A DNA stretch of 64,000 bases from Candidatus Omnitrophota bacterium (GTDB lineage: Bacteria; Omnitrophota; Gorgyraeia; Gygaellales; Profunditerraquicolaceae), in assembly GCA_028712255.1 (NCBI GenBank), contig JAQTQJ010000004.1:19956-83955 (forward strand). Direction: 5' to 3'. The notes under the pieces were generated by a model. The model saw only the letters and a program-made list of their open reading frames with translations. It ran no database searches and was not told the origin of the DNA. Below are positions 1 to 64,000 of this stretch, piece after piece. The position numbers were made by a program, and so were the translations under genes. Each line of letters opens with the position of its first letter. The first letter of the stretch is position 1.

Positions 1-80
1 TCAAAAAAATCCCAACTCCATAAATTTAGTATAATCAGGAGTCGGGATATTGTCAACTCGATTCTATTTAATGGTTTACA

Positions 81-1037
81 TTACCGGCAATGCATTACAT
101 CGCCGCTTGAGATCTTCTGGATAAGACCAGAATCCTTACGGATAAGCAGGCTTCCGTCATTATCGATGTTTACGGCGCATCCTTCAATATGCTTATTTTG
201 GCAATACACCTTAACCCGGCTTCCCAAAGTAAGGCTAAAGGTGCGCCATTTATCGATTATTGCCCGGCTTCCCTTGTCTTCCAGGATAAAATAGTTATTC
301 TCTATCCGGCGTAAAAGTTCCTGCAACAAGAGAATACGGCTGATTGGCTTTCCCTGCAACTCTTTTAATGAAGTAGCCTGGGAAATTAAAGATTTTTTAT
401 CGTTATTAACATTTAAACCAATGCCGATAACTACAAAATTAACTTTATCAACTTCGGCGTTCATTTCAGTTAGAATGCCGGCAACCTTCTTATTATGGAT
501 AAATATGTCATTTGGCCATTTAATCTGTACGTCCACTCCGCTAACATTCTTTACAGCTTCACAAATACTTACCGCACTCATTAATGTTAATACCGGAGAA
601 ACTGCCGGGAGAATCTTTGGCCTTAAAATTAAGGAAAGATATATCCCTTTGTATTTCGGAGAAAACCAGTTCCTCCCTAATCTGCCGCGCCCCTTTGTCT
701 GAGATTCAGTCAATACCAGCGCACCATTAGGCTCCCCCCGTATACCCAACTGCATAGCTAAATCCATAGTTGAGGATAAATGATCGAAATAGTGGATTTT
801 TTTACCGATAAATTTAGTATTAAGGTTACGGGTAATCTCTAAAGGAAAAAGCCGATCCGGGCAAGACTCAAGACGGTATCCTAAATGGGGAACAGCAACT
901 ATCTCATACCCGGAATCTTTTAACTCCTGGATATGCTTCCATAAACCCTGGCGGCTGATACCCAAGTGTTTACTGATTTGGTCTCCAGAGAGATAATCAT
1001 ACTCTTTATTTAAATAATCAAGTATTTTTTCTTTCAT
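81..1037 (-). CDS. birA: Bifunctional biotin-protein ligase / biotin operon repressor BirA
   Basis: N-terminal HTH (DQISKHLGISRQGLWKHIQEL), biotin-ligase GRGRLGRNW motif, KWPNDI motif, 318 aa. Confidence 0.8.
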   Translation of the reverse strand: MKEKILDYLNKEYDYLSGDQISKHLGISRQGLWKHIQELKDSGYEIVAVPHLGYRLESCPDRLFPLEITRNLNTKFIGKKIHYFDHLSSTMDLAMQLGIRGEPNGALVLTESQTKGRGRLGRNWFSPKYKGIYLSLILRPKILPAVSPVLTLMSAVSICEAVKNVSGVDVQIKWPNDIFIHNKKVAGILTEMNAEVDKVNFVVIGIGLNVNNDKKSLISQATSLKELQGKPISRILLLQELLRRIENNYFILEDKGSRAIIDKWRTFSLTLGSRVKVYCQNKHIEGCAVNIDNDGSLLIRKDSGLIQKISSGDVMHCR

Positions 1038-1056
1038 CCGGCTTTTCCCTCTTTTT

Positions 1057-2238
1057 TTACTTTACTTTCTTGGAAGGGTCAAGTTCATAAAGCGGGCTCA
1101 TGGCGCGCAGCTTTTGCACAACTGGAGGTAATTTTTCCAAAAGATAATCGATATCACTCTCTTTAGTCCAACGTCCCAAGGTAACCCGCAGAGAACCGTG
1201 GGCAGTCTCATGATTCAGGCCGATTGCCAATAAAACATGCGAGGGTTCAAGAGAACTCGAGGTACAGGCTGAGCCGGTGGAGCAGGCAATTCCCAGCATA
1301 TCCAAGCTTAAAAGCATTGACTCACCTTCTATGTATTTAATGGAAAAATTTACATTATTCGGCAGGCGCTTGGTAGGGTGGCCATTGAGCCTGACTTCCG
1401 GAATCCTTAAAGGAATCTCTTGAATAAGCTTATCGCGCAAAGCGCTTTGAAATTTAATCTCACTTTCCATCTTCTCTTGGCAAAGCGCAATTGCCGCAGC
1501 AGTACCAACTATCCCGGCAACATTATGCGTGGATGCACGCCTACCTCTCTCCTGATCTCCTCCGCGCATAAATGTCTCTAAACGTGTGCCTTTTCTAACA
1601 TACAAAGCCCCTACTCCTTTTGGTCCGTAAAACTTATGAGCAGAGAGTGACAACAGGTCAACATTGAGCTCATTTACATTTATAGGAATATGCCCAAAGG
1701 TCTGTACTGCGTCAGTATGAAAACAAATCCCTTTTTCTTTGGCGATTTCTGATAATCGCGCAATCGGTTGTATTGAGCCAATTTCATTATTAGCATGCAT
1801 AATGCTAACAAGTATGGTTTTATCCGTAATTGCTTTCTTTAAATCATCACAAGAGACCAAGCCATCCTTATCCACGCCAAGATAAGTGACTTTAAAACCT
1901 TTTTTTTCTAAGAATTTTGCCGGTTCGCTAATCGCATGATGCTCAATGGTAGAAGTAATAATATGATTGCCTTTTTTTTCTAATGCATACGCAATTCCTA
2001 AAAGAGCAAAATTATCTGATTCCGTACCTCCGGAAGTAAAAACAATCTCTTCCGGTTTTGCGCCGATAGAATCAGCCAGCATCTGGCGGCTGTCTTCAAG
2101 GCCCTTCTTTGCCTCCTGCCCGTAAGCATGGAGGCTAGAGGCATTACCGAATTTCTCAAAAAAATACGGCTCCATTGCCCCTAGAACCTGCGGATCAACC
2201 GGAGTAGTTGCCGCGTAATCTAGATATACCTTTTTCAC
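1057..2238 (-). CDS. Cysteine desulfurase (NifS/IscS family, PLP-dependent); GTG start
   Basis: MKKVYLDYAATTP start, PLP-lysine motif SAHKFYGPKG, active-site Cys region GSACTS; 393 aa. Confidence 0.85.
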   Translation of the reverse strand: MKKVYLDYAATTPVDPQVLGAMEPYFFEKFGNASSLHAYGQEAKKGLEDSRQMLADSIGAKPEEIVFTSGGTESDNFALLGIAYALEKKGNHIITSTIEHHAISEPAKFLEKKGFKVTYLGVDKDGLVSCDDLKKAITDKTILVSIMHANNEIGSIQPIARLSEIAKEKGICFHTDAVQTFGHIPINVNELNVDLLSLSAHKFYGPKGVGALYVRKGTRLETFMRGGDQERGRRASTHNVAGIVGTAAAIALCQEKMESEIKFQSALRDKLIQEIPLRIPEVRLNGHPTKRLPNNVNFSIKYIEGESMLLSLDMLGIACSTGSACTSSSLEPSHVLLAIGLNHETAHGSLRVTLGRWTKESDIDYLLEKLPPVVQKLRAMSPLYELDPSKKVK

Positions 2239-2311
2239 CCCGCACCTTCTTTCTTATTTAATTCATTAAACCGTACGGTTTCAATAGTTGAATAGTTAGA
2301 AGGTGCGGGGT
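2236..2311. promoter_or_regulatory. 13-bp stem hairpin (ccccgcaccttct / agaaggtgcgggg) with a 47-nt loop containing the palindrome aaaccgtacggttt; it sequesters the AGAAGGTG Shine-Dalgarno of the desulfurase gene
   Basis: Perfect inverted repeat read directly; right arm abuts the LarE-like stop, left arm abuts the GTG start at 2238. Confidence 0.45.
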
Positions 2312-3118
2312 TCATTTGTTAATTACCTCATTTAAGCTACCTGTCCGATACCCTTCTAAATCCAGCGTTATATAATTATAACCTAAATCTTTTAAACGCT
2401 CAACTACCTGCTGATGCCTCTTCAACAGACGAATCATATCATTTTTATCAACTTCAATCCTGCAAAGCCCGTTATAGTGGCGCAAGCGTACTTGTTTAAA
2501 ACCAAGGCCATTTAAATACTCTTCTGCCTGGTCAATACGCTTTAGCAAACCAGCAGTAATTCTAGTGCCGTACGGTATACGTGAAGCAAGACAGGCCAGG
2601 CTTGGCTTATTCCAACTAGAGAGGCCTAATTTTTTGCTCGCATTCCGGATATCTTTTTTGCTAAAACCTACCTGCGCTAAAGGTGATTCTACTTTAAGCT
2701 CTTCCTTAGCAACGTTTCCCGGACGGTAATCTAATTTATCCGAAAGGTTACTTGCATCCAAGACAAAATTTAATTTATGCTCTTTGGCAATCTTGATTAA
2801 TTTTGTAAAGAGCTCTTTTTTACAGAAATAGCAACGTTTAGCCGGATTAGCAGAGAATCTTTTATTGCTTAGTTCAGCTGTTCTGATTATTTTAAGCCTT
2901 ACCCCTATCTCCTTAGCTAATATCCTGGCCTTTTCAAGCTCTGCCTTAGGATAAGTGGCCGAGACTGCCGTAACTGCCAGAAGTTTTTCAGACTTAAGTA
3001 CAGAAGAACAAATTTTGAGCAAAAACGCGCTATCCTGGCCTCCGGAGAATGCCACCAAACAAGATTTATACCCGTAAATTTTGCGTTTAAGGCGGGCAAG
3101 TTTATCCTGAAGAATCAT
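2312..3118 (-). CDS. PP-loop superfamily ATPase (LarE-like ATP-dependent sulfur transferase, TIGR00268-type)
   Basis: SGGQDS PP-loop motif near the N-terminus, 268 aa, adjacent to cysteine desulfurase. Confidence 0.65.
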   Translation of the reverse strand: MILQDKLARLKRKIYGYKSCLVAFSGGQDSAFLLKICSSVLKSEKLLAVTAVSATYPKAELEKARILAKEIGVRLKIIRTAELSNKRFSANPAKRCYFCKKELFTKLIKIAKEHKLNFVLDASNLSDKLDYRPGNVAKEELKVESPLAQVGFSKKDIRNASKKLGLSSWNKPSLACLASRIPYGTRITAGLLKRIDQAEEYLNGLGFKQVRLRHYNGLCRIEVDKNDMIRLLKRHQQVVERLKDLGYNYITLDLEGYRTGSLNEVINK

Positions 3119-3135
3119 TATAAAATTTATTCTAC

Positions 3136-3357
3136 CTATAGAGCAATAACTTCTTTTATTTCGGGAACTTCCTGCCTCAGGATTCTTTCAATCCCCATCT
3201 TCAAAGTCATCGAACTCATCGGGCAACATCCGCAGCTTCCTTTTAATTTTAACTTGACAACACCGTCGGCTGTTACATCGACTAATTCAACATCACCACC
3301 ATCTGCAGCTAACATAGGCCTTACCTTATCGAGTGCTTTTTCAATTTTTTCTCTCAT
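3136..3357 (-). CDS. NifU-like Fe-S cluster scaffold domain protein (Nfu C-terminal domain)
   Basis: 73 aa, GSCGCCPMS CxxC motif typical of Nfu/NifU C-terminal domain. Confidence 0.7.
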
Positions 3358-3422
3358 CTTATTTTCCTCCTATTGATTTTGGTTTATTGTACCACCTCAA
3401 AAATTTACCCGCAACCTATTTC

Positions 3423-4334
3423 CTAAAATTCTTTCTGGTCCAGGTAATGAGAAGCGCTTAATGCGGCTTTTGAACCTTCTCCAGCGGCAATAATAATCTG
3501 CTTCTCCAAAACATTTGTTACGTCTCCTGCGGCAAATATTCCCGGAATATTGGTTTGGTTAAATAAATCAATGACTATTTCGTCTTTAGAGTTCTTTTGC
3601 ACATTTTTGGCAAACGCAGAATTTGGAGTAAGCCCAATCTCTACGAAAACCCCTTCCACAGCTAACTCTTTCTCCCCGTCCTTATTTCTTATTCTAATGG
3701 CACGCACAAACTTATCCCCCAATACTGCGCTGACCTGGTAATTATTCAAAATTGTAACATTTTCTGCATTCTTGACTTTCTGGAGCATAATCTGGTCTCC
3801 GGCCAACTGATCTGCAATATTTATAATATAAATATGCTTAGCGATCCTGATCAACTGCAAGGTAGCATCCATTGCAGAGTTTCCTCCGCCGATTACCGAA
3901 ACCACTTTACCTGCAAAAAGCGGGCCGTCACAAATAGCGCAATATGTTAAACCATGATTCTTAAATTCTTTTTCACCAGGCACTCCCAGCTCTCTTGATT
4001 TTTTTCCAGAGGCAATAATTACCGCCCTGGATTGATAATCTGCCTTATTAGTCTTGACTAAACACACCTGGCCTGATTTCTCAACTTCCAGTACCTCCTC
4101 ATTTTCTTTTAAGGCAATACCGTATTTACGCATATGCTCTTCAAATTTCAGCGTTAACTCCGGCCCAGTAATAAATTGATATCCTGTGTAATTCTCGATA
4201 TCCCCACTCCAGGCAGTCTGTCCGCCGATATCAAGGCTAATTAAGAGAAATTTCAGTTTCTTTCTAGCCGCATAGACGCTAGCAGTAATTCCCGCAGGCC
4301 CACCTCCAATAATAATCAAATCATAAATTTCCAT
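3423..4334 (-). CDS. trxB: Thioredoxin-disulfide reductase
   Basis: GGGPAG FAD motif, redox-active CAICDG, second GGGNSA NADPH motif, 303 aa. Confidence 0.85.
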   Translation of the reverse strand: MEIYDLIIIGGGPAGITASVYAARKKLKFLLISLDIGGQTAWSGDIENYTGYQFITGPELTLKFEEHMRKYGIALKENEEVLEVEKSGQVCLVKTNKADYQSRAVIIASGKKSRELGVPGEKEFKNHGLTYCAICDGPLFAGKVVSVIGGGNSAMDATLQLIRIAKHIYIINIADQLAGDQIMLQKVKNAENVTILNNYQVSAVLGDKFVRAIRIRNKDGEKELAVEGVFVEIGLTPNSAFAKNVQKNSKDEIVIDLFNQTNIPGIFAAGDVTNVLEKQIIIAAGEGSKAALSASHYLDQKEF

Positions 4335-4342
4335 ATTATAAT

Positions 4343-4579
4343 TTACAATCCTAATAGTTGTTTAATTTTATCCTTATCAAATCCTATGACAATCTGGCCG
4401 TCAATATCCAGAACCGGTACCCCCATCTGCCCACTTTTTTTAACCATCTCATCCGCGGCAACTTTATCAACGGAAACATCCCATTCTAAAAATAGTATGT
4501 TGTTCTCTTTCAAAAACTGTTTTACTCGAATACACCAGGGGCAAGTCGGAGTACTATAAACTATTACACTTTTGGCCAT
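4343..4579 (-). CDS. Glutaredoxin-like protein (CPWC active site, YruB/NrdH-like)
   Basis: 78 aa thioredoxin-fold protein with TPTCPWC motif. Confidence 0.65.
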   Translation of the reverse strand: MAKSVIVYSTPTCPWCIRVKQFLKENNILFLEWDVSVDKVAADEMVKKSGQMGVPVLDIDGQIVIGFDKDKIKQLLGL

Positions 4580-4586
4580 ATTAATC

Positions 4587-5048
4587 TCACTTTCTTAAGT
4601 TAAACGGAGCAAGATCAACTATCTCCTCTATTTCGATCAGAATAATATGCTTAGGAAACGGCAGGCTTGCTTCAGGATGATATCCATGGCTTTTATCTCC
4701 AGCCAAATTCTTCAGTAATCTTTTTGCCAAACGGGAAGTAATCTTATCCTCCCAAGTTTTAATAATCTCTCCGCTAATATCTTCAGGCATTATCTTAGCC
4801 TTCCCTTTAAGGCAATACCCTATAAATTTGTGCTCATCAACTGCGCTGATACTTACCTTAGGATTACGCACTATATTCTCAGCGGTAATTCCATGATAAA
4901 CATCAACTAAATAAACTTTGCCTTCGGGTTCAATTTTGACTATGTCTTTGTATGAAGTATGAGGAAAACCATCTTTATCTAAAGAAGAAACTGTCACGAA
5001 ACTTTGAGTGCGTAAAAAATCAGCAATTTTGGTGTGGATCTTTTTCAT
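4587..5048 (-). CDS. Pyridoxamine 5-prime-phosphate oxidase-like FMN-binding split-barrel protein (putative)
   Basis: 153 aa; fold-level resemblance only; 4-nt overlap with the flavodiiron gene suggests co-translation. Confidence 0.35.
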   Translation of the reverse strand: MKKIHTKIADFLRTQSFVTVSSLDKDGFPHTSYKDIVKIEPEGKVYLVDVYHGITAENIVRNPKVSISAVDEHKFIGYCLKGKAKIMPEDISGEIIKTWEDKITSRLAKRLLKNLAGDKSHGYHPEASLPFPKHIILIEIEEIVDLAPFNLRK

Positions 5049-6232
5049 TTTAAAAGCTCGGCAAATTTACTGCCAAATTCAAAGCAGTTTTTTAATTCAG
5101 CTTCATCAGGGCTATACTTAAAGGATATCCCTGGAAGACTAAGATCTGCGCCGTTATCTTTAAATACCTCTTGCATCTCCTTAACTGCTCCACCAGCCCA
5201 ACCATAAGAGCCAAAGAAACTAACCTGCCTGCCTTTGAGCTTTAAACCTTTAACTATTTCAAGAAACGCAGCAATATTAGGCAGCATATCATTATCGTGG
5301 GTAGATGAGCCAAAAAGAAAACCTTTGGCTGTTAACATTTGCGTAATCACCTCCGTACGATCACTCTGCGCTATATCATAAATCTTAAAATCTATCCCCC
5401 TGCCAGTTATACCCTGGGCAATCCGGGAGGCTATCTTAGCAGTTGAGCCCCACATAGTCTCATAAACAATTACTATCTTGTTTTTCGTTTTGCCGCTCGC
5501 CCAAGAAATATAGGCATCGATTATTTTAGCCGGATCCTTGCGCCAGATAATCCCATGGCTAGGCGCAATCATCTTAATGGGTATATTTAATTTCTGAATC
5601 TCTCGAATTTTATTTAAAATCACGCTCCCAAAAGGCCAAAGGATATTGGCGTAATAAGACTCTGCCTCCTCCATTAAGGCACATTGATCAGTTTGATCAT
5701 CAAAACGCTCACTTGTTGCAAAATGTTGGCCAAATGCATCATTGGATAAAAGCAGTTCATCCTGAAGGCAATAAGTAAACATGCTGTCGGGCCAATGAAT
5801 CATCGGGGCTTCGATAAAGCTAAGCGTACGTTTACCTAACTTCAACTGATCGCCGGTTTTAACAATTTGAAAATTCCAGTCTTTGTAATAATGCTTGTAA
5901 AGGCCCTCCTTACATTTAGCAGTACCTAAAATCTTGGCCTCCGGGCATAATGACATGATTGCAGGCAGAGCGCCGGAATGATCTGTCTCAACGTGATTGG
6001 CAATAATATAATCTATTTTTTCAAGCGGGACAATCTCTCTGATATTATCAATTAATTCCTGCGAGAATGTCCCCAGAACAGTATCAACAAGGGTGATCTT
6101 TTCATCTATAATAAGATAGGCGTTATAAGTTGAGCCCCTTTTAGTAGTATAAGTATGCCCGTGAAAATTACGCACATTCCAATCCACTACCCCCACAGAA
6201 TATATATCCGGTAATATTTTTATCGCAGCCAT
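5045..6232 (-). CDS. Flavodiiron protein (FprA-type O2/NO reductase: metallo-beta-lactamase domain plus flavodoxin domain)
   Basis: HVETDHSGA di-iron motif, C-terminal flavodoxin-like domain; start placed at internal MAAIKILPDIY because the ORF-track N-terminal 37 aa is a spurious extension into a GC-rich repeat region. Confidence 0.8.
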   Translation of the reverse strand: MAAIKILPDIYSVGVVDWNVRNFHGHTYTTKRGSTYNAYLIIDEKITLVDTVLGTFSQELIDNIREIVPLEKIDYIIANHVETDHSGALPAIMSLCPEAKILGTAKCKEGLYKHYYKDWNFQIVKTGDQLKLGKRTLSFIEAPMIHWPDSMFTYCLQDELLLSNDAFGQHFATSERFDDQTDQCALMEEAESYYANILWPFGSVILNKIREIQKLNIPIKMIAPSHGIIWRKDPAKIIDAYISWASGKTKNKIVIVYETMWGSTAKIASRIAQGITGRGIDFKIYDIAQSDRTEVITQMLTAKGFLFGSSTHDNDMLPNIAAFLEIVKGLKLKGRQVSFFGSYGWAGGAVKEMQEVFKDNGADLSLPGISFKYSPDEAELKNCFEFGSKFAELLK

Positions 6233-6376
6233 TGGCTCCTCCTTGCCCACCAGGGCATACTTGCGCAATACCTTATAAGCGCAAGGTATTATCCACCAGG
6301 GCACACCCGCGCAATTAGCGCACAAGCGCATGCCGGCGCCCACCTATCGCGCCGGGCACCTTATAAACGTTGGGTG
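6233..6376. promoter_or_regulatory. GC-rich leader/promoter region with imperfect direct repeats (ccaccagggcaYacYYgcgcaat at 6247 and 6293) and short inverted repeats, upstream of the flavodiiron gene
   Basis: Seen in sequence; local GC far above the window average; repeats spaced ~46 bp. Confidence 0.35.
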
Positions 6377-7081
6377 CTAATAACCCTGGAAATTCTCCAT
6401 AATAATTTTATCACTTGGCAAAGCTATTTCCTCGGTCAATATTTTACGCATCGCCTCAACCATCTGCGGCGGCCCGCAGAGATAAAATTTTCTCTCTAGG
6501 TAATCCGGAATTTCGTTTTTTATAATTCCGCCATTAATTAAACCAACCGTGCACTTAAATCCGGGTTCCGTCTCACACAACACATGCGCTACCCGTAGCA
6601 ACGGATAGCTTTTAACCATAGCATCAAAATCATCCTTAAAAACTATATCACGTACAGAACGATTGGAGTAAACCAAAACTATATCCGTGCCTAAATTCTT
6701 ATCAACCGCGTATTTACAAATACTGCGGATAGGCGTAATCCCTATGCCGCCAGATAAAAAAGCAATCTTGGGGAAAAACTCATCCAAGATGAATTTTCCA
6801 AAAGGGTATTCGATAATAACCTGGTCACTGGCTTTTAAATTATCAAGCGCTTTGGAAAAATCGCTTTGGGTTAATTTTTTCGTAAACTCCAGATAACATT
6901 TTTCAGTCGGGGAGCTAGAAATAGAAAGGTATCTTTTTAATTTTGGGTTATTTCCAAGCTTAACCGATAGAAATTGCCCGGCTTTAAAATTAGAATCTCC
7001 GGGAATATCCAAACGAAAGCTCTTTACATTATAGTTTCGCTGGATAACTTCTTTTATCTTAGCTTTAATCTCTACAGGCAT
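6377..7081 (-). CDS. FNR-family FAD/NAD(P)-binding oxidoreductase (putative rubredoxin/FDP reductase partner)
   Basis: RYLSISS (RxYS FAD motif), GGIGITP NAD motif, CGPPQM C-terminal motif; 234 aa. Confidence 0.65.
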   Translation of the reverse strand: MPVEIKAKIKEVIQRNYNVKSFRLDIPGDSNFKAGQFLSVKLGNNPKLKRYLSISSSPTEKCYLEFTKKLTQSDFSKALDNLKASDQVIIEYPFGKFILDEFFPKIAFLSGGIGITPIRSICKYAVDKNLGTDIVLVYSNRSVRDIVFKDDFDAMVKSYPLLRVAHVLCETEPGFKCTVGLINGGIIKNEIPDYLERKFYLCGPPQMVEAMRKILTEEIALPSDKIIMENFQGY

Positions 7082-7109
7082 TCTTGGCTAGAGTGGCTTT
7101 AGATACCAA

Positions 7110-7271
7110 TCAAACTATTTTTTCAAACTGATCTTTACCTACGCCACATTCAGGACAAACCCAGTTGGCCGGTAAATTTTCGAAACTTGTTCCGGGAGTA
7201 ACTCCGTTATTGGGATCTCCAACAGCAGGATCATAAATATATCCGCAGACCAAACATTTATATTTACTCAT
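7110..7271 (-). CDS. Rubredoxin (53 aa; absent from the ORF track because it is under 60 aa)
   Basis: Hand translation: [53 protein letters not shown]; two CxxCG knuckles, Y-x-Y-D and W-x-CP-x-CG signatures. Confidence 0.85.
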
Positions 7272-7320
7272 TTTATTCTCCTCCTATCTATAGCATAGAG
7301 ACGCAAAAATTTTTCCTTCT

Positions 7321-7692
7321 TTACATCATGAATCCTTTATTTTCACCGCACTTAGAATTTTCAGGACGTTTCCTGTCCTTAGGAAAAGGGCCCTTTTCCG
7401 GCATAACCATAGCCGGTAAATTATCCTTCTGCATCATTTGTGACATAAAACAAGATCTTGTATTCTGCTGCATCATACCGTTACCTGCAACAAAACCCTT
7501 GGTCATCTTATAAACTGCTGCGGAAAAAACAACCAGCGCTGCCAGCCAAAGAAGGCTAGCTACCACATACCCAAAAGCTTTAAGCGCTTTCCCCTCAACT
7601 TTACGCAAGACAAGTAAAACAAAAAAACTTACCGTCAATAAAACTGAAATCGGTACAATAGCCATTAAATACGATAATCTGAATACGCACAT
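7321..7692 (-). CDS. Hypothetical membrane protein with two N-terminal TM helices and a Met-rich C-terminal tail
   Basis: Hydrophobic segments; tail MMQQNTRSCFMSQMMQKDNLPAMVMP...FMM. Confidence 0.35.
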   Translation of the reverse strand: MCVFRLSYLMAIVPISVLLTVSFFVLLVLRKVEGKALKAFGYVVASLLWLAALVVFSAAVYKMTKGFVAGNGMMQQNTRSCFMSQMMQKDNLPAMVMPEKGPFPKDRKRPENSKCGENKGFMM

Positions 7693-7719
7693 ATTTATCC
7701 CTCCTATTTAAACTTATGC

Positions 7720-9009
7720 TTATTTTTTCAATATCCTCTTTAAATCTTCATCCGGCGTGGAAATCAATCTCAAATCAAATTTCTCCTGCAGGAGGCCAAA
7801 AACATTCTTACTTACAAAAGCAGGCGGTGTTGGGCCAATATAGATACCTTTGATATTAAGGTACAACAAAGTAAGCAAGATGGCAACTGCTTTTTGCTCA
7901 AACCAAGACAAAACCAAGGTTAGCGGCAAATCGTTAACACCACAGCCAAATACCTTAGCCAAAGCCACTGCCACCTGTATCGCCGAATAAGCATTATTGC
8001 ACTGGCCGATATCGATTAATCTGGGTATCCCCTCGATATCCCCAAAGTCCAATTTGTTAAATCGGTATTTACCACAGGCAAGGGTAAGAATCACACAATC
8101 CTTAGGTACCCTTTCAGCAAACTCCGTGTAATAATTACGCCCGGGTTTTGCGCCATCACAGCCTCCAATCAAAAAGAAATGTTTAATTTTACCGGATTTA
8201 ACTAAGCTAACAATCTTATTCGCTAAACCCAAAATTGCCGTATGATGAAAACCCGTCAAGATTTTCTTACCTGGCGCAAGCGGTAAGGGCGGCAAGGATT
8301 TAGCTTTCTCAATTAAGGGCGAAAAATCCCTTGATTTTAAATGCGTTGCGCCCGGTACGCCAGTTATGCCTATAGTAAATAGCCTATTCAGATAGGAATT
8401 CTCCGGCGGAATCAACACGCAATTAGTAGTTGCCAGTATTGCTCCGCTAAAAGTATTAAACTCCTTTTTCTGCTCCTGCCAAGCTCCACCATAATTACCT
8501 ACTAAATGTTTAAACTTTTTTAACTCCGGATAACCGTGCGCAGGGAGCATTTCGCTATGTGTATAAATATTTATTCCCAAACCTTCTGTCTGCTTAAGCA
8601 ACTCATAAAGATCCAATAAATCATGCCCAGTGACTAAGATTCCCGGCCCCGCATAAGTACCAGTTTCAACTTCCGTAGGAACAGGATTACCAAACTTCTG
8701 CGTATGCGCTTTGTCCAGCATCTCCATGGTTTTATAATTCATCTGGCCGCATTTTAAAACTAACTCCAAATATTGATTCAGGTCAAAACTAACATTGGTT
8801 ACGGTTTTAAAAAGCGCTTCATGCATAAAAGCATCTACCTCTTCATTATGGGCGCCTAACTGCCACGCATGATATGCGTAAGCAGCAATTCCTTTTAGTC
8901 CATATAGGAGTGTGTCCTGTAAACTTTGAATATCCTCATTTTTTCCGCATACGCCTAATTTGGTACAACCTGTCCCACCTGCTGTCTGTTCACACTGATA
9001 ACAAAACAT
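7720..9009 (-). CDS. hcp: Hybrid-cluster protein / hydroxylamine reductase (short class)
   Basis: N-terminal MFCYQCEQT...GCTKLGVCGK cysteine cluster; strong AGGAGG Shine-Dalgarno 8 nt upstream of the ATG at 9009; the ORF-track start at 9033 lies inside a repeat element. Confidence 0.8.
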   Translation of the reverse strand: MFCYQCEQTAGGTGCTKLGVCGKNEDIQSLQDTLLYGLKGIAAYAYHAWQLGAHNEEVDAFMHEALFKTVTNVSFDLNQYLELVLKCGQMNYKTMEMLDKAHTQKFGNPVPTEVETGTYAGPGILVTGHDLLDLYELLKQTEGLGINIYTHSEMLPAHGYPELKKFKHLVGNYGGAWQEQKKEFNTFSGAILATTNCVLIPPENSYLNRLFTIGITGVPGATHLKSRDFSPLIEKAKSLPPLPLAPGKKILTGFHHTAILGLANKIVSLVKSGKIKHFFLIGGCDGAKPGRNYYTEFAERVPKDCVILTLACGKYRFNKLDFGDIEGIPRLIDIGQCNNAYSAIQVAVALAKVFGCGVNDLPLTLVLSWFEQKAVAILLTLLYLNIKGIYIGPTPPAFVSKNVFGLLQEKFDLRLISTPDEDLKRILKK

Positions 9010-9028
9010 TATTCCCCTCCTATGTTTT

Positions 9029-9112
9029 GTCATTCTGAGCCCGCCATTGATTCAGTGGCGACCGAAGAATCAAAAATGAGATTCTTCGGTCGCTTCGCTC
9101 CCTCAGAATGAC
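9029..9112. repeat. Palindromic intergenic element family A, copy 1 (gtcattctgag ... ctcagaatgac with nested gaccgaagaatc/gattcttcggtc)
   Basis: Inverted repeat seen directly; lies inside the operon between the HD gene stop and hcp start. Confidence 0.8.
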
Positions 9113-9131
9113 GTATTCATGGTTTCTCTCT

Positions 9132-9836
9132 TTATAAATACACCTTTTTAGCTATCTCTCTTGCGGTTTTCGTTTTAAAATTATTATTGATAATTTTCTC
9201 TAATTTATTCCTTTCCTTGATCTCGCTTAAATTCACCAATAAATCCGCATCAAGGATTAAGTTAAAATTCAAAGAATCAATTTTCCCGGGGGAATGATGA
9301 TACCTGATAATCTGGCAGATCTCTTCAATTTCATCTTTTTTAAACCCAAGCTTTAGCAGAATTTTTCTTGCTGCAAGCGGGCCCTCTTTTTCCTGCAAAT
9401 GCCCAGAATTTAAACCGTATTTCTGTTCGGCTATTTTAATTCCTACATCATGTAAGATTGCGCAAGGAACAACAATATTCCAATCCCCGCCTTCTTTGCG
9501 TAAAAGTTCTTCAGCATAATCGAGGACTTTTCTTGCATGATTTATCCGTTTTATATCAGTACCGAAATATTCCCTTAATTCTTCAAGTAATCTTTCTTTT
9601 AATAAAACTGACCTATTTTTCACATAATTACCATACACCTCTGCTCCGATACATTCCTTAGCAGACTTACACCAATCAACACAAGTAGGTAAAACCTCCC
9701 GGTATAGAATCTGACGACACTTAGGGCAATTTGCCTTAATTTCATCAGAAAATATTTCCGCCTCATATCCACAAAAGGAGCAAATAATAGGCTCTGGCGT
9801 TATCTTTCGTTTATCCTGCCCCGGACAGTTATTCAT
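9132..9836 (-). CDS. HD-domain phosphohydrolase with N-terminal zinc-ribbon
   Basis: CxxC...CxxC N-terminal ribbon, ILHDVG HD motif, RYHH; 234 aa. Confidence 0.6.
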   Translation of the reverse strand: MNNCPGQDKRKITPEPIICSFCGYEAEIFSDEIKANCPKCRQILYREVLPTCVDWCKSAKECIGAEVYGNYVKNRSVLLKERLLEELREYFGTDIKRINHARKVLDYAEELLRKEGGDWNIVVPCAILHDVGIKIAEQKYGLNSGHLQEKEGPLAARKILLKLGFKKDEIEEICQIIRYHHSPGKIDSLNFNLILDADLLVNLSEIKERNKLEKIINNNFKTKTAREIAKKVYL

Positions 9837-10453
9837 TTTATCTTTTCACCTTTAATACTAATGATAACCTTTTCAAATGGAATATCTTTCCCAGATAACC
9901 CAATAGCTTTTTCAATAACTGGTAACAACCCAAAACAACAAGGTACCTCCATATAAACGTAAGTTACGGACTTAATATTGTTCTGTGTAAATATCTGTTC
10001 TAATTTTTCTTGGTATAAAGATACATCATCAAGCTTGGGGCAACCTATCAATAAAATCTTACCTTTTAATAAATCCTCATGGAAGTTAGCATACGCAAAC
10101 GATACACAGTCAGCAGCAATCAAAATGTCTGCACCGTTAAAATACGGAGCATTTGTAGGCACAAGGCACAGCTGTATCGGCCATTGTTTCAAACCCAGTA
10201 AACCTGAGCTTAGTTTACCAATATTAACCCTAGCTTTATTCTCATTATATTGAACAGCTTCTCTTTCCTCGATACTAATTGCTCCTTGTGGACAATGGCC
10301 CAGGCAAGCACCCAGGCCGTCGCAGAACAAATCGCTGATTAGGCGCGCCTTATTATCGATAACCCTAATTGCCCCTTCCGGACAATTGGGTATGCACAGG
10401 CCGCATCCATTGCATTTGTTTTCATTAATTCTAATAATTTTCCTCTGCGCCAT
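9833..10453 (-). CDS. 4Fe-4S dicluster ferredoxin-domain protein
   Basis: CNGCGLCIPNCP and CDGLGACLGHCP motifs; 4-nt overlap with the HD gene. Confidence 0.65.
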   Translation of the reverse strand: MAQRKIIRINENKCNGCGLCIPNCPEGAIRVIDNKARLISDLFCDGLGACLGHCPQGAISIEEREAVQYNENKARVNIGKLSSGLLGLKQWPIQLCLVPTNAPYFNGADILIAADCVSFAYANFHEDLLKGKILLIGCPKLDDVSLYQEKLEQIFTQNNIKSVTYVYMEVPCCFGLLPVIEKAIGLSGKDIPFEKVIISIKGEKIK

Positions 10454-10462
10454 ATATTCTTT

Positions 10463-10855
10463 CTAGATTAAAGAGGCCACTGTAATCTTTTGAAGCTGCC
10501 TAAAAATATTATCTTCGATAAGATGTAGCTTTTTTCTTAAAACGCATTTTGGCCTGTTCGGACAAACGTTTTTTTTCAAGAAGCATCCGTCCCGGCCCAT
10601 TTGCCCCTGAAAAATACGCATTATCTTAATTATATGTATTTTTTTACAAGCAACCTTAAGCTTAAATCCTCCCTTTTGGCCTTTACAAGATTCCAAGATA
10701 CCTTCTTTACTTAATTGCTGAAGGATCTTGCGCATAAACGGCCGTGGAACATTGAGTTTCTTAACAAGTTCATCTACGGATACAACATCCTGATGCTTTA
10801 ACATATAGCAAAGCGCACGTAGTGCATAATCTGTATTCCTGGTAATAAGTTTCAT
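10463..10855 (-). CDS. Rrf2-family transcriptional regulator (NsrR/IscR-like, Cys-containing)
   Basis: TDYALRAL HTH signature at the N-terminus, three C-terminal-half Cys; sits upstream of ferredoxin-HD-hcp. Confidence 0.8.
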   Translation of the reverse strand: MKLITRNTDYALRALCYMLKHQDVVSVDELVKKLNVPRPFMRKILQQLSKEGILESCKGQKGGFKLKVACKKIHIIKIMRIFQGQMGRDGCFLKKNVCPNRPKCVLRKKLHLIEDNIFRQLQKITVASLI

Positions 10856-11002
10856 AAATACACTCTCCTATTAATTCTTTATAAAAACGGACGGGCAGTT
10901 TATCGTCTTGCCCAGGACAGCCTACTGCAACCCTCTTTACAATGTGCCACCGGCCTGAGCATATATTTAACCGTTACATCCATACTAATCACCCCCTTTG
11001 GA

Positions 11003-11039
11003 ATATATATAATGATACCATACTAGTATCATTTGTCAA
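11003..11039 (-). promoter_or_regulatory. Sigma70-like promoter (-35 TTGACA) with an overlapping 8-7-8 palindrome AATGATAC-CATACTA-GTATCATT (11011..11033); candidate Rrf2 operator for the rrf2-fdx-HD-hcp operon
   Basis: Minus-strand reading cTTGACAaatgatactagtatggtatcatTATATAt; perfect inverted repeat seen directly. Confidence 0.45.
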
Positions 11040-11057
11040 GAAAAAAATTAGTCACCC

Positions 11058-11090
11058 GTCATTCTGAAGCCACGGAGTGGCTGAAGAATC
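11058..11090. repeat. Family A palindromic element, partial copy (gtcattctgaagccacggagtggctgaagaatc)
   Basis: Shares the gtcattctga arm and gaagaatc module; downstream of the transporter gene stop. Confidence 0.5.
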
Positions 11091-11098
11091 TTAACAAA

Positions 11099-12367
11099 TT
11101 ACTTCCAGATAAACCAGATAAATAAATAAGCAGCGGTTACGGCAGCCAACGTAAAAGGAATCCCTATTTTCATGAAATCGCCAAATTTAACCGGGTAGCC
11201 CTCTTTTTTAAGCAAGCTACAGGCAACGATGTTAGCTGATGCTCCGATTGGTGTAATATTACCGCCCAGGCTTGCGCCGATAAGCAAACCAAAAAGAAAT
11301 AATGCAGGATTAACTTGTAATTTGCTAGCCATGATTATAGCCACCGGCAACATAGCTACCAGAAATGGAACATTATCAATAAATGCCGATAATATTACCG
11401 AAAGAAATACTATTGCCGTATAGCCAAGGAATATATTTGAACCGACAAGGCCAGCTAAATAATTAGCAAGAATCTGAATCCATCCAGTAAGCGAAACCGC
11501 TCCTACGATAACAAAGATCCCTATAAGAAAAAATGTAGTATCCCAATCAAGCCCCTTGAGCCCGGATATAATTGAAGTTTTGTTTATAAACTTCTCCCAA
11601 ATCAAAGCAATAATTCCAAAAACCATACAAATTAAACCCGCCATATAATTAAAATCCGTATCAAAAAATGAGGACAGCGCTAAGAAAACAATTAGGCTTA
11701 CCAATAAAATAGTCGGCACCCAAGATCTTACTTTTTCAACTGCAATAAGTTGCGTTTTTTCATTGTGTTTTCTGAATATAAAATAAAGCACAAAAAACGA
11801 AACCAAAGCCCCCAGCTCTACGGCAAAGAATATACTCGGCCTGCCTTTGTAAAGAAAGAAATCGCCGAAATTCATCTTGGCAAAACCCCCAAGTAACATA
11901 CTCGGTGGATCCCCGATTAAAGTGGCTGTTCCCTGGAGATTGCTTGAGACAGCAATCGCAATCATCATCTGGGTAGGATTTATTTTGAGTTTTTTGGCTA
12001 AAGCCAAGGCAATAGGAGCAACAATCAACACTGTCGCTACATTTTCTACAAAAGCAGAGATAAAACCGGTTAAAAAACAGATAAATAAAATTGCCCAGGT
12101 AGTATTTTTAGCTTTATCAACAATTATCTCAGCCATATAAGCAGGAACCCTGCTTTGCATAAAAACATCAGCAATAATCAAGGTACCTACGAAGATACCC
12201 ATAACATTCCAGTTAATTGCCAATAAAGCATCCTTTGGCGATATGGCCTGAGTTAGAATAAGCAACAGGCCTCCTCCCAAAGCAACCAATGTACGTTTGT
12301 GAGGAAGCACCACAAACAATATGTAGGAGATAATAAAAATTGATACTGATACGATTTTTGGGTTCAT
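11099..12367 (-). CDS. ArsB/NhaD-superfamily anion/cation permease (paralog 1)
   Basis: About 11 TM; SLGGNITPIGASANIV signature; 422 aa. Confidence 0.6.
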   Translation of the reverse strand: MNPKIVSVSIFIISYILFVVLPHKRTLVALGGGLLLILTQAISPKDALLAINWNVMGIFVGTLIIADVFMQSRVPAYMAEIIVDKAKNTTWAILFICFLTGFISAFVENVATVLIVAPIALALAKKLKINPTQMMIAIAVSSNLQGTATLIGDPPSMLLGGFAKMNFGDFFLYKGRPSIFFAVELGALVSFFVLYFIFRKHNEKTQLIAVEKVRSWVPTILLVSLIVFLALSSFFDTDFNYMAGLICMVFGIIALIWEKFINKTSIISGLKGLDWDTTFFLIGIFVIVGAVSLTGWIQILANYLAGLVGSNIFLGYTAIVFLSVILSAFIDNVPFLVAMLPVAIIMASKLQVNPALFLFGLLIGASLGGNITPIGASANIVACSLLKKEGYPVKFGDFMKIGIPFTLAAVTAAYLFIWFIWK

Positions 12368-12375
12368 GTTTCTTT

Positions 12376-12759
12376 CTAACTTAAACTAACAATAACTATC
12401 CCTACAACAATTAATCCTGTGCCCAGCCAACGCAGAAGGCTAAATTTTTCCTTTAAAATCAACCAGGAAGTAAAAGCAATAAAAATATAATGCATGCTGT
12501 CGGCAGAAAAAGCAAAATTAAGATCGGCCTTTGAAAGTACAAGCAACCAAATACATAAAGATATTACGCTAAAAATAAACCCTATCCAGAGACGGGGTTT
12601 AATCAACAAACGGAAAATAAACTTAAAAATCTTTATAATATTAAATGTAGGAGGAAAACTTAAGGAATCAATTGCAGATTTCAAGAATAGCTGGTTTACT
12701 GTATCGCAAAGGCTAGTTAAGGCAATTAAAGAAAGCACGACTAAAAGCCCTTGTCTCAT
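12376..12759 (-). CDS. EamA-like (DMT superfamily) 4-TM half-transporter
   Basis: 127 aa, four hydrophobic helices, paired with the adjacent similar gene. Confidence 0.45.
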   Translation of the reverse strand: MRQGLLVVLSLIALTSLCDTVNQLFLKSAIDSLSFPPTFNIIKIFKFIFRLLIKPRLWIGFIFSVISLCIWLLVLSKADLNFAFSADSMHYIFIAFTSWLILKEKFSLLRWLGTGLIVVGIVIVSLS

Positions 12760-13172
12760 TTGTTATGCACTATCCTTTCCTTACTGCTTAAAGAAACCAG
12801 AATAACCCCTCCCAGAATAAGCAAGATACCAATCCATCTAAAAAAAGTAACTTTCTCATGCAGAAAGATAATTGAGGCTATTGGAACAAGGATATAACTG
12901 AAACTGGCAACCGGTACTGCCACGCTTAAATCTATCCTGGTCAGAATCGTAGACCAAATAATGAACACCATAACTACTATAAATAATCCTACCCATAAAA
13001 ACCAGGAAAAGAAGATTGCTTTAAGAAAAATTAACGCGCTGGCTAAACCAGTTACCTCAAATCCGCTTTGAGTTAAGGCGCTTTTCTTAAAAAAGAAGTG
13101 TATTGAAGTCTCAAGAATATCACTGGCAATAAGTAATAATAATAATCTAAATGTGATTTTTTTCTTAAACAT
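12756..13172 (-). CDS. EamA-like (DMT superfamily) 4-TM half-transporter, partner subunit
   Basis: 138 aa, four TM, 4-nt overlap with partner. Confidence 0.45.
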   Translation of the reverse strand: MFKKKITFRLLLLLIASDILETSIHFFFKKSALTQSGFEVTGLASALIFLKAIFFSWFLWVGLFIVVMVFIIWSTILTRIDLSVAVPVASFSYILVPIASIIFLHEKVTFFRWIGILLILGGVILVSLSSKERIVHNK

Positions 13173-14346
13173 GTTTTTTTGTCCTGGCCTCTTTACCGCA
13201 ACTATCCGGTTTAAAAAACGGAATAAGCAGTTTAATCAAAAAATTAAATAAGGCATTTTTATGTTTTAGATATGCATAAAGAGGAATAAGATTACCGCCC
13301 AACCTGATCTTGGGCTCATAATCAGTCTGGCCTGGATAATAATAATGCAGTGAATTTTCTATACACCATTTAATGTTATACGCCCAGCTTACAAAATATA
13401 AATTGTAACGCTTAGATATATCATAGTCGAAGCCGATAAATTTATCAATGAGTAAATCTGAATAAACAAAACAGAGGTTAAAGGCGACTAATTTTCCTTC
13501 TACATAATAAAGAAAAAAACGGGTATGCGGATATAAATAGCGGCTGACTTGTAAAAAAAATCTACTGTTTAAATGTTCAAATTTAGTCAATCCTGCCTGG
13601 TATGTATTTTCATACAATGCAACCACCTGATCAATCTGGCCCTCTACATCCTGGACAACTTTCACCTCTATATTAGCCAGGCTATAAGCCTGTCTTAACT
13701 TTTTGTTTAGATTTTTACGGGTAGACCTACCCAGGCTTTTAAGATAATCTTCAAATGAAGAAAAATTGAGATTCAAAGATATTGCTGGAAAACTTTCTAT
13801 TTTAGAGTATTCATACCGGTTCAAGAAATCCAAAAACAAATTACTCTGTTTTAGAAAATCTTTAAAAATTACAAGCCTAGAGCCAGTTTTAGTAGTTAAA
13901 TCATTTAAACCATCCGATAATAACGTTATCAACTCAGGATAAACTTGGGCCTGATCCCTGATTCCCAAAACCCCATACTCTCCAAAAGGAGATCCACAAA
14001 AAATAGTCTTAAGAACCAAAAACCGCGGGAATACCTTACGGATAAATCGAATAATCTTGCAAGCCAGCCCTTCTACGGCAATATCTAGATTAAAATCAGT
14101 GTTAAACAATGGAGCAATGAGAACAATCTGGCCAGCGCGATAAATAATCAGATAATAAAATTTAAACTCTGAAAGCCCAGAATCTTCCAGTGTCTTATAA
14201 AAAGAATAACTTTCCGGGATATCACCAAAAACATCATCCCAGTCCTTCTTATCAATCTTGTCTATACTATCGAATATCTTATAATTAATCTTAGTAGGGG
14301 GCCGGAGCCATTGAGAGTTAGCTTGTATTTTTTCTTATTTTAACAT
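13165..14346 (-). CDS. FemAB-like / GNAT (Acetyltransf_6, PF04339-like) family protein; N-terminus unresolved, with an in-frame TAA three codons after the only upstream ATG
   Basis: The ORF track calls a TTG start at 14109, but the conserved N-terminal IFDSIDKIDKKDWDDVF motif lies upstream in the same frame; the frame reads ATG TTA AAA TAA GAA... Confidence 0.5.
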
Positions 14347-14384
14347 AAAATAGATAAATTGGATAATAGAAAAGGATTAAAATT

Positions 14385-15605
14385 TTGAGCCTCCTTAGAG
14401 AAATTCCGCCAACTGCAGGTTGGCCACTTACAATCAGAAGCCTAATATCCTCCTCTTTTAAAAAACATCCCAAAGGATTATTAGAGGAAGATTTTAAAAG
14501 GTGCCTTGGCGCATCAGATGCCCTGCTCACCTATTCAGGAACTGCTGCATTCTACCTAATCCTAGAAACTATAAAAAAAATTTCGAATAAGAAAACCGTA
14601 ATTATCCCGGCTTTTATCTGCCCGCTGATACCACTGGCGATAAAAAAAGCTGGCCTTAAAGTAAAAATTTGCGATACTAATGCATATAACTTTGACTTTG
14701 ATATAAATAAACTTAAAGATATCTGCAAAGAGAACGGTGATATTTTAGCTATTCTAGCCATACATTTAGGTGGTTTACCGATAGATTTTTATACGTTAAA
14801 AGAAATTGCCAAAGTTCAGAACGCTTTTATTATTGAAGATTGTGCGCAAAGCTTAGGTGCACAATATCATGATCAAAAAACAGGGACACTGGGAGAATTT
14901 GCATTTTTTAGCCTCTGCCGGGGAAAAGGCCTTTCTATTTATGAAGGCGGTATAGCCGTAACTAATCAACCTGAGTATATCCAGATTTTAAAGGAAACGG
15001 CCGTAGAGCTTATAAATCAGGATACCCCCTCTGAATGTTTGAAAATAACTGAACTTTTTGCTTACAGTATTTTTTACCGGCCAGAATTATTCTGGTTTGC
15101 ATTCAAACTGCCTCAGATATTCTGGCAAATACGTAATAAACCGATAAAGGCTATGGGTGAATATTTTGATTCTGATTTTCCTATTCATAAAGTTTCAGCT
15201 TTTAGAGAATATATCGGACATATTAATTTCCCCTATTTAGATGAAAAAATTAATCAGCAGCGGCAAAAAGTAGATATTTATTTAAAAGGGCTAGCTGATA
15301 TTTCCGCTATTAAACCCATTACCGAAGCACCACAAACTATAGCCAGCTACCCATACCTAGCCATTATTCTTAATGATAAGAAAAAAAGAGATTTGGCCAT
15401 GCAAACTTTTAGGAATTCTGGGCTAGGAATATCCCAAGTCTATTTGTACGCGATTACAGATTACGAATATCTAAGAGGTATTATTCCGGATGCAGATTGC
15501 CCGAATAGCCGCCTGCTGGCAGAAAGAATAGTAACCTTAAGTACAAGCAGCTTTTTAAAAGAATCTGACCTACAAAATATAATCAAGAAAATTAAAAAAA
15601 TCTAA
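14385..15605 (+). CDS. DegT/DnrJ/EryC1/StrS-family PLP-dependent sugar aminotransferase
   Basis: SGTAAF, EDCAQSLGA motifs; 406 aa. Confidence 0.7.
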   Translation: MSLLREIPPTAGWPLTIRSLISSSFKKHPKGLLEEDFKRCLGASDALLTYSGTAAFYLILETIKKISNKKTVIIPAFICPLIPLAIKKAGLKVKICDTNAYNFDFDINKLKDICKENGDILAILAIHLGGLPIDFYTLKEIAKVQNAFIIEDCAQSLGAQYHDQKTGTLGEFAFFSLCRGKGLSIYEGGIAVTNQPEYIQILKETAVELINQDTPSECLKITELFAYSIFYRPELFWFAFKLPQIFWQIRNKPIKAMGEYFDSDFPIHKVSAFREYIGHINFPYLDEKINQQRQKVDIYLKGLADISAIKPITEAPQTIASYPYLAIILNDKKKRDLAMQTFRNSGLGISQVYLYAITDYEYLRGIIPDADCPNSRLLAERIVTLSTSSFLKESDLQNIIKKIKKI

Positions 15606-15615
15606 AAAGGAAAAT

Positions 15616-16482
15616 ATGATAATTTTTTCACTGAAGGAAGATAAGCGCCCAATCACTGAGATACCCAATACCGGATTTTTTATGCCAGGAGATAAAAATC
15701 TAAGTTTCCTAATTCATGGGCTTACCGGTACAGCCAAAGAGATGGGTTCAATTGCTCAATACCTGAATAAAAATGGATTTTCCGTTGCCGCTCCCCTAAT
15801 GGCTAATCATGATAAATCTATTTCTCTCCTTAAGCGGACTTCTTGGCAAGAGTTTTATGAATCCGTAAGAAATGAATTTATTAAATACGCTAACGACTAT
15901 GAAAATATATTTGTAGCCGGGTTATCTTTCGGCGCTTTAATTGGAATCATGCTGGCTCATGAATTCCCTAAAAAAGTAAAAGCATTAAACTGCTTTTCTC
16001 CCACGCTCTTTTTTGACGGATGGGGTAACCCTAAATCTAGGTTTCTCCTCCCTTTGGTTTATAAAACTCTCCTTAAATACTGGCTTTATTTTAAAGAAGA
16101 ATACCCCTATGGAATAAAAAATGAGCGCTTGAGAAAAAAAATAGAAAGTTTTTATAAAGATGCGAAATTATTTGATTACAGTAAAGTGCACCTCTACGGG
16201 TATCCCGTAATCCCGGTTGCCTGCATGTATCAGAATTACCTACTCTCAAAAAAAGTAATATCAATACTCAAAGAGATAACTTCACCTATCCAATTAATGC
16301 AAGCCAGGGATGACGATGTGACCAGCCCCAAAAACTCTTATTATATCCTCGACCACATAAGTTCACAGGAAAAAGAGATAATCTTCCTTGAAGATTCTTA
16401 CCATATTATTACCGCAGATCAGGAAAGAGATAAAGTTGCGGAGAAAACTTTAGCTTTTTTTGAAAAATATAAAAAATTATAA
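15616..16482 (+). CDS. Alpha/beta-fold hydrolase (esterase-like)
   Basis: HGLTG oxyanion region, GLSFGA nucleophile elbow (GxSxG); 288 aa. Confidence 0.6.
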   Translation: MIIFSLKEDKRPITEIPNTGFFMPGDKNLSFLIHGLTGTAKEMGSIAQYLNKNGFSVAAPLMANHDKSISLLKRTSWQEFYESVRNEFIKYANDYENIFVAGLSFGALIGIMLAHEFPKKVKALNCFSPTLFFDGWGNPKSRFLLPLVYKTLLKYWLYFKEEYPYGIKNERLRKKIESFYKDAKLFDYSKVHLYGYPVIPVACMYQNYLLSKKVISILKEITSPIQLMQARDDDVTSPKNSYYILDHISSQEKEIIFLEDSYHIITADQERDKVAEKTLAFFEKYKKL

Positions 16483-16504
16483 TAGTTCGGCTTTTGTAAT
16501 TTAC

Positions 16505-16557
16505 CGACGAAGCAAACTCTTAAAAGATTGCTTCGTCGCTTCGCTCCTCGCAATGAC
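16505..16557. repeat. Family A palindromic element, partial copy (inner gacgaagcaa/ttgcttcgtc hairpin plus right arm gcttcgctcctcgcaatgac)
   Basis: Between convergent genes; lacks the left outer arm. Confidence 0.7.
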
Positions 16558-16589
16558 ACAGCTACTTCTAAGAAATTAACTATTATAGC

Positions 16590-17519
16590 TTAAACAAGCA
16601 TCTCTTTAAGAATTACTAGATTAGTCTGTTCATTCACTGAGAGGATCAGATCAAGAGAACAGTTATCGGCGGTAAATCCTTTAGGGTGGTCTAATTGGGA
16701 GATAGCTGCTTTGATTCTATCGGAAATCTTAATAGGAGAATAATCACCTACCACATCTAAACCAATTATATCCAAATTCTGACGCATCAGCTTAAGTATA
16801 GTTAGAAGTTGATCTAAATGTAAAAATCCTTCCTCCCAATTAGTAAGCGCATACTCTTTCCTAAGAGAATCTTTATCAATTGAAATATAAACTTTCTTTG
16901 TGGGAAGGCTTTTGATTAACTTCAAGGTAAAATCGGTTAAATCTTCTTTTTCCAGTTCCCGCCAGGAGATTTCATTGAAAAAGAGGCTTTTAGTGATGGT
17001 AATCGAATGGTTTTGCGGAAGGCGCCTTAAATAAACGCGGCTTGGGGTTTGCCTGTAAGGATAAATCTCCAAACGATTACCAACCAAAGCGCCAAGATTT
17101 GCCGTCTGCAATGCTGGAAAAGACAGATCAGAAGAACCTGCGCCGATAAGTATACATTTAGAAATATTTTTATTTTTTAACGCAGTAGCTATCCATGAAC
17201 CACAGGCAAAATGCGGCGGTAAAATATCCCAGTCCGGATGAAAATCAAAGACAATCAAAGAAAAAGGCTCGTTAATCTGGCTAGTTAATACCTCACTGAT
17301 ATGATGAAAATCGCCTGAGCCTAAAAAGGTAGGATATTTTTTTTCTGCTGGGTCAAGGAAATTAAAAATTTCCTTGCGTAAATCTTTTGACATATAAAGT
17401 CTGGCAGAAGAAGCCAGGCTGCTAAAATCAATAATCCCTGCAGGACAATAGCTGAGGAGTTTGGATTGGCTAATAATGCTGTTATCGAAATTCAAAACGC
17501 GGATGCGTTTATCCAGCAT
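16590..17519 (-). CDS. Arginase/deacetylase-fold (ureohydrolase superfamily) protein, divergent
   Basis: SGDFHHIS, DFHPD, SIDKDS and DVVGDY motifs in the order of the arginase-family metal ligands; 309 aa. Confidence 0.45.
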   Translation of the reverse strand: MLDKRIRVLNFDNSIISQSKLLSYCPAGIIDFSSLASSARLYMSKDLRKEIFNFLDPAEKKYPTFLGSGDFHHISEVLTSQINEPFSLIVFDFHPDWDILPPHFACGSWIATALKNKNISKCILIGAGSSDLSFPALQTANLGALVGNRLEIYPYRQTPSRVYLRRLPQNHSITITKSLFFNEISWRELEKEDLTDFTLKLIKSLPTKKVYISIDKDSLRKEYALTNWEEGFLHLDQLLTILKLMRQNLDIIGLDVVGDYSPIKISDRIKAAISQLDHPKGFTADNCSLDLILSVNEQTNLVILKEMLV

Positions 17520-17565
17520 GGTAGTATTTTTGTCAACAATTCAGTTACCAAAAGCTTCCTTTGGT

Positions 17566-17651
17566 GTCATTGCGAGTCCACCATTAATTTAGTGGCGGAC
17601 GAAGCAATCTTGCATTAGATTGCCGCGTCGCCTTCGGCTCCTCGCAATGAC
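17566..17651. repeat. Family A palindromic element, full copy (gtcattgcgag ... ccaccattaatttagtggcggacgaagcaatc ... ctcgcaatgac)
   Basis: Nested inverted repeats seen directly. Confidence 0.8.
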
Positions 17652-17685
17652 ACAAATATTTACAATAGCTTAACCATTACGATTC

Positions 17686-19095
17686 TTATGACTTCTTCAA
17701 CGCCCTATTCAATGCCTCTTCAAAAAGTTCCACACCTAAATCGATTTCATCTTCGGTAATATAAAAAGAGGGTGCAATAGTAAAAACATTCTTATAATAA
17801 CCGCCGACGTCCAAAATTAATCCCTGCTTTTTACCTCTAACGTTTAAGGACCCGCTTAATCCCAAATTTACAATCTTATCCGTAAGCTCCTTATTTGGAG
17901 TATAGCCATCCTTCTCGCATATTTCCATCCTCAAAGCTAAACCAATACCATCCACATCTGCAATTTGCGGATATTTCTTCTGCAGTTTCTTAAGTTGCGC
18001 AATAAAATACCTGCCCTTCTTAGGAATGGAAATAGCAAAATCCGATTCTTCGATTAACCTCATTACTTCAAGCCCTACGGCAGTCCCTAAAGGATTGGAT
18101 GAGAATGTGGAATGAGTCGACCCCGGAGGAAAAACATCGGGAGAAATAAGTTTTTCCTTGGCCCAGACTCCGCTTATGGGATTCAACCCATTGGTCAGAG
18201 CCTTGCCAAAAACAATTATATCTGGAGTAATGTTAAAATGCTCAATCGCCCAAAACTTCCCTGTGCGGAAAAATCCCATCTGTATTTCATCATCAACAAG
18301 AAGGATCCCGTAATGATCCAATATATTTTTTAATCCTGAATAATATTCCTGAGGAGGAACAATGTAGCCTCCCGTACCCTGGATGGGTTCAACATAAAAA
18401 GCAGCAAACTCACATTTGTTATTTTTTTTATTTACAACAGAATAATACTCCGTTTCAAAAAGCCTCTCGAATTGTTTCAGGCAATACATATCACAGAAAT
18501 CCCTTTTTTTATCATAAGGGCACCTGAAACAGTAAGGATAAGGCACAAACATCGCTCGATCTCCGAAATGGCCGAAACGCTCCCTGTATCTAAAACTTGA
18601 AGTAATCGCTGATGCAGCTAAGGTCCTGCCATGATAACCACCCATAAAAGCAAAAACCAGGCTGCGCCCGGTATGATTACGTACCAGCTTTAATGAATCT
18701 TCCAGGGCACTTGATCCGCCAACGTTAAAATGGATCCTGCCTTTTTCTTCAAAAGCACACTGGTTCTTCTGCGCTAATTTAGCGGCTAAACGAATCTTTT
18801 CTTCATGCAAATACTGACAGGCTAACTGAGGTAAAGTATCAATTTGTTTCTTTAATGTCTCATTCAAACGCTGATTTCTATAACCGAAATTGACTGCCGA
18901 ATACCACATCTGTAAATCCAAATACTGTGTACCCTCCTGGTCATAAAGGTAACTGCCTTCGGAACTCTTAAATATGTTTAGTTTTTCGGCATAATGCACC
19001 GTGTCCCCCCATGAACAATATTTTGATTCAAGATCAAGCAGGTCGTCATGGGATTTTTTATTTTTAGCTGTTTTTACCAATTGTTTCGGGCTCAT
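17686..19095 (-). CDS. Class-III (omega) PLP-dependent aminotransferase
   Basis: DEIQMGFFRTGKFWA and FGKAL (PLP lysine) motifs; 469 aa. Confidence 0.75.
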   Translation of the reverse strand: MSPKQLVKTAKNKKSHDDLLDLESKYCSWGDTVHYAEKLNIFKSSEGSYLYDQEGTQYLDLQMWYSAVNFGYRNQRLNETLKKQIDTLPQLACQYLHEEKIRLAAKLAQKNQCAFEEKGRIHFNVGGSSALEDSLKLVRNHTGRSLVFAFMGGYHGRTLAASAITSSFRYRERFGHFGDRAMFVPYPYCFRCPYDKKRDFCDMYCLKQFERLFETEYYSVVNKKNNKCEFAAFYVEPIQGTGGYIVPPQEYYSGLKNILDHYGILLVDDEIQMGFFRTGKFWAIEHFNITPDIIVFGKALTNGLNPISGVWAKEKLISPDVFPPGSTHSTFSSNPLGTAVGLEVMRLIEESDFAISIPKKGRYFIAQLKKLQKKYPQIADVDGIGLALRMEICEKDGYTPNKELTDKIVNLGLSGSLNVRGKKQGLILDVGGYYKNVFTIAPSFYITEDEIDLGVELFEEALNRALKKS

Positions 19096-19766
19096 ATTAA
19101 TTTCCTTTTTAAATAGATAAGAACGTCTTTTAAATTATTAAAAGCCATATAATCCAACTTACTCTCTTTAAGATGCCGCAGGAGATGATCCTTAGCAAAT
19201 ACAACGTGGGCGTATTTTGCCGGACAGGCATCTGATTCGCCATCCCCCACATAGATTATCGTAGCCCCTTTTGGCGCTTTAGCTAAAAGATTTTTTGTCT
19301 TGCAATGCGCGCAAATCTGGCAATCTTTATCCTTGAATGGGTAATCTGTAACTACTTTACCTTTAGAAAACCTTAGTTTATTTGCGTAAACTTTAAGGTT
19401 ATTTATCCTGTTGATCTTCAGAATTTTATTAAGTATGTAGTCGTAGTTATCGCTTAAGACGAAACTCTTGATTTTTTTAGCCTGCAGCAGCTTATAAATC
19501 GGCTTAAAATAGGGATCAAGCTTGATCTTGGACAAATAAGCATCCAAAGACACCCTGTTTAGATCCATGCCTCTGAGTTGCCCTTCAAGGCAGGTCTTTG
19601 AACCAATCCTACCGCTCTTCCATCTTTTCTCCAATTCTACCCAACGGTCATCCTTGGAAAAAAGCAAAAGCATATTATCAAACACATCGCAAGTAGCAAT
19701 GGTATTGTCAAAATCAAAGAAAACAATACATTTTTTAGGGTTAAACTGGTTATTCTTATCTTCCAT
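19092..19766 (-). CDS. HAD-IB family phosphatase (MtnX/phosphoserine-phosphatase-like)
   Basis: FDFDNTI motif I, GDGESD motif IV; 4-nt overlap with the aminotransferase. Confidence 0.6.
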   Translation of the reverse strand: MEDKNNQFNPKKCIVFFDFDNTIATCDVFDNMLLLFSKDDRWVELEKRWKSGRIGSKTCLEGQLRGMDLNRVSLDAYLSKIKLDPYFKPIYKLLQAKKIKSFVLSDNYDYILNKILKINRINNLKVYANKLRFSKGKVVTDYPFKDKDCQICAHCKTKNLLAKAPKGATIIYVGDGESDACPAKYAHVVFAKDHLLRHLKESKLDYMAFNNLKDVLIYLKRKLI

Positions 19767-19892
19767 ATAAAGAGTTGTAAAAATATACCCCTATTGTCTC
19801 ATAGGGGTAGCTGTAAGCCTAATCAAGTTCTATTCTTTATTTTAAACCTAGCATCGTAAGCTGTCAATACAATCTTTATGGGAAATTGGTAG

Positions 19893-19940
19893 AAAACCAG
19901 GGGACGGTTCTCTTAAGAAAGAGAACCGTCCCCTGGTTTT
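19893..19940. terminator. Intrinsic terminator hairpin, family B (aaaaccaggggacggttctctt-aaga-aagagaaccgtcccctggtttt), bidirectional T-tracts
   Basis: Perfect 22-bp stem abutting the radical-SAM stop codon. Confidence 0.8.
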
Positions 19941-20944
19941 TAACTAAACACTCCAGGTAAAATTGCCTGACAAAATTTGCACTTATTGCCTGCAAGGCTG
20001 GATTCGGTTATATTAAATCCTTCCCTTTTAATAATGACTCTTTTGCATTGGATACAAAAAGTATCCTGGCCCCAGCCATAGGCATTACCGGCATACACAT
20101 AACGCAATCCTTGGGCTTTACCCAAATCATAGGCTGCCTTTAGGGTCTGTTCAGGGGTATTTGAATAAGAAGTAAATTTATAATCCGCATGAAAACTAGA
20201 GACATGCCAGGGGATATCTTTACTTATCCCGGAGATAAATTTTGCAATCCCGGATAACTCCTCCGGAGAGTCGTTTTCTCCGGGAATCAGCAAAGTCGTA
20301 ATTTCAACCCAGACTCCAGTATCATATAATAAACGAATAGAATCAAGAACAGGGGCTAATTTTGCCGAACATATCCTTTGATAGGAACTTTCTTTAAAAA
20401 ATTTTAGATCAACATTAGCCGTATCCAAATGCGGCTTAAGCACCGAGATCGCCTTAGCGGTCATATACCCATTAGTAACAAATATATTGGCTATTCCTTC
20501 CTGCTTAGCCAGTATCGCCGTCTCCAATGCAAATTCAAAAAAAATAGTCGGCTCGGTATATGTGTAGGCTATTGATTTACAATTGTTCTGTTTAGCTAGT
20601 TCTATAACCTTAGCAGCGCTAAAGTCTTCCCCAGGATGGTCTTTAAGGAAATCGAGTTGAGAAATTTGCCAGTTTTGACAAAAGCCGCAGCGGAAGTTAC
20701 AACCGGCGCTGGCAATAGAGAAAGCTAAAGAACCAGGAAGAAAATGATTTAGCGGTTTTTTTTCAACTGGATCCACATTTACCGCTACCAACTTGCCATA
20801 ATTATGAGTATAAAGAACTCCCTTGATATTCTGCCTTACCCCGCAAAAACCAAATTTACCTTCCTGAATCTTACAGTTATGCGCGCAAAGCTGGCAGTGC
20901 ACCGTTTGACCGTCTAATCGGACGTAAAGAGAGGCTTCTTTCAT
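19940..20944 (-). CDS. Radical SAM enzyme (AmmeMemoRadiSam-system / PFL-activase-like)
   Basis: N-terminal CQLCAHNC plus CNFRCGFCQN (CxxxCxxC); DPVEKKPL motif; 334 aa. Confidence 0.6.
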   Translation of the reverse strand: MKEASLYVRLDGQTVHCQLCAHNCKIQEGKFGFCGVRQNIKGVLYTHNYGKLVAVNVDPVEKKPLNHFLPGSLAFSIASAGCNFRCGFCQNWQISQLDFLKDHPGEDFSAAKVIELAKQNNCKSIAYTYTEPTIFFEFALETAILAKQEGIANIFVTNGYMTAKAISVLKPHLDTANVDLKFFKESSYQRICSAKLAPVLDSIRLLYDTGVWVEITTLLIPGENDSPEELSGIAKFISGISKDIPWHVSSFHADYKFTSYSNTPEQTLKAAYDLGKAQGLRYVYAGNAYGWGQDTFCIQCKRVIIKREGFNITESSLAGNKCKFCQAILPGVFS

Positions 20945-20958
20945 TGGAAATAAATCGG

Positions 20959-21705
20959 TTACCCTGGTAAGAGATTTTTTGCTAGCGCCATAAATACTAT
21001 GCCCATTAAAAATGCAAAAAAAGCAACGGTTGAACGCTTCAGGTCGCTTTCTTTATGAAGCTCAGGAATCAGATCGCTGGTTGCGATGTAAATGAAGCCG
21101 CCAGCCGTAAAAGGCAGGATAAAATTCGAAAAGCTTTTAGTAAGATCAGTTATGAAATAACCTACAATCGCCCCGATGATCGCCATAAGCGCCGAAGCGA
21201 AATTGAACAAAAGCGCCTTCCTTTTGGTAAAACCGCCATAAACCAAGACGGCAAAATCACCCAGCTCCTGAGGAATTTCATGCAGTATAATTGCCAAAGT
21301 AGTAACCAACCCAAGCTTCAAAGAAACAATGAAACTTGCGGCAATTACCATACCATCGATAAAATTATGGAATCCGTCTCCAACTAAGTTCAGGTAAGTG
21401 AAAGCGTGAGTTTTACAAGCACCTCCCTCTTCGTGGCAATGCCTCCAATGTAGATACCTTTCCATAAGGAAAAAAACTATAATTCCCAGAATCAGGTAAG
21501 AGAATACTATAGAGCTTTTATTATTTTCTAAACATTCCGGAAGGATATGTAAAAATGCGCCTCCGATAAGTGCGCCTGCAGAAAAACCAATCAGGCAAAA
21601 AAGAATCTTATGCAGCAAATTATCTTTAAGTGTCAGGGTAAAAATACCCACCAAGGATATGAGGCTGACTAAAAATGTGCTGGCTAAGATCCAAAGTAAA
21701 ACCAT
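20959..21705 (-). CDS. zupT: ZIP-family divalent metal transporter
   Basis: HEIPQELGDFAVL signature, 8 TM; 248 aa. Confidence 0.8.
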   Translation of the reverse strand: MVLLWILASTFLVSLISLVGIFTLTLKDNLLHKILFCLIGFSAGALIGGAFLHILPECLENNKSSIVFSYLILGIIVFFLMERYLHWRHCHEEGGACKTHAFTYLNLVGDGFHNFIDGMVIAASFIVSLKLGLVTTLAIILHEIPQELGDFAVLVYGGFTKRKALLFNFASALMAIIGAIVGYFITDLTKSFSNFILPFTAGGFIYIATSDLIPELHKESDLKRSTVAFFAFLMGIVFMALAKNLLPG

Positions 21706-21715
21706 ATGCGGGAAT

Positions 21716-21796
21716 CTACCCTAAATTAGGTTTTCTGCCTTTATTAGCTTTTTTGGAACGCCAGTTAAGTTTTCCTCTGCGTTTTCTTTTTCCCAT
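21716..21796 (-). CDS. Candidate 30S ribosomal protein bTHX (26-aa highly basic peptide)
   Basis: Hand translation MGKRKRRGKLNWRSKKANKGRKPNLG; resembles Thermus Thx [24 protein letters not shown] (RRGK-x-W-R core). Confidence 0.4.
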   Translation of the reverse strand: MGKRKRRGKLNWRSKKANKGRKPNLG

Positions 21797-21797
21797 A

Positions 21798-22442
21798 TTA
21801 GTTTTTGTAATAATTTAGTGGTACATTCTGTGAGATAAAACGAGCTGCCTCGATTAAACAATCATGAATAACCTTACCCATCGGTCCTTGCGCGTATTCG
21901 CTTAAACCGGCCTTAAAGGCTTTATCATGAGGAGTTCTTATTTTTCTCCCGGGATTCTCCACTGCTTGACTCTGAATATCGCGATTACTCATTACGTTTG
22001 CGCTAACCCGGTCAATAATACGCAAATTCAATTGCATATTTGCTTTATTTAGGGCCTCCCCTAATAAACCACCCATAAAACCGCCAGCGGCGCTTCCCCC
22101 TCCGGCTAATCCCGACTTGCCGCCCGAGCTCTCCGGAATAAACTCGATAACCCCAACGCTGACAATTAAATCCGCTTCCTGCGGAGTAGTTATAACAAAA
22201 CGCTTTGTAGTATTTAGAATGCTGATAAAATAATCTTTTAACGCCAATCCAACCTGTGCGTCAAGGCCGGAAGTTTTTAGTTCAAAATCGTTAATTGCTA
22301 TTTTTACGCGCGCTCCGGCGTATGGACTAAGCGACTCTCCCGCCAAAGAGTTATCTAACGCAAAATGTGGTTTTGTCGAAAAACATCCCGCAAAAAACAG
22401 TAAGGAAATCAGGCAACCAAATAACTTAAGACTCTTTATCAT
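21798..22442 (-). CDS. Lipoprotein of unknown function (lipobox FFAGC), Gly-rich central segment
   Basis: Signal peptide plus Cys lipobox; 214 aa. Confidence 0.45.
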   Translation of the reverse strand: MIKSLKLFGCLISLLFFAGCFSTKPHFALDNSLAGESLSPYAGARVKIAINDFELKTSGLDAQVGLALKDYFISILNTTKRFVITTPQEADLIVSVGVIEFIPESSGGKSGLAGGGSAAGGFMGGLLGEALNKANMQLNLRIIDRVSANVMSNRDIQSQAVENPGRKIRTPHDKAFKAGLSEYAQGPMGKVIHDCLIEAARFISQNVPLNYYKN

Positions 22443-22488
22443 GTTTATTTTTAATATATTACCGATTAGCTACAGTGTCAAGAAGAAT

Positions 22489-22528
22489 CCAGGGGACGGT
22501 TCTCTTTTTTAAGAGAACCGTCCCCCTT
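22489..22528. terminator. Intrinsic terminator hairpin, family B (ccaggggacggttctctt-tttt-aagagaaccgtcccc)
   Basis: Near-identical core to the 19893 hairpin; just downstream of the HAD gene stop. Confidence 0.75.
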
Positions 22529-22532
22529 GTTT

Positions 22533-23165
22533 TTATAACAGATCTAGAAGTCTTTCAATTGAAGGGATAACCCTAAAAGGCCTCTCCTTCTTAATCTGAA
22601 GATTGCTACTTGAGCCGCCGGTAACAATTACGGTCTTGATTTTCGCGCGCCTGCCGGCTTGCGCGTCGATAACCATATCCCCGACATAGAGCGCTTGAGA
22701 CTTCTTAAAGGCAAACCTCCTGATTATCGTATTTAGAATCTGTGGGTGGGGCTTACCATATTTTAATTTATCAGCGCAAAGTACATAATCAAAAAATTTT
22801 ATCAGGCCTAAATGCCTTAAAAGAATAAGAGAAAATTCAGTCGGCCGGTTACTGGCTACCGCCAGCTTGCAACCTTTATTTAAAAGATACCGCAAAAGAA
22901 GCTTAACATGCGGATACAGGCGCGAGTATTTAAGTAAGCTGTGCTTATGATGATTACGGTATAGGCTTAAAGCGCGTTTTAAATGCTTCTTGGGAATATA
23001 CGGCTTAAGAAGATTGGCGTCTCCCCATCCTACAGCCAGGCGGATAGTGTTTGCGCTTTGTGGTTTTAATCCCAGCTTGCCCATCACATAATTAAAACTG
23101 CTATTAATCGCCGCATAGGCATCCACTAATGTACCGTCTAAATCAAAAATAATCAGTTTTAGCAT
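22533..23165 (-). CDS. HAD-superfamily hydrolase (phosphoglycolate-phosphatase-like)
   Basis: IIFDLDGTLVD motif I; 210 aa. Confidence 0.7.
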   Translation of the reverse strand: MLKLIIFDLDGTLVDAYAAINSSFNYVMGKLGLKPQSANTIRLAVGWGDANLLKPYIPKKHLKRALSLYRNHHKHSLLKYSRLYPHVKLLLRYLLNKGCKLAVASNRPTEFSLILLRHLGLIKFFDYVLCADKLKYGKPHPQILNTIIRRFAFKKSQALYVGDMVIDAQAGRRAKIKTVIVTGGSSSNLQIKKERPFRVIPSIERLLDLL

Positions 23166-23225
23166 AATAAAATATAGGCAGGGTTTTTAAAAGCCCTGCC
23201 TAATTAAAATAATATTTATAACAAA

Positions 23226-23873
23226 TTATTGCTGAGTTTGGCCCTCTTGGGTGGCCGGAGCCGGTGTTAATACTGCCTGTACTGGTGCCTGGCTGATTAG
23301 AGCAGATGGTTCAGCAACAATTCCTGGCTGAACTTCTGGCTGCGTAACTACAGGTGCCTGCATAGGCGTCTCCACAGGAGCAGCTGCCTGCTGCATTGAT
23401 GTATCGGTAATAATAGGCTCAGCCATTGCCGCAGGTTTGGTATTTTCCACAACAGGGGTAATAGCAGCAGTTGAAGAATCCGGTTTCTCAAAATTAATAT
23501 TCTTAGCAATATTCTTACCATCGCTACTTACCATATAATCCACGCTTAAAGTGTCTTTTATTTTTATTTCATCAAGGCTTTTAATATTCTCAAAGGCCGT
23601 CATATCATCAACGGTTAAAACAAGCTCCTTCTCCTGGTCAGTTTCATAATCAAGATATTTTAAAGTAAGTGTTTTTGCCAAAACATCTAAATTAGTTACT
23701 TCTCCCCAGGCCCACTGTGTCTCGTTTGTATTCTTGGGCACAACCTGCTGGTCAGAAGAAATAGCCGTAGAATCTAGCGGTGCCACAACAGGTTCTTCGG
23801 CAGAAACGGTAAACGTAATAGTCATCAAAAAAATAATAAATCCGGACAAAAATGTGAGTTTCTTAAGGCTCAT
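23226..23873 (-). CDS. Secreted protein of unknown function with a Pro/Ala/Gln-rich C-terminal tail
   Basis: N-terminal signal peptide; low-complexity AAPVETPMQAPVVTQPEVQP tail. Confidence 0.4.
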   Translation of the reverse strand: MSLKKLTFLSGFIIFLMTITFTVSAEEPVVAPLDSTAISSDQQVVPKNTNETQWAWGEVTNLDVLAKTLTLKYLDYETDQEKELVLTVDDMTAFENIKSLDEIKIKDTLSVDYMVSSDGKNIAKNINFEKPDSSTAAITPVVENTKPAAMAEPIITDTSMQQAAAPVETPMQAPVVTQPEVQPGIVAEPSALISQAPVQAVLTPAPATQEGQTQQ

Positions 23874-24036
23874 CTTATCCTCCTGTCTTCTACGCCCTTT
23901 AACTTGTTATAGCTAGTGGGGCTTCGAAGGAATTTTAATATTCCTGTGTAACTCTATCGTCTATTAAGCTTTAGAGAGCGAAACAGAATCTTTTTAGATT
24001 ACTATTAAATTATCACGTATCTTTTTATTTGTCAAG

Positions 24037-25428
24037 CTATCTATAAAACGGCAGAAAGATTAACGCTATCATCACGATAAATGTGGTGGCCAATCCCACG
24101 CTCAAACCCACCCAAAACCAGGTAAAAAAGTTTATTTTGACCCGCTTCTCCTTTTCAAGGATGCCTATTGCCACAATATTTGCGGTTGAACCGATAAGTG
24201 TAATATTGCCCCCTAAGCACCCACCAAAAAGTAACGCCCACCACAATGGGTGAAGATTTATATTTAGACTCTGAAATCCCTGCACAACAGGAATAAAAGC
24301 GGCAACCAAAACCACATTATCCAAGACACTTGAGCCTATTGTACTTATCCAGAGTATCGAAGAAATCAAAAAATTAATATTGTTTCCCGTTGCCTCAAGC
24401 ATGTGCTTGGCGATAAAGACAGTTGCTCCAGTATACTTTAATGTCCCTGCCTGAACAAATAAAAGTAAAAAGAAAAGCAACGTCCACCATTCCACATCCT
24501 TTTCAATAAACTTTCTGGCCCGTTGGTGCTTCCAGATCATCACTAATCCACTGGTAATTAGGGGCACAACCAACAAAACAGTATTTGGAGATAACTTCAG
24601 GGCTAACTCTATGCGGTGATGTAAGGAGATAAAAACAAGCATGACCCCGAATATCCACAAACTTATTTTTAAGTTCTTCTGCGCCGGTATAGAAATCAGC
24701 TTAATTAAAATATCATTAGCCTCAAACTTGCCTATCTGTTCAGTGAGAGTTTTAATAGATTTTCTATACCAAAAGAAAGAAATAATGATAGTGGTTATAA
24801 AGCAAAATATAGCCAAAGGAAGAGCCTTTATAATAAAATCTTCAAAAGTTAAGCCGGATTTAGAAGCAATAAGAATCCCGATAGGATTCCCTAAGACCGT
24901 TGCGGCAGAGCCAATATTTGTGGTTAAAACGGAAAGTATGATAAAAGGAACCGGATCGGTTTCAAAATAATCACAGATCTCCAGGATGGCCGCTACAATA
25001 AAGATAATCGAAATCACCTCAGAGACTGTGCAAGCAAGCAGAAATGAAATAATGGCAATAAAAAAGGCAAATTTCTTTCCGGTTAATTTGGGGATACGCA
25101 GAATAAGACTGACGATCCAGGCAAAGACTCCGGAATCCTTGAGTAACCCGATAATCACCATCATCCCTACTAAAAAAAGGATGACTTCAAGTGAGGAGAA
25201 TTCAATGACATGCTCCAAATCAATGGTGTTAGTTACTAAGAGAACGGATGTGCCGATGAAAGCAAAACTTAGGCGGAAATCCCAAAAGAAAAGAGTACCC
25301 AGAATCGATGCAGAAAATATGCCTATGGAAAGTGATTGCTGTGCATTCATCCCGTAAAAATGAGCACAAGAGGCAAGAAAGAATGAAAACAAAAATAAGG
25401 AGAGCAGCTTTAAAGACAGACTTTTCAT
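24037..25428 (-). CDS. ArsB/NhaD-superfamily permease (paralog 2)
   Basis: GGCLGGNITLIGSTANIVAIG signature; the true start may be the internal MNAQQ. Confidence 0.6.
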   Translation of the reverse strand: MKSLSLKLLSLFLFSFFLASCAHFYGMNAQQSLSIGIFSASILGTLFFWDFRLSFAFIGTSVLLVTNTIDLEHVIEFSSLEVILFLVGMMVIIGLLKDSGVFAWIVSLILRIPKLTGKKFAFFIAIISFLLACTVSEVISIIFIVAAILEICDYFETDPVPFIILSVLTTNIGSAATVLGNPIGILIASKSGLTFEDFIIKALPLAIFCFITTIIISFFWYRKSIKTLTEQIGKFEANDILIKLISIPAQKNLKISLWIFGVMLVFISLHHRIELALKLSPNTVLLVVPLITSGLVMIWKHQRARKFIEKDVEWWTLLFFLLLFVQAGTLKYTGATVFIAKHMLEATGNNINFLISSILWISTIGSSVLDNVVLVAAFIPVVQGFQSLNINLHPLWWALLFGGCLGGNITLIGSTANIVAIGILEKEKRVKINFFTWFWVGLSVGLATTFIVMIALIFLPFYR

Positions 25429-25537
25429 TTATAACAAATAAGCTTAAAAAACCTACTAGTTAATAAAGAGCTGCTTTGACAGGCGATAGGGTAATCATTT
25501 TTATCAAAAGCCCACCCCCAATTTTTAAAACCTTTAG

Positions 25538-25765
25538 TTATTCCTTGGCTATAGCTAGAGTAATTACGCCAGCTAAAATCAAGAACAGGCCAATACAACC
25601 TTTAACAATTAAGAGGAGTGCTTTCCAATATTTAAGGATTGCCAATCCCCCTAAAACTAAAAATGCTAAACCTAGAATAACTTTAAAAAGTGTAGAAACC
25701 ATTTTTTTAGAGCTACAGCAACTTTCTTCTGTTGTACCGCAACATTTCTTCTCCTCTTGCGCCAT
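25538..25765 (-). CDS. Small 2-TM membrane protein (DUF2892/YgaP-TM-like) with N-terminal Cys-rich CCG...CC motif
   Basis: 75 aa; MAQEEKKCCGTTEESCCSSKK followed by two hydrophobic helices. Confidence 0.4.
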   Translation of the reverse strand: MAQEEKKCCGTTEESCCSSKKMVSTLFKVILGLAFLVLGGLAILKYWKALLLIVKGCIGLFLILAGVITLAIAKE

Positions 25766-25811
25766 TGGAACACCTCCTTAATGAATCCGTAATGATTTAG
25801 TAGCGGACGAA

Positions 25812-26723
25812 TTAACCAGGCTTACTCTTCCATCTGCGGTGAATCCAGCCCCATTCCGCAGGATATTTACGTATGTAGGACTCAATAATATCAGTAAGCC
25901 TCTGGATATTTATCAATATGGTATCTTGAGAATCCTTACCTGTTTTTAATTCTAATTCCGGTTCAAAAATTATCAGATGCCTGTCATCAGGCTGCCGGAT
26001 AATAAAACATGGAATAAGCGCAGCTTTTGTCCTTTGCGCCAGAATCACCGGGCCAGTGGCAGTAGCAGCCTTCTCTCCGAAAAAATTAACAAATACTCCC
26101 CCCGTACCGAAATTCTGATCTATGGGTATAAAAACTAATTCATTATTACGTAAAGCGCTAATTGTATTATTTACGCATTCATTACGCGGTTGGCTATAAA
26201 TTGTCCTTACACCAAATTTTTTTCTCTTTTCAAAGAAAATCTTTTCAACTTTGGCGTCGCGCATCGGCCGCATAATCCCTGCGGCCTTATACCCCTCCAG
26301 TGCCAGTTTACCCAAAAGAAGCGGGAAATTACCAAAATGCGCACTTACTAAAATTACACCCTTTCCGGATGCTAATGCTTTATCCAGATTTAGACGTCCC
26401 TGAATTTCAATTCGTTCTCTTAAAGCCTGGGACTTATCAAAAAAGGACATTAGTTCAACTGCGCTTTTAGCCATGTACATAAAACAATCCTTGGCTATCG
26501 CCTCAATTTCCTGTCGGGATTTTTCCTTACCGAAAGCAATATTTAAGCTATCCAAAGCAATATTTCTCTGCTTTACGGCAAAAATATAAGCTAAAGCGGC
26601 GATATTATTGGCAAAGGCATAGAGCCAGCCGGTCGGAATAACCCTGACTATCAAAGAACATATATTTAAACCAAGCCTGGCCGCAAAACGGCCGGTGAAT
26701 TTGCGAATTTTTTTGGAATCCAT
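25812..26723 (-). CDS. Lipid A biosynthesis / lysophospholipid acyltransferase (LpxL/HtrB family)
   Basis: N-terminal TM anchor, acyltransferase core, C-terminal WGWIHRRWK motif; 303 aa. Confidence 0.6.
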   Translation of the reverse strand: MDSKKIRKFTGRFAARLGLNICSLIVRVIPTGWLYAFANNIAALAYIFAVKQRNIALDSLNIAFGKEKSRQEIEAIAKDCFMYMAKSAVELMSFFDKSQALRERIEIQGRLNLDKALASGKGVILVSAHFGNFPLLLGKLALEGYKAAGIMRPMRDAKVEKIFFEKRKKFGVRTIYSQPRNECVNNTISALRNNELVFIPIDQNFGTGGVFVNFFGEKAATATGPVILAQRTKAALIPCFIIRQPDDRHLIIFEPELELKTGKDSQDTILINIQRLTDIIESYIRKYPAEWGWIHRRWKSKPG

Positions 26724-26778
26724 ATTAATTTATAAGTTATTCAAATTATAGCAAACCACCTTCAATTTGCAAGGACAA

Positions 26779-27264
26779 TCAAAGCTTATAGCCGATTTTA
26801 CGCAATAAGTCCTTACGCCAGGCAACATCCGTTTCATTCTCTACGCCTTTAGGAGGGAGGCCATCAATAACCCCCAATATCCCCCGCCCATTCTGGCTCT
26901 CTGCAACGATTACCTCCGTAGGGTTACTAGTAGCGCAATATATATTACATACTTCAGGGATATTCTTTATAGCATTTAAAACATTAATCGGATAGGCGTC
27001 TTTTAATAAAATAATAAAGCTGTGCCCGCTACCAAGCTCAAGTATGTTTTTGGCAGCCAACTCTTCAAGAAAAGTATCATTACCTTGCGTCCTTACCTTA
27101 CATACTCCTGATGCTTCAGCAAATGCCAAACCAAATTTTATTCCTGGGACGTTGTTGACTAAAGCCTCATAAAGGTCCTCTACTATTTTGATAAAATGCC
27201 CCTGTCCTAAAATAAAATTCATATCAAGAGGCTTATCTATCTTTACAACTTTTAGTTCTAACAT
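26779..27264 (-). CDS. PF04008-like (adenosine-specific kinase family, formerly DUF355) protein
   Basis: 161 aa; MLELKVVKIDKP...ILGQGHFIKIVEDLYEAL N-terminus recalled as typical of this family. Confidence 0.35.
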   Translation of the reverse strand: MLELKVVKIDKPLDMNFILGQGHFIKIVEDLYEALVNNVPGIKFGLAFAEASGVCKVRTQGNDTFLEELAAKNILELGSGHSFIILLKDAYPINVLNAIKNIPEVCNIYCATSNPTEVIVAESQNGRGILGVIDGLPPKGVENETDVAWRKDLLRKIGYKL

Positions 27265-27310
27265 GTGTCCCCCCCCTTGTTAATTATGAATAATTTTAAA
27301 CCCTAAATAA

Positions 27311-27386
27311 GCTGTAAGCCGTAAGCGGTAAGCTTATAGCTTATAGCTTATAGCTTATAGCTTATAGCTTATAGCTTATAGCTTAC
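27311..27386. repeat. Heptanucleotide tandem repeat: 7 perfect copies of AGCTTAT plus degenerate GTAAGCN units
   Basis: Seen directly (27331..27379 perfect copies); lies between the PIG-L gene stop and the PF04008 gene start. Confidence 0.9.
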
Positions 27387-28822
27387 TTATTAATCTTTAT
27401 TTTACGGTAACCCACCGCATCAATAGGCAAATCACCGTGATAAGCCTTAAGTGAAGTAAGCAGGTAATCCGGATACTGTAAAAGCTTAAGCGGAATTTTT
27501 AAAATTAAAAAATTCTTGCCAAAATCTACCAACACTCCATGATCGACAACCCTATTTTTACCATTAAATACCTTACAACTGCCAAATCCGGTAATGATGC
27601 GTATCTTGGGCATCTGAGCAAAAGCAGTATCCTTACTATACCCAAAAATATAGAGCATTACACCAAACCTTGCGCTAAGTTTTTTAGGCTTATCCACGCG
27701 CACGATAAAATAATCATCCTGCCGGGCATAACTAACAGACCCATCCTCCTCCAACTCCTCGATTTCTCTAAGAGGCTGCAAAGATCTGGCCTCTTTAAAC
27801 ATTTCCGAAGCGCCAGAATAAGAAATAACCTTATTCCCTGATGCAGGTTGCGGTTCTAATACCAAAACCGGATAATCGCCAAAAAGTTCGTTCTCTCTTG
27901 CAAAAGACAATAAATAAAACGCCGCCGACTGCGTCTGGCTCTTATAGAAAAGAATAGACTGGTATTTTTTGTCCAATTCTTCAAAACTTAAATCAAAACG
28001 CAGCCAATCAATCTCAGAACCGATAAATTTATCAGGCGGATATAATTCTAACTCCGGATGATAATGTCGCGGCTTGGGCCAACCCACAGAATGCACAAGA
28101 TAAGGATAAACCGCTGGGGTTGAAATCTTGCCTTCCAAATCACTCAAGGCCACCTGGAGGAATAGATATAACGCTTTATGGTCAACATTAACATCGGAAG
28201 GATGAGAAACAAATATCCTATCCGGTTTATAATCTAAAATCTGATTAGTCAAATCACTTAATATGCTTTCACCGTAATATTGAGCCCCGTAAGAAGGATT
28301 GTTCTTGTATGGCACGCTGGATATCCGGGTCAGGCGGTCGCGAAATGGCTTCTTGGCCTGCCAATACTTACAAAAAATTTCAAAGGTTCCGTAATCAGGG
28401 TATCCTAAAAATACCAGGTCATCCTTAGACAAGCCTAAAAATTCCATCGCTTTAATTGACTCCTTCTGGCGCACCTGCCCCATATAAACAAATTCCCCCT
28501 GGCGCATGGTTATCCTCTTTTCATAGACGATAAAAGATAACTCATTGTGGTCGCCGCTAGTCAGATAAACTATCCTGACTTTGGCTTGCGCTTTGAGCGC
28601 CTCTTGAATAATCCCTGCGCAGGCGATTGCTTCATCATCCGGATGCGGAGCCAGGACTAAAATCCGCTCATCCTTCTTAAACGGCTCCAATACGCCGATA
28701 GAACCTTTCCAGATTATCCCAGATTTGTCCACGCTAGCGCAGCCGCTAAGCAATAAAAATGACAGAAAAATTGATAGTTTTATTTTATGTAACAGTTCAG
28801 CTCTTAGAAATAATCGTGTCAT
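27383..28822 (-). CDS. PIG-L/LmbE-family deacetylase lipoprotein with ~250-aa C-terminal extension
   Basis: LAPHPDDE zinc-binding signature; lipobox LLLSGC; the ORF-track N-terminal 41 aa is translation of a family A repeat; the proposed start ATG at 28822 is donated by the repeat arm. Confidence 0.55.
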   Translation of the reverse strand: MTRLFLRAELLHKIKLSIFLSFLLLSGCASVDKSGIIWKGSIGVLEPFKKDERILVLAPHPDDEAIACAGIIQEALKAQAKVRIVYLTSGDHNELSFIVYEKRITMRQGEFVYMGQVRQKESIKAMEFLGLSKDDLVFLGYPDYGTFEIFCKYWQAKKPFRDRLTRISSVPYKNNPSYGAQYYGESILSDLTNQILDYKPDRIFVSHPSDVNVDHKALYLFLQVALSDLEGKISTPAVYPYLVHSVGWPKPRHYHPELELYPPDKFIGSEIDWLRFDLSFEELDKKYQSILFYKSQTQSAAFYLLSFARENELFGDYPVLVLEPQPASGNKVISYSGASEMFKEARSLQPLREIEELEEDGSVSYARQDDYFIVRVDKPKKLSARFGVMLYIFGYSKDTAFAQMPKIRIITGFGSCKVFNGKNRVVDHGVLVDFGKNFLILKIPLKLLQYPDYLLTSLKAYHGDLPIDAVGYRKIKINK

Positions 28823-28893
28823 TGCGAGGAGCGATAGCGACGAAGCAATCTCAAGGATTGCTTCCCCTTCGCTTCGCTCAGGGTCGCAATGAC
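28818..28893. repeat. Family A palindromic element, full copy (gtcattgcgaggagcgatagcgacgaagcaatc ... gcttcgctcagggtcgcaatgac)
   Basis: Seen directly; overlaps the 5-prime end of the PIG-L lipoprotein gene. Confidence 0.8.
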
Positions 28894-28955
28894 ACTCGTC
28901 GACAACTTTCAAACGCTGAATTGTTAATCTTTTATACATTTTCATTTCAAATCAC

Positions 28956-30431
28956 TTAATTTTTTCTAGCAGAAAAATTAAATATTACTATACAAGCTCC
29001 AAACAGTGCGCAGAAAATTACAAAAAGATCTCCATAACGATTATAAAAAGTGGGCTTGCCTGGTATTAAATAAATATTTTGACTGCTATAACCCTTTACA
29101 AAAATTTCAAACCCACGACTGTTTTGCACTACTGACAAAATTCTGCCAAAAGGATCGATAAAACCGGATATTCCGGTGTTAGCTGCCCTAGCCAGATATA
29201 CGCGATTTTCAACCGCCCTGAAAACTGAGGCGGCAAAATGCTGAAAAGGGGCGCTGCCCTCTTTATACCAGGCGTCATTGGTGATATTAACCAGAAATTG
29301 CGCTCCCTTCTTCACAAACTTGCGCGATAATTCGGGGAAAAGATCCTCAAAACAGATGAGTACACTAAAATCAGCAGGCTGCTTAAATATAGTATAATCG
29401 CGCCCGGGCTCTATATCTCCAATAGGAACAATCGTCTCTAAAAATGGAAAACTCTTTTTAAACGGTATATATTCCCCGAGGGGAACCAAATGGATTTTGC
29501 TATAAATTGCCAGGGGCACACCGGACTTATCTATAGATAAAGCGCTATTAAAATAATTCGGCTCAAAATGTGAGACAGCACCCACCAATAAATTAATTTT
29601 TAGCTGGCGGGCTAAGGAAAAAACTTGGGCAAATTCGAGATCATCCTGCCCCCAAAACCCAGGCACTGATGCCTCAGGCCAAATAATCAGATCAGGATCG
29701 TCGTTAGCGGCCTGAGCCGTCAATTCTTTATAATCATCCAAAATAAAATTAACCGCCCGCTTGTCCCATTTTAAATCCTGTGGGATATTACCCTGAATTA
29801 CGGAAATCTTTAATGGTTTTGCACCGGCTACAAGATTAGGCTTATAACTTAATTTATGGAATCCATATGCCAGAGATAAAATAAGAATTACCGATATGAT
29901 CAGAGAGGTTTTGATTCTTGATTGCTTACGTAAAATTAAATAAAAAGCAGTATTCACCAAAACTACCAAGAAACTAACTCCCCAGGCACCGGTAATATCG
30001 GCAATTTGAATAACCGGTAAATTTTTATATTGGGAGAGGCCAATAAGTGACCAGGGGAAACCGGTAAATAAATAGCTGCGAATATATTCCAATAATACCC
30101 AAGCAATTGGTATGCAGAATAGGCGTTTTGCAGGAGATAACGATCGTAACGAAAAAACTGCGCAGCCAAATACGCCAAAATAAATAGACAGGTATAAAAT
30201 CAATACGGCTTGGCCGATTAAAGTAACATGAATAAGCCAATATATAGTTAGAATCCAAAAAACAATCCCGCACAGATAAGCGATAATAAATGATTGGCGT
30301 AGAGATTTATTTTCTAAGGCAATAAAAAGATAAACCAAGCCACACCAGCCAAATAACCAAAGATTGAAACTGGAGAATGAAAAGGATAAAAATAAACCGG
30401 ATAATAAAGATAAAAAGATGCTTTTTTTCAT
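28956..30431 (-). CDS. lnt: Apolipoprotein N-acyltransferase
   Basis: N-terminal polytopic domain plus C-terminal CN-hydrolase domain with LICFEDLFPE catalytic Cys region; 491 aa. Confidence 0.75.
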   Translation of the reverse strand: MKKSIFLSLLSGLFLSFSFSSFNLWLFGWCGLVYLFIALENKSLRQSFIIAYLCGIVFWILTIYWLIHVTLIGQAVLILYLSIYFGVFGCAVFSLRSLSPAKRLFCIPIAWVLLEYIRSYLFTGFPWSLIGLSQYKNLPVIQIADITGAWGVSFLVVLVNTAFYLILRKQSRIKTSLIISVILILSLAYGFHKLSYKPNLVAGAKPLKISVIQGNIPQDLKWDKRAVNFILDDYKELTAQAANDDPDLIIWPEASVPGFWGQDDLEFAQVFSLARQLKINLLVGAVSHFEPNYFNSALSIDKSGVPLAIYSKIHLVPLGEYIPFKKSFPFLETIVPIGDIEPGRDYTIFKQPADFSVLICFEDLFPELSRKFVKKGAQFLVNITNDAWYKEGSAPFQHFAASVFRAVENRVYLARAANTGISGFIDPFGRILSVVQNSRGFEIFVKGYSSQNIYLIPGKPTFYNRYGDLFVIFCALFGACIVIFNFSARKN

Positions 30432-30592
30432 CGCTTAATATTTTACCATATAAAAATTTTAAGCGAAGTTAAATATTAGTAAAAAGGGGCGCTTTTTAGA
30501 GGAACCTTTATGCCGGTAGGCTTAAAGGAAAACGCCCCTTTTGATTCGTTAATCCTTGTCATTCCCGCGAAAGCGGTAATCTACCTACATCC

Positions 30593-30635
30593 GTCATCCT
30601 GAGTCCGCCAATGCTTTAGTGGCGGACGAAGGATC
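30593..30635. repeat. Family A palindromic element variant (gtcatcctgagtccgccaatgctttagtggcggacgaaggatc), preceded by a cccgcgaaagcgg mini-hairpin
   Basis: Immediately 3-prime of the giant ORF stop; likely terminator function. Confidence 0.65.
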
Positions 30636-33600
30636 TATTTATTAAACGCTATTCTTAATTCCTCTCCACTTCTTCCTGATCCCAACACTACCAGGATATC
30701 TTTAAGTGTTGGATCGGTTAAACAACAGCTCTCTTCTTCCATCCTGAGGATATCTGCAATACAAGAGACTATTCTATTGGTATCTTGATCCAGGCTACCT
30801 TTAAAACAGCTAGCAGCAAGATACTCTTTTAGGCGTTCTGCTGATGGGGTGATCCCTGAATTAACTAAACGCTCTATATCTGACCACTCTTGGGTTAGGT
30901 TGATACCTTGTAGAGTGCTTTGAGGCAAACTCCTTATACCTGCTTTGAGGCTATCTATAGACTGGATAACGATAGGCAGAAAGCGGAAGTCGATTCCCCC
31001 AAGCTTCTCACCTTGTCGGGAATCGATGGTGAGGGTAGTCGAACTATCGATGCCGCCGGGAGCAAAAGCAGAATTTGATGAAGAACTTGTTGAGCCGTTG
31101 ATGGGGCCGGTAGTTTTCGGTTTAGCAATCTCATTCTCTAAATATTCTTTAAGATCTGCCAAAATTGAAGCTTTCAAAGATTTATATCCTTTCTGACTCC
31201 TATTAATATCAAGCGCTGATAAAACCCTTGTGACTCTTCCTTCTACGTCTTTGCTAATCATTGCCCATGCAATAGGCACTGGCGGCCTACCCGCTTTCTC
31301 ATAGAACGCAAAAATACCTTCTTGCGTATCATCTATAAGCAATTTCCCCAGCATATCGCCGTAAGAATCCCACTCCCTAAAAATTTCTTTACTCGCTCTA
31401 GGAAATACCTTTCTTAAAGCCTCAGCTTTCATTTTCATTTTAATTTTATCTACAATGAGTTTTGTAATATCGCGCCATGCATCTTTAATTTCATCCGGAG
31501 AGAAAGATGTTTTTGCATCGAGGCCAAAGTATTTAGCAGTTCTTACACCTTGCCGCATTCCCTCAATATACTCCTTTAGAGTTTTAGCGTATTCCTGACT
31601 AAGTATTTCTAAATGTTCTGGATTATTACGATCAAATCCTACTTCAGCAAGCATACTAAATATCTCTTCTTTAAATCTTATGATTTCCGGACTCTCACCG
31701 GAAATTATAAGCTCAAGGCCATTGGGAAGACCTAAGTTTTCTTCATCATCCTTATCAATGCTTCTCTGAGTATCTGCATATCTACGTAATGTTTTATCTC
31801 TTTCTTCTGAAGTTATATGGGACGGTTCTGTTGCTTCATTGCTTCCTGCAAGAGCTTCAGCTGCTACTTGTTTTGCTTCTTTGAATGCTTTCTTTGGATC
31901 ATCGCCCCTTATTGTTTTAACCAATTCTTTGTTCTTTCTTACTTCATAATAAATTTCTCCATTATTAATATAAACCTGTATCTCAACAGAGCCATCCCCC
32001 TGAGATATTGTATTATTTAATCCGTTAGGCATAGTTCCAGAAGCAAGATTGATCCCTGTATCGGGACTAGTGGGATTAAGAGAGCTTGGGGACGGTTCTG
32101 TTTCTCCCGAGTCCATTTCCAGAGAAACAGAACCGTCCCCATTATTCAAAGATACAGCCGCCGCGTATTTCATCGCCTCAGCAAATGTGCCTACTGCATC
32201 GTGGGTAAAATCGCTCAGATGCGCAATATAACCTTCCTGCCAAAATCGCCCTGCATTATCCTGACGCATAAATTCCTCTAACAGATGCCCTAATTCATGA
32301 ACAATCGTATCAGTAGCAGAATCTATCGCGGTTGAATTAGTAGCGGCTCGGCCAATCTCTGAGGCAATAGAGCGGGCAAGAAACATCGTGTGTTTACCTT
32401 GATAAATCTTAAAAGCGCCGGCAAATCTCACTTCATCATTTAACAAAATTATCTGCTCGATGCCAAAATTACGGGCTATCCCCCAAGCCAATGTTACTAA
32501 TTCTCTTTCGTTATCATTATAATCATTCGGGTTGAGAATATACCTTTCCGGACGCTGCATTTGATCATGGCCCAAAGCAATACCTAGGGCTTGCATAACT
32601 TTATTTCCTGAAAAAGGAATATCGCTTAAAGAAGGTAATCTTCCAAGATTGAAACCTCCTGACATTAATAATTCTCTTTGCAATTTAGCTGCACCCAATA
32701 TTGCCTTATTAGTCTCCTCTTGAATCGCCAGGCGCCGCGTTAGAAGGCTTACCTTAGAATCAGAGTTTTGCCTATTAGAGAAAACTTCCAAGAGAAGGAT
32801 AAGTTTAGTAAACTTCTTTTCTTTATCTAACTTCCCTGGTTCTGTAAGTAATCCTCTTAAGGCTTCTTCTGAAATACGCTCAATCCTGCCTACGTTTATA
32901 TCATTGGCTACCCCTAATATCCATCTATCGCTTGCAGGATTAATTGATTGCCAGTAACTATCATTGGTCTCCCAGTCTAAAGGAAACCCTTCAAATACAA
33001 ATTGCGGGCTGCTTTGAGAAAGGGCTTTATAGGCGATTGCCTGAAAAAAGGCAACAGCAACGTAGCGCTGAATCTGAGGAAGAAATTCATTCTCATGCTC
33101 AAAGGCGCTGCGATTACGAATAAGCGGTAGAGGTATCTGGATGATAATCCCTAACTCCTGAATATGCCGGCGTAAAACTGAAGGAATTAATGCTAAGTAC
33201 TCTTCTTTCATTTCACTAACCCTTAAACCTGCTTTATCCACAATCTGTAAGGGCATATCTTTAGCGCTGATAATACGCAAAGGGCCAAAATTCGTCTCAT
33301 CTTTTTCCTGAGGACGGACTGCTTTAAACTCAACTTCAGCTAAGATATCTTTCTCTACAGCGAGCTGCTGCTTTTTACCTTCATGGTCAATAAAAAATAC
33401 CTTAAAATGCTCATCCTGCGCCAGGCCAACAAAGATCTTCCAGGAACGCTGGCTGAGCATCTGGTCCAGCTCGGGTATGGTATTATCCAATGACTTGATC
33501 CGCCTTACGGTTACGCCTTGAGCAACTTTAGGATCAGTTATCTTGCGTATACGCGTTAACTTAACTGCGGTTGGCCTCCCCGAAGAATCTCTAATTACCG

Positions 33601-36600
33601 CAAAAACAAACATATAAGCGCGTTGGCTATTTTTAGTAATAATCTCAAGCCGGTCCACTCCTTCAAACAGCGTATATTTTCCTGTGCCAAAGAACCCGGT
33701 GAGTTCAATCTGGCCTGCGGCTGCCTTAGTAGATTTAGGAATAAGCAAGGCCACCTCTTCTAGGGCGCCGGTCCCATTATCCCGAGCTTCTTCAACATAC
33801 TCTTCTTGGCCTTGAGAGTTTTGCTGAAGGTAAAAATCTACTAATAGCTCCCCGTGTTTACCACGCGTAGCATCACGGGAATTTTGGGCAATCTCAGCAG
33901 TATAGGCGCCAGATTCTCTTTGCACAGTAGCATTAAGTAAAATATCCGATTCTAACTTTGCTGAAGACTGAGGAAGATTAAAAATACTTCTTACAAGTTG
34001 CTCAACGCTCATAACCTTATCCGCGAGCCCGTTCTTTGGCCTTTGCTGCTCAAGTTTAATAATCTGCGACAAGGCTACTGCCTCCTCCGGGCCTCTAGCA
34101 TTAAATTCATCCACACCCTCAGGCTCAGTCCTTTCCTTCTCTCTTAACTGCTCGACATTATTAGTTAAAAAAACCACAAAGGGGCGCGCTTTACCCAGCT
34201 TATGAGCATCCTTAAGTTGAAATGATCTTCGTTCGTTTGCGTCATCAAATAATTCAAAGGCGCTATACAAATCAGATAAATATTTATCTCTGGCTTCTGG
34301 TTTTAAGGCTAATAGCCTATTTATCTGATTGGCAAGGATATGAGCACCATCGGCGTGGTTTGCAGCTTGAAGAGAAACACCTGAGAGAAAATTTATTATT
34401 GATGTAAGCCTTTTAACTTCACCGGGAGTTGCTTCTTTTAGCGCAGCGATGAATTTGATTATTACGGGTAAGATATCTATCTTTTCCTGATAAGTACCCC
34501 AGCCATAAGCAAGGGCTTCAAAAAGTTGATTATCTATCTCAAGATGTTCGATGTTTAACTCTCTCTCCTTAGAAATGCAGATAAGGCTAAAAAACAAATC
34601 AAAATAAAAATCGTATTGATCCTCAATTCTCTCTTGAGAAAGCTGAGTTTTTCTTTCCTGAAGAAATCCGGGCAAAACCCGCAAAAATTGCTGCATCCTT
34701 CGGCTAAAAATATCAAAGGGCAATTCTTCAAGGTTCAAAGGCTGATTATTTTCGAGCGCTTGCCGGAATCTACGATTAATCTCATCTTCTTGGTCTAGAT
34801 AAAGTTCTTTAATCATTTCTCCGAGACTAAAGTCGGACCGATGCTTGAATTCTTCCGGGATTAAATCTAAGAATGGCTGATAAGCAGCCTGCGCCCTAGC
34901 AATAAAAGCGTCACGCTGAGAGAAAACATTATCTCTCCATTTTGCCATAACCTCTTGCGCGTTAATCTGTGCCTCTTCTGCCTGCGCTTGAACTTGAGCG
35001 GGTTGAGGCGCTTGAACAAATACCTTGCGCGGGTCCAGATACCTTATCTCTTGGGTCTGAGGATTAACAAACACAAAATATTCGCCGTTAACGTCTGCAC
35101 AAATAAAATTTTGAGGTACTTGTTTAGTAACACCCTTAATCTCGCCGAAATTATTAACCAAAAGAATGCGTCCATCATGAGTAGCTACAAGAATAAAGTT
35201 ATTATTTTGCTCTATAAAGAATTGATGCTCAAAAAAAAGCGAAGCAACAGGCCTTGACTTATCGGTTATCGCATATACTACTTCAAAACCTCTTTCTGCA
35301 TTTAAAAGATACCAAACCTTGCCACCTTCTAACGACACCACACGATCAGAGGGCTGTATTTGTTTAATATCTGTTAATAATCCGGAATCTAAATTTAAAA
35401 TACACACATCGTGATCACCAGTTGGTAAATAAAAACTACCTTCGTAATGAGAAAAATTACGAAAAATCAAATTATTACCTTGCAGCAAAATGCTCCCCAA
35501 TGGTTCTATGGGAGTACCTCTATTATATTCAAAACCAATTGAGGCCATTACTTCTCCCCAATGCGTCTTATAAGATTCTGGAATTCCATTTGTCTCTTCA
35601 TCCCAAATTGTTTTCTTCTCTAAATCGTATTCTTCCCAGTAACGTCGAGATATCGGGTCTGTTGACGGCCCTGCCTCAATAACTTTAAAAATATTTCGAT
35701 GAATAAATATACCCGGAGCCGCATATCCGCTGGCTCTACTAAATACATCGCACTCTTTAAGTCTCCCATCCTTATTTACTATCAGTAAATAAGTTTTGCC
35801 TCCGTCAGAAGTAACTCTTATTTTACCTCCTTCTTCAAGATCTCGATGTTTAGCTCTCATTGATATAAACATCTCATCTTTCTTTTCTTCTTTTTCATTT
35901 AACCATAAATAATCCAATTTATTGCCGGCCTTAAATATCGCCACTTCTCCGGAAGAATCAATTTCAATGTGGTCAGCGCCTTGGATTAAAAACCTGCCCT
36001 GCCCTAGACTAAATAAACTGTATTTGCCCTGCTTATCCTGGAGAATAACCACATCTGCCTTATCATCTACGCGAAATCCCAACGAATCATGCGTGATTAT
36101 TTGCGGCACCCTATTTGGGGCTGTGTTATAATCACTATATGTAAGGATGTTATTGCCTTGTTTATGCACCGAGAATCTTCCCGAAGCAGACAGAAAAACT
36201 TCTGACGATTCCGATTGCTCTACTCCTGAGGCGGTATCGAGCACAATATAATGCTTCTTATTTGGCGTTCCCAACGGCAACATATCGATTTTCTCTATAA
36301 CCACCAAATTACCCTTTATGGCTACAACAGAGTATGTAGTTCCTATTATGGGCCGTCCGTCAAACAACTGTTGATCTCCCTTATAAATGTAGAAAGAATC
36401 ATTAGATTCATACACAATAAAGGCATCGGTTGACCCTATTCGCTGAACACGAACATATGCAAATGGAGCGGCACGATTTTTATCTTCACGGTTAATAAGG
36501 CTAAAACCTCCGCCGGGTTGCGGAGTAATTATGATAGAATTCGGCGCATCCGCAGGCTTAGTCTCGCTAAATAACGCAGCTGGCTGCACTTGCGGATGAG

Positions 36601-39600
36601 CTAATGGCTCAGCCTCAGTAGATTCTACCTTTTCAACTTCCGCTAATACCTCTATAGCGGCATAATAATTTTCTAGCACCAGAACATTATTATTATTTAT
36701 GAGCTCAAGAATTTCTTTAAGGATTGCCTTGGCCTCAGCTATCCTATTTCCCTTAGCAAATGCCTCAGCTACAGAAACAAGAGCTTCACATTTCATCCGA
36801 ACTTCGTCTTCAGGAATCTTCCTGGTTATCTTCAAGGATTCATCTACTTCACCTATTTGGGCTAACCCTTGAGCTATATTAAATAATAAGCCTGGATAGA
36901 TAGACTTACGAACAACAGAATCCGTATTGAATTGCCCCAAAACTTCCAGTATGCTATTACATAATCGCCCTGCTTCTTTTATATCCCCATTCTCTATCAA
37001 TCCCTTAACTTCATGGGATAGGAACAATAATCTTTCTAGAACACTACCTAGATCCAACTGCTTGATCACAATATCAAATATTTCCTGCAATTTTTCTGGC
37101 CGGACTAAGAATTTATCTGTCCCGACGAAGCTCTTAAGTATGCTATCAAAAACCTGCCCTTTTCGGGTAACATCTGATATTTTGATTGTTATCGAGAGCG
37201 CTTTCTTAAACACGTTTTCTGCATCGGCAATTCTGATCATCTTAAAGTAGGCGGCGGCTACAATAGCCAAGGCTTCCGCCTTATCTTCAGGATCAGTAAG
37301 TTTCTCTGCGATACGTTGCGCTCTTTGCAATAAAGCATAAACTTCTTCTTCTGGTAATTTTGACTCAACTAATGCATTTGTAATATCTAATAACTCTGTT
37401 CCCTTAGACCATGAATTGGGAAACTTTTCTACATTAATGAGTATATCTTCAAATAACTTACCTGCCTCTCTTTGTCTTTCTAGTCTAGAAAATGCCTTGG
37501 CTATAATTGCAAGTATTCGTTCTTTATTATCGAGCTTTTCTACTGTGCCCTTAATCTCTTTTAGCAGAGTAAAAACCTCTTGGATGGTGATATCTGAGGC
37601 GATTAATGCTTCAATAATAGTAGAAATATTCTCACGCAGATCATTATGGCTCATGCCCTTTATCATATTCACTAATTTTGCAAACAAGGCATAAGTTCCA
37701 GCACTTCCTTGTAAACGAGCAGCTCCAGCCAACGCTTCAGTTATAGAAGCAATAGCTCTTGCTTTAGCAGAAGGATCTGGAATGTGGCCTGTAAAATCAA
37801 TAACTTCTTCAAATAGCCCTAACCTTTCAGTAGTACCCATAATAACACCGGCGGATTTATCCATTACCATAACAAAAGCTTTAACCGCTCTAACCATTAA
37901 CCAAGATCTACTACGATTATCATTCTCAAAAACATTTTGTGCCTCAAGATACGCCTTGCGCAGTGTAACAAAAGCTAGATCTTCCTGCCCTATTTCAGCT
38001 TCTGCTAAAGCTGTAGCTATAAGGGCATCACATCCGTCTGCATTCCGATCAGAAGCGTCCTTTTCTACTCTATAAAAATGATGCGCCTTATTCAGCGCTT
38101 CTTTTGCTTCATCAATTCTTCCTGTTTTAGCTAATCCTCTGGCTAATACGGCATAAGCGCGGCATCTTGAATAATCATCAGGCAAGGCCTGCGCAATGCC
38201 ACTGACTACTTTAACTAAATCTAAATCAGCTGGTTCTTTAGCCTGCGCGCCAGCTTCCTTTACGCCTTTTTGCATGCTCATTACAGGAGGCTCTCTTAAA
38301 AATTTATTAATTGCACCGGAATCAATTGCTCCGCTTACCTCTTTAACTTCTGGAATTGCTGTAACTGCCAAGTTATCTTTGGGCTTGGCATGCTCATAAC
38401 TTGTCACCACCTCTTCAGCGGTAATAATGTTTACTCTTTGCAACAGTGAGGAATATTCTTTTTCTTCTTGGGCCGTCAAACCGCCGCTTCTTTTCCTGCT
38501 CAATTCTAATAATCTCCTGCCCAACTCCTGCGGTATAATCACAAAACTTTCGGTTTTGATTACTGGCAGGCGTTCTTCTTTAGCCCAGGTATGCCATAAA
38601 CGGTCAAACTTAAAAAACCTTTTTGTGGCTTCTTGAGTAAAAGGAGCAATAATCAAAGGCAGGTGGCTAGCCCCTCCTAAAGTAACATACGGAATTATCT
38701 CTCCTCCGATTGCGTTTAAGAAACTAGAAAGCTGCCAATCAAATAATTTTCCATGCACAAAAAGTACATCCTTGCCTCCGAGTTCAAGTTTACCAAACTC
38801 TTTCTGCTGAGGCAGGACAATAACCCCCTGATGCCTTAACTCTTGTATTAGGCCGCTGATTACTTCCTGAACATTAGCGCGGATACCTTTTACCAAATGG
38901 CTGCTATTAGCATTGGAATTAATTAAGCCATCAAGGCCAACCATTATGGTATTAATATATTTTATTTTCTCGCGGGTAGTCAATTTGGGATGTTTTACAA
39001 TCTGCTTTATCGCGTACTCTACCCCTTGCTGGAAACTGGGAATCTTGCCGCCTAAATTAAGGCCCATGATAATATTATCCCGGGATTCGGAAACATCCAG
39101 CAAACCGCCTAATTCAAGCATTAAACCGCCTGTTACAGTAGCGCTATCCATAATCTCTCCGGGAATATCTACCGCTATAATTACCTCTCCATTCCTGGCA
39201 AAAGAAACCCGATGGGGAAGCGCTTCATCATGAACAACTTTTACTTTACCCAGTTCTCTATCTATATTTAACTCTAAAGACGCGGGGCGCTTTGTCCCTT
39301 CTTTGGGTACAAACATTTTAGCGAGAACCTCGGCATCCATGCCACTGCCATTATCAACAATAGTTATGGCATGCTCTGAAGTAATTACTTTTACAAACCT
39401 GCCCTGGCTTTCTTCTGGGGCATGAGCCTTGCTCCTCACCGGCACAACTACTCTTTTATTCTCAAACCCGTTAATCTTTACGGGTTCCCTCTGGCCGCTC
39501 ATCTGCGTATAAATATCCACTTCCCCTACAAACGGGAAACGCTGATGTATAGCGTCAGCTATTGCTCCTTGAGAATTACGATGCGTTTCATCACGCTGGC

Positions 39601-42600
39601 TATCCAAGCGCGGAATAGCCTCAACAGTAGACACTTTTACAATAGTGCCATGCTCTATAATTTGGCCGGCATATTCTTGGGCTAGATCCTGATATTCCTG
39701 CGCGGATATCTCTTTAATCTGAATATATCGAGCGCCTTGAGCATCTCTAGTTAGAGTAAGATGATAGGCTTTACTGTTTTCTTTACGTGTAAATATTTCT
39801 ATTTTATCTTCAGCCGAAGGCCCTAACCAATCAATAATCTGCTTTACGCCCTTACTAAATTGGCCTATGCGGAATCCATGCGCATCCAGCCCATTAGATA
39901 CTGCTTCGCATATACTCTGTATCCTTGCATTTTTGTTTTGGTCAACGATCTCTACATCTAATCTTACACCCTCAACAGGATATGTGTCTCCAATAATCAG
40001 GTCTACAACTTCTTTTGCATATCCATTACTGCCAAACCCCTCATATATAGCTTTATATGCAGCTTCTCCTGTAAGAGCAGTATTGAGTTTTAAAAGTTTT
40101 AAAATATCAGGTAATAATTCCCTTGGGATATTTCTTTCTGCCAACCGATACTGTGCCCAGATAAAACGATTAAGGTCGACTAAGTCTATGCTTGGCTGCA
40201 ATTGTATAGTTGCTCTAGCTTTATTCCAAGGCCAGCGTATGCTTTGCGCCCATTCCACTACCATCTTACCCAAATCTATCTGGCCAAATCTATCATAGAA
40301 AAACTGGGCCGGCCCAGAACCAATGACTACGCTCTTGCTACCAGTAGCCGCGCGCGAAGTTGAAGTTGCCAGCTGCGGCGCTGGCGTTACTTGAGCTACC
40401 TTTAACACCTGGCCTTTATTCGTAGTAGATATATACTTTTTGATCGCATCAAATAGATCGGATCCGTCAACATATTGAAGCAGGTTATTGATTGCGGACA
40501 CATTTTTGAAAAATAACCGGATCCTCAGCGGCGTATCATACCCTCGCTTTTCAAATTCTGCCATTAAGAGATTGGCAACACTTGAGCTGACATCTTTTCC
40601 TTGGATTAGATCAATAACTGTTGACCAAGAAAATATTTTCTTTAGGATTACTGACCGTATCTCTTGGCGAACCTTATCCTGATCGGTTTTATCCGGATTT
40701 ACTTGCAAAAGATAATTAATCAGCGCATCAACTTTACCCATAAAATTAAATTTCCAAGCCATACTTAATCGGGTAATTAGATCAATATCCACAGGTAATA
40801 ATTTAAGATAATAATTTCTATCGATTACTATTTTTTCATATGATCCGTCGGGTCTTTTATTAAGCATTAAATTACCGATATGAAAATCCGAATGCGCCAT
40901 ATATATGGTTTCTCCGGAATAGGAATCTGCAACCGGAGTCAACAAATGCGTCAAATAATCCCTGGCAAAATCAGCTAACGCCGCTTTTAGTTTTGAATCA
41001 CTCACTCTTCCTTTCTTATCCGTCTGGGCGGGAACAACCTGGTCGCCCCCATTTAATATCTTCTTAAGCGTATCCCCTGGAGCATATTCCTCAACTTTTA
41101 TTCTGTATCCATATGGCTGCAAAACACGCGATGTGGTTATTGAGCCTGCCGCAGGATAAAATACAGCTGAAGAAAATATCGCATCGTCACTTAAGAAAAA
41201 GCCATCATTAATGTCATCTTTGACCCACAACCTTAAAGTACCCAACAATCGTTCTGCCATAATGTATTGCCGTTCATTTTTAGGGTCTTTAGCAATTAAA
41301 TCTTTCACTGTTTTTTGCATTTGTTCTGCGCGTTCGCCTAATAGAACCTCAAGATTCGGAGATATAATTTTTACCACCTGTCTAGCAACACTCCCATCCG
41401 GTTGTGTCACTGACACTAAATACGCGGTATTAATGGAGCCCCCGCCTAACACTTTTTCTATCCTAAGATGTATTTTTAAATACTCCATTGCTTCAACCTG
41501 TGCAGTATAAAATGCTTTAAAACTTGCCAAGGTTTCTGTGAACACCTCTTCAAACATTGATGCGGTACGTTCATTATATTCAGTAAGCTTTTTATCCCGT
41601 AAATTTTGGGCAAATAAAGATAAGAATACGCGTTGATCGTAATCTTGAAGCGGGCTGTCATTTAAATTAAAACGGAATCCCAGAAAATTAATTGCTTCTG
41701 CCCGGAACTGTTTAAGATATTCAGTTAGCGGTATTGTTTGGCCTGCTTCCATCAGGCGCTTTGACCATTCAGCATAAGCAGCGGATTTAATCCACGCCCC
41801 ATCCCGGACTGTTTGCATACGCTCAATTTCAACTGCCAGCGACTGAAACAAATTACTCTTTACCAGAGTAGAGGCGTTATCATACACATTACTGAACTCT
41901 TCCTTATATTCTTGCGGGATAGCGTAATACTGGCCAAATACTTGTAGGAACCGGACACCGAGCGCGCCAATTGCTTGCCCTGCGGTAGCAATGAATTTAC
42001 CTAACCTTATAGATAATGCTTTAGTTTTTCCAACTGTAGTTTTAAATTGAAATACCGCATTCTCCTGGCGATAATATTCCCGCTCTTTTGCTTGAAACTT
42101 AAGCAGCTGCGGGTTGATCATCGATTCGCCGGGATTAAATACCGCATACACTGCCTCAATCTCAGTATCGGGAATATATGACGGGTTATCCTTCAGAAAC
42201 GCAAAGAATTGTTCTGCTGTTTTACCATACTCCTGCGTTACGTACTTCTTATATTTTTGATATTGCTTGTGCTCTTTTAATTGTCTATCATAACCATGTT
42301 CTTTCCACCGTTTACGATCATAACTGCTTCGGCCATATGATTTCTGTAGCTCTTCCAAGCTCAAAAGATTTTGTGTCGGCCGATAAATTTCATTCTGAAA
42401 ACGCTCATAAGCAGGTAACCACCTCTGTAACCTGGAATCCCGCACAAATGGATCAGCTGGCTGTGTAAACCACGACATAACTGCGGCGCGGTGTGTATAC
42501 GCAGGATCACCGACCAACGCATGTTCCGCAAGAACTTTTGATAAGAAAAGTGTTAGCTCGCTATTGTCCACATTCGCTAAAAATGCCACTAGAATATTTT

Positions 42601-45600
42601 GCATAAGTTGTAATTCTTCTGGTTTCATACCTGAAACATTCCCTAAAATCCATGCGCTGAGTTTCTCCAAATTTTCTGCCCGGAAAAACACAGCGTTATA
42701 TTTTGACAAAAGCCTCTGGAAGAAAACAAAACGCTCAAGTTGTGTCATGGAATAAAAACGGTTCATCCAATCATCAACGCGTTGAACATCCGTAATAGCG
42801 CTAACATCAACGTCGTCTCTCTGTTGCGCTTCTGCCCGAATCTTAGTAATCGTCTCCATGATTACCGATGCAAGATAATCATCATCTCCTGTTACCATTG
42901 CCTTCATAAAATCCATCGCCTGTTTTTCACCAATCTTCATCTCCTCAAGTGTTTTATCCAATGCCATAAAACCACCCAGCATCACTTTTCCATCAAGGCT
43001 ATTGCCCTTCTCGTAAACACTCACTAATTGTTGATATTGTTGATATTCGGCATCCGTATCCACGCGCTCCTGGCGGAAATAATACAACGCATCAAAATTT
43101 CCATATCCTAACTCATTTGATACAAACGTGTAGGCATCGGAAAATTTCCCTTCCTTGATTATGCGGTGGCGCAGATTCGTCAGAAGCTCACGTTTCTGCC
43201 TTCCCGGAGGAGAATAACGCTCAATAAAATAATACGCTTCTTCCAAATCTTTCCAAGAACTCACTGACAATGACGCTGCGTAAAGTTGCAAGCTTACTAA
43301 TTTTGCTTCAATTACAGGGTGAAGAAAATTAAGTTCATCTGAATCCTTGCCATAATAATTAATTAATACTTCCTGTCCAAGAAACCGGCTACGGCCTCCA
43401 ATAGCAGAAATAGATCCTTGATTTTTTATCTTTCTTGCCGATATCTCTGCATTAGACAATGCAAATGATGCATGGATACTATCGGTAAGCGCCTGCAATT
43501 GTTGAATCGATAATAAACTAAGCTTATTTATCAGTGTTGCTTGCGCAGCTTCTGCATCAAAATCGGTAAGCGCTGCATTGGCGAGTGAATTATCATTAAC
43601 CGCATCGGCATAAATAAACTGTCTTGCTTTTCGGACAGTAGTATATTCTAATCTTTTCTTTTTTGCTTGCCCGCTGACAGATTGCGCAATCGCAGCAAGC
43701 TCTTCACGTTGCGGGTTTTGCTCCCATAACAGGTAATATTTTTGGTCCATTTGACGCAAAATAACCTCATAATCTTCTTCATTAACCTTTGATTCTTCCC
43801 TGCTCTTACTTTCTACGCAAAGAATATCTCTTCGAATAGCGCTCTCAATAAAAAATGCTTCGCTCAATGATGCCTTCTGATATGCAATAAACTCGCTACT
43901 TACTAAGAACTGTTCCATCGCCTCCCGGTAGAACACGGCATAAGCCTGAGCTTGTGCTCTATCTGTACTCATCCGGCTAATGCCTTCTACGCTAATTGGC
44001 AACCATAATCGCCCGTCCTTATCTTGAAAATGATTTGCTGTGAATTTTTGTATATACATTCGCAAGAATCCAACTCTATCCCCTTGAGCCATATATTCAT
44101 AAAGCCCTATCTGCTTTCCATACTCCGGTAATTTTGCTTGCTGCAATACCCGGTTAGTCGCTTCCATTCTGAGCCCATAACTTAACGGGTTTACGCTTGA
44201 AAATATATCAAATAGCGACGAACTAAGCCATAAAGTTAGATCCACATACGTCATACGGCCAAACCTGTTATGAATTTCTTCTCCAAGTTCGGTGTCATTT
44301 GGTTGGCGATTAGAATAGTCTTTGGCTTCTTGCAAATCCTGAGTATTACGAATCCATTCGGCGGTAAAGGTAACTAATTGTCCCAATTTCTTCTTCTGTG
44401 CTTCTGATAACCGGCTTGAGAATTGCTCGTAAGAATCAAAATCCTTACGGAGCGCTGCTTCTTCATTAAAAATGTCATGCCACAATGACCCTACAAAATA
44501 CCATTGATGCGGATTTTCGCTCCCAACCAGTCTCTGTTTTCGTATATCCTCATTGGCCCTCTTTGGATAATAAACAAAAGAAGGATCAAGGATATTCTTT
44601 TCAACATACTTCTTGCTTGAAATATACTGCTCGAGAAATATTCTATATGTTTCAAAGTCTTTTTCAGAATCAAAAGAATTTATTAAATTTGAATAAAACA
44701 CGGAGAAATAATACTGCCGAAGCTGCCTTAAATAATCAGAAAGCCATATCCGTGAGCCACCAAACGCAGGATTGGAAATCTTCCCGCTTGCATTAAATGC
44801 TAGTGTAATCGCAGTAATCCTCTTGCCAAAACCATCAAGGCTCAACAGTGAGCCATCAAAAGTAAAGAAATTGTAGACCTCTTGCCACTCCTGAACATTA
44901 GGAGATTCTGTTTGGATATTTAGTAATCGCATAAAGTAATCTCCCAGATAGGGGGCCATATCGTAGCCATCAGGATTATCATTGCGAGAGGAAAGCAGTG
45001 ACAAGGCCAAATATCGAACTACCTCATCTGTACTCTCGGCTGGAAGGCCATCCGCGCATGCAGTATTCTCTTTCAAGAGATACTGGCTGATATATACAAG
45101 TTTCTGCCAACTAAGATAGTAAGATGCCGCATTAAACGGTTGCCTCTGTTGTGTTCCGATAAATTCTTCGATGATGAATTTATATTGCTCTTGCGAAGAT
45201 AGTGTTTTTTGGGTCAACTCCCCCCAAGTATCTTTAAAATCCTGAAATGAAGATTGTTTTAAGTACGTTAAATAATCAAGGACAATAAAATACCCTTCCG
45301 GAGATTTCCAGTACCCCTCTAACGGATGAAAGGCGTTAACATGCGTCAAATCCTGTCCCTGTAAATTCATGCGCAGAAGCGTCGTTCGATCAAATTGACT
45401 TCCATGCGTCCAGTCAGAGCTCCCCTTCACAAAGCTTTCCAGCTTGTTAGATAAATAAATAACCGCGAGTTGATTAAATCCAATACCGTTGATTAACGAA
45501 GGAGAAACTGCATCCGCCTTATATTCCCCAAGACGTTTATCTAAAGGGGTACCGACGTTATTCCAGGTTAAATAATTATCCTGATAATGTGACAATTCAT

Positions 45601-47419
45601 GCGCGAGCACCGCGGCAATTTCATCAGAAAAATCCAGGCCATCAAGTAATTTTTGCGTAATCACCACAGAGCCGTCAGGAAGGCAATACGCATTGACTAC
45701 CGGCTCAAGAGATATGTATACTTTTATATCCGTACGTAGCTGTTTGTGCCCTGCCCGATCGTTGAGCCTAGTGGTAATCTTGGTAATCGTATCCGATAAA
45801 AACGCATACTGTTTGCTGTTGGCATCTGCGCCAGGATCCAAAATTCCGTAGCGCTCGTTTACTAAACCCAAAAACTTTTGGAATTCTTGTTCATCTCGTA
45901 GGACAGTAGGATCACTTACTGTAAAATGGTAATCCTTCGGCAAAATTGCGTATGTTTGCGCAACTTTATCATATTGTTTCTTAACGGCATCGAATACTGG
46001 TATCGATGATAGGGGATTTTGTGATGATGAAGCATTCTTCTTAATTGACTTAACGGCATTTGAAATACCTGCCTGAAACTTCTGGAGTAATGATTGAGCT
46101 TGTTTTGTTGGTCCTGGTTGGGGAATATTCTCAAGATTAGGGGATGGTTCTATTCCTTTGGCCTCAGCAGCAGCCACGCTTGGGGCACTCTCCCCTACAC
46201 CTGCTACTACGTCTATCTCTGAACCTCGAACATTCACTTCGGCTAGATCAGAATTGCTTACACTGGGATCACCGACAGTGGGAGCTATAGTAGTTATTGT
46301 TCCTGCCGGGTTAACAGAAGTGGCTTGTCCAAAAGCAGGAATTACCTGGCCGATGGCAAAGCCTCCTGAAAAGTAACTCCTGATACTCTGGCCAAAAGGG
46401 GTACTGATGGGTTCTTGAATGTTGTATTGGCCTTTAGCAAAGTTCTCCTTGTAGGCATTGAAATAGGTAGCTACGGAGTAGGGGATTTGGATTTTAAGGT
46501 TAGTGAGATCTTTAGAATCAATAGTTGGGTAGGGTAGGTTTAAACCTGCCCTACCACCTTGAGTTGTTGGGGACAGTCCCCTATGCCTGGCTTTGAACCA
46601 TTGGGCAAGAATTAGTGAGTAGTAGACCTGTCTTAGGGGAGCATAACGCTTGGCATTGTTGATTTCTTTGGTTAACCTGGGAATAATATCCTCTCTTATG
46701 ATTTGAGCGGAGTAGGCGTTGAGCTGCCTTTCTCTTACGTCTTTGAAAGAGTAGACAACATTATCTTTTAGATAGTCTTGCTCAAGCATTACTTTAAGGG
46801 TTGCCTTGTAGATATAGGCTGAATCTACTGATTCACGGATAATGATCTCATCCGGGACGATCCAGGGGCGGGTTAGCGTGGGAATGGTTACGTTCTGGGT
46901 GCCATAGAGCTCTTGGGCGCGTGTATAGAGTTTATCCCAGTACTCTTTGCCTTGAGGAGTAGAAGGATTAGTGGCATCAGCAGTGTCTTTTTTAAGCTGG
47001 AGGTCTGCTTCCAGGAGGATCTTGCCTATTTGAGTTTGAGCTAGGAGTGGATCAATGATATCATCGGGTAAATCAGGGCGAAGGTTAACCCAAAAGGTGC
47101 CATTGGGTAGAGCGATACCTGTAAAGAAGTAGTTGAGCAGGTCTTTGGTAGTTGATTCAAGTCCAGGGGTCCTCTTATCCTTAAACTGGTCTCCTTTGTC
47201 TAAAAGAAGTTTAAAGTTGTTGTTTAGGCTATCATAAGAGATAGATCTTAGGTGTAGGGGACGGAATTTATCGGGAGATAGAGCATTGTGCAGGGAATTA
47301 AGAGTGCCGGCGATATTTAACTCTGCATTGGCTACTTGGGCAAAGCCGGTTTGTTGCAATAAAAGAGATACGCACAGCAGAATAGAAAGAATCTTAAAGG
47401 TTTTGGATTTTTTCATCAT
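30635..47419 (-). CDS. Giant secreted multidomain protein (5594 aa, single ORF): signal peptide, M48-like HExxH peptidase, UbiB/ABC1-like kinase, GHKL ATPase module(s), TPR-like repeats, beta-rich region, second HExxH motif
   Basis: Uninterrupted 16,785-nt minus-strand reading frame; individual motifs located by residue counting and verified against the DNA (HELSH at 45587..45601, EIAQNSRDA at 33869..33895, HELGH at 32285..32299). Confidence 0.9.
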   Translation of the reverse strand: MMKKSKTFKILSILLCVSLLLQQTGFAQVANAELNIAGTLNSLHNALSPDKFRPLHLRSISYDSLNNNFKLLLDKGDQFKDKRTPGLESTTKDLLNYFFTGIALPNGTFWVNLRPDLPDDIIDPLLAQTQIGKILLEADLQLKKDTADATNPSTPQGKEYWDKLYTRAQELYGTQNVTIPTLTRPWIVPDEIIIRESVDSAYIYKATLKVMLEQDYLKDNVVYSFKDVRERQLNAYSAQIIREDIIPRLTKEINNAKRYAPLRQVYYSLILAQWFKARHRGLSPTTQGGRAGLNLPYPTIDSKDLTNLKIQIPYSVATYFNAYKENFAKGQYNIQEPISTPFGQSIRSYFSGGFAIGQVIPAFGQATSVNPAGTITTIAPTVGDPSVSNSDLAEVNVRGSEIDVVAGVGESAPSVAAAEAKGIEPSPNLENIPQPGPTKQAQSLLQKFQAGISNAVKSIKKNASSSQNPLSSIPVFDAVKKQYDKVAQTYAILPKDYHFTVSDPTVLRDEQEFQKFLGLVNERYGILDPGADANSKQYAFLSDTITKITTRLNDRAGHKQLRTDIKVYISLEPVVNAYCLPDGSVVITQKLLDGLDFSDEIAAVLAHELSHYQDNYLTWNNVGTPLDKRLGEYKADAVSPSLINGIGFNQLAVIYLSNKLESFVKGSSDWTHGSQFDRTTLLRMNLQGQDLTHVNAFHPLEGYWKSPEGYFIVLDYLTYLKQSSFQDFKDTWGELTQKTLSSQEQYKFIIEEFIGTQQRQPFNAASYYLSWQKLVYISQYLLKENTACADGLPAESTDEVVRYLALSLLSSRNDNPDGYDMAPYLGDYFMRLLNIQTESPNVQEWQEVYNFFTFDGSLLSLDGFGKRITAITLAFNASGKISNPAFGGSRIWLSDYLRQLRQYYFSVFYSNLINSFDSEKDFETYRIFLEQYISSKKYVEKNILDPSFVYYPKRANEDIRKQRLVGSENPHQWYFVGSLWHDIFNEEAALRKDFDSYEQFSSRLSEAQKKKLGQLVTFTAEWIRNTQDLQEAKDYSNRQPNDTELGEEIHNRFGRMTYVDLTLWLSSSLFDIFSSVNPLSYGLRMEATNRVLQQAKLPEYGKQIGLYEYMAQGDRVGFLRMYIQKFTANHFQDKDGRLWLPISVEGISRMSTDRAQAQAYAVFYREAMEQFLVSSEFIAYQKASLSEAFFIESAIRRDILCVESKSREESKVNEEDYEVILRQMDQKYYLLWEQNPQREELAAIAQSVSGQAKKKRLEYTTVRKARQFIYADAVNDNSLANAALTDFDAEAAQATLINKLSLLSIQQLQALTDSIHASFALSNAEISARKIKNQGSISAIGGRSRFLGQEVLINYYGKDSDELNFLHPVIEAKLVSLQLYAASLSVSSWKDLEEAYYFIERYSPPGRQKRELLTNLRHRIIKEGKFSDAYTFVSNELGYGNFDALYYFRQERVDTDAEYQQYQQLVSVYEKGNSLDGKVMLGGFMALDKTLEEMKIGEKQAMDFMKAMVTGDDDYLASVIMETITKIRAEAQQRDDVDVSAITDVQRVDDWMNRFYSMTQLERFVFFQRLLSKYNAVFFRAENLEKLSAWILGNVSGMKPEELQLMQNILVAFLANVDNSELTLFLSKVLAEHALVGDPAYTHRAAVMSWFTQPADPFVRDSRLQRWLPAYERFQNEIYRPTQNLLSLEELQKSYGRSSYDRKRWKEHGYDRQLKEHKQYQKYKKYVTQEYGKTAEQFFAFLKDNPSYIPDTEIEAVYAVFNPGESMINPQLLKFQAKEREYYRQENAVFQFKTTVGKTKALSIRLGKFIATAGQAIGALGVRFLQVFGQYYAIPQEYKEEFSNVYDNASTLVKSNLFQSLAVEIERMQTVRDGAWIKSAAYAEWSKRLMEAGQTIPLTEYLKQFRAEAINFLGFRFNLNDSPLQDYDQRVFLSLFAQNLRDKKLTEYNERTASMFEEVFTETLASFKAFYTAQVEAMEYLKIHLRIEKVLGGGSINTAYLVSVTQPDGSVARQVVKIISPNLEVLLGERAEQMQKTVKDLIAKDPKNERQYIMAERLLGTLRLWVKDDINDGFFLSDDAIFSSAVFYPAAGSITTSRVLQPYGYRIKVEEYAPGDTLKKILNGGDQVVPAQTDKKGRVSDSKLKAALADFARDYLTHLLTPVADSYSGETIYMAHSDFHIGNLMLNKRPDGSYEKIVIDRNYYLKLLPVDIDLITRLSMAWKFNFMGKVDALINYLLQVNPDKTDQDKVRQEIRSVILKKIFSWSTVIDLIQGKDVSSSVANLLMAEFEKRGYDTPLRIRLFFKNVSAINNLLQYVDGSDLFDAIKKYISTTNKGQVLKVAQVTPAPQLATSTSRAATGSKSVVIGSGPAQFFYDRFGQIDLGKMVVEWAQSIRWPWNKARATIQLQPSIDLVDLNRFIWAQYRLAERNIPRELLPDILKLLKLNTALTGEAAYKAIYEGFGSNGYAKEVVDLIIGDTYPVEGVRLDVEIVDQNKNARIQSICEAVSNGLDAHGFRIGQFSKGVKQIIDWLGPSAEDKIEIFTRKENSKAYHLTLTRDAQGARYIQIKEISAQEYQDLAQEYAGQIIEHGTIVKVSTVEAIPRLDSQRDETHRNSQGAIADAIHQRFPFVGEVDIYTQMSGQREPVKINGFENKRVVVPVRSKAHAPEESQGRFVKVITSEHAITIVDNGSGMDAEVLAKMFVPKEGTKRPASLELNIDRELGKVKVVHDEALPHRVSFARNGEVIIAVDIPGEIMDSATVTGGLMLELGGLLDVSESRDNIIMGLNLGGKIPSFQQGVEYAIKQIVKHPKLTTREKIKYINTIMVGLDGLINSNANSSHLVKGIRANVQEVISGLIQELRHQGVIVLPQQKEFGKLELGGKDVLFVHGKLFDWQLSSFLNAIGGEIIPYVTLGGASHLPLIIAPFTQEATKRFFKFDRLWHTWAKEERLPVIKTESFVIIPQELGRRLLELSRKRSGGLTAQEEKEYSSLLQRVNIITAEEVVTSYEHAKPKDNLAVTAIPEVKEVSGAIDSGAINKFLREPPVMSMQKGVKEAGAQAKEPADLDLVKVVSGIAQALPDDYSRCRAYAVLARGLAKTGRIDEAKEALNKAHHFYRVEKDASDRNADGCDALIATALAEAEIGQEDLAFVTLRKAYLEAQNVFENDNRSRSWLMVRAVKAFVMVMDKSAGVIMGTTERLGLFEEVIDFTGHIPDPSAKARAIASITEALAGAARLQGSAGTYALFAKLVNMIKGMSHNDLRENISTIIEALIASDITIQEVFTLLKEIKGTVEKLDNKERILAIIAKAFSRLERQREAGKLFEDILINVEKFPNSWSKGTELLDITNALVESKLPEEEVYALLQRAQRIAEKLTDPEDKAEALAIVAAAYFKMIRIADAENVFKKALSITIKISDVTRKGQVFDSILKSFVGTDKFLVRPEKLQEIFDIVIKQLDLGSVLERLLFLSHEVKGLIENGDIKEAGRLCNSILEVLGQFNTDSVVRKSIYPGLLFNIAQGLAQIGEVDESLKITRKIPEDEVRMKCEALVSVAEAFAKGNRIAEAKAILKEILELINNNNVLVLENYYAAIEVLAEVEKVESTEAEPLAHPQVQPAALFSETKPADAPNSIIITPQPGGGFSLINREDKNRAAPFAYVRVQRIGSTDAFIVYESNDSFYIYKGDQQLFDGRPIIGTTYSVVAIKGNLVVIEKIDMLPLGTPNKKHYIVLDTASGVEQSESSEVFLSASGRFSVHKQGNNILTYSDYNTAPNRVPQIITHDSLGFRVDDKADVVILQDKQGKYSLFSLGQGRFLIQGADHIEIDSSGEVAIFKAGNKLDYLWLNEKEEKKDEMFISMRAKHRDLEEGGKIRVTSDGGKTYLLIVNKDGRLKECDVFSRASGYAAPGIFIHRNIFKVIEAGPSTDPISRRYWEEYDLEKKTIWDEETNGIPESYKTHWGEVMASIGFEYNRGTPIEPLGSILLQGNNLIFRNFSHYEGSFYLPTGDHDVCILNLDSGLLTDIKQIQPSDRVVSLEGGKVWYLLNAERGFEVVYAITDKSRPVASLFFEHQFFIEQNNNFILVATHDGRILLVNNFGEIKGVTKQVPQNFICADVNGEYFVFVNPQTQEIRYLDPRKVFVQAPQPAQVQAQAEEAQINAQEVMAKWRDNVFSQRDAFIARAQAAYQPFLDLIPEEFKHRSDFSLGEMIKELYLDQEDEINRRFRQALENNQPLNLEELPFDIFSRRMQQFLRVLPGFLQERKTQLSQERIEDQYDFYFDLFFSLICISKERELNIEHLEIDNQLFEALAYGWGTYQEKIDILPVIIKFIAALKEATPGEVKRLTSIINFLSGVSLQAANHADGAHILANQINRLLALKPEARDKYLSDLYSAFELFDDANERRSFQLKDAHKLGKARPFVVFLTNNVEQLREKERTEPEGVDEFNARGPEEAVALSQIIKLEQQRPKNGLADKVMSVEQLVRSIFNLPQSSAKLESDILLNATVQRESGAYTAEIAQNSRDATRGKHGELLVDFYLQQNSQGQEEYVEEARDNGTGALEEVALLIPKSTKAAAGQIELTGFFGTGKYTLFEGVDRLEIITKNSQRAYMFVFAVIRDSSGRPTAVKLTRIRKITDPKVAQGVTVRRIKSLDNTIPELDQMLSQRSWKIFVGLAQDEHFKVFFIDHEGKKQQLAVEKDILAEVEFKAVRPQEKDETNFGPLRIISAKDMPLQIVDKAGLRVSEMKEEYLALIPSVLRRHIQELGIIIQIPLPLIRNRSAFEHENEFLPQIQRYVAVAFFQAIAYKALSQSSPQFVFEGFPLDWETNDSYWQSINPASDRWILGVANDINVGRIERISEEALRGLLTEPGKLDKEKKFTKLILLLEVFSNRQNSDSKVSLLTRRLAIQEETNKAILGAAKLQRELLMSGGFNLGRLPSLSDIPFSGNKVMQALGIALGHDQMQRPERYILNPNDYNDNERELVTLAWGIARNFGIEQIILLNDEVRFAGAFKIYQGKHTMFLARSIASEIGRAATNSTAIDSATDTIVHELGHLLEEFMRQDNAGRFWQEGYIAHLSDFTHDAVGTFAEAMKYAAAVSLNNGDGSVSLEMDSGETEPSPSSLNPTSPDTGINLASGTMPNGLNNTISQGDGSVEIQVYINNGEIYYEVRKNKELVKTIRGDDPKKAFKEAKQVAAEALAGSNEATEPSHITSEERDKTLRRYADTQRSIDKDDEENLGLPNGLELIISGESPEIIRFKEEIFSMLAEVGFDRNNPEHLEILSQEYAKTLKEYIEGMRQGVRTAKYFGLDAKTSFSPDEIKDAWRDITKLIVDKIKMKMKAEALRKVFPRASKEIFREWDSYGDMLGKLLIDDTQEGIFAFYEKAGRPPVPIAWAMISKDVEGRVTRVLSALDINRSQKGYKSLKASILADLKEYLENEIAKPKTTGPINGSTSSSSNSAFAPGGIDSSTTLTIDSRQGEKLGGIDFRFLPIVIQSIDSLKAGIRSLPQSTLQGINLTQEWSDIERLVNSGITPSAERLKEYLAASCFKGSLDQDTNRIVSCIADILRMEEESCCLTDPTLKDILVVLGSGRSGEELRIAFNK
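32088..32140. repeat. 19-bp perfect inverted repeat inside the giant ORF (ggggacggttctgtttctc ... gagaaacagaaccgtcccc), in frame, encoding GDGSVSLEMDSGETEPSP
   Basis: Seen directly; same GGGGACGGTTCT core as the family B terminator hairpins. Confidence 0.85.
32240..32512 (-). other. Giant protein: second HExxH zincin-like motif (TIVHELGHLLEEF, aa ~5040)
   Basis: HELGH verified in the DNA at 32285..32299; surrounding fold unassigned (DUF4157-like possibility). Confidence 0.3.
33560..33952 (-). other. Giant protein: Hsp90/MORC/sacsin-like GHKL ATPase module 2 (aa ~4490-4620)
   Basis: N-box EIAQNSRDA (ExxxNxxDA), G1-box ARDNGTGA (DxGxG) 35 aa later, G2-box GFFGTGKYTLF 28 aa later; order and spacing canonical for the Bergerat fold. 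Confidence 0.6.
35000..36472 (-). other. Giant protein: beta-strand-rich region, possible beta-propeller (aa ~3650-4140)
   Basis: Recurrent short hydrophobic strands with G/D/N turns (ILVATHDGRILLVNNFGEI, YLLIVNKDGRL); composition-based. Confidence 0.25.
36620..38182 (-). other. Giant protein: TPR/HEAT-like alpha-helical repeat region (aa ~3080-3600)
   Basis: Repeated amphipathic helix pairs with A/L/E/K-rich patterning (RIDEAKEALNKA, RIAEAKAILKEI); composition-based. Confidence 0.35.
39260..39922 (-). other. Giant protein: tentative GHKL-like ATPase module 1 (aa ~2500-2720)
   Basis: N-box-like CEAVSNGLDAH and a strong G1-box AITIVDNGSGMDAEVLAKMF, but the spacing (~180 aa) is atypical. Confidence 0.3.
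40640..41542 (-). other. Giant protein: UbiB/ABC1-like atypical kinase module (aa ~1960-2260)
   Basis: GGGSINTAYLVSV (ASIAQVH-like), ARQVVKIISP (VAVKVQRP-like), HSDFHIGNLM (HADPHPGN-like catalytic motif), VIDRNYY. Confidence 0.5.
45320..45802 (-). other. Giant protein: M48-family zinc metallopeptidase-like module (aa ~540-700)
   Basis: VYISLEPVVNAYCLPDGSVVITQKLLDGLDFSDEIAAVLAHELSHY matches the M48 (HtpX/Ste24/BepA) core around HExxH. Confidence 0.65.
47324..47419 (-). other. Giant protein: Sec signal peptide (aa 1-32, MMKKSKTFKILSILLCVSLLLQQTGFAQVANA|E)
   Basis: Basic N-region, hydrophobic core, AxA cleavage motif. Confidence 0.7.
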
Positions 47420-47516
47420 TTTGCCTACCGGTTTATTAACTTACTATAAGTATGCTATATAGGTAAGTAAAAACAAGGGTAAAATAAGGAAAAAAGAAAG
47501 GGTTTTCAGAATGATA

Positions 47517-47566
47517 AAAAGGGGACGTTTCCCTCTAAGGCTATAGGGAAACGTCCCCTTTTATTG
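47517..47566. terminator. Intrinsic terminator hairpin downstream of secA (aaaaggggacgtttccct-ctaaggctat-agggaaacgtcccctttt)
   Basis: Perfect 18-bp stem flanked by A/T tracts. Confidence 0.75.
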
Positions 47567-47572
47567 CAATGT

Positions 47573-50491
47573 TTATTTTCCGCAGCATTTTTTATATTTT
47601 TTACCCGAGCCGCACGGACAGGGGTCATTACGGCCTACCTTGGATTGGTGGGATTGCACAGGTTTAACAGCTTGCGCGGGCGCAACAGGTAGCTCCACAT
47701 CAGCATCGTCCCCAGCAGGAGCCTGGAATTTATTCGCCTCAGGATGAGTTAGTTCCTTGGGCAGAGAACTAAAAACCCCTTGGAATCTATCAGGCTTGAC
47801 TGGCTCTAATTTGAAAACAGTCTGCACAGCGTCCTCTTCGATAGCAGCAATCATCTGACTAAACATTCCAAAAGCTTCGCGCTTATATTCAATCAAAGGA
47901 TCCCTTTGCCCATAGGCGCGCAAACCAATACCTTCACGCAAGCTATCCATGGCATAAAGATGATCTTTCCATTTAGTATCGATAATCTGCAGGAAAACCA
48001 TACGTTCTAAATTACGCAATAACTCTGCGCCAATCAGTTTTTCTTTACCTTCATAAGCTAAAAGCATTTTTTGTGTTAAATCATCCTTTAACCCTTCTTT
48101 ATCTTGGTCAGTAAATGCCTTAGCGTCCGTCTCTAGGCCAAAATTTAAGGCCAAGGAATTGATTAAACCCGTTACATCTAAACCAGAGGAATCCCCGTGA
48201 TCATAAATTTTCAGATAATCATCAATCAATTTGGGAATAATTTCAATAATATTTTCTTTTAAAGAAAAACCTTCCAAAATCTGCTTACGCTGGCCGTAGA
48301 TAATTTCCCTTTGTTTATTCATTACATTATCATATTCCAGGAGCTGTTTTCGGATTTCAAAATTGTGCTGTTCTACCCGGCGCTGGGCAATCTCAATCGA
48401 ACCACTAACCCAGGGATGCTCAATAACCTGCCCTTCTTCCAGTCCCAATTTATCCATCAGCCCAATAATCCTGTCAGAGCCAAACAAACGCATAAGATCA
48501 TCCTTCAATGATACATAAAAACGTGATGAACCCGGATCCCCCTGCCTGCCGCTGCGGCCGCGCAGCTGATTATCGATACGCCTGGCTTCATGGCGCTCCG
48601 TGCCTAAAACATGCAAGCCGCCTAAGGCCACTACTTTATCATGTTCAAGGGCAGCTTCGGATTTATAACGATCAAGGATTGCTTTGTACTCAATCTGATA
48701 ATTTGGATCCTCCGGATTTAATTTCTGCTTGGCCACGTTTTTAGCGGTAAACTCAGGATTTCCACCTAAAAGTATATCTGTACCACGGCCAGCCATGTTG
48801 GTAGCAATAGTCACGCCTTTATATCTACCGGCCTGAGCAATAATAATCGCTTCCATTTCATGATATTTAGCATTTAATACCTGATGAGTAACCCCGCGGC
48901 GTTTAAGCATCTCAGAGAGCCTCTCGGATTTATCAATAGTGATTGTACCGACCAATACGGGCTTGCCCAAATTATACAATTCTACGATCTCTTCAACCAC
49001 AGCATCAAATTTCTCTTTTTCAGTTTTATAAATGCGATCAGGATAATTCTTACGCACTAAAAGTTTGTTTGTAGGCAGAACAACTACATCCAATTGATAA
49101 ATACTTTTAAATTCATTGGCTTCGGTAAAAGCAGTACCCGTCATCCCGGCTAGTTTCTCATACATGCGGAAATAATTTTGAAAAGTCACGGTGGCTAAGG
49201 TTTGATTTTCCCGCTCAATCTTTAATCCTTCTTTAGACTCGATTGCCTGATGCAGGCCGTCTGACCAGCGCCTGCCGGGCATAAGCCTGCCGGTAAATTC
49301 ATCGACGATTATCACCTGGCCATCCTTAATCACATAATCCACATCCCGCTCAAAGAACTCCTTTGCCCGCAGGGCCGCAATAGTATGATGACGATACTCA
49401 ATAGTTTCCAAAGCATGAAGGGTATCCACGCCCCAGAGCTTAGAGGCTTTAATCTCCCCTTCTTCAGTTAAAGCTACGGTCTGAGCTTTTTCATCGGCGA
49501 CATAATCAAATCCTTTTCCTAAGTCTATTCCTTTATATTTTGCGTCGATCTCGTCTCTTTCCGTAACCCTACGGCCATTTAATTGTTCAACTATTTTTTT
49601 AGCAGTATAATATTTTTCCGTGGACTCCTCGGCAGGGCCTGAGATAATCAACGGTGTACGCGCCTCATCGATTAATATTGAATCAACCTCATCCACTATG
49701 GCATAATAGAACGGCCGCTGCACCAGTTCTTCAATAGAATATTTCATATTATCGCGCAGATAATCAAAACCAAATTCATTGTTGGTGCCATAAGTTATAT
49801 CGCAGGCATAAGCAATTTTTCTTTCCTCATCGCTCATATCATGCTGGATAGTGCCTACGGACAGCCCTAAAAATTCATAGATCGGCCCCATCCACTCGCG
49901 GTCGCGCCGGGCAAGATAATCATTGACCGTAACCACATGCACTCCTTTACCCAATAAAGCATTAAGATAAGCTGCTAATGTAGCCACTAAAGTTTTACCT
50001 TCTCCGGTGGACATCTCGGCAATCCTACCTTCATGCAAAATAATACCTCCGGCAATCTGCACATCAAAATGGCGTAATCCTATCGTACGCTTAGCTGCCT
50101 CTCTGACTACGGCAAAAGCTTGCGGCAATATATCGGCAAAAATTCTATTGCGGCTAACCTTTAATTTTTCTTTTAACTTTTCTTTCTCTTCGGGTATAGC
50201 CACGCTAAGCATTGCCTGTTGTAAATCTTCAAGCTCCTGAGCAATCTCAACAGATCTATTTTTTAGATGCTCTTTAAATTCATTTGACTTAGCAGTAAGC
50301 TCTGCGTCGCTAAGCGCGCTTATCTTAGGTTCTAGAGAATTCACTATGTTAACAATTCTAGCCACCTCAACCATCTTGTTCATTGAAGGGCTAGGCATAT
50401 CAGAATGCAAAGTCATATTTAATTTAGGAAATCTGTTCCTAATAGCATTCTGTTTATTTTGAAGAATAATTTTTTTAATTAATCCTAACAT
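47573..50491 (-). CDS. secA: Preprotein translocase ATPase SecA
   Basis: MLGLIKK start, DEAD-like motor motifs, C-terminal zinc finger [14 protein letters not shown]; 972 aa. Confidence 0.9.
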
Positions 50492-50505
50492 TTTACTCCT
50501 AATTC

Positions 50506-50569
50506 GTCATCTTGAGCCCGAAGGGCGAAGGATCTAGATTCTTCGGTCGCTTCGCTCCCTCAGAATGAC
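50506..50569. repeat. Family A palindromic element (gtcatcttgagcccgaagggcgaaggatctagattcttcggtcgcttcgctccctcagaatgac)
   Basis: Between secA start and prfB stop. Confidence 0.8.
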
Positions 50570-50585
50570 ACGCTTGTAGCATCTC

Positions 50586-51684
50586 TTATTTATTAGCACT
50601 ATATTTGAGAAAAGCCTCAATAAATTCATCCAAACCGCCGTCTAAAATTTTCTGGGTATCCCCAGTTTCAAAATCAGTACGGTGATCTTTAACTAAATTA
50701 TAGGGATGCAAAACATAAGAACGGATCTGACTGCCCCACTCAATTCTCTTTTTATCTGAATCCTGCTGCTTTAATTCTTCCTGTTTTTTTACCTGTGCTG
50801 CTGTATAGAGACGGGACTTAAGTATCTTTAAGGCAGTCTGTTTATTTTGAAACTGCGAACGCTCATTCTGGCACTGCGCCACAATTCCTGTCGGTAGATG
50901 CGTAATCCTCACCGCTGAATCCGTGGTGTTTACGCTTTGGCCACCTGCACCTTTAGAACGATAAACATCTATACGCAAATCTTTTTCTTCGATTTTGATA
51001 TCCAGATCTTCTTCTATTTCCGGAATTACATCTACCGAAGCAAACGAAGTATGCCTGCGTGAGTTTGCGTCAAAAGGTGAGATTCTCACCAAGCGATGCA
51101 CTCCGCGTTCTGCTTTTAGATAACCAAAAGCATACGGGCCTTCGATTAAAATAGTTACATTTTTAATCCCTGCCTCTTCCCCCGGAAGCATATCAATTGT
51201 TTTTACGCTATACCCGTGGCTTTGTGCAAACCGGCTGTACATCCTAAAAAGCATCCCTGCCCAATCACAGGATTCTGTACCTCCTGCTCCGGCATTGATA
51301 CTTAAAATCGTGCTATTCTTATCAAGCGGGCCACCCAAAAGAACCTGGAATTCTAACTTTTCTATTATGCTCAAGAGGCTGTCGGCATTGCGGGTTAAAT
51401 CTGAAACCAAATCCTTATCATCCTCTTTAAGCAGGGGAATAAGTTCGGTAAGTTCCTGATATTTTTTATAGGCTAGTTCCCAAGGCTCAACTATTACTTT
51501 AAGGCTCTTTAATTCTTTGACAATCTTCGTAGAATATTCTGTATTGCCCCAGAAACCCTCAGCGGACATCTGGGTGTTTAAAACATCTATTTTTTGCCTT
51601 TTATCGGCAACGTCAAAGATAACCTCTTAAGTTTTCCAGCCTCACCCCAATCCCATCAAGTTTACTTTTAATTTCTTCTATCAT
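50586..51684 (-). CDS. prfB: Peptide chain release factor 2 with programmed +1 ribosomal frameshift
   Basis: Frame 0 from ATG 51684: MIEEIKSKLDGIGVRLENLRGYL then UGA at 51613..51615; +1 frame continues DVADKRQKIDVLNTQMSAEGFW into the 327-aa ORF with SPF and GGQ motifs. Confidence 0.85.
51607..51627 (-). promoter_or_regulatory. RF2 autoregulatory frameshift site: AGAGGU (internal SD) - UAU CUU UGA C
   Basis: Sequence agaggttatctttgacgt read on the minus strand, matching the canonical prfB shifty site. Confidence 0.85.
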
Positions 51685-51712
51685 AACCGTCTCCTTCTTA
51701 CTATTAAACATT

Positions 51713-51769
51713 AAATGGGGACAGTTATTTTTAAAATGACGTTTTGAAGAAAAATAACTGTCCCCATTT
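51713..51769. terminator. Intrinsic terminator hairpin downstream of pilT (aaatggggacagttattttt ... aaaaataactgtccccattt)
   Basis: Perfect 20-bp stem, 17-nt loop. Confidence 0.7.
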
Positions 51770-51819
51770 GGGAAGTTTTTATAGCAAAATGACTATCCCT
51801 TTCTGCAAAACTTGTTTCG

Positions 51820-52893
51820 TTAAGTTTTCTTTATCCCTTTGTAAGCCAACATAAATTCTTCGCGGCTATCTGCAGCAAGCGCAGCATCCTCTACGCTTAT
51901 TTTGCCGTCATGAGTTAATTTAACCAAAGATTGAGTGAACGACTGCATACCGAATACTGCACCATCTTCAATGTAATGAGGAATCTCCCAAGTCTTTCCT
52001 TCACGAATCAGGCGGCTGATAGTGGGAGTTAGAAGCATAATCTCATAAGCAGGTACGCGGCCAGTCCCATGTTTAACAGGCACCAAACGCAATGAGATTA
52101 CTCCTTTTAGCAGCCAGGCCAATTGATTCCTTACCTCCTGATGCTGGTGAGGAGGAAAAAAGTTAATCAATCTTTCTATGGATTGAGAAGCATTAATTGT
52201 ATGCAAAGTACTCAAAACTAAAACTACAGTTTCAGCAGCAGCCATAGCGCTAGATACGGTTTCAGAATCTCGAATATTAACGATAAACATCACATCCGGG
52301 CTCTGTAAGGTAAAAGCACGCAAAGCAGTCTGATAACTCGGAACATCTATCCCCAGCTCCCGCTGATTTATAATTGACTGCTTATCTTCAAAAGTGAATT
52401 CAATCGGCTCTTCAGCAGTCAAAACATGTTTTCTGCAGTTATTATTAATATATTCAATCATACTGGCAATCGTCGTAGATTTTCCGCTGCCCATACTTCC
52501 GGTCAACAATACTAAACCGCGGGTTTCCAGCGATAGTTTTGTTAACACCTCAGTGGGAAGATTTAACTCTTCAAAGTTAGCTATATTATTGCGCACATTC
52601 CTGATAACAATGGATGGCCAATTTCTTTGCGTAAATACGCTAACCCGGAAACGCCGGTCAAATTCCTCCAGGTATACGGCAAAATCTACATCCAGGGATT
52701 TTCTAAAAATTTCAAGCTGTTTGGTATTAGACAGTTGTTCGGTGGCAAGCATAACATCCTCTACGGTTAAAATCCTGGTATCCATAGAGATTATTTTACC
52801 GTCGATTCTAAGGCGGGGTACGCCTCCGGCTCGGTAAAAAAGATCTGAAGCGTTCCTACCCACCATCTCTCTCATTAACCCTTTAATATCCAT
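51820..52893 (-). CDS. pilT: Type IV pilus retraction ATPase (PilT/PilU family)
   Basis: Walker A GSMGSGKSTT, PilT-family layout; 357 aa. Confidence 0.7.
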   Translation of the reverse strand: MDIKGLMREMVGRNASDLFYRAGGVPRLRIDGKIISMDTRILTVEDVMLATEQLSNTKQLEIFRKSLDVDFAVYLEEFDRRFRVSVFTQRNWPSIVIRNVRNNIANFEELNLPTEVLTKLSLETRGLVLLTGSMGSGKSTTIASMIEYINNNCRKHVLTAEEPIEFTFEDKQSIINQRELGIDVPSYQTALRAFTLQSPDVMFIVNIRDSETVSSAMAAAETVVLVLSTLHTINASQSIERLINFFPPHQHQEVRNQLAWLLKGVISLRLVPVKHGTGRVPAYEIMLLTPTISRLIREGKTWEIPHYIEDGAVFGMQSFTQSLVKLTHDGKISVEDAALAADSREEFMLAYKGIKKT

Positions 52894-52971
52894 TCTCCCT
52901 CCTCGCCACCAGGCGACACTAACCCAATTCCTTTAAGGGCCAGGTGTTTATAAGCGCACGATGACTAAATA

Positions 52972-54465
52972 TTATAACACCTTATCCCCTTTTAATGTAG
53001 AATTAAATTCCATGTATCTGGCAAACATAAGCCGGCTTTGAGCATCAATTGCCGGAAGTGAGCCGACAATCAATATTATAAACGGTACAAAAAACCATTC
53101 CAAGACCAAAATTACATTCTTGAATACGCTCACCCCCTTAGGCCGCGGCGGTAGAATTGTCCAACTCAGAAATATCCAGATCAAACTAGTCAATAAAGTA
53201 AACTGAAACAGTAATCCGGTAATCTTGGGTAAATTATAAGCAATTGCCATCTGGCTAAAAAACACTCCCCCAAAAAGCATGGGCAAATACCCAATAACCA
53301 CCAGAATAAAGGCCCAGACAGCCCAAGTAACATGGCTTTCCAATAGATGGAATGACCTTCTTAATTTATGAAATAAAGAAATATTTTTATTTTTTATGAA
53401 ACCATCCACTACAAAAGGAAAATTTTCTATTCCCCATGCCCACCTTCTTTTTTGCTTATACTGCACAACAATTGTCTTCCATATATTAGTAGAATAAGCT
53501 ACGTCCATAGAAACCGTAACATATAAAGGCACTACCCGGTAATCCCCATTATAATGTAAGTAACCTTTCCAATAGATCACGGAGTCATCTGAAATCATAT
53601 TCACCGGCCAATAATCCACCTCAACCAACGTCTTGAAACTCATACTGTGGCTGGAGAATGTAACAAACTTTTCAAGGCGCATACTTTCAATCAGCTGGCA
53701 GAATGAACTGCTAATCTCAACTAACCTGGCAAAAGAAGGCGCTTGCCAAATATTATTGTTATAAACTGGCATCGGTTGATAGCTTGCCTGATGTGGTTTA
53801 TCAGAGGTCAAAAAATGATAACTTAGGCATCCGAAATATTCTGGCTCAACACAGGTATCGGCATCAAAACAGGAAACTATCACATTTTCATAAGTAATTT
53901 CACGGCTATCAATAAATTTTTTAGCAGCTTTAGCGCTCCATGTGGCATTTGCACCTTTTGTGCGGGTTTCCCCGGCTAAACCATCAGGATGAAAAGTAGA
54001 TATATAAGCACCGAATTTTGAACTAAACTCTTTTTCTAAAATTAAGGCAATATCATGCGCGCGGATATTGCGTTCTTCAAAAGCCATAGCTACAATAATC
54101 TTATCTTTTGGGTAATGGCTTGCATCCAAAGAAGATAATGACGGCCGCAAAACCTCCAGGCCTTCGTTATAAACGGGAAAAATAACTAATTGATACAACT
54201 TGGAAAAACTTTTATCTTCAGGAAGAGTTAAACAACGTTTCAACCAATCTTCATTCCTCTGATGAGAAAGCCGATTGTGCGCCATCACTAAAAGAGTAGT
54301 CAGGTAAACTGTACGAATTATCCAATAAAAATCAAAAGTAATAATTATTATAGCGCTGGCTACCGGATGTTTAATCGACAAAAAAACTAATACAATAATT
54401 ATGCTCCAGGATAAACCTCCGGGTATAATTTCAAAGATGCGCCTTGAGAATGTTTTCTTATCCAC
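52972..54465 (-). CDS. Family-2 processive membrane glycosyltransferase (cellulose/PNAG-synthase-like)
   Basis: DAD(T) DxD motif, QYKQKRRWAWG (QxxRW) motif, N- and C-terminal TM bundles; 497 aa. Confidence 0.6.
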   Translation of the reverse strand: MDKKTFSRRIFEIIPGGLSWSIIIVLVFLSIKHPVASAIIIITFDFYWIIRTVYLTTLLVMAHNRLSHQRNEDWLKRCLTLPEDKSFSKLYQLVIFPVYNEGLEVLRPSLSSLDASHYPKDKIIVAMAFEERNIRAHDIALILEKEFSSKFGAYISTFHPDGLAGETRTKGANATWSAKAAKKFIDSREITYENVIVSCFDADTCVEPEYFGCLSYHFLTSDKPHQASYQPMPVYNNNIWQAPSFARLVEISSSFCQLIESMRLEKFVTFSSHSMSFKTLVEVDYWPVNMISDDSVIYWKGYLHYNGDYRVVPLYVTVSMDVAYSTNIWKTIVVQYKQKRRWAWGIENFPFVVDGFIKNKNISLFHKLRRSFHLLESHVTWAVWAFILVVIGYLPMLFGGVFFSQMAIAYNLPKITGLLFQFTLLTSLIWIFLSWTILPPRPKGVSVFKNVILVLEWFFVPFIILIVGSLPAIDAQSRLMFARYMEFNSTLKGDKVL

Positions 54466-55483
54466 CCTTATCTTCCTTCCCTATCGATTTAACGCCCTTA
54501 AAAGGCTGGATCATCAATTTCTCTAATGAAATAAGGCTAGGGCTTAAGTCCACCCGGTACAAATTATTATAAAAACTACCATCGGGGCTTCTCTGGCTAT
54601 CGCTAAAATAAAGTTCATTCTCTTTATTATCATAAAATGCCTCTGCCCCTTCCTTATTTAATTCTACCAAGTTAACCGGTTTTGCTTGCGGCCTGGCCTC
54701 AATTACCTGAACATGCTTATCGGTCAAAACAATTAAATGGTAGCTATCCGCATGCCAAAAAACCTGGATTATTTTTTCCTGTGGATAATCTAAAAAGACA
54801 AAGGAGTCCTGAAATCCATAATCACCCTGATTATCAAAGAAAACTACGCCAATCTGATGACGATTAAAAACAAACAGCTTCTTTTTATCTTCGGGAACCT
54901 GCCAACCAACAATCTGTGTGAATTTTTCAGGAAGGCTGGCGATATCCTCAAAGTTACTTGAGTCTAAATTAGACCTATACACAACCTTATTTTCAGCATC
55001 CAAATAATAAATCAATTTCTTTTCGCTATCAACGTGAAAAAATGAAAAATTTTCCTGATTTAACTGCTGAAGGTTGGGGCGCAACGGAAAAAGGATAACC
55101 TTATCCAGGCGGCTGACTTTACCCGCCTCAACATCAACTTCCCCTTTCCAAGGATAATGTTGCGCTAATTCCAAAACAATCTTATAAACACCAGGGACTA
55201 ACTCCTGCATACTTGCAGGACTCCTGTCTGGAATAAGTTTACCGTTGAGGTATATTTTTGCTCCGGCAGGCTGGGTCTTTACAGAGATTAGGCCGGTCTT
55301 AGTAAACTTTAAAGTATGCCTATTAAATTTATACCCCAATGCATAAGAAAGGATAAAAGGAAGCCCGGCAAAAAATAAAAATACGCTTAAATAAAACAAA
55401 ACTCCTCTAATCCTTTGAAAATTCAACCCCGTTAGAGAACTATGTTCTCTTAGGGTATGATTTTTCTCTAACGGGGTAAACAT
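54458..55483 (-). CDS. Membrane-anchored PEGA-domain protein (glycosyltransferase partner)
   Basis: N-terminal TM; VKTQPAGAKIYLNGKLI...VPGVYKIVLEL PEGA-like segment; 8-nt overlap with the GT2 gene. Confidence 0.45.
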   Translation of the reverse strand: MFTPLEKNHTLREHSSLTGLNFQRIRGVLFYLSVFLFFAGLPFILSYALGYKFNRHTLKFTKTGLISVKTQPAGAKIYLNGKLIPDRSPASMQELVPGVYKIVLELAQHYPWKGEVDVEAGKVSRLDKVILFPLRPNLQQLNQENFSFFHVDSEKKLIYYLDAENKVVYRSNLDSSNFEDIASLPEKFTQIVGWQVPEDKKKLFVFNRHQIGVVFFDNQGDYGFQDSFVFLDYPQEKIIQVFWHADSYHLIVLTDKHVQVIEARPQAKPVNLVELNKEGAEAFYDNKENELYFSDSQRSPDGSFYNNLYRVDLSPSLISLEKLMIQPFKGVKSIGKEDKGG

Positions 55484-56721
55484 TATTTAAATACCTCTTT
55501 TTTATGCAAGATGTGATGATAACTAAGAGCAAACCTGTGCGCTTCATCACGTATCCGTCGGATTAAATTCATCGCCGCAGCGTCAGTTGGAAAACGTAAA
55601 ATTCCGCGTTTCTGGCTGCTATAAAGATTTTCTTTCTCTTTAGCAATGCTAACCAGCGCAATATCAAGATTCAATTCTTTAAGTTGGCGCGCTGCGGTTA
55701 AAAGATGGCCCTTACCTCCGTCAATAAGCAATAAATCCGGTAACGGCTTCTTCTCCCTGATTAACCGAACATAACGCCTCCTTACTATCTCAGCAAGCAT
55801 TTTATAATCATTGATTCCGGAAAAACTCTTTATACGGAAACGACGGTAATTGTTTTTATCCGCCATGCCATTTTGAAAACTGACCATTGAACCGACAGAA
55901 TGTTGACCTGAGATATTAGAGATATCAAACCCTTCAATTCTAACAGGCAAATTTACTAAGCCCAGCCTATTTTTTAAATCTTCCAACTCTGCTCTACGGT
56001 TAAAGACTCCTGAACCCGAGGGCACCTGCGATAAAACAGTAATCTGGTCACGAATCCTGACTGCCGCTTCAAAATCATGAGCCTTGGCTTTATCTTGCAT
56101 GGATTTAGTCAATTTTCGGATCAACAAATCACCCTTGCCTTCTAAAACTAAAATAATATTGGCAATTATCCTCCTGTATTCCTGAGGGCCAATTTTACCG
56201 ATGCAAGGAGCAGGACAAAGATTGATCTTATAGTAAATACAACTGCGCTTGGGAAGGCGCCTGCAAGACCGGTACCCAAAGCTACGCCGGATAATTTTAA
56301 GTGCGTTTTTTAAAAGTTTAGCATTAGTGTATGGCCCCAGATACCGTGCGCCTGCCTCATTCTTCTTACGCGTAATACAAATTAACGGAAACTCTTCATG
56401 GGAAATCAAAACATAAGGAAAACTCTTGTCATCCTTAAGAGAGACATTATACCTTGGTTTGAGCTCATGAATAAGCCCGGCCTCAAGCAATAAAGCCGCG
56501 GTTTCATTTGCACACAACCTGAACTCAATATCCGCTACCCTTCCCATTAAAGCCAGAGTCTTATTATCTAAATCAGCTGATAGGTAATTATAAAGCCTCC
56601 TCTTTAAAGAGCTGGCCTTGCCTACATAAATTATGCGCCTCAAACTATCACGCATCAGGTATACACCGGGTGAGTCAGGAGCTGATAAAATCTTATCTCT
56701 TAAACTCTGTGTATTTCCCAT
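55483..56721 (-). CDS. uvrC: UvrC-family nuclease, short form (GIY-YIG plus RNase-H-like domain, no HhH)
   Basis: PGVYLMRD...IIYVGKASSLKRR GIY-YIG motif; C-terminal FDISNISG...IDGGKGHL UvrC endonuclease-domain motifs; 412 aa. Confidence 0.55.
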   Translation of the reverse strand: MGNTQSLRDKILSAPDSPGVYLMRDSLRRIIYVGKASSLKRRLYNYLSADLDNKTLALMGRVADIEFRLCANETAALLLEAGLIHELKPRYNVSLKDDKSFPYVLISHEEFPLICITRKKNEAGARYLGPYTNAKLLKNALKIIRRSFGYRSCRRLPKRSCIYYKINLCPAPCIGKIGPQEYRRIIANIILVLEGKGDLLIRKLTKSMQDKAKAHDFEAAVRIRDQITVLSQVPSGSGVFNRRAELEDLKNRLGLVNLPVRIEGFDISNISGQHSVGSMVSFQNGMADKNNYRRFRIKSFSGINDYKMLAEIVRRRYVRLIREKKPLPDLLLIDGGKGHLLTAARQLKELNLDIALVSIAKEKENLYSSQKRGILRFPTDAAAMNLIRRIRDEAHRFALSYHHILHKKEVFK

Positions 56722-58250
56722 AAAAACTTTAGTATAAACTCTTTAAGTTCGGCTACTCCAAAAATAAAACAAAAAACAATGTAAGATAGCACCCCGCAAA
56801 ATAATGCCCAGGCAAGATTCAATGCCTGATTCACCAAAAAACAGACACCTGCCATACAAAGACTAGCGATAAGAATACGTAAAAATGAATTTAATATTTT
56901 GCCTTCTCCAAAACCACCCAAACGTTTGCTTAGAATGAAAAATAAAAATAAGAAAGAAATTATCCCCGAAATAGCGGTGGCCAAAGCCAACCCCCCGATT
57001 TTAAGCGGAAACATCAAAAGTGAATTGAGGATAATATTTAACAGCAGGCTAAGCCCTGCAATCTTGGTGGGAGTAACCGTATCTCTGAGGGCAAAAAAAC
57101 AACATTGTAATATTTTTGTTCCGCCATAAGCACATAACCCAATGCTATAAAAAAACAGGGCATTGCTGGTCAGGAGCCCTGCATTAACATCAAATTTGCC
57201 TCCACCAAAAAAAGTAAAAATTAATGGCTGCGCTAAAACCATAAAAAGCGCTCCCATCGGTAGCATTACGAAGAAAACCGCACGCAGTCCCCAGTAAAGC
57301 GTGTTTTTAAGATTCTCCCGATTATCCTCCAATACTTGTGTCGAAAAAGTAGGTAGAATCGCCTGCGCAATGGCATTGCTAAAAATACCTATAGGGAATT
57401 GAATGAGCCGGTAGGAAAAATAAAGAACCGCAACTGCCCCCTCACCAACAATCGCCGAGAGCGATCCAAAAATAGTATCCACAAAATTATTCAACTGGTA
57501 AATTCCACTGCTTGCCAGGCGGGGCAACATTAATCTTTGAACCTGCATTACTCCAGGATGCTTAAAGCATCGGGTGAATTTTGGACGAAACCCTTTTTTA
57601 TATAAAACAGGAATCTGCACTGCCAGCTGTAGAATACCACCAAGCAAAACCCCGCTGGCCAGGCCCTTTATGCCTTCTCCCAGAAGCAGAGCACAGATAA
57701 TTATAGAAACATTTAAAAGGCAGGGGGCAAACGCCGAAACAGTAAAGTTTTTCAGCGAATTTAACACAGCCATGGCATAAACTGCCAGGCCGATAAGTAG
57801 TATATAAGGAAAGATAATCCGGTTAAGGTTAATCGTTGCCTGCAGTTTATCTGGAGAAGCAATAAAACCGGGGGCGATCATGCGTACAATTAAAGGAGAA
57901 AAAATAATTCCCAGAATAGTAACTACACTTAGTATGACCAAGAGCAGGTTAAGTAAAATATTGGCCAGCTCCCAAAACTCTTCTTTGGAATGCTTAAGGC
58001 TGTACTCGCTTAAAACCGGGACAATTGCAGCATTAGAGGCGCCTTCACCGACTAGGTCACGAAAAAGATTGGGTATGCGAAAAGCAATTACAAAAGCCTG
58101 AGCATAAATATAAACTCCAAATAAGCGGGCAATAACTATATCTCTTATAAAACCCAGGACGCGCGAGACTAAGGTAGCAATACCAATAATCCCTGCGGAG
58201 CGGGCAACTGCATGGTTTTGGCTGTTTAAAGAATATTTGATTGTTGACAT
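56700..58250 (-). CDS. murJ: Lipid II flippase MurJ
   Basis: SRVLGFIRDIVIARLFG N-terminal signature, 14 TM; 516 aa. Confidence 0.8.
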   Translation of the reverse strand: MSTIKYSLNSQNHAVARSAGIIGIATLVSRVLGFIRDIVIARLFGVYIYAQAFVIAFRIPNLFRDLVGEGASNAAIVPVLSEYSLKHSKEEFWELANILLNLLLVILSVVTILGIIFSPLIVRMIAPGFIASPDKLQATINLNRIIFPYILLIGLAVYAMAVLNSLKNFTVSAFAPCLLNVSIIICALLLGEGIKGLASGVLLGGILQLAVQIPVLYKKGFRPKFTRCFKHPGVMQVQRLMLPRLASSGIYQLNNFVDTIFGSLSAIVGEGAVAVLYFSYRLIQFPIGIFSNAIAQAILPTFSTQVLEDNRENLKNTLYWGLRAVFFVMLPMGALFMVLAQPLIFTFFGGGKFDVNAGLLTSNALFFYSIGLCAYGGTKILQCCFFALRDTVTPTKIAGLSLLLNIILNSLLMFPLKIGGLALATAISGIISFLFLFFILSKRLGGFGEGKILNSFLRILIASLCMAGVCFLVNQALNLAWALFCGVLSYIVFCFIFGVAELKEFILKFLWEIHRV

Positions 58251-58279
58251 ACGCAGCTAATTATGGTAATAATATTACC

Positions 58280-58308
58280 TTACAAAGTTAACTAATATCC
58301 AGTATTTA
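58280..58308 (+). promoter_or_regulatory. Sigma70-like promoter for rpsT (TTACAA-17-TATTTA) followed by a leader hairpin ccagcgc-taattggaatt-gcgctgg and GGAAGGAG Shine-Dalgarno
   Basis: Hexamers and spacing read directly. Confidence 0.4.
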
Positions 58309-58363
58309 CACACCCAGCGCTAATTGGAATTGCGCTGGTGTTCCCCCGCGGGAAGGAGAATAT

Positions 58364-58624
58364 ATGCCAAGACGCAAAACATCGCTAAAAAGTAACCGAG
58401 TAAGCAAAAGAAAACATACCCGGAATCTTAAGGTAAAGGTAGAATTAAAGAAAACAATCAAGAAATTCCAAGAGTTACTCACTAAAAAAGACGCTCAAGC
58501 CAAAACATTTATTGCCAAGGTTTTTTCCCAACTAGACAAAGCAGCCAAAAAAAATATTATTCCTTCGGCTACAGCTAACCGCAGAAAATCACGGCTGAGC
58601 AGGCGCTTAAGCAAATCTCATTAG
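58364..58624 (+). CDS. rpsT: 30S ribosomal protein bS20
   Basis: 86 aa basic protein, KKTIKKF...LDKAAKKNII...ANRRKSRL pattern typical of S20. Confidence 0.75.
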   Translation: MPRRKTSLKSNRVSKRKHTRNLKVKVELKKTIKKFQELLTKKDAQAKTFIAKVFSQLDKAAKKNIIPSATANRRKSRLSRRLSKSH

Positions 58625-59352
58625 AAGCCCCGCGCGCGGGGCGCTGCTTCTAACGAGACAAGCCCACATAAGCTAACTACTAATTTTTCTAATGCAAAGG
58701 CAGGCTTTAGCCTGCCTGTTTTTATTTCGATATCACAGTTAAGCATGAGTTTAAGTTTTCTTTTGGCATCCAAAGCAGCAATGTTCTGTTTTTCCCAGGC
58801 GAAACGCAACCCTCCCAGGATACGCTCAGGAGCCTCTCCATTTTTAAGCAGCTGATCCAATATGCGTAGCGCAGAATCGGTTCTCTTTAATTCAATCTGC
58901 CGGTTCAAAACAAATGCATCCGGGTTAACTGTCTCCTTAAAACGCATTACGCAAGCATGCGCCGATATCCCTTTAATAAACTCATCTTTATAATCATACT
59001 GCTGGAAATCAAACACTAGAACCAACTGTTTATGCGGCTTTTTGGAATAAGCAAGGAGAAAATCACTTGATTCTTTATCAAGCGAATGCGCCTCTTTGAT
59101 TACAATGATCCGTTTGGCGCTTTGTAGCGGAATAACCAATAGGCGTTCTTGAATATCTCTTAAGGTTACTTCTTTGGCGTATAATGTATCCAGATTAAAA
59201 TCTTGCAGATCTTTGGAAAGAAATTCCTGTTTTATTTTCTTAAGTTGAGTTTCTTTAGCTAAGATATCCTGGCCAATAAGTAGATACACCCCCACACCAA
59301 TTGGGTGCTTAACTTGCATTATATTACAATTGGTGTGGGGGTAAATCACCAT
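58621..59352 (-). CDS. holA: DNA polymerase III delta subunit (short)
   Basis: VYLLIGQD N-terminal motif, C-terminal RILDQLLKNGEAPERILGGL helix typical of delta; lptE-holA synteny. Confidence 0.5.
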   Translation of the reverse strand: MVIYPHTNCNIMQVKHPIGVGVYLLIGQDILAKETQLKKIKQEFLSKDLQDFNLDTLYAKEVTLRDIQERLLVIPLQSAKRIIVIKEAHSLDKESSDFLLAYSKKPHKQLVLVFDFQQYDYKDEFIKGISAHACVMRFKETVNPDAFVLNRQIELKRTDSALRILDQLLKNGEAPERILGGLRFAWEKQNIAALDAKRKLKLMLNCDIEIKTGRLKPAFALEKLVVSLCGLVSLEAAPRARGF

Positions 59353-59918
59353 TGCTCAACTGTACGTTCGACAATACGACGGGCAAGATCATCTATGGCA
59401 TTAGTTACCGCTGTGTCTTCGGGCACGATAACCACGCTCCCGGGAGCAAAACTGGTAAAATAAGAATAATTGCCGTTAAAATTATTCTCCTGCCAGAGCA
59501 ACTTATTCTCTTTTTCATCCCAGAGGCTTAAATTTACATAAACATTAATGCGGTATTCAGTAACATTTTCATTATCCGAAGTGTAACTTAAAGGGTCTTT
59601 ACGGTATTCAATCAATTCCCCCTTAAGCACTAAATCCGCCTCATCCTCTTTTATCGGCTTAAGATTGCCATCAAAGAGATACTTGTTAATTACTTTCTTA
59701 GTAATATCTGTCTCAAGCATCGGGCGGTAAATACGGTATTTATTAGCCGTATAGGCTTCCTGCGTTACATCTACCTTATTCAAAAAGGGAGTAATATAAA
59801 TTGTTTTGTATTTTCCGTAAAGCATCGAACGGGTAGTATAACCGCAGCCGGTCAAAATAGTAGCTAGCAGGCAACACATAGAAGCTTTGAACAAAAATAA
59901 ACCAATCCTATTTTTCAT
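59346..59918 (-). CDS. LptE-like LPS-assembly lipoprotein (putative)
   Basis: Lipobox LTGCGY, IYITPFLN motif, ~190 aa, located between a BamD-like gene and holA as in the conserved leuS-lptE-holA arrangement. Confidence 0.4.
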   Translation of the reverse strand: MKNRIGLFLFKASMCCLLATILTGCGYTTRSMLYGKYKTIYITPFLNKVDVTQEAYTANKYRIYRPMLETDITKKVINKYLFDGNLKPIKEDEADLVLKGELIEYRKDPLSYTSDNENVTEYRINVYVNLSLWDEKENKLLWQENNFNGNYSYFTSFAPGSVVIVPEDTAVTNAIDDLARRIVERTVEQW

Positions 59919-60906
59919 TTTTATGCTCCATCATCTGTAATCTGACTTTGGCCTGATCAGCCCAAAAACTCTGTGCATAATTATCTATTATATCATTATA
60001 ATAGATTTTTGCCGAATCAAAGTTCTTTTGTTTTTCATAAAAACGGCCAATGCTGTAGCTTGATTGTGCCTCTTTCTCCCTAATGGTATCAATATTCTTT
60101 TGCGCATCCAATGAAAGCACAGCATCTGGGTGCTCCTTTACAAAATCCTCAAACTTTTCTTTAGCATCCTGCGCTGCTCCCTGGTCATAAGCGGATCCCT
60201 TAGACAAACTTGCCCTGCAGGAAGCAATCTGGAATTTTGCCGCAGATGCCCATTCGCTATCCGGATAACGGGAAACCACTTTGTTAAACTCCTCCTCTGC
60301 CTCGTAATAACGCAACAGCCCTTTTAGAACCAAGCCTAATTTATATTGTGCTTTGGGCGCAAACGAACCATAGGTAGAATTTTCTACCACCTTTGAAAAT
60401 ATCTCAATCGCCGGATTATCCACAGGCAGATCTATACCCAAAGCTTTACGTTTTTCTCCGGACATAAACCTTTCGCCGATTTTATATTCTTTCTCGATAA
60501 TCTCCTGAATACGCTCGGAAAACGGATACTTATCAATTACCATCTGATAAGCCAGATATGCCTCATATGATTTGCCCTGCGCCTCTTCTGCCAATCCTAA
60601 ATAATACTGGCTCTCCGCAGCTTCTGCAGATTTAGGGTAAGCTTTAAGTAATTTACGAAATTCGCGTTTAGCTTCTTCATATTTATTATCGTCAAAATAA
60701 GACTTGGCATAGGCAAACTGCTCCTTTGGATCATCCTTGGGCAGGTTCTTCGGATTAACCCATTTACCACTTTTAGGGGTCCAAAGCCAATATGAATATA
60801 CAGGCTGGATAGATAAAAAAGAAATTATTAACAAGCTTAAGATTATGCGTTTCATAATGTTGGGGTCACTTTTCCAGGACAGTTGCCTATGTTGGAATAA
60901 AGACAT
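59908..60906 (-). CDS. TPR-repeat protein, BamD/YbgF-like
   Basis: Signal/anchor N-terminus plus multiple TPR-like helix pairs; 332 aa. Confidence 0.4.
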   Translation of the reverse strand: MSLFQHRQLSWKSDPNIMKRIILSLLIISFLSIQPVYSYWLWTPKSGKWVNPKNLPKDDPKEQFAYAKSYFDDNKYEEAKREFRKLLKAYPKSAEAAESQYYLGLAEEAQGKSYEAYLAYQMVIDKYPFSERIQEIIEKEYKIGERFMSGEKRKALGIDLPVDNPAIEIFSKVVENSTYGSFAPKAQYKLGLVLKGLLRYYEAEEEFNKVVSRYPDSEWASAAKFQIASCRASLSKGSAYDQGAAQDAKEKFEDFVKEHPDAVLSLDAQKNIDTIREKEAQSSYSIGRFYEKQKNFDSAKIYYNDIIDNYAQSFWADQAKVRLQMMEHKNEK

Positions 60907-60993
60907 TGAAAAGCTACTTTTAACTTTTCCAATTTAGCATAGCCGGCTGGCTTTGTCAAACAAATATCGGGGACGGTTCTATTTTAGGGGCCA

Positions 60994-61039
60994 GGGACCG
61001 GTTCTATTTTTTGTTTAAACAAAAAATTGAAACGGTCCC
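60994..61039. terminator. Imperfect family B hairpin downstream of comEC (gggaccggttctatttttt-gtttaaac-aaaaaattgaaacggtccc), preceded by a ggggacggttct half-site at 60969
   Basis: Seen directly. Confidence 0.55.
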
Positions 61040-61045
61040 TTTATT

Positions 61046-62461
61046 TTAAACATAGATATAAGCAAAGGGCAGCTTAACCAGAAAGGCATTTATGTTCAAA
61101 AGCAGGTTAATCAACATAGAAGTAGGAGTACTAAGAAGGCCGACTAGGCCAGGATTTAGCAGGCCGGATAGAAGTAAAATGAATCCGCATAAGGTAATTA
61201 TGGTAGCCAGGGGGACAATCAGAATATTGGCTAAAACAGTTACCGGAGCGATAATTCCAAAATTAAAAGCAATAATTCCCAGCGTGCCTAACCAGGCAGA
61301 AAATGAAACCAAACAACCCTGGCAGATAAATTTCCATATTTTGTTCCTGTAAGTTTCCAGGTGAATCAAGGCTGCCAGCTTAGGGTAAAGATAAACAATT
61401 GCCAATACACTGACAAAAGACAGCTGAAAACCTATATCAAAAAGCTGGCTTGGATTAATTACCAAAATAAATAGCCCAGCAATTGCCAAAGAATTATATA
61501 TATCCGGCATTCTCTTAAAAAGATACGCTGATAAAAAGATTATCCCCATTACTGTCGCGCGCACAACCGGATTACTTGCCCCTGTAATCAAGCAATAAAT
61601 AAACAAACAGATTATTGATAAAATAATACGAATCTTGCGTCCAAAACGCAAAATTTTAAACAATAAGTTAATAATAAAAGCAACAATACCCACATTAAAG
61701 CCGCTAACTACCAAAATATGCACTGTGCCGCTTTTTACAAAAGAACTATTCACCAACCAAGGAATACCGCGTTTTTGGCCTAAAACCATGGCAGAAAGTA
61801 TACTTGCCGGCAAATCCGTAAGCTGCTGGCTAATAACAGCTTCCATTTTAGCGCGCAACCAAAATGAAACTTTGATCAACTTAAACCCTCTGTTACTCTG
61901 CTGATAAATAAGCTGCCGCCTGTCCTCTACGTGCATTACCAAGTAGATACCTTGGCGCCCCAGAAAGTCTTTATAACCTCCGGCAACAGAGTTAAAATTA
62001 TAGGGCCGCTTTAAATTTCCGATAAGTATCAGGTTATCCCCATAATTTAATTTACAGGCAAAATCTAATCTAACCAATACCTTACCGCAACAAGGCCATT
62101 TTAACTTATCCCTCTGCATATCTTGGACGTAGAAGATAAATTGGATATGATTATCTTTTAATTCCGGCTCGCTATCGATAAATCCACTTAAGCGGTAGAG
62201 AAAATAATCTTTATAATAAATAAAATTACTGATATGGCATTGAGGCAGCGTGCGGGAATTATTTAAATTTAAAGCTCCCGCAAACAACGCTAAAAATAAT
62301 ATCAGGGCCGTAAATATAAAAATCTTTTTCTGTAGTAGGATTGAGACGGCAAAGATTCCTATTGCTGCCCCCATAACTGCCCAAAAATTAAAACCTATAA
62401 AATTAGCTAAAATAATTCCTAGAGAATAAAATATAGTTAATATTACCAACGGTAAATTCAT
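61046..62461 (-). CDS. comEC: ComEC/Rec2-family DNA uptake channel, lacking the C-terminal metallo-beta-lactamase domain
   Basis: Competence-domain motif HILVVSGFNV, polytopic; 471 aa. Confidence 0.65.
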   Translation of the reverse strand: MNLPLVILTIFYSLGIILANFIGFNFWAVMGAAIGIFAVSILLQKKIFIFTALILFLALFAGALNLNNSRTLPQCHISNFIYYKDYFLYRLSGFIDSEPELKDNHIQFIFYVQDMQRDKLKWPCCGKVLVRLDFACKLNYGDNLILIGNLKRPYNFNSVAGGYKDFLGRQGIYLVMHVEDRRQLIYQQSNRGFKLIKVSFWLRAKMEAVISQQLTDLPASILSAMVLGQKRGIPWLVNSSFVKSGTVHILVVSGFNVGIVAFIINLLFKILRFGRKIRIILSIICLFIYCLITGASNPVVRATVMGIIFLSAYLFKRMPDIYNSLAIAGLFILVINPSQLFDIGFQLSFVSVLAIVYLYPKLAALIHLETYRNKIWKFICQGCLVSFSAWLGTLGIIAFNFGIIAPVTVLANILIVPLATIITLCGFILLLSGLLNPGLVGLLSTPTSMLINLLLNINAFLVKLPFAYIYV

Positions 62462-62787
62462 TCGATAAAGAAAATTTTATTTAACTTCTCATAACGCTGG
62501 TTACCGATTCCTTTAACCTCTTTTAACTCCTCTAAATTAGAAAACTCTTTATGCAAAGAGCGGTATTCCATGATACGTTCAGCAAGTTTTGCTGAGATAC
62601 ATCTGGATTCAATTAACTCCTCAAGGCTTACTTTATTGAGGTTTATTCTGGCTAGTTCGATTTGCGGATTAATCATTTTTTCAATATGGCCATTTACTTT
62701 AACTAAATAATTTAAAATTAACCCGAAAAACGCCAAACCTAAAACAAATAAGAAAACTTTTCTCTCTTCAGGGGTAAAATTAAGCAT
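62458..62787 (-). CDS. comEA: ComEA-like helix-hairpin-helix DNA-binding protein
   Basis: N-terminal TM plus HhH motif LEELKEVKGIGNQRYEKL; 4-nt overlap with comEC. Confidence 0.7.
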   Translation of the reverse strand: MLNFTPEERKVFLFVLGLAFFGLILNYLVKVNGHIEKMINPQIELARINLNKVSLEELIESRCISAKLAERIMEYRSLHKEFSNLEELKEVKGIGNQRYEKLNKIFFIE

Positions 62788-62850
62788 GTTTAAATCCTCC
62801 TTACCTCAATAGACGTCCAAATGCTAAAAATCTAACTAAAAAACTATAGG

Positions 62851-62916
62851 AACAATGGGACCGTTTCTATTTTTAACTCTAAGGAAATTGATAAAAATAG
62901 AAACGGTCCCATTGTT
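62851..62916. repeat. Perfect 25-bp-stem hairpin (aacaatgggaccgtttctattttta ... taaaaatagaaacggtcccattgtt) in the divergent comEA / response-regulator intergenic region
   Basis: Seen directly; family B-like gggaccgtttc core. Confidence 0.8.
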
Positions 62917-62930
62917 CACCATTATTTCTT

Positions 62931-62959
62931 TGCAATTTACGGTTCTTTTAGTGTATACT
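62931..62959 (+). promoter_or_regulatory. Sigma70-like promoter TTGCAA-18-TATACT for the response-regulator gene
   Basis: Hexamers read directly, 7 nt upstream of ATG 62966. Confidence 0.45.
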
Positions 62960-62965
62960 TTAGTT

Positions 62966-63331
62966 ATGCCCAAGAAGATCCTGATTATTGACGATGACTT
63001 CAATATCGCCAAGAAAGATAAGGAAGAGCTGCTTAAGGCAGGTTACGAAGTAGTAATTGCCTATAGCGGCAAGGAAGGATTAGAAAAACTACGAGTTGAA
63101 AAACCGGATTGCATACTGCTTGACTTAGTCTTACCTGATGAGAGTGGTTTTAAAGTTGCTCAAGATATAAAAGCCCTACCGGAATATTCTGATATCCCAA
63201 TTATCGCCACATCCCTTAAACATGAAGAAATCGACAAGCATATCGCTGCCAAAAGCGGTATCACCGTCTATGTCGAAAAACCCATCGATTACCAAAGATT
63301 ACTTTTTGATATTAAAGACGTATTAACTTAA
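62966..63331 (+). CDS. Single-domain CheY-like response regulator (receiver only)
   Basis: MPKKILIIDDD acidic pocket, LLDLVLPD phospho-Asp, conserved T/S and K; 122 aa; the ORF-track upstream extension is hairpin translation. Confidence 0.75.
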   Translation: MPKKILIIDDDFNIAKKDKEELLKAGYEVVIAYSGKEGLEKLRVEKPDCILLDLVLPDESGFKVAQDIKALPEYSDIPIIATSLKHEEIDKHIAAKSGITVYVEKPIDYQRLLFDIKDVLT

Positions 63332-63390
63332 TAGTGACAGCGGCCATTATTCTTACTCGATTAGAAAGAATAATGGCCGCTGTCACTATT
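63330..63390. terminator. Bidirectional intrinsic terminator between convergent genes (aatagtgacagcggccattattctt-actcgattag-aagaataatggccgctgtcactatt)
   Basis: Perfect 25-bp stem overlapping both stop codons. Confidence 0.8.
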
Positions 63391-64000
63391 AAACAACGAT
63401 ATTTATGAGTTTCTGGGGAATGATAATGATTTTCTTCGGGGGCCTACCTTCCAACCAAGGAATCAATTTCTCATCTTTTAAGACCAATTCCGTAAGACTG
63501 TCTTCGGATAGATTGCGGCTAACTTCGATTTTACTGCGTACTTTACCATTAACTTGAATTACTAATTCTACATTTTCTTTAACCAATAACTTAGGATCAA
63601 ACTGCGGCCAAGAAGTTTTACAGATACTCTCTTTATTTCCTAAAATTCCCCAAAGCTCCTCAGAAAAATGCGGAGCAATCGGGCTAAGCATAATCACAAG
63701 GCTAGAGAACACCTGTTTATCTGCACCTAACTGGTAAATAACATTAGTCAACTCCATGAGGCTGGCGATAGCAGTGTTAAACTTAAATTCGTTAAAATCC
63801 ATCCCCACTTTTTTGATCGTCTTATGCAAAACTCTCAATACCGGCTGATCAGCCTTCTCTTTCAGATTTTCCTGAATACGCCAGACACGGTTTAAAAATT
63901 TATACGCCCCTTCCAATCCACGCTCCTCCCACTCCAGCTCTGTTTCAGGCGGAGCGGCAAATAAAATAAACAAGCGTAAGGCATCGGCTCCATAATTCTT
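63389..64000 (-). CDS. leuS: Leucyl-tRNA synthetase, 3-prime (C-terminal) fragment continuing beyond the window
   Basis: C-terminal anticodon-binding-domain sequence (KFLNRVWR, MLSPIAPHFSEELW, IQVNGKVRSKIEV); reading frame open to the window end. Confidence 0.75.
   Translation of the reverse strand, partial: KNYGADALRLFILFAAPPETELEWEERGLEGAYKFLNRVWRIQENLKEKADQPVLRVLHKTIKKVGMDFNEFKFNTAIASLMELTNVIYQLGADKQVFSSLVIMLSPIAPHFSEELWGILGNKESICKTSWPQFDPKLLVKENVELVIQVNGKVRSKIEVSRNLSEDSLTELVLKDEKLIPWLEGRPPKKIIIIPQKLINIVV

Follow-up and report, generated by a model that had tools for sequence, protein, structure and literature searches.

The window analysed here, a stretch of 64,000 nt from Candidatus Omnitrophota bacterium (GCA_028712255.1 JAQTQJ010000004.1:19956-83955), contains a giant ORF coding for 5594 residues (Table 1). 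The encoded protein includes a Peptidase_M48 domain (aa 546-615), TPR repeats, and the motifs HELSH and HELGH. In our own, unscored reading of the translation, the N terminus is hydrophobic and signal-peptide-like, and two GHKL-like ATPase motifs may also be recognized. The giant gene has its own terminator-type hairpin, the stem of which belongs to a different family from the one described below.

Table 1. Hairpins, solo arms, and landmarks of the giant gene in the window.
Feature	Coordinates	Strand	Details
Giant ORF, 5594 aa	30635..47419	-	ORF call, domain matches, translation
Perfect hairpin, 55 nt	32087..32141	-	inside giant ORF 30635..47419
Boundary motif FTHDAVGTFAEAMKYAAAVSL, aa 5071-5091	32147..32209	-	conserved in alignments
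Degenerate solo arm	31982..31999	-	GGGGATGGCTCTGTTG on coding strand, 2 mismatches vs core; codes GDGSVE
Degenerate solo arm	31817..31834	+	TGGGACGGTTCTGTTG, 1 mismatch; coding strand reads ATEPSH
Solo arm	46139..46153	+	GGGGATGGTTCT, 1 mismatch (46140-46151); read as IEPSP
Conserved C-terminal domain, aa ~5463-5593	30641..31033	-	976 matches, E <= 1e-3
Giant gene's own terminator-type hairpin	30482..30542	-	AAAAGGGGCGCTTT / AAAACGCCCCTTTT, U-tracts, dG -30 kcal/mol
Intergenic core hairpin	19886..19947	.	perfect arms 19900-19911 / 19922-19933, A-tract and T-tract, dG -42.6 kcal/mol
Intergenic core hairpin	22492..22525	.	GGGGACGGTTCTCTT / AAGAGAACCGTCCCC, 4-nt loop, T-rich tails, dG -30.3 kcal/mol
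Variant terminator hairpin	47517..47562	.	AAAAGGGGACGTTTCCC..., 2 mismatches vs core
Variant terminator hairpin	51713..51769	.	GGGGACAGTTATTTTT, 2 mismatches vs core
Solo perfect core arm 60969-60980 and variant hairpin 60993-61040	60969..61040	.	GGGACCGGTTCT.../...GAAACGGTCCCT
Related but different stem GGGACCGTTTCT	62850-62917		compared with core

The hairpin inside the giant ORF consists of two perfectly complementary 20-nt arms (32087-32106, TGGGGACGGTTCTGTTTCTC; 32122-32141, GAGAAACAGAACCGTCCCCA) separated by a 15-nt spacer, and both arms carry the 12-mer GGGGACGGTTCT, referred to here as the core. Translated in frame, the hairpin reads (N)GDGSVSLEMDSGETEPSP and supplies residues 5093-5111 of the giant protein, within a linker of low complexity that is rich in Ser, Gly, Pro, and Asn. 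The RNA fold of this region reaches -43.6 kcal/mol over 69 nt (z = -9.3, at least 21 pairs), a stability similar to that of the best terminator of the window at 19.9 kb. According to our own calculation, 64 kb of sequence should contain by chance about 4e-6 perfect inverted repeats with 20-nt arms that fit within 60 nt. None of the six frames of the in-gene hairpin contains a stop codon, and every intergenic copy has stops. The GC-rich, stable stem-loop is of the kind found in intrinsic terminators; however, neither a U-tract nor an A-tract lies beside it on either strand (flanks UGAAUAAU / AAGCUCUC), with the stem followed on its 3' side by AAGCUCUCUUAA on the coding strand and by UUAUUCAAAGAU on the opposite one, and instead of marking the 3' end of a transcription unit it is located within an ORF whose stop codon is 483 codons further on. 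A simple terminator scan admits loops of 3-8 nt only, so that a hairpin with a 15-nt spacer is beyond its range. Inspection of the used frame around the hairpin revealed no remnants of stop codons or start sites, and no GTAG is present in the core or adjoining it.

Three further arms of the same type are found within the giant ORF. The core-like 12-mer of the arm coding for ATEPSH occupies positions 31818-31829 (TGGGACGGTTCT, one mismatch), and the arm at 31988-31999 (GGGGATGGCTCT), a fifth in-gene arm that was missing from the original prediction, shares a TCTGTT extension with the hairpin arm. Pairing these two arms by hand shows that 31818-31833 and 31984-31999 make up a degenerate inverted pair (14 of 16 positions paired, including one G-U) with about 150 nt of coding sequence in between. 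The remaining arm, near the other end of the ORF, is placed in a non-conserved linker behind the N-terminal domain; the homology with L125, one of the related giant genes considered below, stops earlier, at residue 357.

In the window as a whole, the 12-mer is far above its background frequency, with nine matches at no more than one mismatch against 0.09 expected, a number reached in none of 100 shuffles. The enrichment is about 100-fold, at a density of about 0.1 per kb. If two mismatches are allowed, 17 arms are present in the window (about 2.3 expected), and the giant gene accounts for five of these. Outside of the giant gene, the hairpin at 19.9 kb is of the bidirectional intrinsic-terminator type, overlaps the stop codon of the ORF 19940..20944 (-), and shares 92% identity over 51 nt with a hairpin from the Omnitrophota MAG locus L116. 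The one at 22.5 kb, with perfect core arms at 22492 and 22514, lies 7 nt downstream of the ORF 22533..23165 (-). The solo arm and its variant hairpin lie downstream of the gene for ComEC (61046..62461, -), and the two variant terminator hairpins are located between the ORF 47573..50491 (-) and the start of the giant ORF, and downstream of the gene for PilT (51820..52893, -), respectively. Judged by their A- and U-tracts, the intergenic copies are the predicted stem-loops of intrinsic terminators in this Omnitrophota genome.

The original prediction had described a perfect 19-bp inverted repeat in the coding sequence, read in frame as a low-complexity linker, together with copies coding for ATEPSH and IEPSP and with core stems in terminators at 19893, 22489, 60969, and 62851. 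The repeat is indeed perfect and inside the giant ORF, with arms of 20 rather than 19 nt, and its reading as a linker stands; the ATEPSH and IEPSP copies are present, each with one mismatch and at slightly different positions (31818-31829 and 46140-46151). Perfect core hairpins are found at the first two intergenic sites. At 60969 the core arm is perfect, but it is a single arm beside a related, different hairpin, and the stem reported at 62851 is not that of the core.

Seven homologous giant genes, 53-60% identical to that of the window, can be aligned with it up to ...AMKY(V/A)AAV(A/S)L, after which their tails, 34 to 3153 aa long, are unrelated. The boundary motif is the final stretch alignable with all seven relatives, and the hairpin begins two codons further on. 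The hairpin itself is absent from the seven genes, none of which has a core-like arm with one mismatch or less; core matches with two mismatches are few, isolated singletons, and none of them is at the junction. The C-terminal domain of the window protein has relatives, among the matches listed, in proteins of 109-3145 aa, always at the extreme C terminus. The tail of L125 also ends with this domain (37% identity), and L125 carries two in-frame palindromic insertions that are missing from the window gene. No relatives were detected for the approximately 340 residues between the hairpin and the C-terminal domain, and because only the last ~125 residues have any, the tail cannot be used for finding an empty site. 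Within the window, no alternative tail cassettes were found, and the boundary motif was not seen a second time.

The core recurs in over 120 loci representing at least eight phyla, where it builds covarying hairpins and, with periods of 21-34 nt, tandem arrays; the flanks vary by genome. The carriers include gut Bacillota, Bacteroidota, and Actinomycetota, and Butyrivibrio sp. AE3009, Oribacterium sp. NK2B42, Neobacillus cucumis, and Micropruina glycogenica are carriers that can be cultivated. In these other genomes the copies are multiple, mainly extragenic, and placed directly 3' of stop codons. In 48 of 124 hairpins, with about 7 expected, the outer flank can pair with the segment immediately inside the core (the locus L131 is a clear example); when the register is held fixed, the signal shows up at offsets of ±1 only, and such pairing is not evident for the in-gene copy of the window. 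An origin of the arrays as coding repeats was rejected, since some have periods of 23 or 34 nt, neither of which is divisible by three. In-frame copies are found in housekeeping genes, namely those for Lpd, Mfd, CobT, a U32 peptidase, and a radical-SAM enzyme. The Lpd of a Muribaculaceae MAG has three sites of this kind. One of them is occupied by three units in one genome and by a single unit in another homologue, to which the alignment gives 74% identity, and it is empty in ordinary Lpds. For Mfd, two orthologues with the hairpin can be set beside others without it at 73-83% identity, and CobT matches the full Pfam profile, with the hairpin forming a loop insertion of about 10 residues.

The two Mfd orthologues, 89.2% identical at the nucleotide level, bear on how the palindrome is maintained. 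Their arms differ solely by a C->T and the exactly paired G->A, both non-synonymous, so that two amino acids are changed and the palindrome is left intact. Over 88 hairpins, covariation amounts to 0.50, compared with 0.13 in shuffles, of which none in 500 reaches 0.50. In turn, Lpd orthologues contain uncompensated point mutations that break the arms. The conservation of the Lpd hairpin (96.7%, compared with 90.7% for the whole gene) was considered as a sign of selection and dismissed as not significant, 21% of windows of the same size being at least 98% conserved. Template switching is documented both to make and to repair perfect stems (Monttinen & Loytynoja 2022, PMC8794818). The Mfd comparison shows that either intramolecular correction by template switching or structural selection at the level of DNA or RNA operates. 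The compensatory change also shows active upkeep of the structure, something for which a purely neutral passenger would have no need.

In the search for a mobilizing enzyme, all-against-all clustering of 2504 ORFs from 120 loci yielded only ABC ATPases, response regulators, and aminotransferases, with no protein family enriched, no related autonomous IS was found near these loci, and the window contains no Y1 transposase. The Y1 transposase located two genes downstream of the decorated Lpd was rejected as a mobilizer, since a different repeat flanks its gene and it occurs at only one of the 120 loci. At the gathering score, Rfam has no match in 13 loci, and a permissive scan of array-rich loci returned chance-level matches to miRNA and IRES families only (E about 0.7). 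Searches of annotated plasmid and phage collections gave no matches, since a hit of this length cannot become significant there. A literature search by sequence found neither the 12-mer nor its 10-mer core in any bacterial paper, and PARCEL (PMC2996958) and BrickBuilt (PMC4596501) are both different elements. The core also does not match CsrA-type GGA sponges, polar motifs of the KOPS or Chi type, IS50-like ends, tRNA or tmRNA mimics, or integron attC sites; boxes for DnaA or parS lay outside the core, and solely in flanks from individual genomes.

Taken together, the hairpin in the giant gene is probably an intragenic, in-frame copy of a dispersed REP-like palindromic family built around the core, with no transposase linked to it at the 120 loci, hitch-hiking in its host gene, and translated as a linker. 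The original prediction had offered, as one of two possibilities, that a hairpin element invaded or seeded the linker, and this possibility is supported by the dispersed nature of the family, by the location of the linker at the point of divergence, by the absence of the hairpin from the homologues, and by the in-frame polymorphism in Lpd and Mfd. The element would have entered a permissive linker within the lineage of the window, or alternatively a template-switch event would have duplicated one arm as the other, and the in-gene copy would have survived because the open reading frame was preserved. It would now be merely translated, contributing 18-19 linker residues, with ribosomes on the translated gene holding the mRNA hairpin unwound, so that transcription would not terminate there. 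Complementarity of the arms may be kept by intramolecular template switching of mismatches or by selection at the DNA or RNA level, and the degenerate arms at 31818, 31988, and 46140 may be older copies that have decayed. Because all relatives are at most 60% identical and have unrelated tails, we infer the insertion at 32.1 kb by analogy and from absence. The lack of a mobilizing enzyme linked to the core family counts against this reading, and so does the active upkeep of the palindrome in Mfd.

A role of its own for the structure, such as a pause, attenuation, or processing site at which the cell could separate the 1.5-kb tail of the transcript from its 15-kb body, for instance if translation falls behind transcription, is unlikely, even though the stem-loop is very stable with perfect arms, lies exactly on the module boundary, and belongs to a family whose palindromes are kept by compensation despite amino-acid replacement, as in Mfd. 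Giant Omnitrophota transcripts may or may not work as single units (10.1101/2023.11.21.568195), a point that speaks for such a role. The regulatory alternative of the original prediction nevertheless finds no U-tract on either strand and no conservation in any of the seven relatives, and other copies of the element occupy arbitrary, permissive sites that have nothing in common, in Lpd, Mfd, CobT, and further enzymes, where an internal terminator would be harmful. Furthermore, a truncated mRNA lacking a stop codon would be a substrate for ribosome rescue rather than the source of a product, and the Lpd copies contain uncompensated mutations in their arms. That the tail was joined to the body through a terminator-type repeat, or that an intergenic terminator was absorbed, is quite improbable as well. 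The coincidence, within two codons, of the hairpin with the end of homology to all relatives, whose tails are wholly different, could equally mark a recombination junction, the usual site of the core family directly after stop codons would suit it, and the 340 residues beyond the hairpin have no relatives. However, the relatives change tails at the same point without a hairpin, which makes the junction variable regardless of the repeat, and L125 has the same C-terminal domain, so that the combination of body and tail is no recent accident. Traces of a former stop or start codon are missing from the used frame, the window offers no alternative tail cassettes, and the family also occurs inside single-domain enzymes, where fusion is impossible.

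The two remaining explanations concern the 12-mer itself and the reliability of the sequence. It is very unlikely that the 12-mer is a signal for natural transformation, similar to a DNA uptake sequence, that accumulates as inverted pairs in terminators and in permissive reading frames. Its strong over-representation, the terminators formed by inverted pairs, and the tolerated peptides encoded by in-gene copies would all fit, as would the presence in the window of genes for ComEC and the PilT ATPase, but the density in the window is only about 0.1 per kb, and neither tandem arrays that repeat every 21-34 nt nor covariation of the flanks is a feature of uptake sequences. To our knowledge, the known DNA uptake sequences are also lineage-specific, whereas an identical core is found here in at least eight phyla. 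Coincidence, selection on the peptide, or an artefact of assembly would be most improbable of all. The source is a metagenome-assembled genome and the encoded peptide is an ordinary low-complexity linker, yet so perfect a repeat is hardly expected by chance and the motif in its arms is enriched about 100-fold. Beyond the hairpin, the reading frame stays open for another 483 codons and runs into a domain known only at protein C termini. A fold-back chimera would have inverted copies as its flanks, which is not the case here, and the 12-13 nt shared with other copies are too few to mislead an assembler.

The reading as a translated repeat has consequences for the annotation of this region. A terminator predictor would call an "internal terminator" in the 17-kb gene; the evidence favors a translated repeat, and the giant ORF is therefore best treated as one gene. 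An in-gene hairpin is no proof that giant transcripts are subdivided. The giant genes of Omnitrophota would join a short list, including the Rickettsia palindromic elements (RPEs) and intragenic REPs, in which selfish palindromes have been turned into protein sequence, and since the insertion would be at a module boundary, new linker material of this kind could matter in building giant proteins. Were the hairpin instead a scar of recombination, it would be a fusion junction and would illustrate one route by which giant genes grow or swap their C-terminal modules.

The core family, with a core that crosses phyla and no linked transposase, appears to be undescribed, intragenic palindromic repeats as such being of a kind already known. 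It is possible, if short of probable, that GGGGACGGTTCT is the invariant core of a hairpin family spread over many phyla, occurring as terminator stems, as arrays with genome-specific spacers, and as in-frame insertions in proteins, with palindromes actively kept by compensation at the expense of the peptide. If this is true, a 12-mer shared without a linked transposase by AT-rich Clostridia, Omnitrophota, and GC-rich Actinomycetota would point to a widely conserved trans-acting factor that recognizes the core (candidates being a nuclease, a transposase, or a nucleic-acid-binding protein) or to a function specific to the core, and such elements would supply new linker sequence at module boundaries of giant Omnitrophota genes. 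The presence of the cross-phylum core in Lpd, Mfd, and CobT, with pairing preserved despite amino-acid change, may be the larger finding. If the family is indeed undescribed, it would provide a handle on the spread and persistence of REP-like elements that lack a transposase, in the form of a motif and of naturally filled and empty sites.

Several known systems share some of these properties. RPEs, reportedly introduced by Ogata and co-workers in 2000, are about 100-150 bp long and restricted to Rickettsia. Like the elements described here, they are palindromes inserted in frame and translated; the host proteins accept them in permissive linkers or surface regions, and the copies decay afterwards. 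The core-family elements differ from them in their size of 30-55 bp (55 for the copy in the window), in serving also as terminator stems, and in crossing phyla, the copy in the window coming from an Omnitrophota MAG. REPINs, said to have been described by Nunvar in 2010 and by Bertels and Rainey in 2011 as REP doublets that form hairpins and are mobilized by RAYT Y1 transposases, resemble the core family in being inverted doublets; in a subset of the core hairpins, the 48 noted above, each arm may also be able to fold by itself. The core family differs from REPINs in the lack of a linked RAYT and of the GTAG motif. Uptake sequences (DUS of Neisseria and USS of Haemophilus) are 10-12-mers found about once per kb that form terminators as inverted pairs. 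Over-representation, the inverted terminator pairs, and tolerated in-gene frames are common to them and to the core, but the latter is cross-phylum, sparser, embedded in longer covarying palindromes, and present in tandem arrays.

With intrinsic terminators, the in-gene copy shares the stem of the copies at 19.9 and 22.5 kb, which follow stop codons between A- and U-tracts, and it differs from them in being without a U-tract and inside a translated ORF. Template switching (PMC8794818) explains perfect stems arising in one step and joint changes of pairs such as that in Mfd; as a mutational mechanism rather than a family of elements, it leaves the cross-phylum 12-mer unexplained. The flanks of the core elements are mutually complementary and are not direct repeats, and they thus lack the target-site duplication of a MITE.

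REPs (Di Nocera, De Gregorio & Rocco 2013, PMC3733652) are short palindromes that mostly follow a gene directly and are frequently arranged in inverted doublets. A smaller share is fully contained in ORFs, repair genes among them, where single, dimeric, and clustered copies keep to the reading frame, and intragenic REPs and RPEs encode about 20-80 residues. The CGTC type, which has no dedicated transposase, is defined by an unpaired terminal CGTC or TGTC tag, a stem of 8-9 bp starting with AT, a loop of 4-5 nt, and a CCA-like tail (PMC3733652). A different repeat of the window, at 30557-30583, fits this definition. The element in the giant gene has no unpaired GTAG or CGTC end tag, its CGTC (AGAACCGTCCCC) being within the paired arm, and its stems are not of the 8-9-bp "AT..." type. 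All of the behaviors of intragenic REPs, that is, the location downstream of genes, the doublets, the in-frame copies, and the lack of a dedicated transposase, are matched by the element in the window, and what distinguishes the core family from REPs is a 12-nt core common to at least eight phyla, including Bacillota and Omnitrophota, in addition to the 21-34-nt arrays.

The giant ORF contains a perfect inverted repeat with two 20-nt arms, TGGGGACGGTTCTGTTTCTC and GAGAAACAGAACCGTCCCCA, separated by a 15-nt spacer and located where the original prediction had placed it to within 1–3 nt. It is translated in frame as N-GDGSVSLEMDSGETEPSP (residues 5093–5111 of the giant protein), within a stretch rich in Ser, Gly, Pro, Asn, and Thr (NNGDGSVSLEMDSGETEPSPSSLNPTSPDTGINLASGTMPNGLNNTISQGDGSVE). 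A 69-nt RNA segment folds with −43.6 kcal/mol, as opposed to −17.8 ± 2.8 kcal/mol in shuffles (z = −9.3), and the in-gene hairpin equals in stability the strongest intergenic hairpin of the window. Its flanks are UGAAUAAU and AAGCUCUC, with no U-tract on either strand. This is the sole copy without stop codons in any of the six frames, whereas every intergenic copy contains them. Two other in-gene copies that had been pointed out are present, each with one mismatch, and a further arm, previously overlooked, encodes GDGSVE. The solo arm encoding IEPSP follows the N-terminal domain, in a second linker that is not conserved. The giant protein starts with a hydrophobic, signal-peptide-like segment (unscored) and includes TPR repeats, a Peptidase_M48 domain with the motif HELSH, a second HExxH motif (HELGH) ~50 residues ahead of the hairpin, and two putative GHKL/sacsin-like ATPase motifs (QNSRDA...DNGTGA...GFFGTGKY), read by eye and unscored.

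Coordinates of the features discussed in the window and in other loci
Locus	Coordinates	Strand	Feature
Window	30635..47419	-	Giant ORF, 5594 aa, containing the inverted repeat
Window	32087-32106		Inverted repeat, first arm
Window	32122-32141		Inverted repeat, second arm
Window	31988-31999		In-gene arm encoding GDGSVE
Window	32147-32209		Boundary motif of the giant gene
Window	30641-31033	-	C-terminal domain
Window	45575-45784	-	Peptidase_M48 domain
Window	32285-32299	-	HELGH
Window	~33.6-33.9 kb, ~39.3-39.9 kb	-	Putative ATPase motifs
Window	19886-19947		Perfect core hairpin directly after stop codon of a minus-strand gene; stem-extending A-/U-tracts; dG -42.6 kcal/mol
Window	22492-22525		Perfect core hairpin directly after stop codon of a minus-strand gene; stem-extending A-/U-tracts; dG -30.3 kcal/mol
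Window	51820-52893	-	PilT/PilU type IVa pilus ATPase
Window	61046-62461	-	ComEC/Rec2 competence protein
Window	63328-63392		30-nt inverted repeat of another sequence
Window	62855..63331	+	ORF convergent with the next
Window	63389..63973	-	ORF convergent with the preceding
Window	30557-30583, 30592-30637, 16526-16558 (-), 17565 (+), 17652 (-), 28817 (+), 28894 (-)		TGTC/CGTC family
L125	21457-21536		Related TGTC/CGTC-family copy
L125	376-447, 842-910		Palindromic insertions GTGNRVQGSGYGVQNPEPRTPNP and GDRGQGTGFGKTSVPSTQNPDP
L013	1301-1400, 4448-4570, 5710-5790		Core hairpins/arrays (example)
L059	4808-4990		Core hairpins/arrays (example)
L038	1934-2150		Core hairpins/arrays (example)
L020	5311-5461		Core hairpins/arrays (example)
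L131	249-4275		Core hairpins/arrays (example)
L019, L134, L016, L136, L028, L075, L012	6945-8000 (= L135 473-2065), 480-1919, 5859-8000, 1001-2531, 4230-5333 (first five loci)		In-frame copies in Lpd, Mfd, CobT, U32 peptidase, and radical-SAM genes
L135	3001-4088		Y1 (IS200/RAYT-type) transposase gene

The core of these arms, GGGGACGGTTCT, occurs in the window in nine copies with at most one mismatch (0.09 expected), and 17 arms are found at up to two mismatches (~2.3 expected). Since two perfect core hairpins directly follow stop codons, and the variant stems GGGGACGTTTCCC, GGGGACAGTTAT, GGGACCGGTTCT, and GGGACCGTTTCT make hairpins 3′ of four other genes, the motif serves in this genome as the stem of ordinary intrinsic-terminator-type hairpins. 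Among the four terminators originally assigned the same core, the one at 60969 is a solo arm adjoining a related hairpin, and the stem at 62851 is related but not the same. A hairpin in a second Omnitrophota MAG (L116) shares 92% identity with the hairpin at 19.9 kb. Immediately 3′ of comEC are a solo core arm and a variant hairpin; the products of this gene and of pilT are named after identical NCBI proteins. A separate inverted repeat, 97% complementary with a 5-nt loop, separates two convergent ORFs near the end of the window and probably serves as a terminator in both directions.

A scan of one genome per species for the exact pattern GGGGACGGTTCT-N(0-30)-AGAACCGTCCCC found at least 120 core-hairpin loci from at least eight phyla. 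Carriers among the loci listed include Bacillota (Lachnospiraceae, Syntrophomonas, Bacillaceae, and others), Bacteroidota, Actinomycetota, Omnitrophota (eight MAGs), Aminicenantes, Elusimicrobiota, Planctomycetales, and a ‘delta proteobacterium’. In the viral collection, the true pattern found 11 hairpins in six loci, compared to none for two scrambled cores of matched composition. The sequence around the invariant core varies by genome, with pairing kept: across 88 hairpins aligned in one fixed register, every one of the 16 variable pairs has changed at both positions in 21–45 sequences, with a covariation score of 0.50 compared to 0.13 when shuffled (0/500 reach 0.50) and 0.08–0.11 with slid partners. 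In 48 of 124 hairpins, the outer flank can also pair with the stretch that adjoins the core on its inner side (~7 expected; a clear case is L131), although this signal is weak in the fixed register; in this subset each arm can fold alone, with the 12-mer as the loop, in likeness to REP doublets. Tandem arrays of the core have genome-specific spacers and periods of 21, 23, 34, and 42 nt, and those with periods of 21, 23, and 34 nt cannot all be coding repeats. The hairpins and arrays come from the loci L002–L121 and L128–L133. Beyond the hairpins by which the loci were selected, 93 further arms are present in 858 kb, with ~4 expected by our calculation. No protein family, transposases included, was found enriched near the core loci.

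Several core hairpins lie deep within long open frames that are real genes. In a Prevotellaceae MAG, the hairpin is positioned between domains of Mfd; it is found in two orthologues, whereas relatives at 73–83% identity have a short variable linker instead. The hairpin-bearing CobT gives a full Pfam profile match (E = 2e-122), and the peptide from its hairpin adds a loop of ~10 residues that the solved T. thermophilus enzyme lacks. A U32 peptidase and a radical-SAM enzyme each carry a hairpin in frame, as does dihydrolipoyl dehydrogenase (Lpd) of a Muribaculaceae MAG, which has 530 residues compared to 436–446 in ordinary Lpds of this family. A second decorated homologue, P0153, is 74% identical to it in alignment (70% by the BLAST measure). 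The 530-aa protein has three units at one site, where P0153 has one and the other Lpds have none; a second site is common to the two decorated proteins only, and a third is confined to the 530-aa protein. Read in its three frames, the core gives the peptides GDGS, GTVL, or GRF and then EPSP, RTVP, or NRP. In the N-terminal domain of the giant-gene homologue in L125, two in-frame palindromic insertions, missing from the window, have arms of G-rich heptamers (GGGGACA, GGGTACA, GGGTTC) that resemble the core. All verified intragenic copies keep the reading frame, which agrees with the element being translated and not cut out of the RNA. L135 encodes, two genes after the decorated Lpd, a 148-aa Y1 transposase (HUH motif HVHMLV) whose gene has its own repeats (ACCCGCNNCGCGGGTGACAG...), different from the core repeat, on either side, in what looks like a REPtron.

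Evidence for compensatory change comes from one orthologous pair and from paralogue comparisons. The two Mfd genes share 89.2% nucleotide identity, and their hairpin arms, perfect in both versions, differ only by C→T and an exactly paired G→A, both non-synonymous (P→S, G→E), with two further changes in the loop. Paralogous copies within a genome differ by fully compensated blocks (L052 and L115). The palindrome is thus maintained, with the peptide free to change. By template switching during replication, perfect stems can be made and both partners of a pair altered in a single step (PMC8794818); such switching would maintain the palindrome without selection, although selection on structure could be the cause instead. 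Copies decay as well: each of the Lpd orthologues has an arm mutation without compensation, and the conservation of the hairpin they share does not significantly exceed that of the remainder of the gene. The degenerate arms of the window at 31818, 31988, and 46140 fit such decay of former copies.

A 465-residue query around the hairpin site retrieved a single partial homologue, whose contig was compared together with six metagenome relatives (53–60% identity). All seven can be aligned as far as the motif FTHDAVGTFAEAMKY(V/A)AAV(A/S)L and diverge completely beyond it, with tails of 34, 354–394 (one family), 1428, and 3153 residues, compared to 502 in the window. The hairpin begins two codons past this motif. 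None of the seven has a hairpin at the junction, and their contigs contain no core-like arm at up to one mismatch, with a few isolated two-mismatch matches, none at the junction. Relatives of the window's tail were found for its last ~125 residues only, leaving ~340 orphan residues between them and the hairpin. This C-terminal domain (GGIDFRFLPIV...CCLTDP...), with no Pfam match, has 976 relatives, including the tail end of the L125 homologue; every listed match ends at the C terminus of a 109–3145-aa protein, and the domain may serve in sorting or anchoring. With a conserved body and a variable tail, the giant-protein family is laid out much like polymorphic toxin systems; the window showed no spare tail cassettes. 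A second dispersed family in the window, TGTC/CGTC-ATTGCGAG...GCGACGAAGCAATC, provides the TAG stop codon of the giant ORF (copy at 30592–30637), and a related copy (82–87% identity) lies after the giant gene in L125. The copy TGTCATTCCCGCGAAAGCGGTAATCTA agrees with the published CGTC-1 REP definition (tag, 8-bp AT... stem, 4-nt loop, CCA-like tail).

The simplest account, which we consider probable, is that the 32.1-kb hairpin is an intragenic copy of the core repeat family, now translated. Such a copy would have arrived in the window's lineage in an insertion-tolerant linker, would have been retained because it was stop-free and in frame, and would now be read as part of the giant protein. 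The insertion at this site is one that we infer rather than observe. The regulatory pause or attenuation site offered as the other half of the original prediction seems unlikely: its stability, position, and maintained pairing are the only points in favour, set against the missing U-tract, the absence of the hairpin from all relatives, and the indifference of the family to gene context.

A scar of fusion or recombination, slightly less likely still, is suggested by the exact coincidence of the hairpin with the end of homology, but relatives without any hairpin have swapped tails at the same point and the C-terminal domain is common to L125 and the window. A DNA-uptake sequence would agree with the enrichment of the core and with the presence of comEC and pilT in the window, but neither the cross-phylum distribution nor the tandem arrays fit, making this reading highly improbable. 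Least probable of all, and very unlikely, is a chance occurrence or an artefact of the assembly.

The transformation of palindromic repeats into protein sequence has already been described for intragenic REPs and Rickettsia RPEs (PMC3733652), and the core element behaves alike. The phenomenon is therefore of a known kind. The core family itself appears undescribed, as no Rfam family matches the core loci scanned and the core sequence was not found in a bacterial context in the searchable literature. Without GTAG, a terminal CGTC tag, or a linked RAYT it is not a member of the REPs, and it differs from Rickettsia RPEs in size and host. With no linked transposase, it is distinguished by a 12-nt core spread across at least eight phyla and by its terminator, array, and in-frame forms.

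Follow-up and report, generated by a model that had tools for sequence, protein, structure and literature searches.

A divergent UbiB/ABC1-type domain, probably acting together with an M48 peptidase, in a giant protein of Candidatus Omnitrophota

Residues ~1803-2320 of a 5,594-aa protein of Candidatus Omnitrophota probably constitute a divergent UbiB/ABC1 member of the protein-kinase-like superfamily, which closes the C-terminal end of an M48 peptidase cassette and which, through its ATP cycle, would work in concert with the M48 peptidase or control it. The protein is encoded by the giant open reading frame at 30635..47419 on the minus strand of the window (the whole 64,000-nucleotide stretch of DNA that was analysed) and is identical to NCBI MDD5108482.1, a MAG-derived entry publicly labelled only as 'M48 family metalloprotease'. 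Judged from its sequence, the ATP site looks intact, with a GGGS loop, the beta3 Lys2017, Asp2178, Asn2183, and the metal-binding Asp2200. Rfam and tRNA scans of the 64-kb window were empty.

A preliminary description of this DNA placed a UbiB/ABC1-like kinase signature at 40640-41542 on the basis of four motif strings. All of them are found in the minus-strand translation of the giant frame, and the plus strand of this segment contains many stops throughout. Re-translation located GGGSINTAYLVSV at aa 1992-2004 (41408-41446), ARQVVKIISP at aa 2012-2021 (41357-41386, with Lys2017 at 41369-41371), HSDFHIGNLM at aa 2176-2185 (40865-40894), and VIDRNYY at aa 2198-2204 (40808-40828), all on the minus strand. 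The UbiB profile alignment, the ABC1 matches of homologues, and the fold search all bear out that these are, in order, the G-loop, the beta3 Lys, the catalytic loop, and the Asp equivalent to that of DFG, as the preliminary description had assigned them. The segment contains the motifs but is too narrow for the domain. The kinase-like core covers aa 1985-2320 (40460..41467, minus strand), as delimited by HMMER family search, alignments, the AF2 model, Foldseek, and hhalign; within it lie the GGGS loop (41435-41446), the catalytic loop HSDFHIGN (40871-40894), and Asp2200-Arg2201 (40817-40822), and its helical C-lobe ends in a conserved PL..RL..KN motif. The N-terminal helical extension, referred to here as the GQ block, was placed by hhalign at aa 1803-1869 (41813..42013, minus strand) and is helical in the AF2 model. 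Between this block and beta1, the window copy has ~100 additional helical residues (aa ~1870-1969, 41513..41812, minus strand), an insertion that it shares with the homologues P0001 and P0002 only.

The UbiB/ABC1 identification is well supported, although the putative membership of the window copy is transitive, via homologues and the family profile. The window copy itself gives no match to Pfam PF03109 (ABC1) even at E<=10, no kinase-type Pfam model reaches its threshold there (EcKL and APH fall below the cut-off), and a phmmer search of the domain against PDB returned noise only. PF03109 is matched by 20 of the 31 aligned homologues (best E 1.6e-17), and in P0012 and P0016 an ABC1 match above the gathering cut-off is accompanied by an N-terminal Peptidase_M48. 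When the family profile was compared with PDB sequences, the top match was the ABC1-type Rv3197 (5yjz, E 2.6e-5). The alignment of the family with Escherichia coli UbiB in hhalign reached a probability of 94.2% (E 1.2e-7) over 263 colinear columns, including the KxGQ region, against 24% over 17 columns for the control SrkA and 0.3% for the control WaaP. In E. coli UbiB, the counterparts of Lys2017, HSDFHIGN, and Asp2200 with their surroundings are VIKVIRPD, HADMHPGN, and IDCG, and the GQ block was colinear with UbiB residues ~58-100, where R1823-F-L-Q1826 aligned on K-F-G-Q, with Gly changed to Leu and Lys to Arg. AlphaFold run from the single sequence gave a pLDDT of only 38; once the alignment was supplied, the AF2 model reached a pLDDT of 82.5 and a pTM of 0.83. 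The Foldseek search with this model supports a bilobal protein-kinase-like fold, as the preliminary description had supposed, nearest to solved UbiB-family structures, which took ranks 1-6 and 9 (MSMEG_1954, COQ8A, ADCK3), with Rv3197 at rank 32. The TM-scores were modest (0.47-0.56 on target) and the rmsd high because of the additional helices. In the model, only ~8 residues lead from D2200 to the next helix, which leaves no activation loop.

When 1.84 billion representative proteins were scanned in full with HMMER, 249 of them matched at E<=1e-3, of which 111 also passed E<=1e-10; the motif set is far beyond chance. The carriers are Omnitrophota and Patescibacteria-type MAGs, along with MAGs labelled 'uncultured Gammaproteobacteria', and the named homologues that were checked are called 'M48 family metalloprotease', 'ATP-binding protein', or 'hypothetical protein', most of the family being unnamed. 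Conservation within the family peaks at the motif residues. All 126 aligned sequences have G1994, D2178, G2182, N2183, D2200, and R2201; at K2017, 110 of them have K and 14 have R. In the G-G-G-S loop, the three glycines occur in 120/126, 115/126, and 126/126 sequences and the serine in 125/126, whereas in the GQ block, aligned for 84 sequences, R is kept in 81 and Q1826 in all. Since this (near-)invariance of the active-site residues stands at an overall identity of 25-35% across the 126 sequences, selection on the active site is indicated. The catalytic residues, of which the preliminary description singled out the Lys and Asp, are all kept in the window copy (Lys2017, Asp2178, Asn2183, Asp2200).

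The domain is part of a larger unit. In the window protein, the cassette spans aa ~471-2334 (40418..46009, minus strand) and is kept as one unit in homologues; its order is an M48 zinc metalloprotease (HExxH...ExxAD), ~1,100-1,400 helical residues, and the UbiB-like domain at the C-terminal end, with a total length of ~1,500-1,900 residues. The Peptidase M48 domain (aa 546-640, 45500..45784, minus strand) matches Pfam PF01435 with E 2.4e-11, scoring 44.3 bits where the cut-off is 20.3, and lies ~1,570 residues upstream of the kinase-like domain. Its zinc-site motifs, confirmed by re-translation, are HELSH (aa 607-611, 45587-45601) and EYKAD (aa 632-636, 45512-45526), both on the minus strand. 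The H, E, H, and E..D of these motifs are invariant in stand-alone homologues, the profile of which matches the M48 structure 3c37. HExxH precedes the catalytic loop by 900-1,900 aa (median 1,287 aa) in 101/105 representatives with enough upstream sequence, and all giant homologues keep the colinear order of M48, middle, GQ, and kinase blocks. This obligate pairing of the kinase-like domain with an upstream M48 domain was absent from the preliminary description. The closest copy of the cassette is in P0001 (61-70% identity; 61% for residues 1247-3109), and residues 4295-6213 of P0002 are 54% identical. The cassette is inserted at differing positions in several giant proteins, and Patescibacteria-type MAGs also have it free-standing, in proteins of ~1,550 aa. 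Among ~40 of the 96 representatives of 1,400-1,850 aa that were inspected, the N-termini of stand-alone cassettes are hydrophilic and lack a signal peptide, with P0050 as the one exception; this points to a cytoplasmic setting as the ancestral one. The N-terminal sequences of flanking frames revealed no conserved operon partner of stand-alone cassettes, the neighbours appearing unrelated and mostly housekeeping. No description of M48-UbiB fusions, nor of ABC1 in Patescibacteria or Omnitrophota, was found in the literature.

The N-terminus of the giant protein, MMKKSKTFKILSILLCVSLLLQQTGFAQVANA|E, has the n/h/c arrangement of a Sec signal peptide (predicted from sequence features and a hydropathy scan for aa 1-33, 47321..47419, minus strand), with a K-rich n-region, ILSILLCVSLLL as h-region, and AQVANA|E at the cleavage end. 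It is the sole hydrophobic segment across the 5,594 aa. The localisation cues differ between the giant protein, with its predicted Sec-type signal peptide, and the stand-alone cassette, which has none. The preliminary description suggested ATP-dependent activity outside the cytoplasm or delivery into another cell. A domain in need of ATP would find little of it at the place to which such a signal peptide leads. A functional link to secA, suggested by adjacency, was rejected because a terminator hairpin separates the two genes and the Omnitrophota homologue P0043 has no secA neighbour. It was also proposed that an ATPase and peptidases accompany the kinase-like domain. The M48 peptidase is confirmed, but the ATPase amounts to DNGxG motifs (the GHKL-like DNGSGMD and DNGTG...GFFGTG) and non-significant matches to the Hsp90 N-domain (E 0.04-0.3). 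Neither Pfam nor NCBIfam gave a match to a GHKL/Hsp90-type ATPase in the giant protein, and a search with the region of the first motif, DNGSGMD, gave no match. PADLOC defence models did not match the giant protein either.

UbiB/ABC1/ADCK proteins (E. coli UbiB; human COQ8A/ADCK3, PDB 4PED/5I35), which provide the leading fold-search matches and the strongest profile alignment, share with the domain the bilobal kinase-like fold, a beta3 Lys with a Pro-containing motif behind it (VxKxxNPN here, VAVKVQRP there), the HxDxHxGN catalytic loop, the metal-binding Asp, and a C-lobe tail made up of helices only; neither has an activation loop. The helical GQ block aligns on their KxGQ region, with the Gln invariant. 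The identification made in the preliminary description holds, but hallmark motifs of ABC1 proteins differ: the Ala-rich loop (AAAS), which replaces the Gly-rich loop as a feature of ABC1 proteins (PMC8956952), is absent from the clade and GGGS is present instead, RxLQ stands for KxGQ, and DRN for DFG. Furthermore, W..DI.D..F...D is found where the known family has its ExD..EA.N region, there is no TM anchor, fusion to the M48 protease is obligate, and the window copy carries the helical insertion and stays below the Pfam ABC1 threshold. The best PDB profile match and the best Foldseek matches (E 7e-7) come from Rv3197/MABP-1 (5YJZ-5YK2) and MSMEG_1954 (7CY2/7CYR/7CZ2). Rv3197 was described as a soluble UbiB-like, slow ATPase with a helical accessory domain and bound macrolide (PMC6208485). 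As in the domain considered here, it lacks a TM region and has extra helical elements around the UbiB-like core. However, Rv3197 and MSMEG_1954 are stand-alone proteins of ~450 aa with no protease partner, Rv3197 is a homodimer, and its macrolide binding is unlike anything established for the window domain. In plants, ABC1K kinases and the M48 protease PGM48 occur together on plastoglobules, which are lipid particles, but as separate proteins (PMC8956952), whereas here the two domains lie on one polypeptide. The plant link is one of co-residence, not of fusion, and the ABC1Ks retain the AAAS loop and KxGQ. We know of no lipid-droplet context in Omnitrophota or Patescibacteria.

Several other readings of the domain have to be weighed against that of a UbiB/ABC1 member working with its M48 neighbour. 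One of them, an unlikely one, is that the giant protein is exported via Sec and a further system into a prey or host, where the domain would serve, beside M48, as a protein or lipid kinase on the target's ATP. The N-terminal signal peptide, shared with P0043, fits such an effector, as do the proposals that Omnitrophota giant proteins act on other cells (10.1101/2023.11.21.568195; 10.64898/2026.06.07.730766) and the finding that an Ala-to-Gly change in the loop of ADCK3 unlocks protein kinase activity (PMC8956952), GGGS being natural in this clade. However, the inspected stand-alone cassettes, P0050 excepted, lack a signal peptide; P0001, the closest cassette copy, lacks one as well; and no link to dedicated secretion or delivery genes is in evidence, secA lying behind the terminator hairpin. 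It is improbable that the domain is an inactive pseudokinase, a structural or binding module only, within a giant scaffold. UbiB activities are notoriously weak (10.1101/149823), DRN is found in place of DFG, and several residues of the window copy are not those of the family consensus, namely at HSDFH (HSDFHIGN against HSDPHxGN), S2020 (N in the consensus), K2119 (N), and H2158 (Q); yet the copy keeps all nucleotide-binding and phosphoryl-transfer residues, the beta3 Lys, the catalytic loop, and the metal-binding Asp among them.

The catalytic loop is also where a small-molecule kinase of the APH, choline-kinase, or EcKL type, not related to UbiB, would find its support, and HSDxHxGN does resemble HGDxHxxN of APH(9), EcKL, and choline kinases, including the Asp that follows it. 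EcKL (E 0.004) and APH (E 0.07-0.15) are the sole Pfam signals of the window copy, APH is touched by 8/31 homologues, and the APH(9) structure 3i0o matches the family profile with E 4.4e-5. Such a relationship is nevertheless very improbable: the scores are all below the family thresholds (17.0 bits against 22 for EcKL, 12-13 bits against 23.2 for APH), the likeness is limited to ~40-90 residues around HxDxHxGN and includes no GQ extension, and 17 columns align with the APH-like SrkA but 263 with UbiB, the UbiB-specific N-terminal extension included. The majority Pfam match is ABC1, and UbiB structures head the fold search. Finally, an ordinary UbiB of quinone biosynthesis is scarcely credible, even though the best-characterised relatives, UbiB and COQ8, act in the ubiquinone pathway (10.1101/149823). 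The domain is embedded in a giant protein and fused to M48 in nearly all representatives, its hallmark motifs are altered, a hydropathy scan shows no C-terminal TM helices, and no quinone-pathway Pfam match was found among the frames scanned in the window. The carriers, Omnitrophota and Patescibacteria, are to our knowledge generally regarded as lacking ubiquinone.

For the preferred reading, that of a UbiB/ABC1 member coupled to M48, a mechanism may be proposed. The domain would bind Mg/Mn-ATP and then hydrolyse it or transfer phosphate in cis, as for COQ8/UbiB and Rv3197, and the RxLQ extension would gate the cleft. The nucleotide cycle may be coupled to the M48 protease on the same chain or may regulate it, which the invariant fusion suggests, and the substrate is probably membrane-associated or hydrophobic. 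M48 proteases generally act at membranes, and E. coli UbiB has reportedly been analysed for copurifying lipids. In COQ8/UbiB, the Gln of KxGQ binds a candidate water nucleophile, and the ATPase is activated by lipids and phenols, for COQ8 by cardiolipin membranes and phenolic compounds resembling CoQ precursors (10.1101/149823).

For UbiB/ABC1 proteins, the roles of kinase, ATPase, and lipid extractor are still in contention, and the clade offers a natural experiment, as it combines a Gly-rich loop, a proposed RxLQ gate, an invariant M48 partner, and lineages not expected to make ubiquinone. From the obligate fusion, a functional link between an ABC1-type domain and an M48 protease is predicted, which echoes the co-residence in plant plastoglobules. 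For annotation, ~250 representative proteins contain a kinase-like domain that has so far gone unrecognised, and for the Omnitrophota giants one mobile cassette is identified, reused at different positions in different giant proteins. A bolder and rather doubtful proposal is that the cassette is a self-contained, nucleotide-gated protease module of ultra-small symbiotic or predatory Patescibacteria and Omnitrophota, with the UbiB domain, Gly-rich by nature in its loop, as a true phosphotransferase, exported in the signal-peptide-bearing giants and acting in or on another cell. Were this so, the UbiB family would gain its first member that has a defined partner at the protein level and works outside quinone metabolism, and nature would offer a parallel to the ADCK3 mutants in which an engineered A-to-G change confers kinase activity.

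All four strings from which a UbiB/ABC1-like kinase signature had been proposed, GGGSINTAYLVSV (aa 1992-2004), ARQVVKIISP (aa 2012-2021), HSDFHIGNLM (aa 2176-2185) and VIDRNYY (aa 2198-2204), were found in the minus-strand translation, and their coordinates were verified by a second translation. They belong to a single minus-strand ORF (30635..47419; 5,594 aa) that contains the flagged coordinates, where the plus strand is stop-rich. Since the strings are present in this ORF and the N-terminus (MMKKSKTFKILSILLCVSLLLQQTGFAQVANA followed by E) has a Sec signal-peptide layout, the observation made in the preliminary description was confirmed. The interval it gave lies inside a real domain but is too small: the kinase-like core occupies 40460-41467 (aa 1985-2320) and a conserved N-terminal extension, the GQ block, 41813-42013 (aa 1803-1869), both on the minus strand. 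The giant protein corresponds to MDD5108482.1 of a Candidatus Omnitrophota MAG (the window SecA is 100% identical to MDD5108483.1) and is named "M48 family metalloprotease", so public records leave the kinase-like domain unannotated. The window's genes are those of an ordinary diderm chromosome and include Lnt, an LpxL-type acyltransferase, LptE, BamD, MurJ, UvrC, RF and SecA.

On the giant protein, Pfam found only Peptidase_M48 (aa 546-615, E 2.4e-11) and TPRs; in the kinase region of the window copy EcKL (17 bits, cut-off 22) and APH were sub-threshold, ABC1 gave no match, and NCBIfam and PADLOC scans yielded nothing further. A word-indexed homology search returned zero relatives. Scanning 1.84 billion representative proteins in full with HMMER brought up 249 at E<=1e-3, of which 111 reach E<=1e-10 and 9 reach E<=1e-30. 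The domain cannot be recognised from curated models alone. The motif residues form the most conserved columns when 126 copies are aligned. G1994, W2065, D2178, G2182, N2183, D2200 and R2201 are invariant, and the position of K2017 holds Lys in 110 copies and Arg in 14, so the catalytic residues are conserved. These relatives and this pattern of conservation indicate a real domain under selection, with a nucleotide and metal site that reads as intact.

The UbiB/ABC1 relationship is supported by four independent tests: Pfam matches of homologues, a profile match in the PDB, hhalign and a fold search. Of 31 aligned members, 20 matched PF03109 (best E 1.6e-17) and 8 matched APH; the homologues P0012 (27.2 bits) and P0016 (24.1 bits) exceed the Pfam ABC1 cut-off of 22.9 bits. 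Against PDB sequences, the top match of the family profile was the ABC1-type Rv3197 (5yjz, E 2.6e-5), with 7cy2, an "ABC1 family protein", also matched; APH(9) and CK2 matches were confined to the surroundings of the catalytic loop. Alignment of the family with E. coli UbiB (from NC_000913.3) by hhalign gave 94.2% probability (E 1.2e-7) over 263 colinear columns; two other E. coli kinase-like proteins, run as controls with the same profile, scored 24% over 17 columns (SrkA) and 0.3% (WaaP). An AlphaFold model computed from the alignment (pLDDT 82.5, pTM 0.83) predicts the kinase-like fold that the preliminary description anticipated; the single-sequence model was not usable. In Foldseek, MSMEG_1954, COQ8A and ADCK3 fill ranks 1-6 and 9, Rv3197 stands at rank 32, and eukaryotic protein kinases rank behind. 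The order of predicted secondary structure agrees with a UbiB-type kinase-like domain: N-terminal helices, three N-lobe strands (G-loop and Lys), long helices, two more strands and a hinge, followed by the catalytic-loop and Asp strands and an all-helical tail. The hhalign alignment also reaches the UbiB-defining extension, where the family block GALGVRFLQllGQ...P.E....F..vYD aligns on a 33-residue UbiB stretch, with R-F-L-Q on K-F-G-Q. This extension is conserved by sequence, Arg1823 being kept in 81 of 84 sequences and Gln1826 in all 84. In the window copy, P0001 and P0002 (two giant homologues), a helical insertion of ~100 aa (aa ~1870-1969) separates the GQ block from beta1.

In BLAST and phmmer, residues ~471-2334 behave as one cassette, which shares 61% identity with P0001 (5,426 aa; residues 1247-3109) and 54% with the C-terminus of P0002 (6,217 aa; residues 4295-6213). 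Every giant homologue keeps the same linear order and similar spacing of M48, a middle block (~aa 1354-1640), the GQ block and the kinase core. Among the best 150 representatives, 96 are 1,400-1,850 aa long; in these, M48 sits around residue 100-170 and the kinase-like domain is C-terminal. HExxH precedes the catalytic loop by 900-1,900 aa in 101 of the 105 representatives with enough upstream sequence (median 1,287 aa; 1,569 aa in the window protein). The window M48 site looks intact (HELSH, EYKAD), the equivalent positions are invariant in stand-alone proteins, and the profile of these matches the M48 structure 3c37. By these comparisons, the kinase-like domain is obligately fused to an apparently active M48 protease. 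The ~1,100 residues between the two matched nothing known. Many ~1,550-aa stand-alone proteins (P0016, P0020, P0027, P0032, P0036, P0042 and others) carry a conserved DDEFxN...L.PL at residues ~30-60, before M48, which the window protein does not have.

The published hallmarks of ABC1 proteins (PMC8956952) are an Ala-rich loop (AAAS), a KxGQ domain and the lack of an activation loop. In the model a helix starts only ~8 residues past Asp2200, thus an activation loop is absent. In this clade the Ala-rich loop is exchanged for GGGS, KxGQ for RxLQ, DFG for DRN and the ExD..EA.N region for W..DI.D..F...D, and, unlike canonical UbiB, the clade has no TM helix. With one hallmark missing, another present only in variant form and the window copy failing the curated model, we file the clade, on its sequences, as a divergent UbiB relative and a new subfamily, not an ordinary member. 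Given these departures, a canonical UbiB of the quinone pathway is hardly credible, despite the homology. An APH/EcKL-type kinase would suit the sub-threshold Pfam hits and the eight APH matches, and it is very improbable beside the PF03109, hhalign and Foldseek results. An inactive pseudokinase could be suspected from DRN; the invariant D2178, N2183 and D2200 make it very improbable.

It can also be considered that the domain is an exported effector kinase, a reading compatible with the UbiB identification. The giant N-terminus predicts Sec export, its signal-peptide region is the sole hydrophobic stretch of the whole protein, and hydrophobic leaders also occur in P0043, P0002, P0003 and P0136. 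Omnitrophota giant proteins have been proposed to act in another cell (10.1101/2023.11.21.568195). The ~40 inspected stand-alone N-termini are hydrophilic, with the sole exception of P0050, and P0001, bearer of the closest cassette, has no leader. The giant gene lies 153 bp downstream of secA (47573-50491), and a strong G+C-rich hairpin with a T-run (AAAGGGGACGTTTCCC...GGGAAACGTCCCCTTTTT; 47515-47555, minus strand) stands just past the secA stop. This terminator hairpin makes separate transcription of the giant gene probable. Nor is the adjacency conserved: P0043 has different neighbours. The ancestral setting of the cassette was, on this sequence evidence, probably cytoplasmic, and the effector reading is unlikely. 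Upstream of RF and SecA, the minus strand encodes a PilT/T2SSE-type ATPase (51820-52893), a family-2 glycosyltransferase (52972-54465) and a PEGA-domain protein (54458-55483), within 51820-55483; two CitMHS/ArsB-type transporter paralogues lie <13 kb apart (11099-12367 and 24037-25428, minus strand).

P0043 (Omnitrophota, 5,745 aa) and the window protein have in common the signal-peptide N-terminus, the position of the kinase-like domain, a C-terminal domain and an N-domain (aa 5-387, E 8.5e-130). Past the signal peptide, the N-terminal domain of the window protein (46160-47320, aa 34-420, minus strand) shows 54-59% identity to that of P0043 and also matches P0106; the last ~130 aa (30638-31030, aa 5463-5594, minus strand; GGIDFRFLPIV...) share 40% identity with the P0043 C-terminus. 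These conserved end-caps may be targeting or sorting modules. Giant or partial carriers are labelled Omnitrophota (P0043, P0006, P0009, P0010), Paceibacterota (P0001) and Kerfeldbacteria (P0013). GTDB species genomes that contain stand-alone cassettes bear the titles Curtiss-, Davies- and Levyibacteria, Patescibacteria, and "uncultured Gammaproteobacteria" MAGs. The latter loci (L001, L004, L008, L010, L012) have 36-41% GC and housekeeping-like neighbours, resembling Patescibacteria loci L002, L007 and L013, and their labels may be misassignments. Judged from N-terminal sequences of flanking ORFs, neighbours of stand-alone cassettes appear unrelated and mostly housekeeping, with no recurring partner gene.

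The other activities attributed to the giant protein fared less well. Of the "peptidases", M48 stands, and the second HExxH (HELGHLLEE; 32285-32299, aa 5041-5045, minus strand), near the C-terminal quarter, is backed by neither Pfam nor NCBIfam and may represent another metalloprotease-like site of unclassified type. The "ATPase" was based on two GHKL/Hsp90-like motifs in otherwise unannotated minus-strand regions and was not upheld: DNGSGMD (39335-39355, aa 2689-2695) gave nothing in the match search, and the Hsp90 N-domain matches around DNGTG...GFFGTG (33680-33781, aa 4547-4580) are non-significant (E 0.04-0.3). A mid-protein TPR-like repeat region (37181-38161, aa ~3087-3413, minus strand) scored just below or near the cut-offs of Pfam TPR_12, TPR_2 and TPR_19.

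The UbiB/ABC1-like identification is supported; the functional role and any action after export are putative. The literature searched, including the Omnitrophota giant-protein papers, makes no mention of ABC1, UbiB or M48 in this context. By analogy with COQ8/UbiB and Rv3197, the models for ATP cycling (10.1101/149823; PMC6208485), the domain would bind Mg/Mn-ATP and cycle it via hydrolysis or cis-phosphorylation, and the N-terminal extension would gate the cleft. The KxGQ Gln of COQ8 holds the water proposed as the nucleophile of ATP hydrolysis. KxGQ-domain mutants with raised autophosphorylation lose ATPase activity (10.1101/149823); ADCK3 gains protein kinase activity when an Ala of its loop is changed to Gly (PMC8956952). 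With its natural Gly-rich loop, this clade could thus either hydrolyse ATP or transfer phosphate. In plastoglobules, ABC1K kinases and the M48 protease PGM48 co-reside (PMC8956952), which gives an independent hint that both activities go together. It is proposed that in this family the nucleotide cycle would control or assist the M48 protease fused to the domain, with a membrane or a hydrophobic ligand as the probable setting.

What the first reader, a model, noticed from the sequence alone, without database searches (positions are those of the whole stretch)
45320..45802. M48 (HtpX/Ste24/BepA-like) zinc peptidase core near the N-terminus of the giant protein
The stretch VYISLEPVVNAYCLPDGSVVITQKLLDGLDFSDEIAAVLAHELSHY is a close match to the conserved M48 block around the HExxH zinc site. 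HELSH was verified at the nucleotide level (45587..45601). A second, less well-supported HELGH zincin motif lies near the C-terminus (32285..32299). A leading peptidase module could process the giant protein itself or a target.
Basis: partly seen in the sequence, partly recalled or inferred. Interest (0 to 1): 0.55.

Follow-up and report, generated by a model that had tools for sequence, protein, structure and literature searches.

The report
M48 protease head of giant protein
The flagged stretch is a real M48-family zinc protease domain with all catalytic residues, but it is the front end of a 1,860-residue protease-plus-kinase-like unit that also exists as a stand-alone protein and has been spliced into a 5,594-residue secreted protein of an Omnitrophota-like bacterium.

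Summary
HELSH (aa 607-611, 45587..45601) and HELGH (aa 5041-5045, 32285..32299) both lie in one 5,594-aa ORF (30635..47419, minus strand).

The first motif belongs to a genuine M48 metallopeptidase domain (aa ~530-690):
- Pfam Peptidase_M48 scores 45.5 bits (cut-off 20.3).
- H607, E608, H611, E632 and D636 are invariant in a 27-sequence alignment.
- The third zinc ligand is E632 (EYKAD), 20 residues after H611, not 60-80. The segment that forms BepA's alpha6-lid is missing.
- The M48 plug motif is kept as H672-G-x4-R678.
- An AlphaFold model (pLDDT 83) matches only M48 structures (BepA, 3C37).

The domain is not a free-standing leader peptidase. It heads a conserved cassette (aa 471-2334): M48, a ~1,100-aa helical region, then an ABC1/UbiB-like kinase domain. 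The cassette occurs as stand-alone 1,300-1,700-aa proteins, and at internal or C-terminal positions in other giant proteins.

The host protein has a signal peptide, no other hydrophobic segment, and conserved N- and C-terminal ends around a swappable middle.

HELGH is conserved in five homologues, but no family or fold match was found.

This is an ordinary family in an unusual, undescribed architecture.

The parts
30635..47419 (-). Giant ORF of 5,594 aa. It has its own start, preceded by the secA terminator.
47324..47419 (-). Predicted Sec signal peptide (aa 1-32: MMKKSK, a hydrophobic core, then VANA|E). This is the only hydrophobic segment in the protein.
   Evidence: Kyte-Doolittle scan; sequence reading. 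No dedicated signal-peptide predictor was run.
46220..47323 (-). Conserved N-terminal domain (aa ~33-400). It defines a family of Omnitrophota-type proteins. No Pfam match.
   Evidence: 49-74% identity in 8 MAG loci, ending at aa ~355-460; Pfam found nothing
40418..46009 (-). Conserved cassette, aa 471-2334: M48 domain, ~1,100-aa helical region, ABC1/UbiB-like kinase domain.
   Evidence: 61% identity over 1,876 aa to P0001 and 54% over 1,930 aa to P0002. Stand-alone 1,300-1,700-aa proteins align to both ends of the cassette.
45350..45832 (-). M48 metallopeptidase domain (aa ~530-690); this is the finding.
   Evidence: Pfam PF01435 at aa 546-615; profile match to 3C37 and BepA across the whole domain; AF2 model plus Foldseek
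45587..45601 (-). HELSH (aa 607-611). H607 and H611 are the zinc ligands and E608 the general base.
   Evidence: invariant in alignment A1
45512..45526 (-). EYKAD (aa 632-636). E632 is the third zinc ligand, equivalent to BepA E201. D636 is equivalent to BepA D205.
   Evidence: Invariant in A1; aligned to the NEQEAD motif of BepA and YENQAD of 3C37
45386..45406 (-). HGSQFDR (aa 672-678). This is the M48 'HPx4R' autoinhibitory plug motif with Pro replaced by Gly.
   Evidence: the role of the motif is taken from PMC13655028
40418..42022 (-). ABC1/UbiB-like kinase domain of the cassette (aa ~1800-2334). Motifs: GALGVRFLQVFGQ at 1818, GGGSINT at 1992, HSDFHIGN at 2176-2183, IDRN at 2199.
   Evidence: blastp to the regions of P0073, P0050 and P0014 that carry Pfam ABC1; motif table. 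The giant's own sequence misses Pfam ABC1.
32120..33019 (-). Conserved block (aa 4801-5100) containing HELGH (aa 5041-5045, 32285..32299). Candidate zincin, unassigned.
   Evidence: Five homologues keep ATDT(I/V)VHEL(G/A)H...WQEGY.AH..FTHDAVGTFAEAMKY. AF2 pLDDT is 64, and there is no significant Foldseek or Pfam hit.
30752..31021 (-). Conserved C-terminal segment (aa 5467-5556), shared with a much shorter relative.
   Evidence: 69% identity in L003, about 900 aa after that protein's N-domain

Best explanation
Residues ~530-690 form a catalytically complete M48-family (gluzincin) zinc metallopeptidase domain.

Shown:
- H607 and H611 (HELSH) and E632 (EYKAD) are the three zinc ligands, and E608 is the general base.
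- D636 and R678 correspond to the BepA D205-R252 pair that holds the autoinhibitory plug.
- H672, in H-G-x4-R, corresponds to BepA H246, the fourth zinc ligand of the latent state.
- The ~40-residue segment that forms BepA's membrane-inserting alpha6-lid is absent. The domain is therefore a compact, soluble, lid-less M48.
- The domain is the N-terminal head of a conserved ~1,860-aa cassette (aa 471-2334) that ends in an ABC1/UbiB-like kinase domain. The cassette exists as stand-alone proteins without signal peptides and is inserted at different positions in several giant proteins.
- Here the cassette follows a signal peptide and a conserved 400-aa N-terminal domain, in a protein that has no other hydrophobic segment.

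Inferred:
- The protease is made latent, with the plug His on the zinc, and is switched on by displacement of the plug.
- It works together with the kinase-like domain of its own cassette on a defined target. It is not a general processing protease for the giant protein.
- Because the cassette's partner domain needs ATP and the host protein is exported, the likely site of action is another cell (prey or host). This fits the lifestyle reported for Omnitrophota.
For: Family and catalytic residues:
- Pfam Peptidase_M48: E 1e-11, 45.5 bits against a 20.3 cut-off.
- Single-sequence PDB hits are to M48 3C37 (E 0.002) and BepA.
- In the 27-sequence alignment, H607, E608, H611, E632 and D636 are invariant and R678 is nearly invariant.
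- The profile of that alignment matches 3C37 at E 4e-29 and BepA at E 6e-23 over the whole domain. EYKAD aligns to (Y/N)E(N/Q)(Q/E)AD and HGx4R aligns to THPx4R.
- A profile built only from 17 cassette-type sequences still hits canonical M48 proteins at E 1e-11 to 1e-25, with the same motif register.
- The AF2 model has pLDDT 83 and pTM 0.77. The nine Foldseek PDB hits with E <= 5e-4 are all M48 (BepA 6AIT/6SAR, 3C37), followed by ZMPSTE24 and selecase.

Cassette:
- blastp gives 61% and 54% identity over ~1,900 aa to P0001 and P0002. Stand-alone proteins align to both ends, and the alignments stop at their own C-termini.
- Pfam finds M48 plus ABC1 in P0050, P0073 and P0014.
- All 21 cassette-type proteins have HSDxHxGN 1,036-1,568 aa after HExxH.

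Topology and regulation:
- The single hydrophobic segment is aa 8-26.
- The plug and lid roles in BepA are taken from PMC13655028.
Against: - No biochemical data exist. Zinc binding, activity and latency are inferred from motif conservation.
- The Pfam match on the giant itself covers only profile positions 8-79 of 186. The C-terminal half of the domain is assigned through family alignments and the model, not by the single-sequence hit.
- The plug motif has Gly where M48 proteins have Pro, and P247 is part of the BepA hydrogen-bond network, so plug behaviour may differ.
- I could not obtain model coordinates to measure the ligand geometry.
- The giant's kinase-like part does not reach Pfam ABC1 by itself (best hit EcKL, E 0.005).
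- Action inside another cell is pure inference. No delivery machinery was identified. An exported ATP-dependent domain is a puzzle rather than evidence.
- The taxonomy of relatives rests on MAG binning of short contigs (the P0001 contig is 18.5 kb).
Confidence: 0.75

Rival explanations
1. Leader or self-processing protease. After export, the M48 domain cuts the giant polyprotein at its low-complexity linkers and releases the individual modules.
For: - The domain lies early in the protein, just after the conserved N-domain and a linker.
- Modules are separated by low-complexity linkers.
- Another member of the same N-domain family (L004) also has an M48 domain, of a different subtype, ~1,140 aa from its N-terminus.
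- West-Roberts et al. propose the same role for the C39 and S8 domains near the N-termini of Omnitrophota giants.
Against: - The same M48 head is found in stand-alone 1,300-1,700-aa proteins that have nothing to process.
- In P0001, P0002 and P0003 it sits at aa 1386, 4502 and 5008, always at a fixed distance upstream of the kinase-like domain.
- Four of the eight N-domain relatives show no HExxH in their first ~1,400 aa.
Confidence: 0.15
2. Non-proteolytic role. The M48 fold is kept as a permanently plugged binding or chaperone-like module, as in BepA's protease-independent function, or as a regulatory cap for the kinase-like domain.
For: - The plug His and its Asp/Arg clamp are conserved.
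- The lid that takes part in BepA activation is missing, so the known activation route is not available.
Against: All catalytic residues, including the general base E608, are invariant across 27 diverse sequences. This argues for retained catalysis. Pseudo-enzymes usually lose at least one of them.
Confidence: 0.08
3. Chance HExxH motif in a non-peptidase helical region, or in a non-coding or artefactual ORF.
For: HExxH is short, and the Pfam alignment covers less than half of the model.
Against: - The composite motif never occurs in shuffles.
- Profile E-values reach 4e-29 against a solved M48.
- The fold search returns only M48 structures.
- The ORF is 16.8 kb without a stop, and homologues share 54-61% identity.
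Confidence: 0.01

Closest known systems
BepA/YfgC of E. coli (M48, PDB 6AIT, 6SAR)
   Same: - It has the same motif set: NAF...G.(I/V) strand, HExxH, ExxAD (E201/D205), HPx4R plug (H246/R252).
- It is a soluble protease that acts outside the cytoplasm.
- It is the best Foldseek hit (E 3e-5) and matches the family profile at E 6e-23.
   Different: - The giant's domain lacks the ~40-residue alpha6-lid (20 aa versus 60 aa between the second His and the Glu).
- It has Gly instead of Pro in the plug motif.
- It has no TPR domain directly attached.
- It scores only 16.7 bits against the NCBIfam BepA equivalog, whose cut-off is 570, so it is not a BepA orthologue.
Geobacter sulfurreducens M48 peptidase Q74D82 (PDB 3C37)
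   Same: It is a small soluble M48 domain. It is the best sequence hit (E 0.002 single sequence; E 4e-29 with the profile) and has the best target-normalised TM-score (0.53).
   Different: 3C37 has a ~25-residue longer linker before the Glu helix and a canonical THP plug. It is a stand-alone 253-aa protein.
HtpX, Ste24/ZMPSTE24 and Oma1 (membrane M48A/B/C)
   Same: They share the HExxH...ExxAD gluzincin core. ZMPSTE24 and Ste24p appear as weaker hits.
   Different: Those enzymes are integral membrane proteins. This domain has no transmembrane segment. The NCBIfam HtpX models score 12-18 bits against cut-offs of 275-422.
UbiB/ABC1/COQ8 atypical kinases (partner domain of the cassette), and the plant plastoglobule pairing of ABC1K kinases with the M48 protease PGM48
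   Same: - Cassette homologues carry Pfam ABC1.
- The catalytic loop HxDxHxGN is conserved.
- In plastoglobules, ABC1K6 dosage changes PGM48 abundance (PMC8956952). M48 and ABC1 proteins are therefore already known to share a compartment.
   Different: - Here the two are fused in one polypeptide, separated by ~1,100 aa.
- The Ala-rich loop of UbiB is replaced by GGGS, and the KxGQ lysine is not kept (VFGQ).
- No link to quinone biosynthesis is evident.
Omnitrophota giant proteins (Archaeovorins and Dockerin-type; West-Roberts et al. 2023, bioRxiv 10.1101/2023.11.21.568195)
   Same: - The organism is an Omnitrophota-type bacterium.
- The protein is very long and multi-enzyme, with a peptidase near the N-terminus after a signal peptide.
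- It contains GHKL-like ATPase motifs and TPR repeats.
   Different: - This protein is far shorter (5.6 kaa versus >30 kaa).
- It has no transmembrane helices apart from the signal peptide, and no SecA_DEAD, C39, S8 or dockerin domains.
- It belongs to the minority class with a signal peptide and no transmembrane helix (9% of long Omnitrophota proteins in 10.64898/2026.06.07.730766).

Membership tests
Peptidase family M48 (Pfam PF01435; MEROPS M48) | HExxH zinc-binding and catalytic motif on the active-site helix | tested here: met
   HELSH at aa 607-611. H, E and H are invariant in 27 sequences. The motif lies in predicted helix 128-147 of the model.
Peptidase family M48 (Pfam PF01435; MEROPS M48) | Third zinc ligand Glu in an E-x-x-A-D motif on the following helix (BepA E201/D205; the ligand numbering is from my own knowledge, the D205 role from PMC13655028) | tested here: met
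   EYKAD at aa 632-636. E and D are invariant. The motif aligns to YENQAD of 3C37 and NEQEAD of BepA. The spacing is 20 aa rather than ~60.
Peptidase family M48 (Pfam PF01435; MEROPS M48) | HPx4R motif (autoinhibitory plug; BepA H246...R252) | tested here: met
   H672-G-S-Q-F-D-R678 has the same H-to-R spacing and aligns to THPx4R of 3C37 and BepA. Pro is replaced by Gly, or by Gln in sister clades.
Peptidase family M48 (Pfam PF01435; MEROPS M48) | Family HMM score above the curated threshold | tested here: met
   45.5 bits against a gathering score of 20.3, E 1e-11. The local alignment covers only profile positions 8-79 of 186.
Peptidase family M48 (Pfam PF01435; MEROPS M48) | Gluzincin/M48 fold | tested here: met
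   The AF2 model has pLDDT 83 and pTM 0.77. All nine Foldseek PDB hits with E <= 5e-4 are BepA or 3C37. TM-scores are modest (0.38-0.53) because the 320-aa model includes flanking helices.
Peptidase family M48 (Pfam PF01435; MEROPS M48) | Zinc binding and peptide hydrolysis | not testable with these tools
   Needs protein biochemistry.
BepA, HtpX and LoiP orthologue groups (NCBIfam equivalogs) | Full-length equivalog HMM score above the cut-off | tested here: not met
   Scores are 12-18 bits against cut-offs of 275-570. The domain is an M48 family member but not an orthologue of any named enzyme.
BepA-type regulation | alpha6-lid (about 44 residues, Q154-T197) between HExxH and the Glu helix | tested here: not met
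   Only 20 residues separate H611 and E632. The lid appears as an insertion in BepA relative to the cassette profile. Lid definition is from PMC13655028.
ABC1/UbiB atypical kinase (Pfam PF03109), partner domain of the cassette | Family HMM hit and the HxDxHxGN catalytic loop | tested here: inconclusive
   The giant's own sequence gives no ABC1 hit. Its homologues P0073, P0050 and P0014 do (E 1e-18 to 5e-9), in regions that blastp aligns to giant aa ~1930-2313. HSDFHIGN and IDRN are present.
Archaeovorin and Dockerin-type Omnitrophota giant proteins | Numerous transmembrane helices plus SecA_DEAD-like, or dockerin, domains | tested here: not met
   There is one hydrophobic segment only, the signal peptide. 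No such Pfam domains were found.
Zincin peptidase (for the second motif, HELGH at aa 5041) | HExxH conserved among homologues, plus a family or fold match | tested here: inconclusive
   The motif and a following WQEGY.AH..FTHD block are conserved in five homologues. The model shows three strands and then the HExxH helix. However, pLDDT is 64, the best Foldseek E is 0.09 and not to a peptidase (SPRTN at E 1.4), and there is no Pfam hit.

The most novel reading that the evidence does not exclude
The M48-helical-ABC1-like cassette may be a self-contained two-enzyme effector unit: a latent protease plus an ATP-dependent kinase-like switch. On this reading, ultra-small host-dependent bacteria (Omnitrophota, and possibly Patescibacteria) exchange it and plug it into polymorphic secreted giant proteins that have conserved N- and C-terminal delivery ends. 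It would then act inside prey or host cells. The fusion would also be a 'Rosetta stone' for a direct functional coupling between M48 proteases and UbiB-family proteins, which so far are known only to share compartments (plastoglobules, mitochondria).
Probability: 0.25. Interest if true: 0.65.

Novelty: new variant of a known kind. Interest (0 to 1): 0.4.

Why it matters
As a domain call this is routine. NCBI already labels two homologues 'M48 family metalloprotease'. Three things are less routine.

1. This is a lid-less M48 that keeps the autoinhibitory plug. It is a natural test case for how M48 proteases are unlocked without the lid mechanism just described for BepA.
2. The M48 head has a fixed partnership with an ABC1/UbiB-like domain in 21 of 21 relatives. 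I found no paper describing this architecture. It suggests that the two enzyme families, both poorly understood, work on a common substrate.
3. The host protein belongs to a family with conserved ends and a swappable middle. That is the logic of polymorphic effectors, and it offers an entry point into what the long secreted proteins of Omnitrophota do.

Tried and rejected
- The word-indexed homology search with aa 474-786 found nothing. The exhaustive HMMER scan was needed.
- Single-sequence PDB and NCBIfam searches align only up to HExxH. Taken alone they would suggest a truncated domain. Family alignments corrected this.
There is none. It is at +20.
- SecA lies directly upstream, which could suggest a dedicated export partner. 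I rejected this: a strong terminator hairpin separates the two genes, and no relative has secA upstream.
- PADLOC defence models give no hits on the cassette, the N-domain or the C-terminal third.
- The ABC1 call on the giant itself fails in Pfam and in PDB sequence search. It rests on transitive homology.
- The literature search for an M48-ABC1 fusion found only the plastoglobule co-localisation.
Full report
**1. The observation**

The window carries a 16,785-nt ORF on the minus strand (30635..47419) encoding 5,594 aa.
- HELSH is aa 607-611, encoded at 45587..45601.
- HELGH is aa 5041-5045, at 32285..32299.
- The flagged interval 45320..45802 is aa 540-700.

From the protein's composition, only 0.077 HExxH motifs are expected. 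Two or more occur in 0.1% of shuffles. The composite pattern HExxH-(10-90)-ExxAD-(20-70)-Hx5R never appears in 2,000 shuffles.

**2. Is it an M48 peptidase domain?**

Four independent lines say yes.

(a) Pfam Peptidase_M48 hits aa 546-615 with E 1e-11 and 45.5 bits, against a gathering score of 20.3. This local match stops just after HExxH, at profile positions 8-79 of 186. Single-sequence matches to PDB (3C37 at E 0.002; BepA at ~0.1) and to the NCBIfam HtpX/BepA/LoiP models stop at the same point.

(b) An exhaustive HMMER scan of 1.84 billion representatives with aa 440-1200 found 126 proteins.
- Most are ordinary M48 peptidases of 200-500 aa.
- Sixteen are long proteins whose alignment runs on past HExxH.
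- In a 34-sequence MAFFT alignment and a 27-sequence alignment (A1), H607, E608, H611, E632 and D636 are invariant. A577, G583, E600 and R678 are nearly so.

(c) The profile of A1 matches the solved M48 peptidase 3C37 at E 4e-29 and BepA at E 6e-23 across the whole domain.
- EYKAD (aa 632-636) falls on YENQAD of 3C37 and NEQEAD of BepA.
- HGSQFDR (aa 672-678) falls on THPLTSER and THPLPESR.
- A1 contains a few canonical M48 sequences, so I rebuilt a profile from 17 cassette-type sequences only. It still finds canonical M48 proteins at E 1e-11 to 1e-25 in the same register.

(d) An AlphaFold2 model of aa 471-790 built on A1 has mean pLDDT 83 and pTM 0.77.
- It shows the expected order: helices, a three-stranded sheet, the HExxH helix, then the Glu helix.
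- The nine Foldseek hits in the PDB with E <= 5e-4 are all BepA or 3C37. They are followed by ZMPSTE24 and the minigluzincin selecase.

**3. What kind of M48 is it?**

In BepA the corresponding stretch (H140 to E201; the ligand numbering is from my own knowledge) holds the alpha6-lid, residues Q154-T197. A 2026 study shows that this lid inserts into the outer membrane to help unlock the enzyme (PMC13655028). That segment is simply missing here. It appears as an insertion in BepA and 3C37 relative to the cassette profile.

The same paper describes two further elements.
- The HPx4R motif is the core of the autoinhibitory plug. H246 is the fourth zinc ligand of the latent state.
- D205 and R252 form a hydrogen-bonded clamp that holds the plug.

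All three positions are conserved here (H672, D636, R678) with identical spacing. Pro247 is replaced by Gly, or by Gln in a sister clade.

The domain is therefore a compact, soluble, lid-less M48 that keeps the plug. It is not an orthologue of HtpX, BepA or LoiP: it scores 12-18 bits against cut-offs of 275-570.

Short-linker M48 proteins also occur as small 170-240-aa proteins (P0020, P0026, P0065, P0067, P0113). The short spacing is therefore a subclass feature, not a defect.

**4. The surroundings change the interpretation**

The similarity to the two best hits does not stop at the peptidase.
- Giant aa 471-2334 aligns over 1,876 aa at 61% identity with P0001 (aa 1247-3109 of 5,426).
- Giant aa 412-2327 aligns over 1,930 aa at 54% with P0002 (aa 4295-6213 of 6,217).
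- P0003 (6,575 aa), P0005 (2,945 aa), P0017 (2,411 aa) and a set of stand-alone proteins of 1,315-1,718 aa align to both ends of this interval. These ends are the M48 part (giant aa ~530-690) and a C-terminal part (giant aa ~1800-2330). In the stand-alone proteins the alignment ends within a few residues of the C-terminus.

Pfam finds Peptidase_M48 at the N-terminus and the ABC1 atypical kinase domain (PF03109) at the C-terminus of P0050, P0073 and P0014. JGI names P0050 an AarF/ABC1/UbiB-type kinase, and NCBI names P0001 and P0073 'M48 family metalloprotease'.

In all 21 cassette-type proteins examined, the kinase catalytic loop HSDxHxGN lies 1,036-1,568 residues after HExxH.

The giant's own kinase-like part (GALGVRFLQVFGQ at 1818, GGGSINT at 1992, HSDFHIGN at 2176, IDRN at 2199) does not reach Pfam ABC1 by itself. 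Its assignment therefore rests on transitive homology.

The flagged peptidase is thus the head of an evolutionary unit: M48, a ~1,100-aa helical region, and an ABC1-like domain.
- It lives as a stand-alone protein without a signal peptide (N-termini). One example, P0018, sits among housekeeping genes.
- It has been inserted near the N-terminus (this window), in the middle (P0001, P0005) or at the C-terminal end (P0002, P0003) of very long proteins.

**5. The host protein**

A Kyte-Doolittle scan finds a single hydrophobic segment, aa 8-26, in a typical signal peptide (MMKKSK...VANA|E). No dedicated signal-peptide predictor was run.

The first ~400 aa are 49-74% identical to the N-termini of proteins on eight MAG contigs. 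Most are labelled Omnitrophota. The similarity stops at aa ~355-460.

One of these relatives (L003) also shares the giant's C-terminal ~90 aa at 69%, only ~900 aa after its N-domain. The family therefore has conserved ends and a variable middle.

Another relative (L004) carries a different, canonical long-linker M48 domain (HEFIH...EEKSAD...SHPAVAQR; Pfam E 1.1e-9). Four relatives show no HExxH in their first ~1,400 aa.

The neighbours are housekeeping genes: secA, prfB and a PilT-like ATPase upstream, lnt and lipid A acyltransferase downstream. A terminator hairpin (47516..47558) separates secA from the giant gene, and the synteny is not conserved. No anti-phage defence model matches.

Compared with the published Omnitrophota giants (Archaeovorins and Dockerin-type), this protein differs in three ways.
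- It is much shorter.
- It lacks transmembrane helices.
- It lacks SecA_DEAD, C39, S8 and dockerin domains.

It falls in the minority class with a signal peptide and no transmembrane helix.

**6. How it most likely works**

Shown:
- The domain has a complete M48 catalytic set, a conserved plug and clamp, and no lid.
- It has an obligatory partnership with an ABC1-like domain.
- It sits in an exported, soluble host protein.

Inferred:
- The protease is synthesised latent, with H672 on the zinc, and is activated by displacement of the plug.
- Since the lid route is unavailable, the trigger probably comes from within the cassette (the helical region or the ATP-dependent ABC1-like domain) or from the substrate.
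- It acts on a defined target together with its kinase-like partner.
- An ATP-requiring domain has no fuel outside the cytoplasm. The exported giant version may therefore act inside another cell. This fits the predatory or parasitic lifestyle reported for Omnitrophota, but no delivery device was identified.

It is disfavoured because the same head occurs in proteins with nothing to process, and at non-leading positions.

A purely non-catalytic role is unlikely, given the invariant general base.

**7. The second motif**

HELGH (aa 5041) lies in a block (aa 4801-5100) conserved at 39-53% identity in five metagenomic proteins. All keep ATDT(I/V)VHEL(G/A)H followed by WQEGY.AH..FTHDAVGTFAEAMKY.

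It follows GHKL/Hsp90-like ATPase motifs: IAQNSRDA at 4510, RDNGTGA at 4546, GFFGTGKYT at 4575. These give weak Hsp90 N-domain hits at E 0.02-0.1.

The AF2 model is mediocre (pLDDT 64). It shows three strands followed by the HExxH helix, as in zincins. However, Foldseek finds nothing significant (best E 0.09; SPRTN at E 1.4) and Pfam finds nothing. The verdict is a conserved candidate metal site with membership unproven.

**8. Novelty and verdict**

The family call is ordinary, and automatic pipelines make it for homologues. The variant is less ordinary: a lid-less, plug-retaining M48 that is permanently coupled to an ABC1/UbiB-like domain and embedded in a polymorphic secreted giant protein. 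I found no description of this architecture. The nearest parallel is the co-residence of ABC1K kinases and the M48 protease PGM48 in plant plastoglobules.

Caveat: the taxonomic labels of relatives (Paceibacteria, Microgenomates, Planctomycetales, Margulisiibacteriota) rest on binning of short contigs. They should not be read as proof of cross-phylum transfer.

Interest is moderate (0.4). The finding is a solid annotation with a testable mechanistic twist.

Noticed in passing
window 46220..47419 and 30752..31021 (minus strand); loci L001-L008: The giant's first ~400 aa (49-74% identity) recur at the start of otherwise unrelated proteins in eight Omnitrophota-type MAG contigs. L003 also shares the giant's C-terminal ~90 aa (69%) only ~900 aa downstream of its N-domain. 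This looks like a polymorphic protein family with conserved ends and a swappable middle. Neither end has a Pfam match.
   Followed up: partly
L004:3323-4551 (+): A relative with the same N-terminal domain carries a different, canonical long-linker M48 domain (HEFIH...EEKSAD...SHPAVAQR; Pfam E 1.1e-9) about 1,140 aa from its N-terminus. L005 (HEFSH...EFIAD) and L008 (HELAH) have other HExxH modules with no family match.
   Followed up: partly
window 33671..33892 (aa 4510-4583) and 39335..39907 (aa 2505-2695), minus strand: There are two sets of GHKL/Bergerat-type ATPase-like motifs: IAQNSRDA / RDNGTGA / GFFGTGKYT, and EAVSNGLDA / VDNGSGMD. The first set gives weak Hsp90 N-domain hits (E 0.02-0.1), has no Pfam hit, and precedes the conserved HELGH block, suggesting a second ATPase-plus-zincin-like cassette.
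   Followed up: partly
window 47516..47558 (minus strand): A perfect 13-bp GC-rich hairpin (ggggacgtttccc...gggaaacgtcccc) followed by TTTTT lies between the secA stop codon and the giant gene's start. The giant gene is therefore its own transcription unit despite sitting 153 nt downstream of a full-length secA.
   Followed up: yes
window 37190..38161 (aa ~3087-3410) and aa ~3480-4000, minus strand: There is a TPR-repeat region (Pfam TPR_12 E 8e-8, TPR_2 E 8e-5), followed by a long region that looks beta-rich and repeat-like by eye and has no family match.
   Followed up: no
P0001 (NCBI MBT4358903.1), P0145, L003, L006: Close relatives of an Omnitrophota-type protein are labelled Paceibacteria, Microgenomates, Planctomycetales and Margulisiibacteriota. 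The contigs are short (for example 18.5 kb that is almost entirely one gene). Either these cassettes move between phyla, or the bins are contaminated.
   Followed up: no
L009:6001-11031 (+): The stand-alone M48-ABC1 protein P0018 (1,676 aa, no signal peptide) sits among housekeeping genes (ileS, glycogen phosphorylase, pnp, peroxiredoxin) on contigs seen in several samples. The cassette there looks like a normal chromosomal gene, not part of a mobile element.
   Followed up: partly
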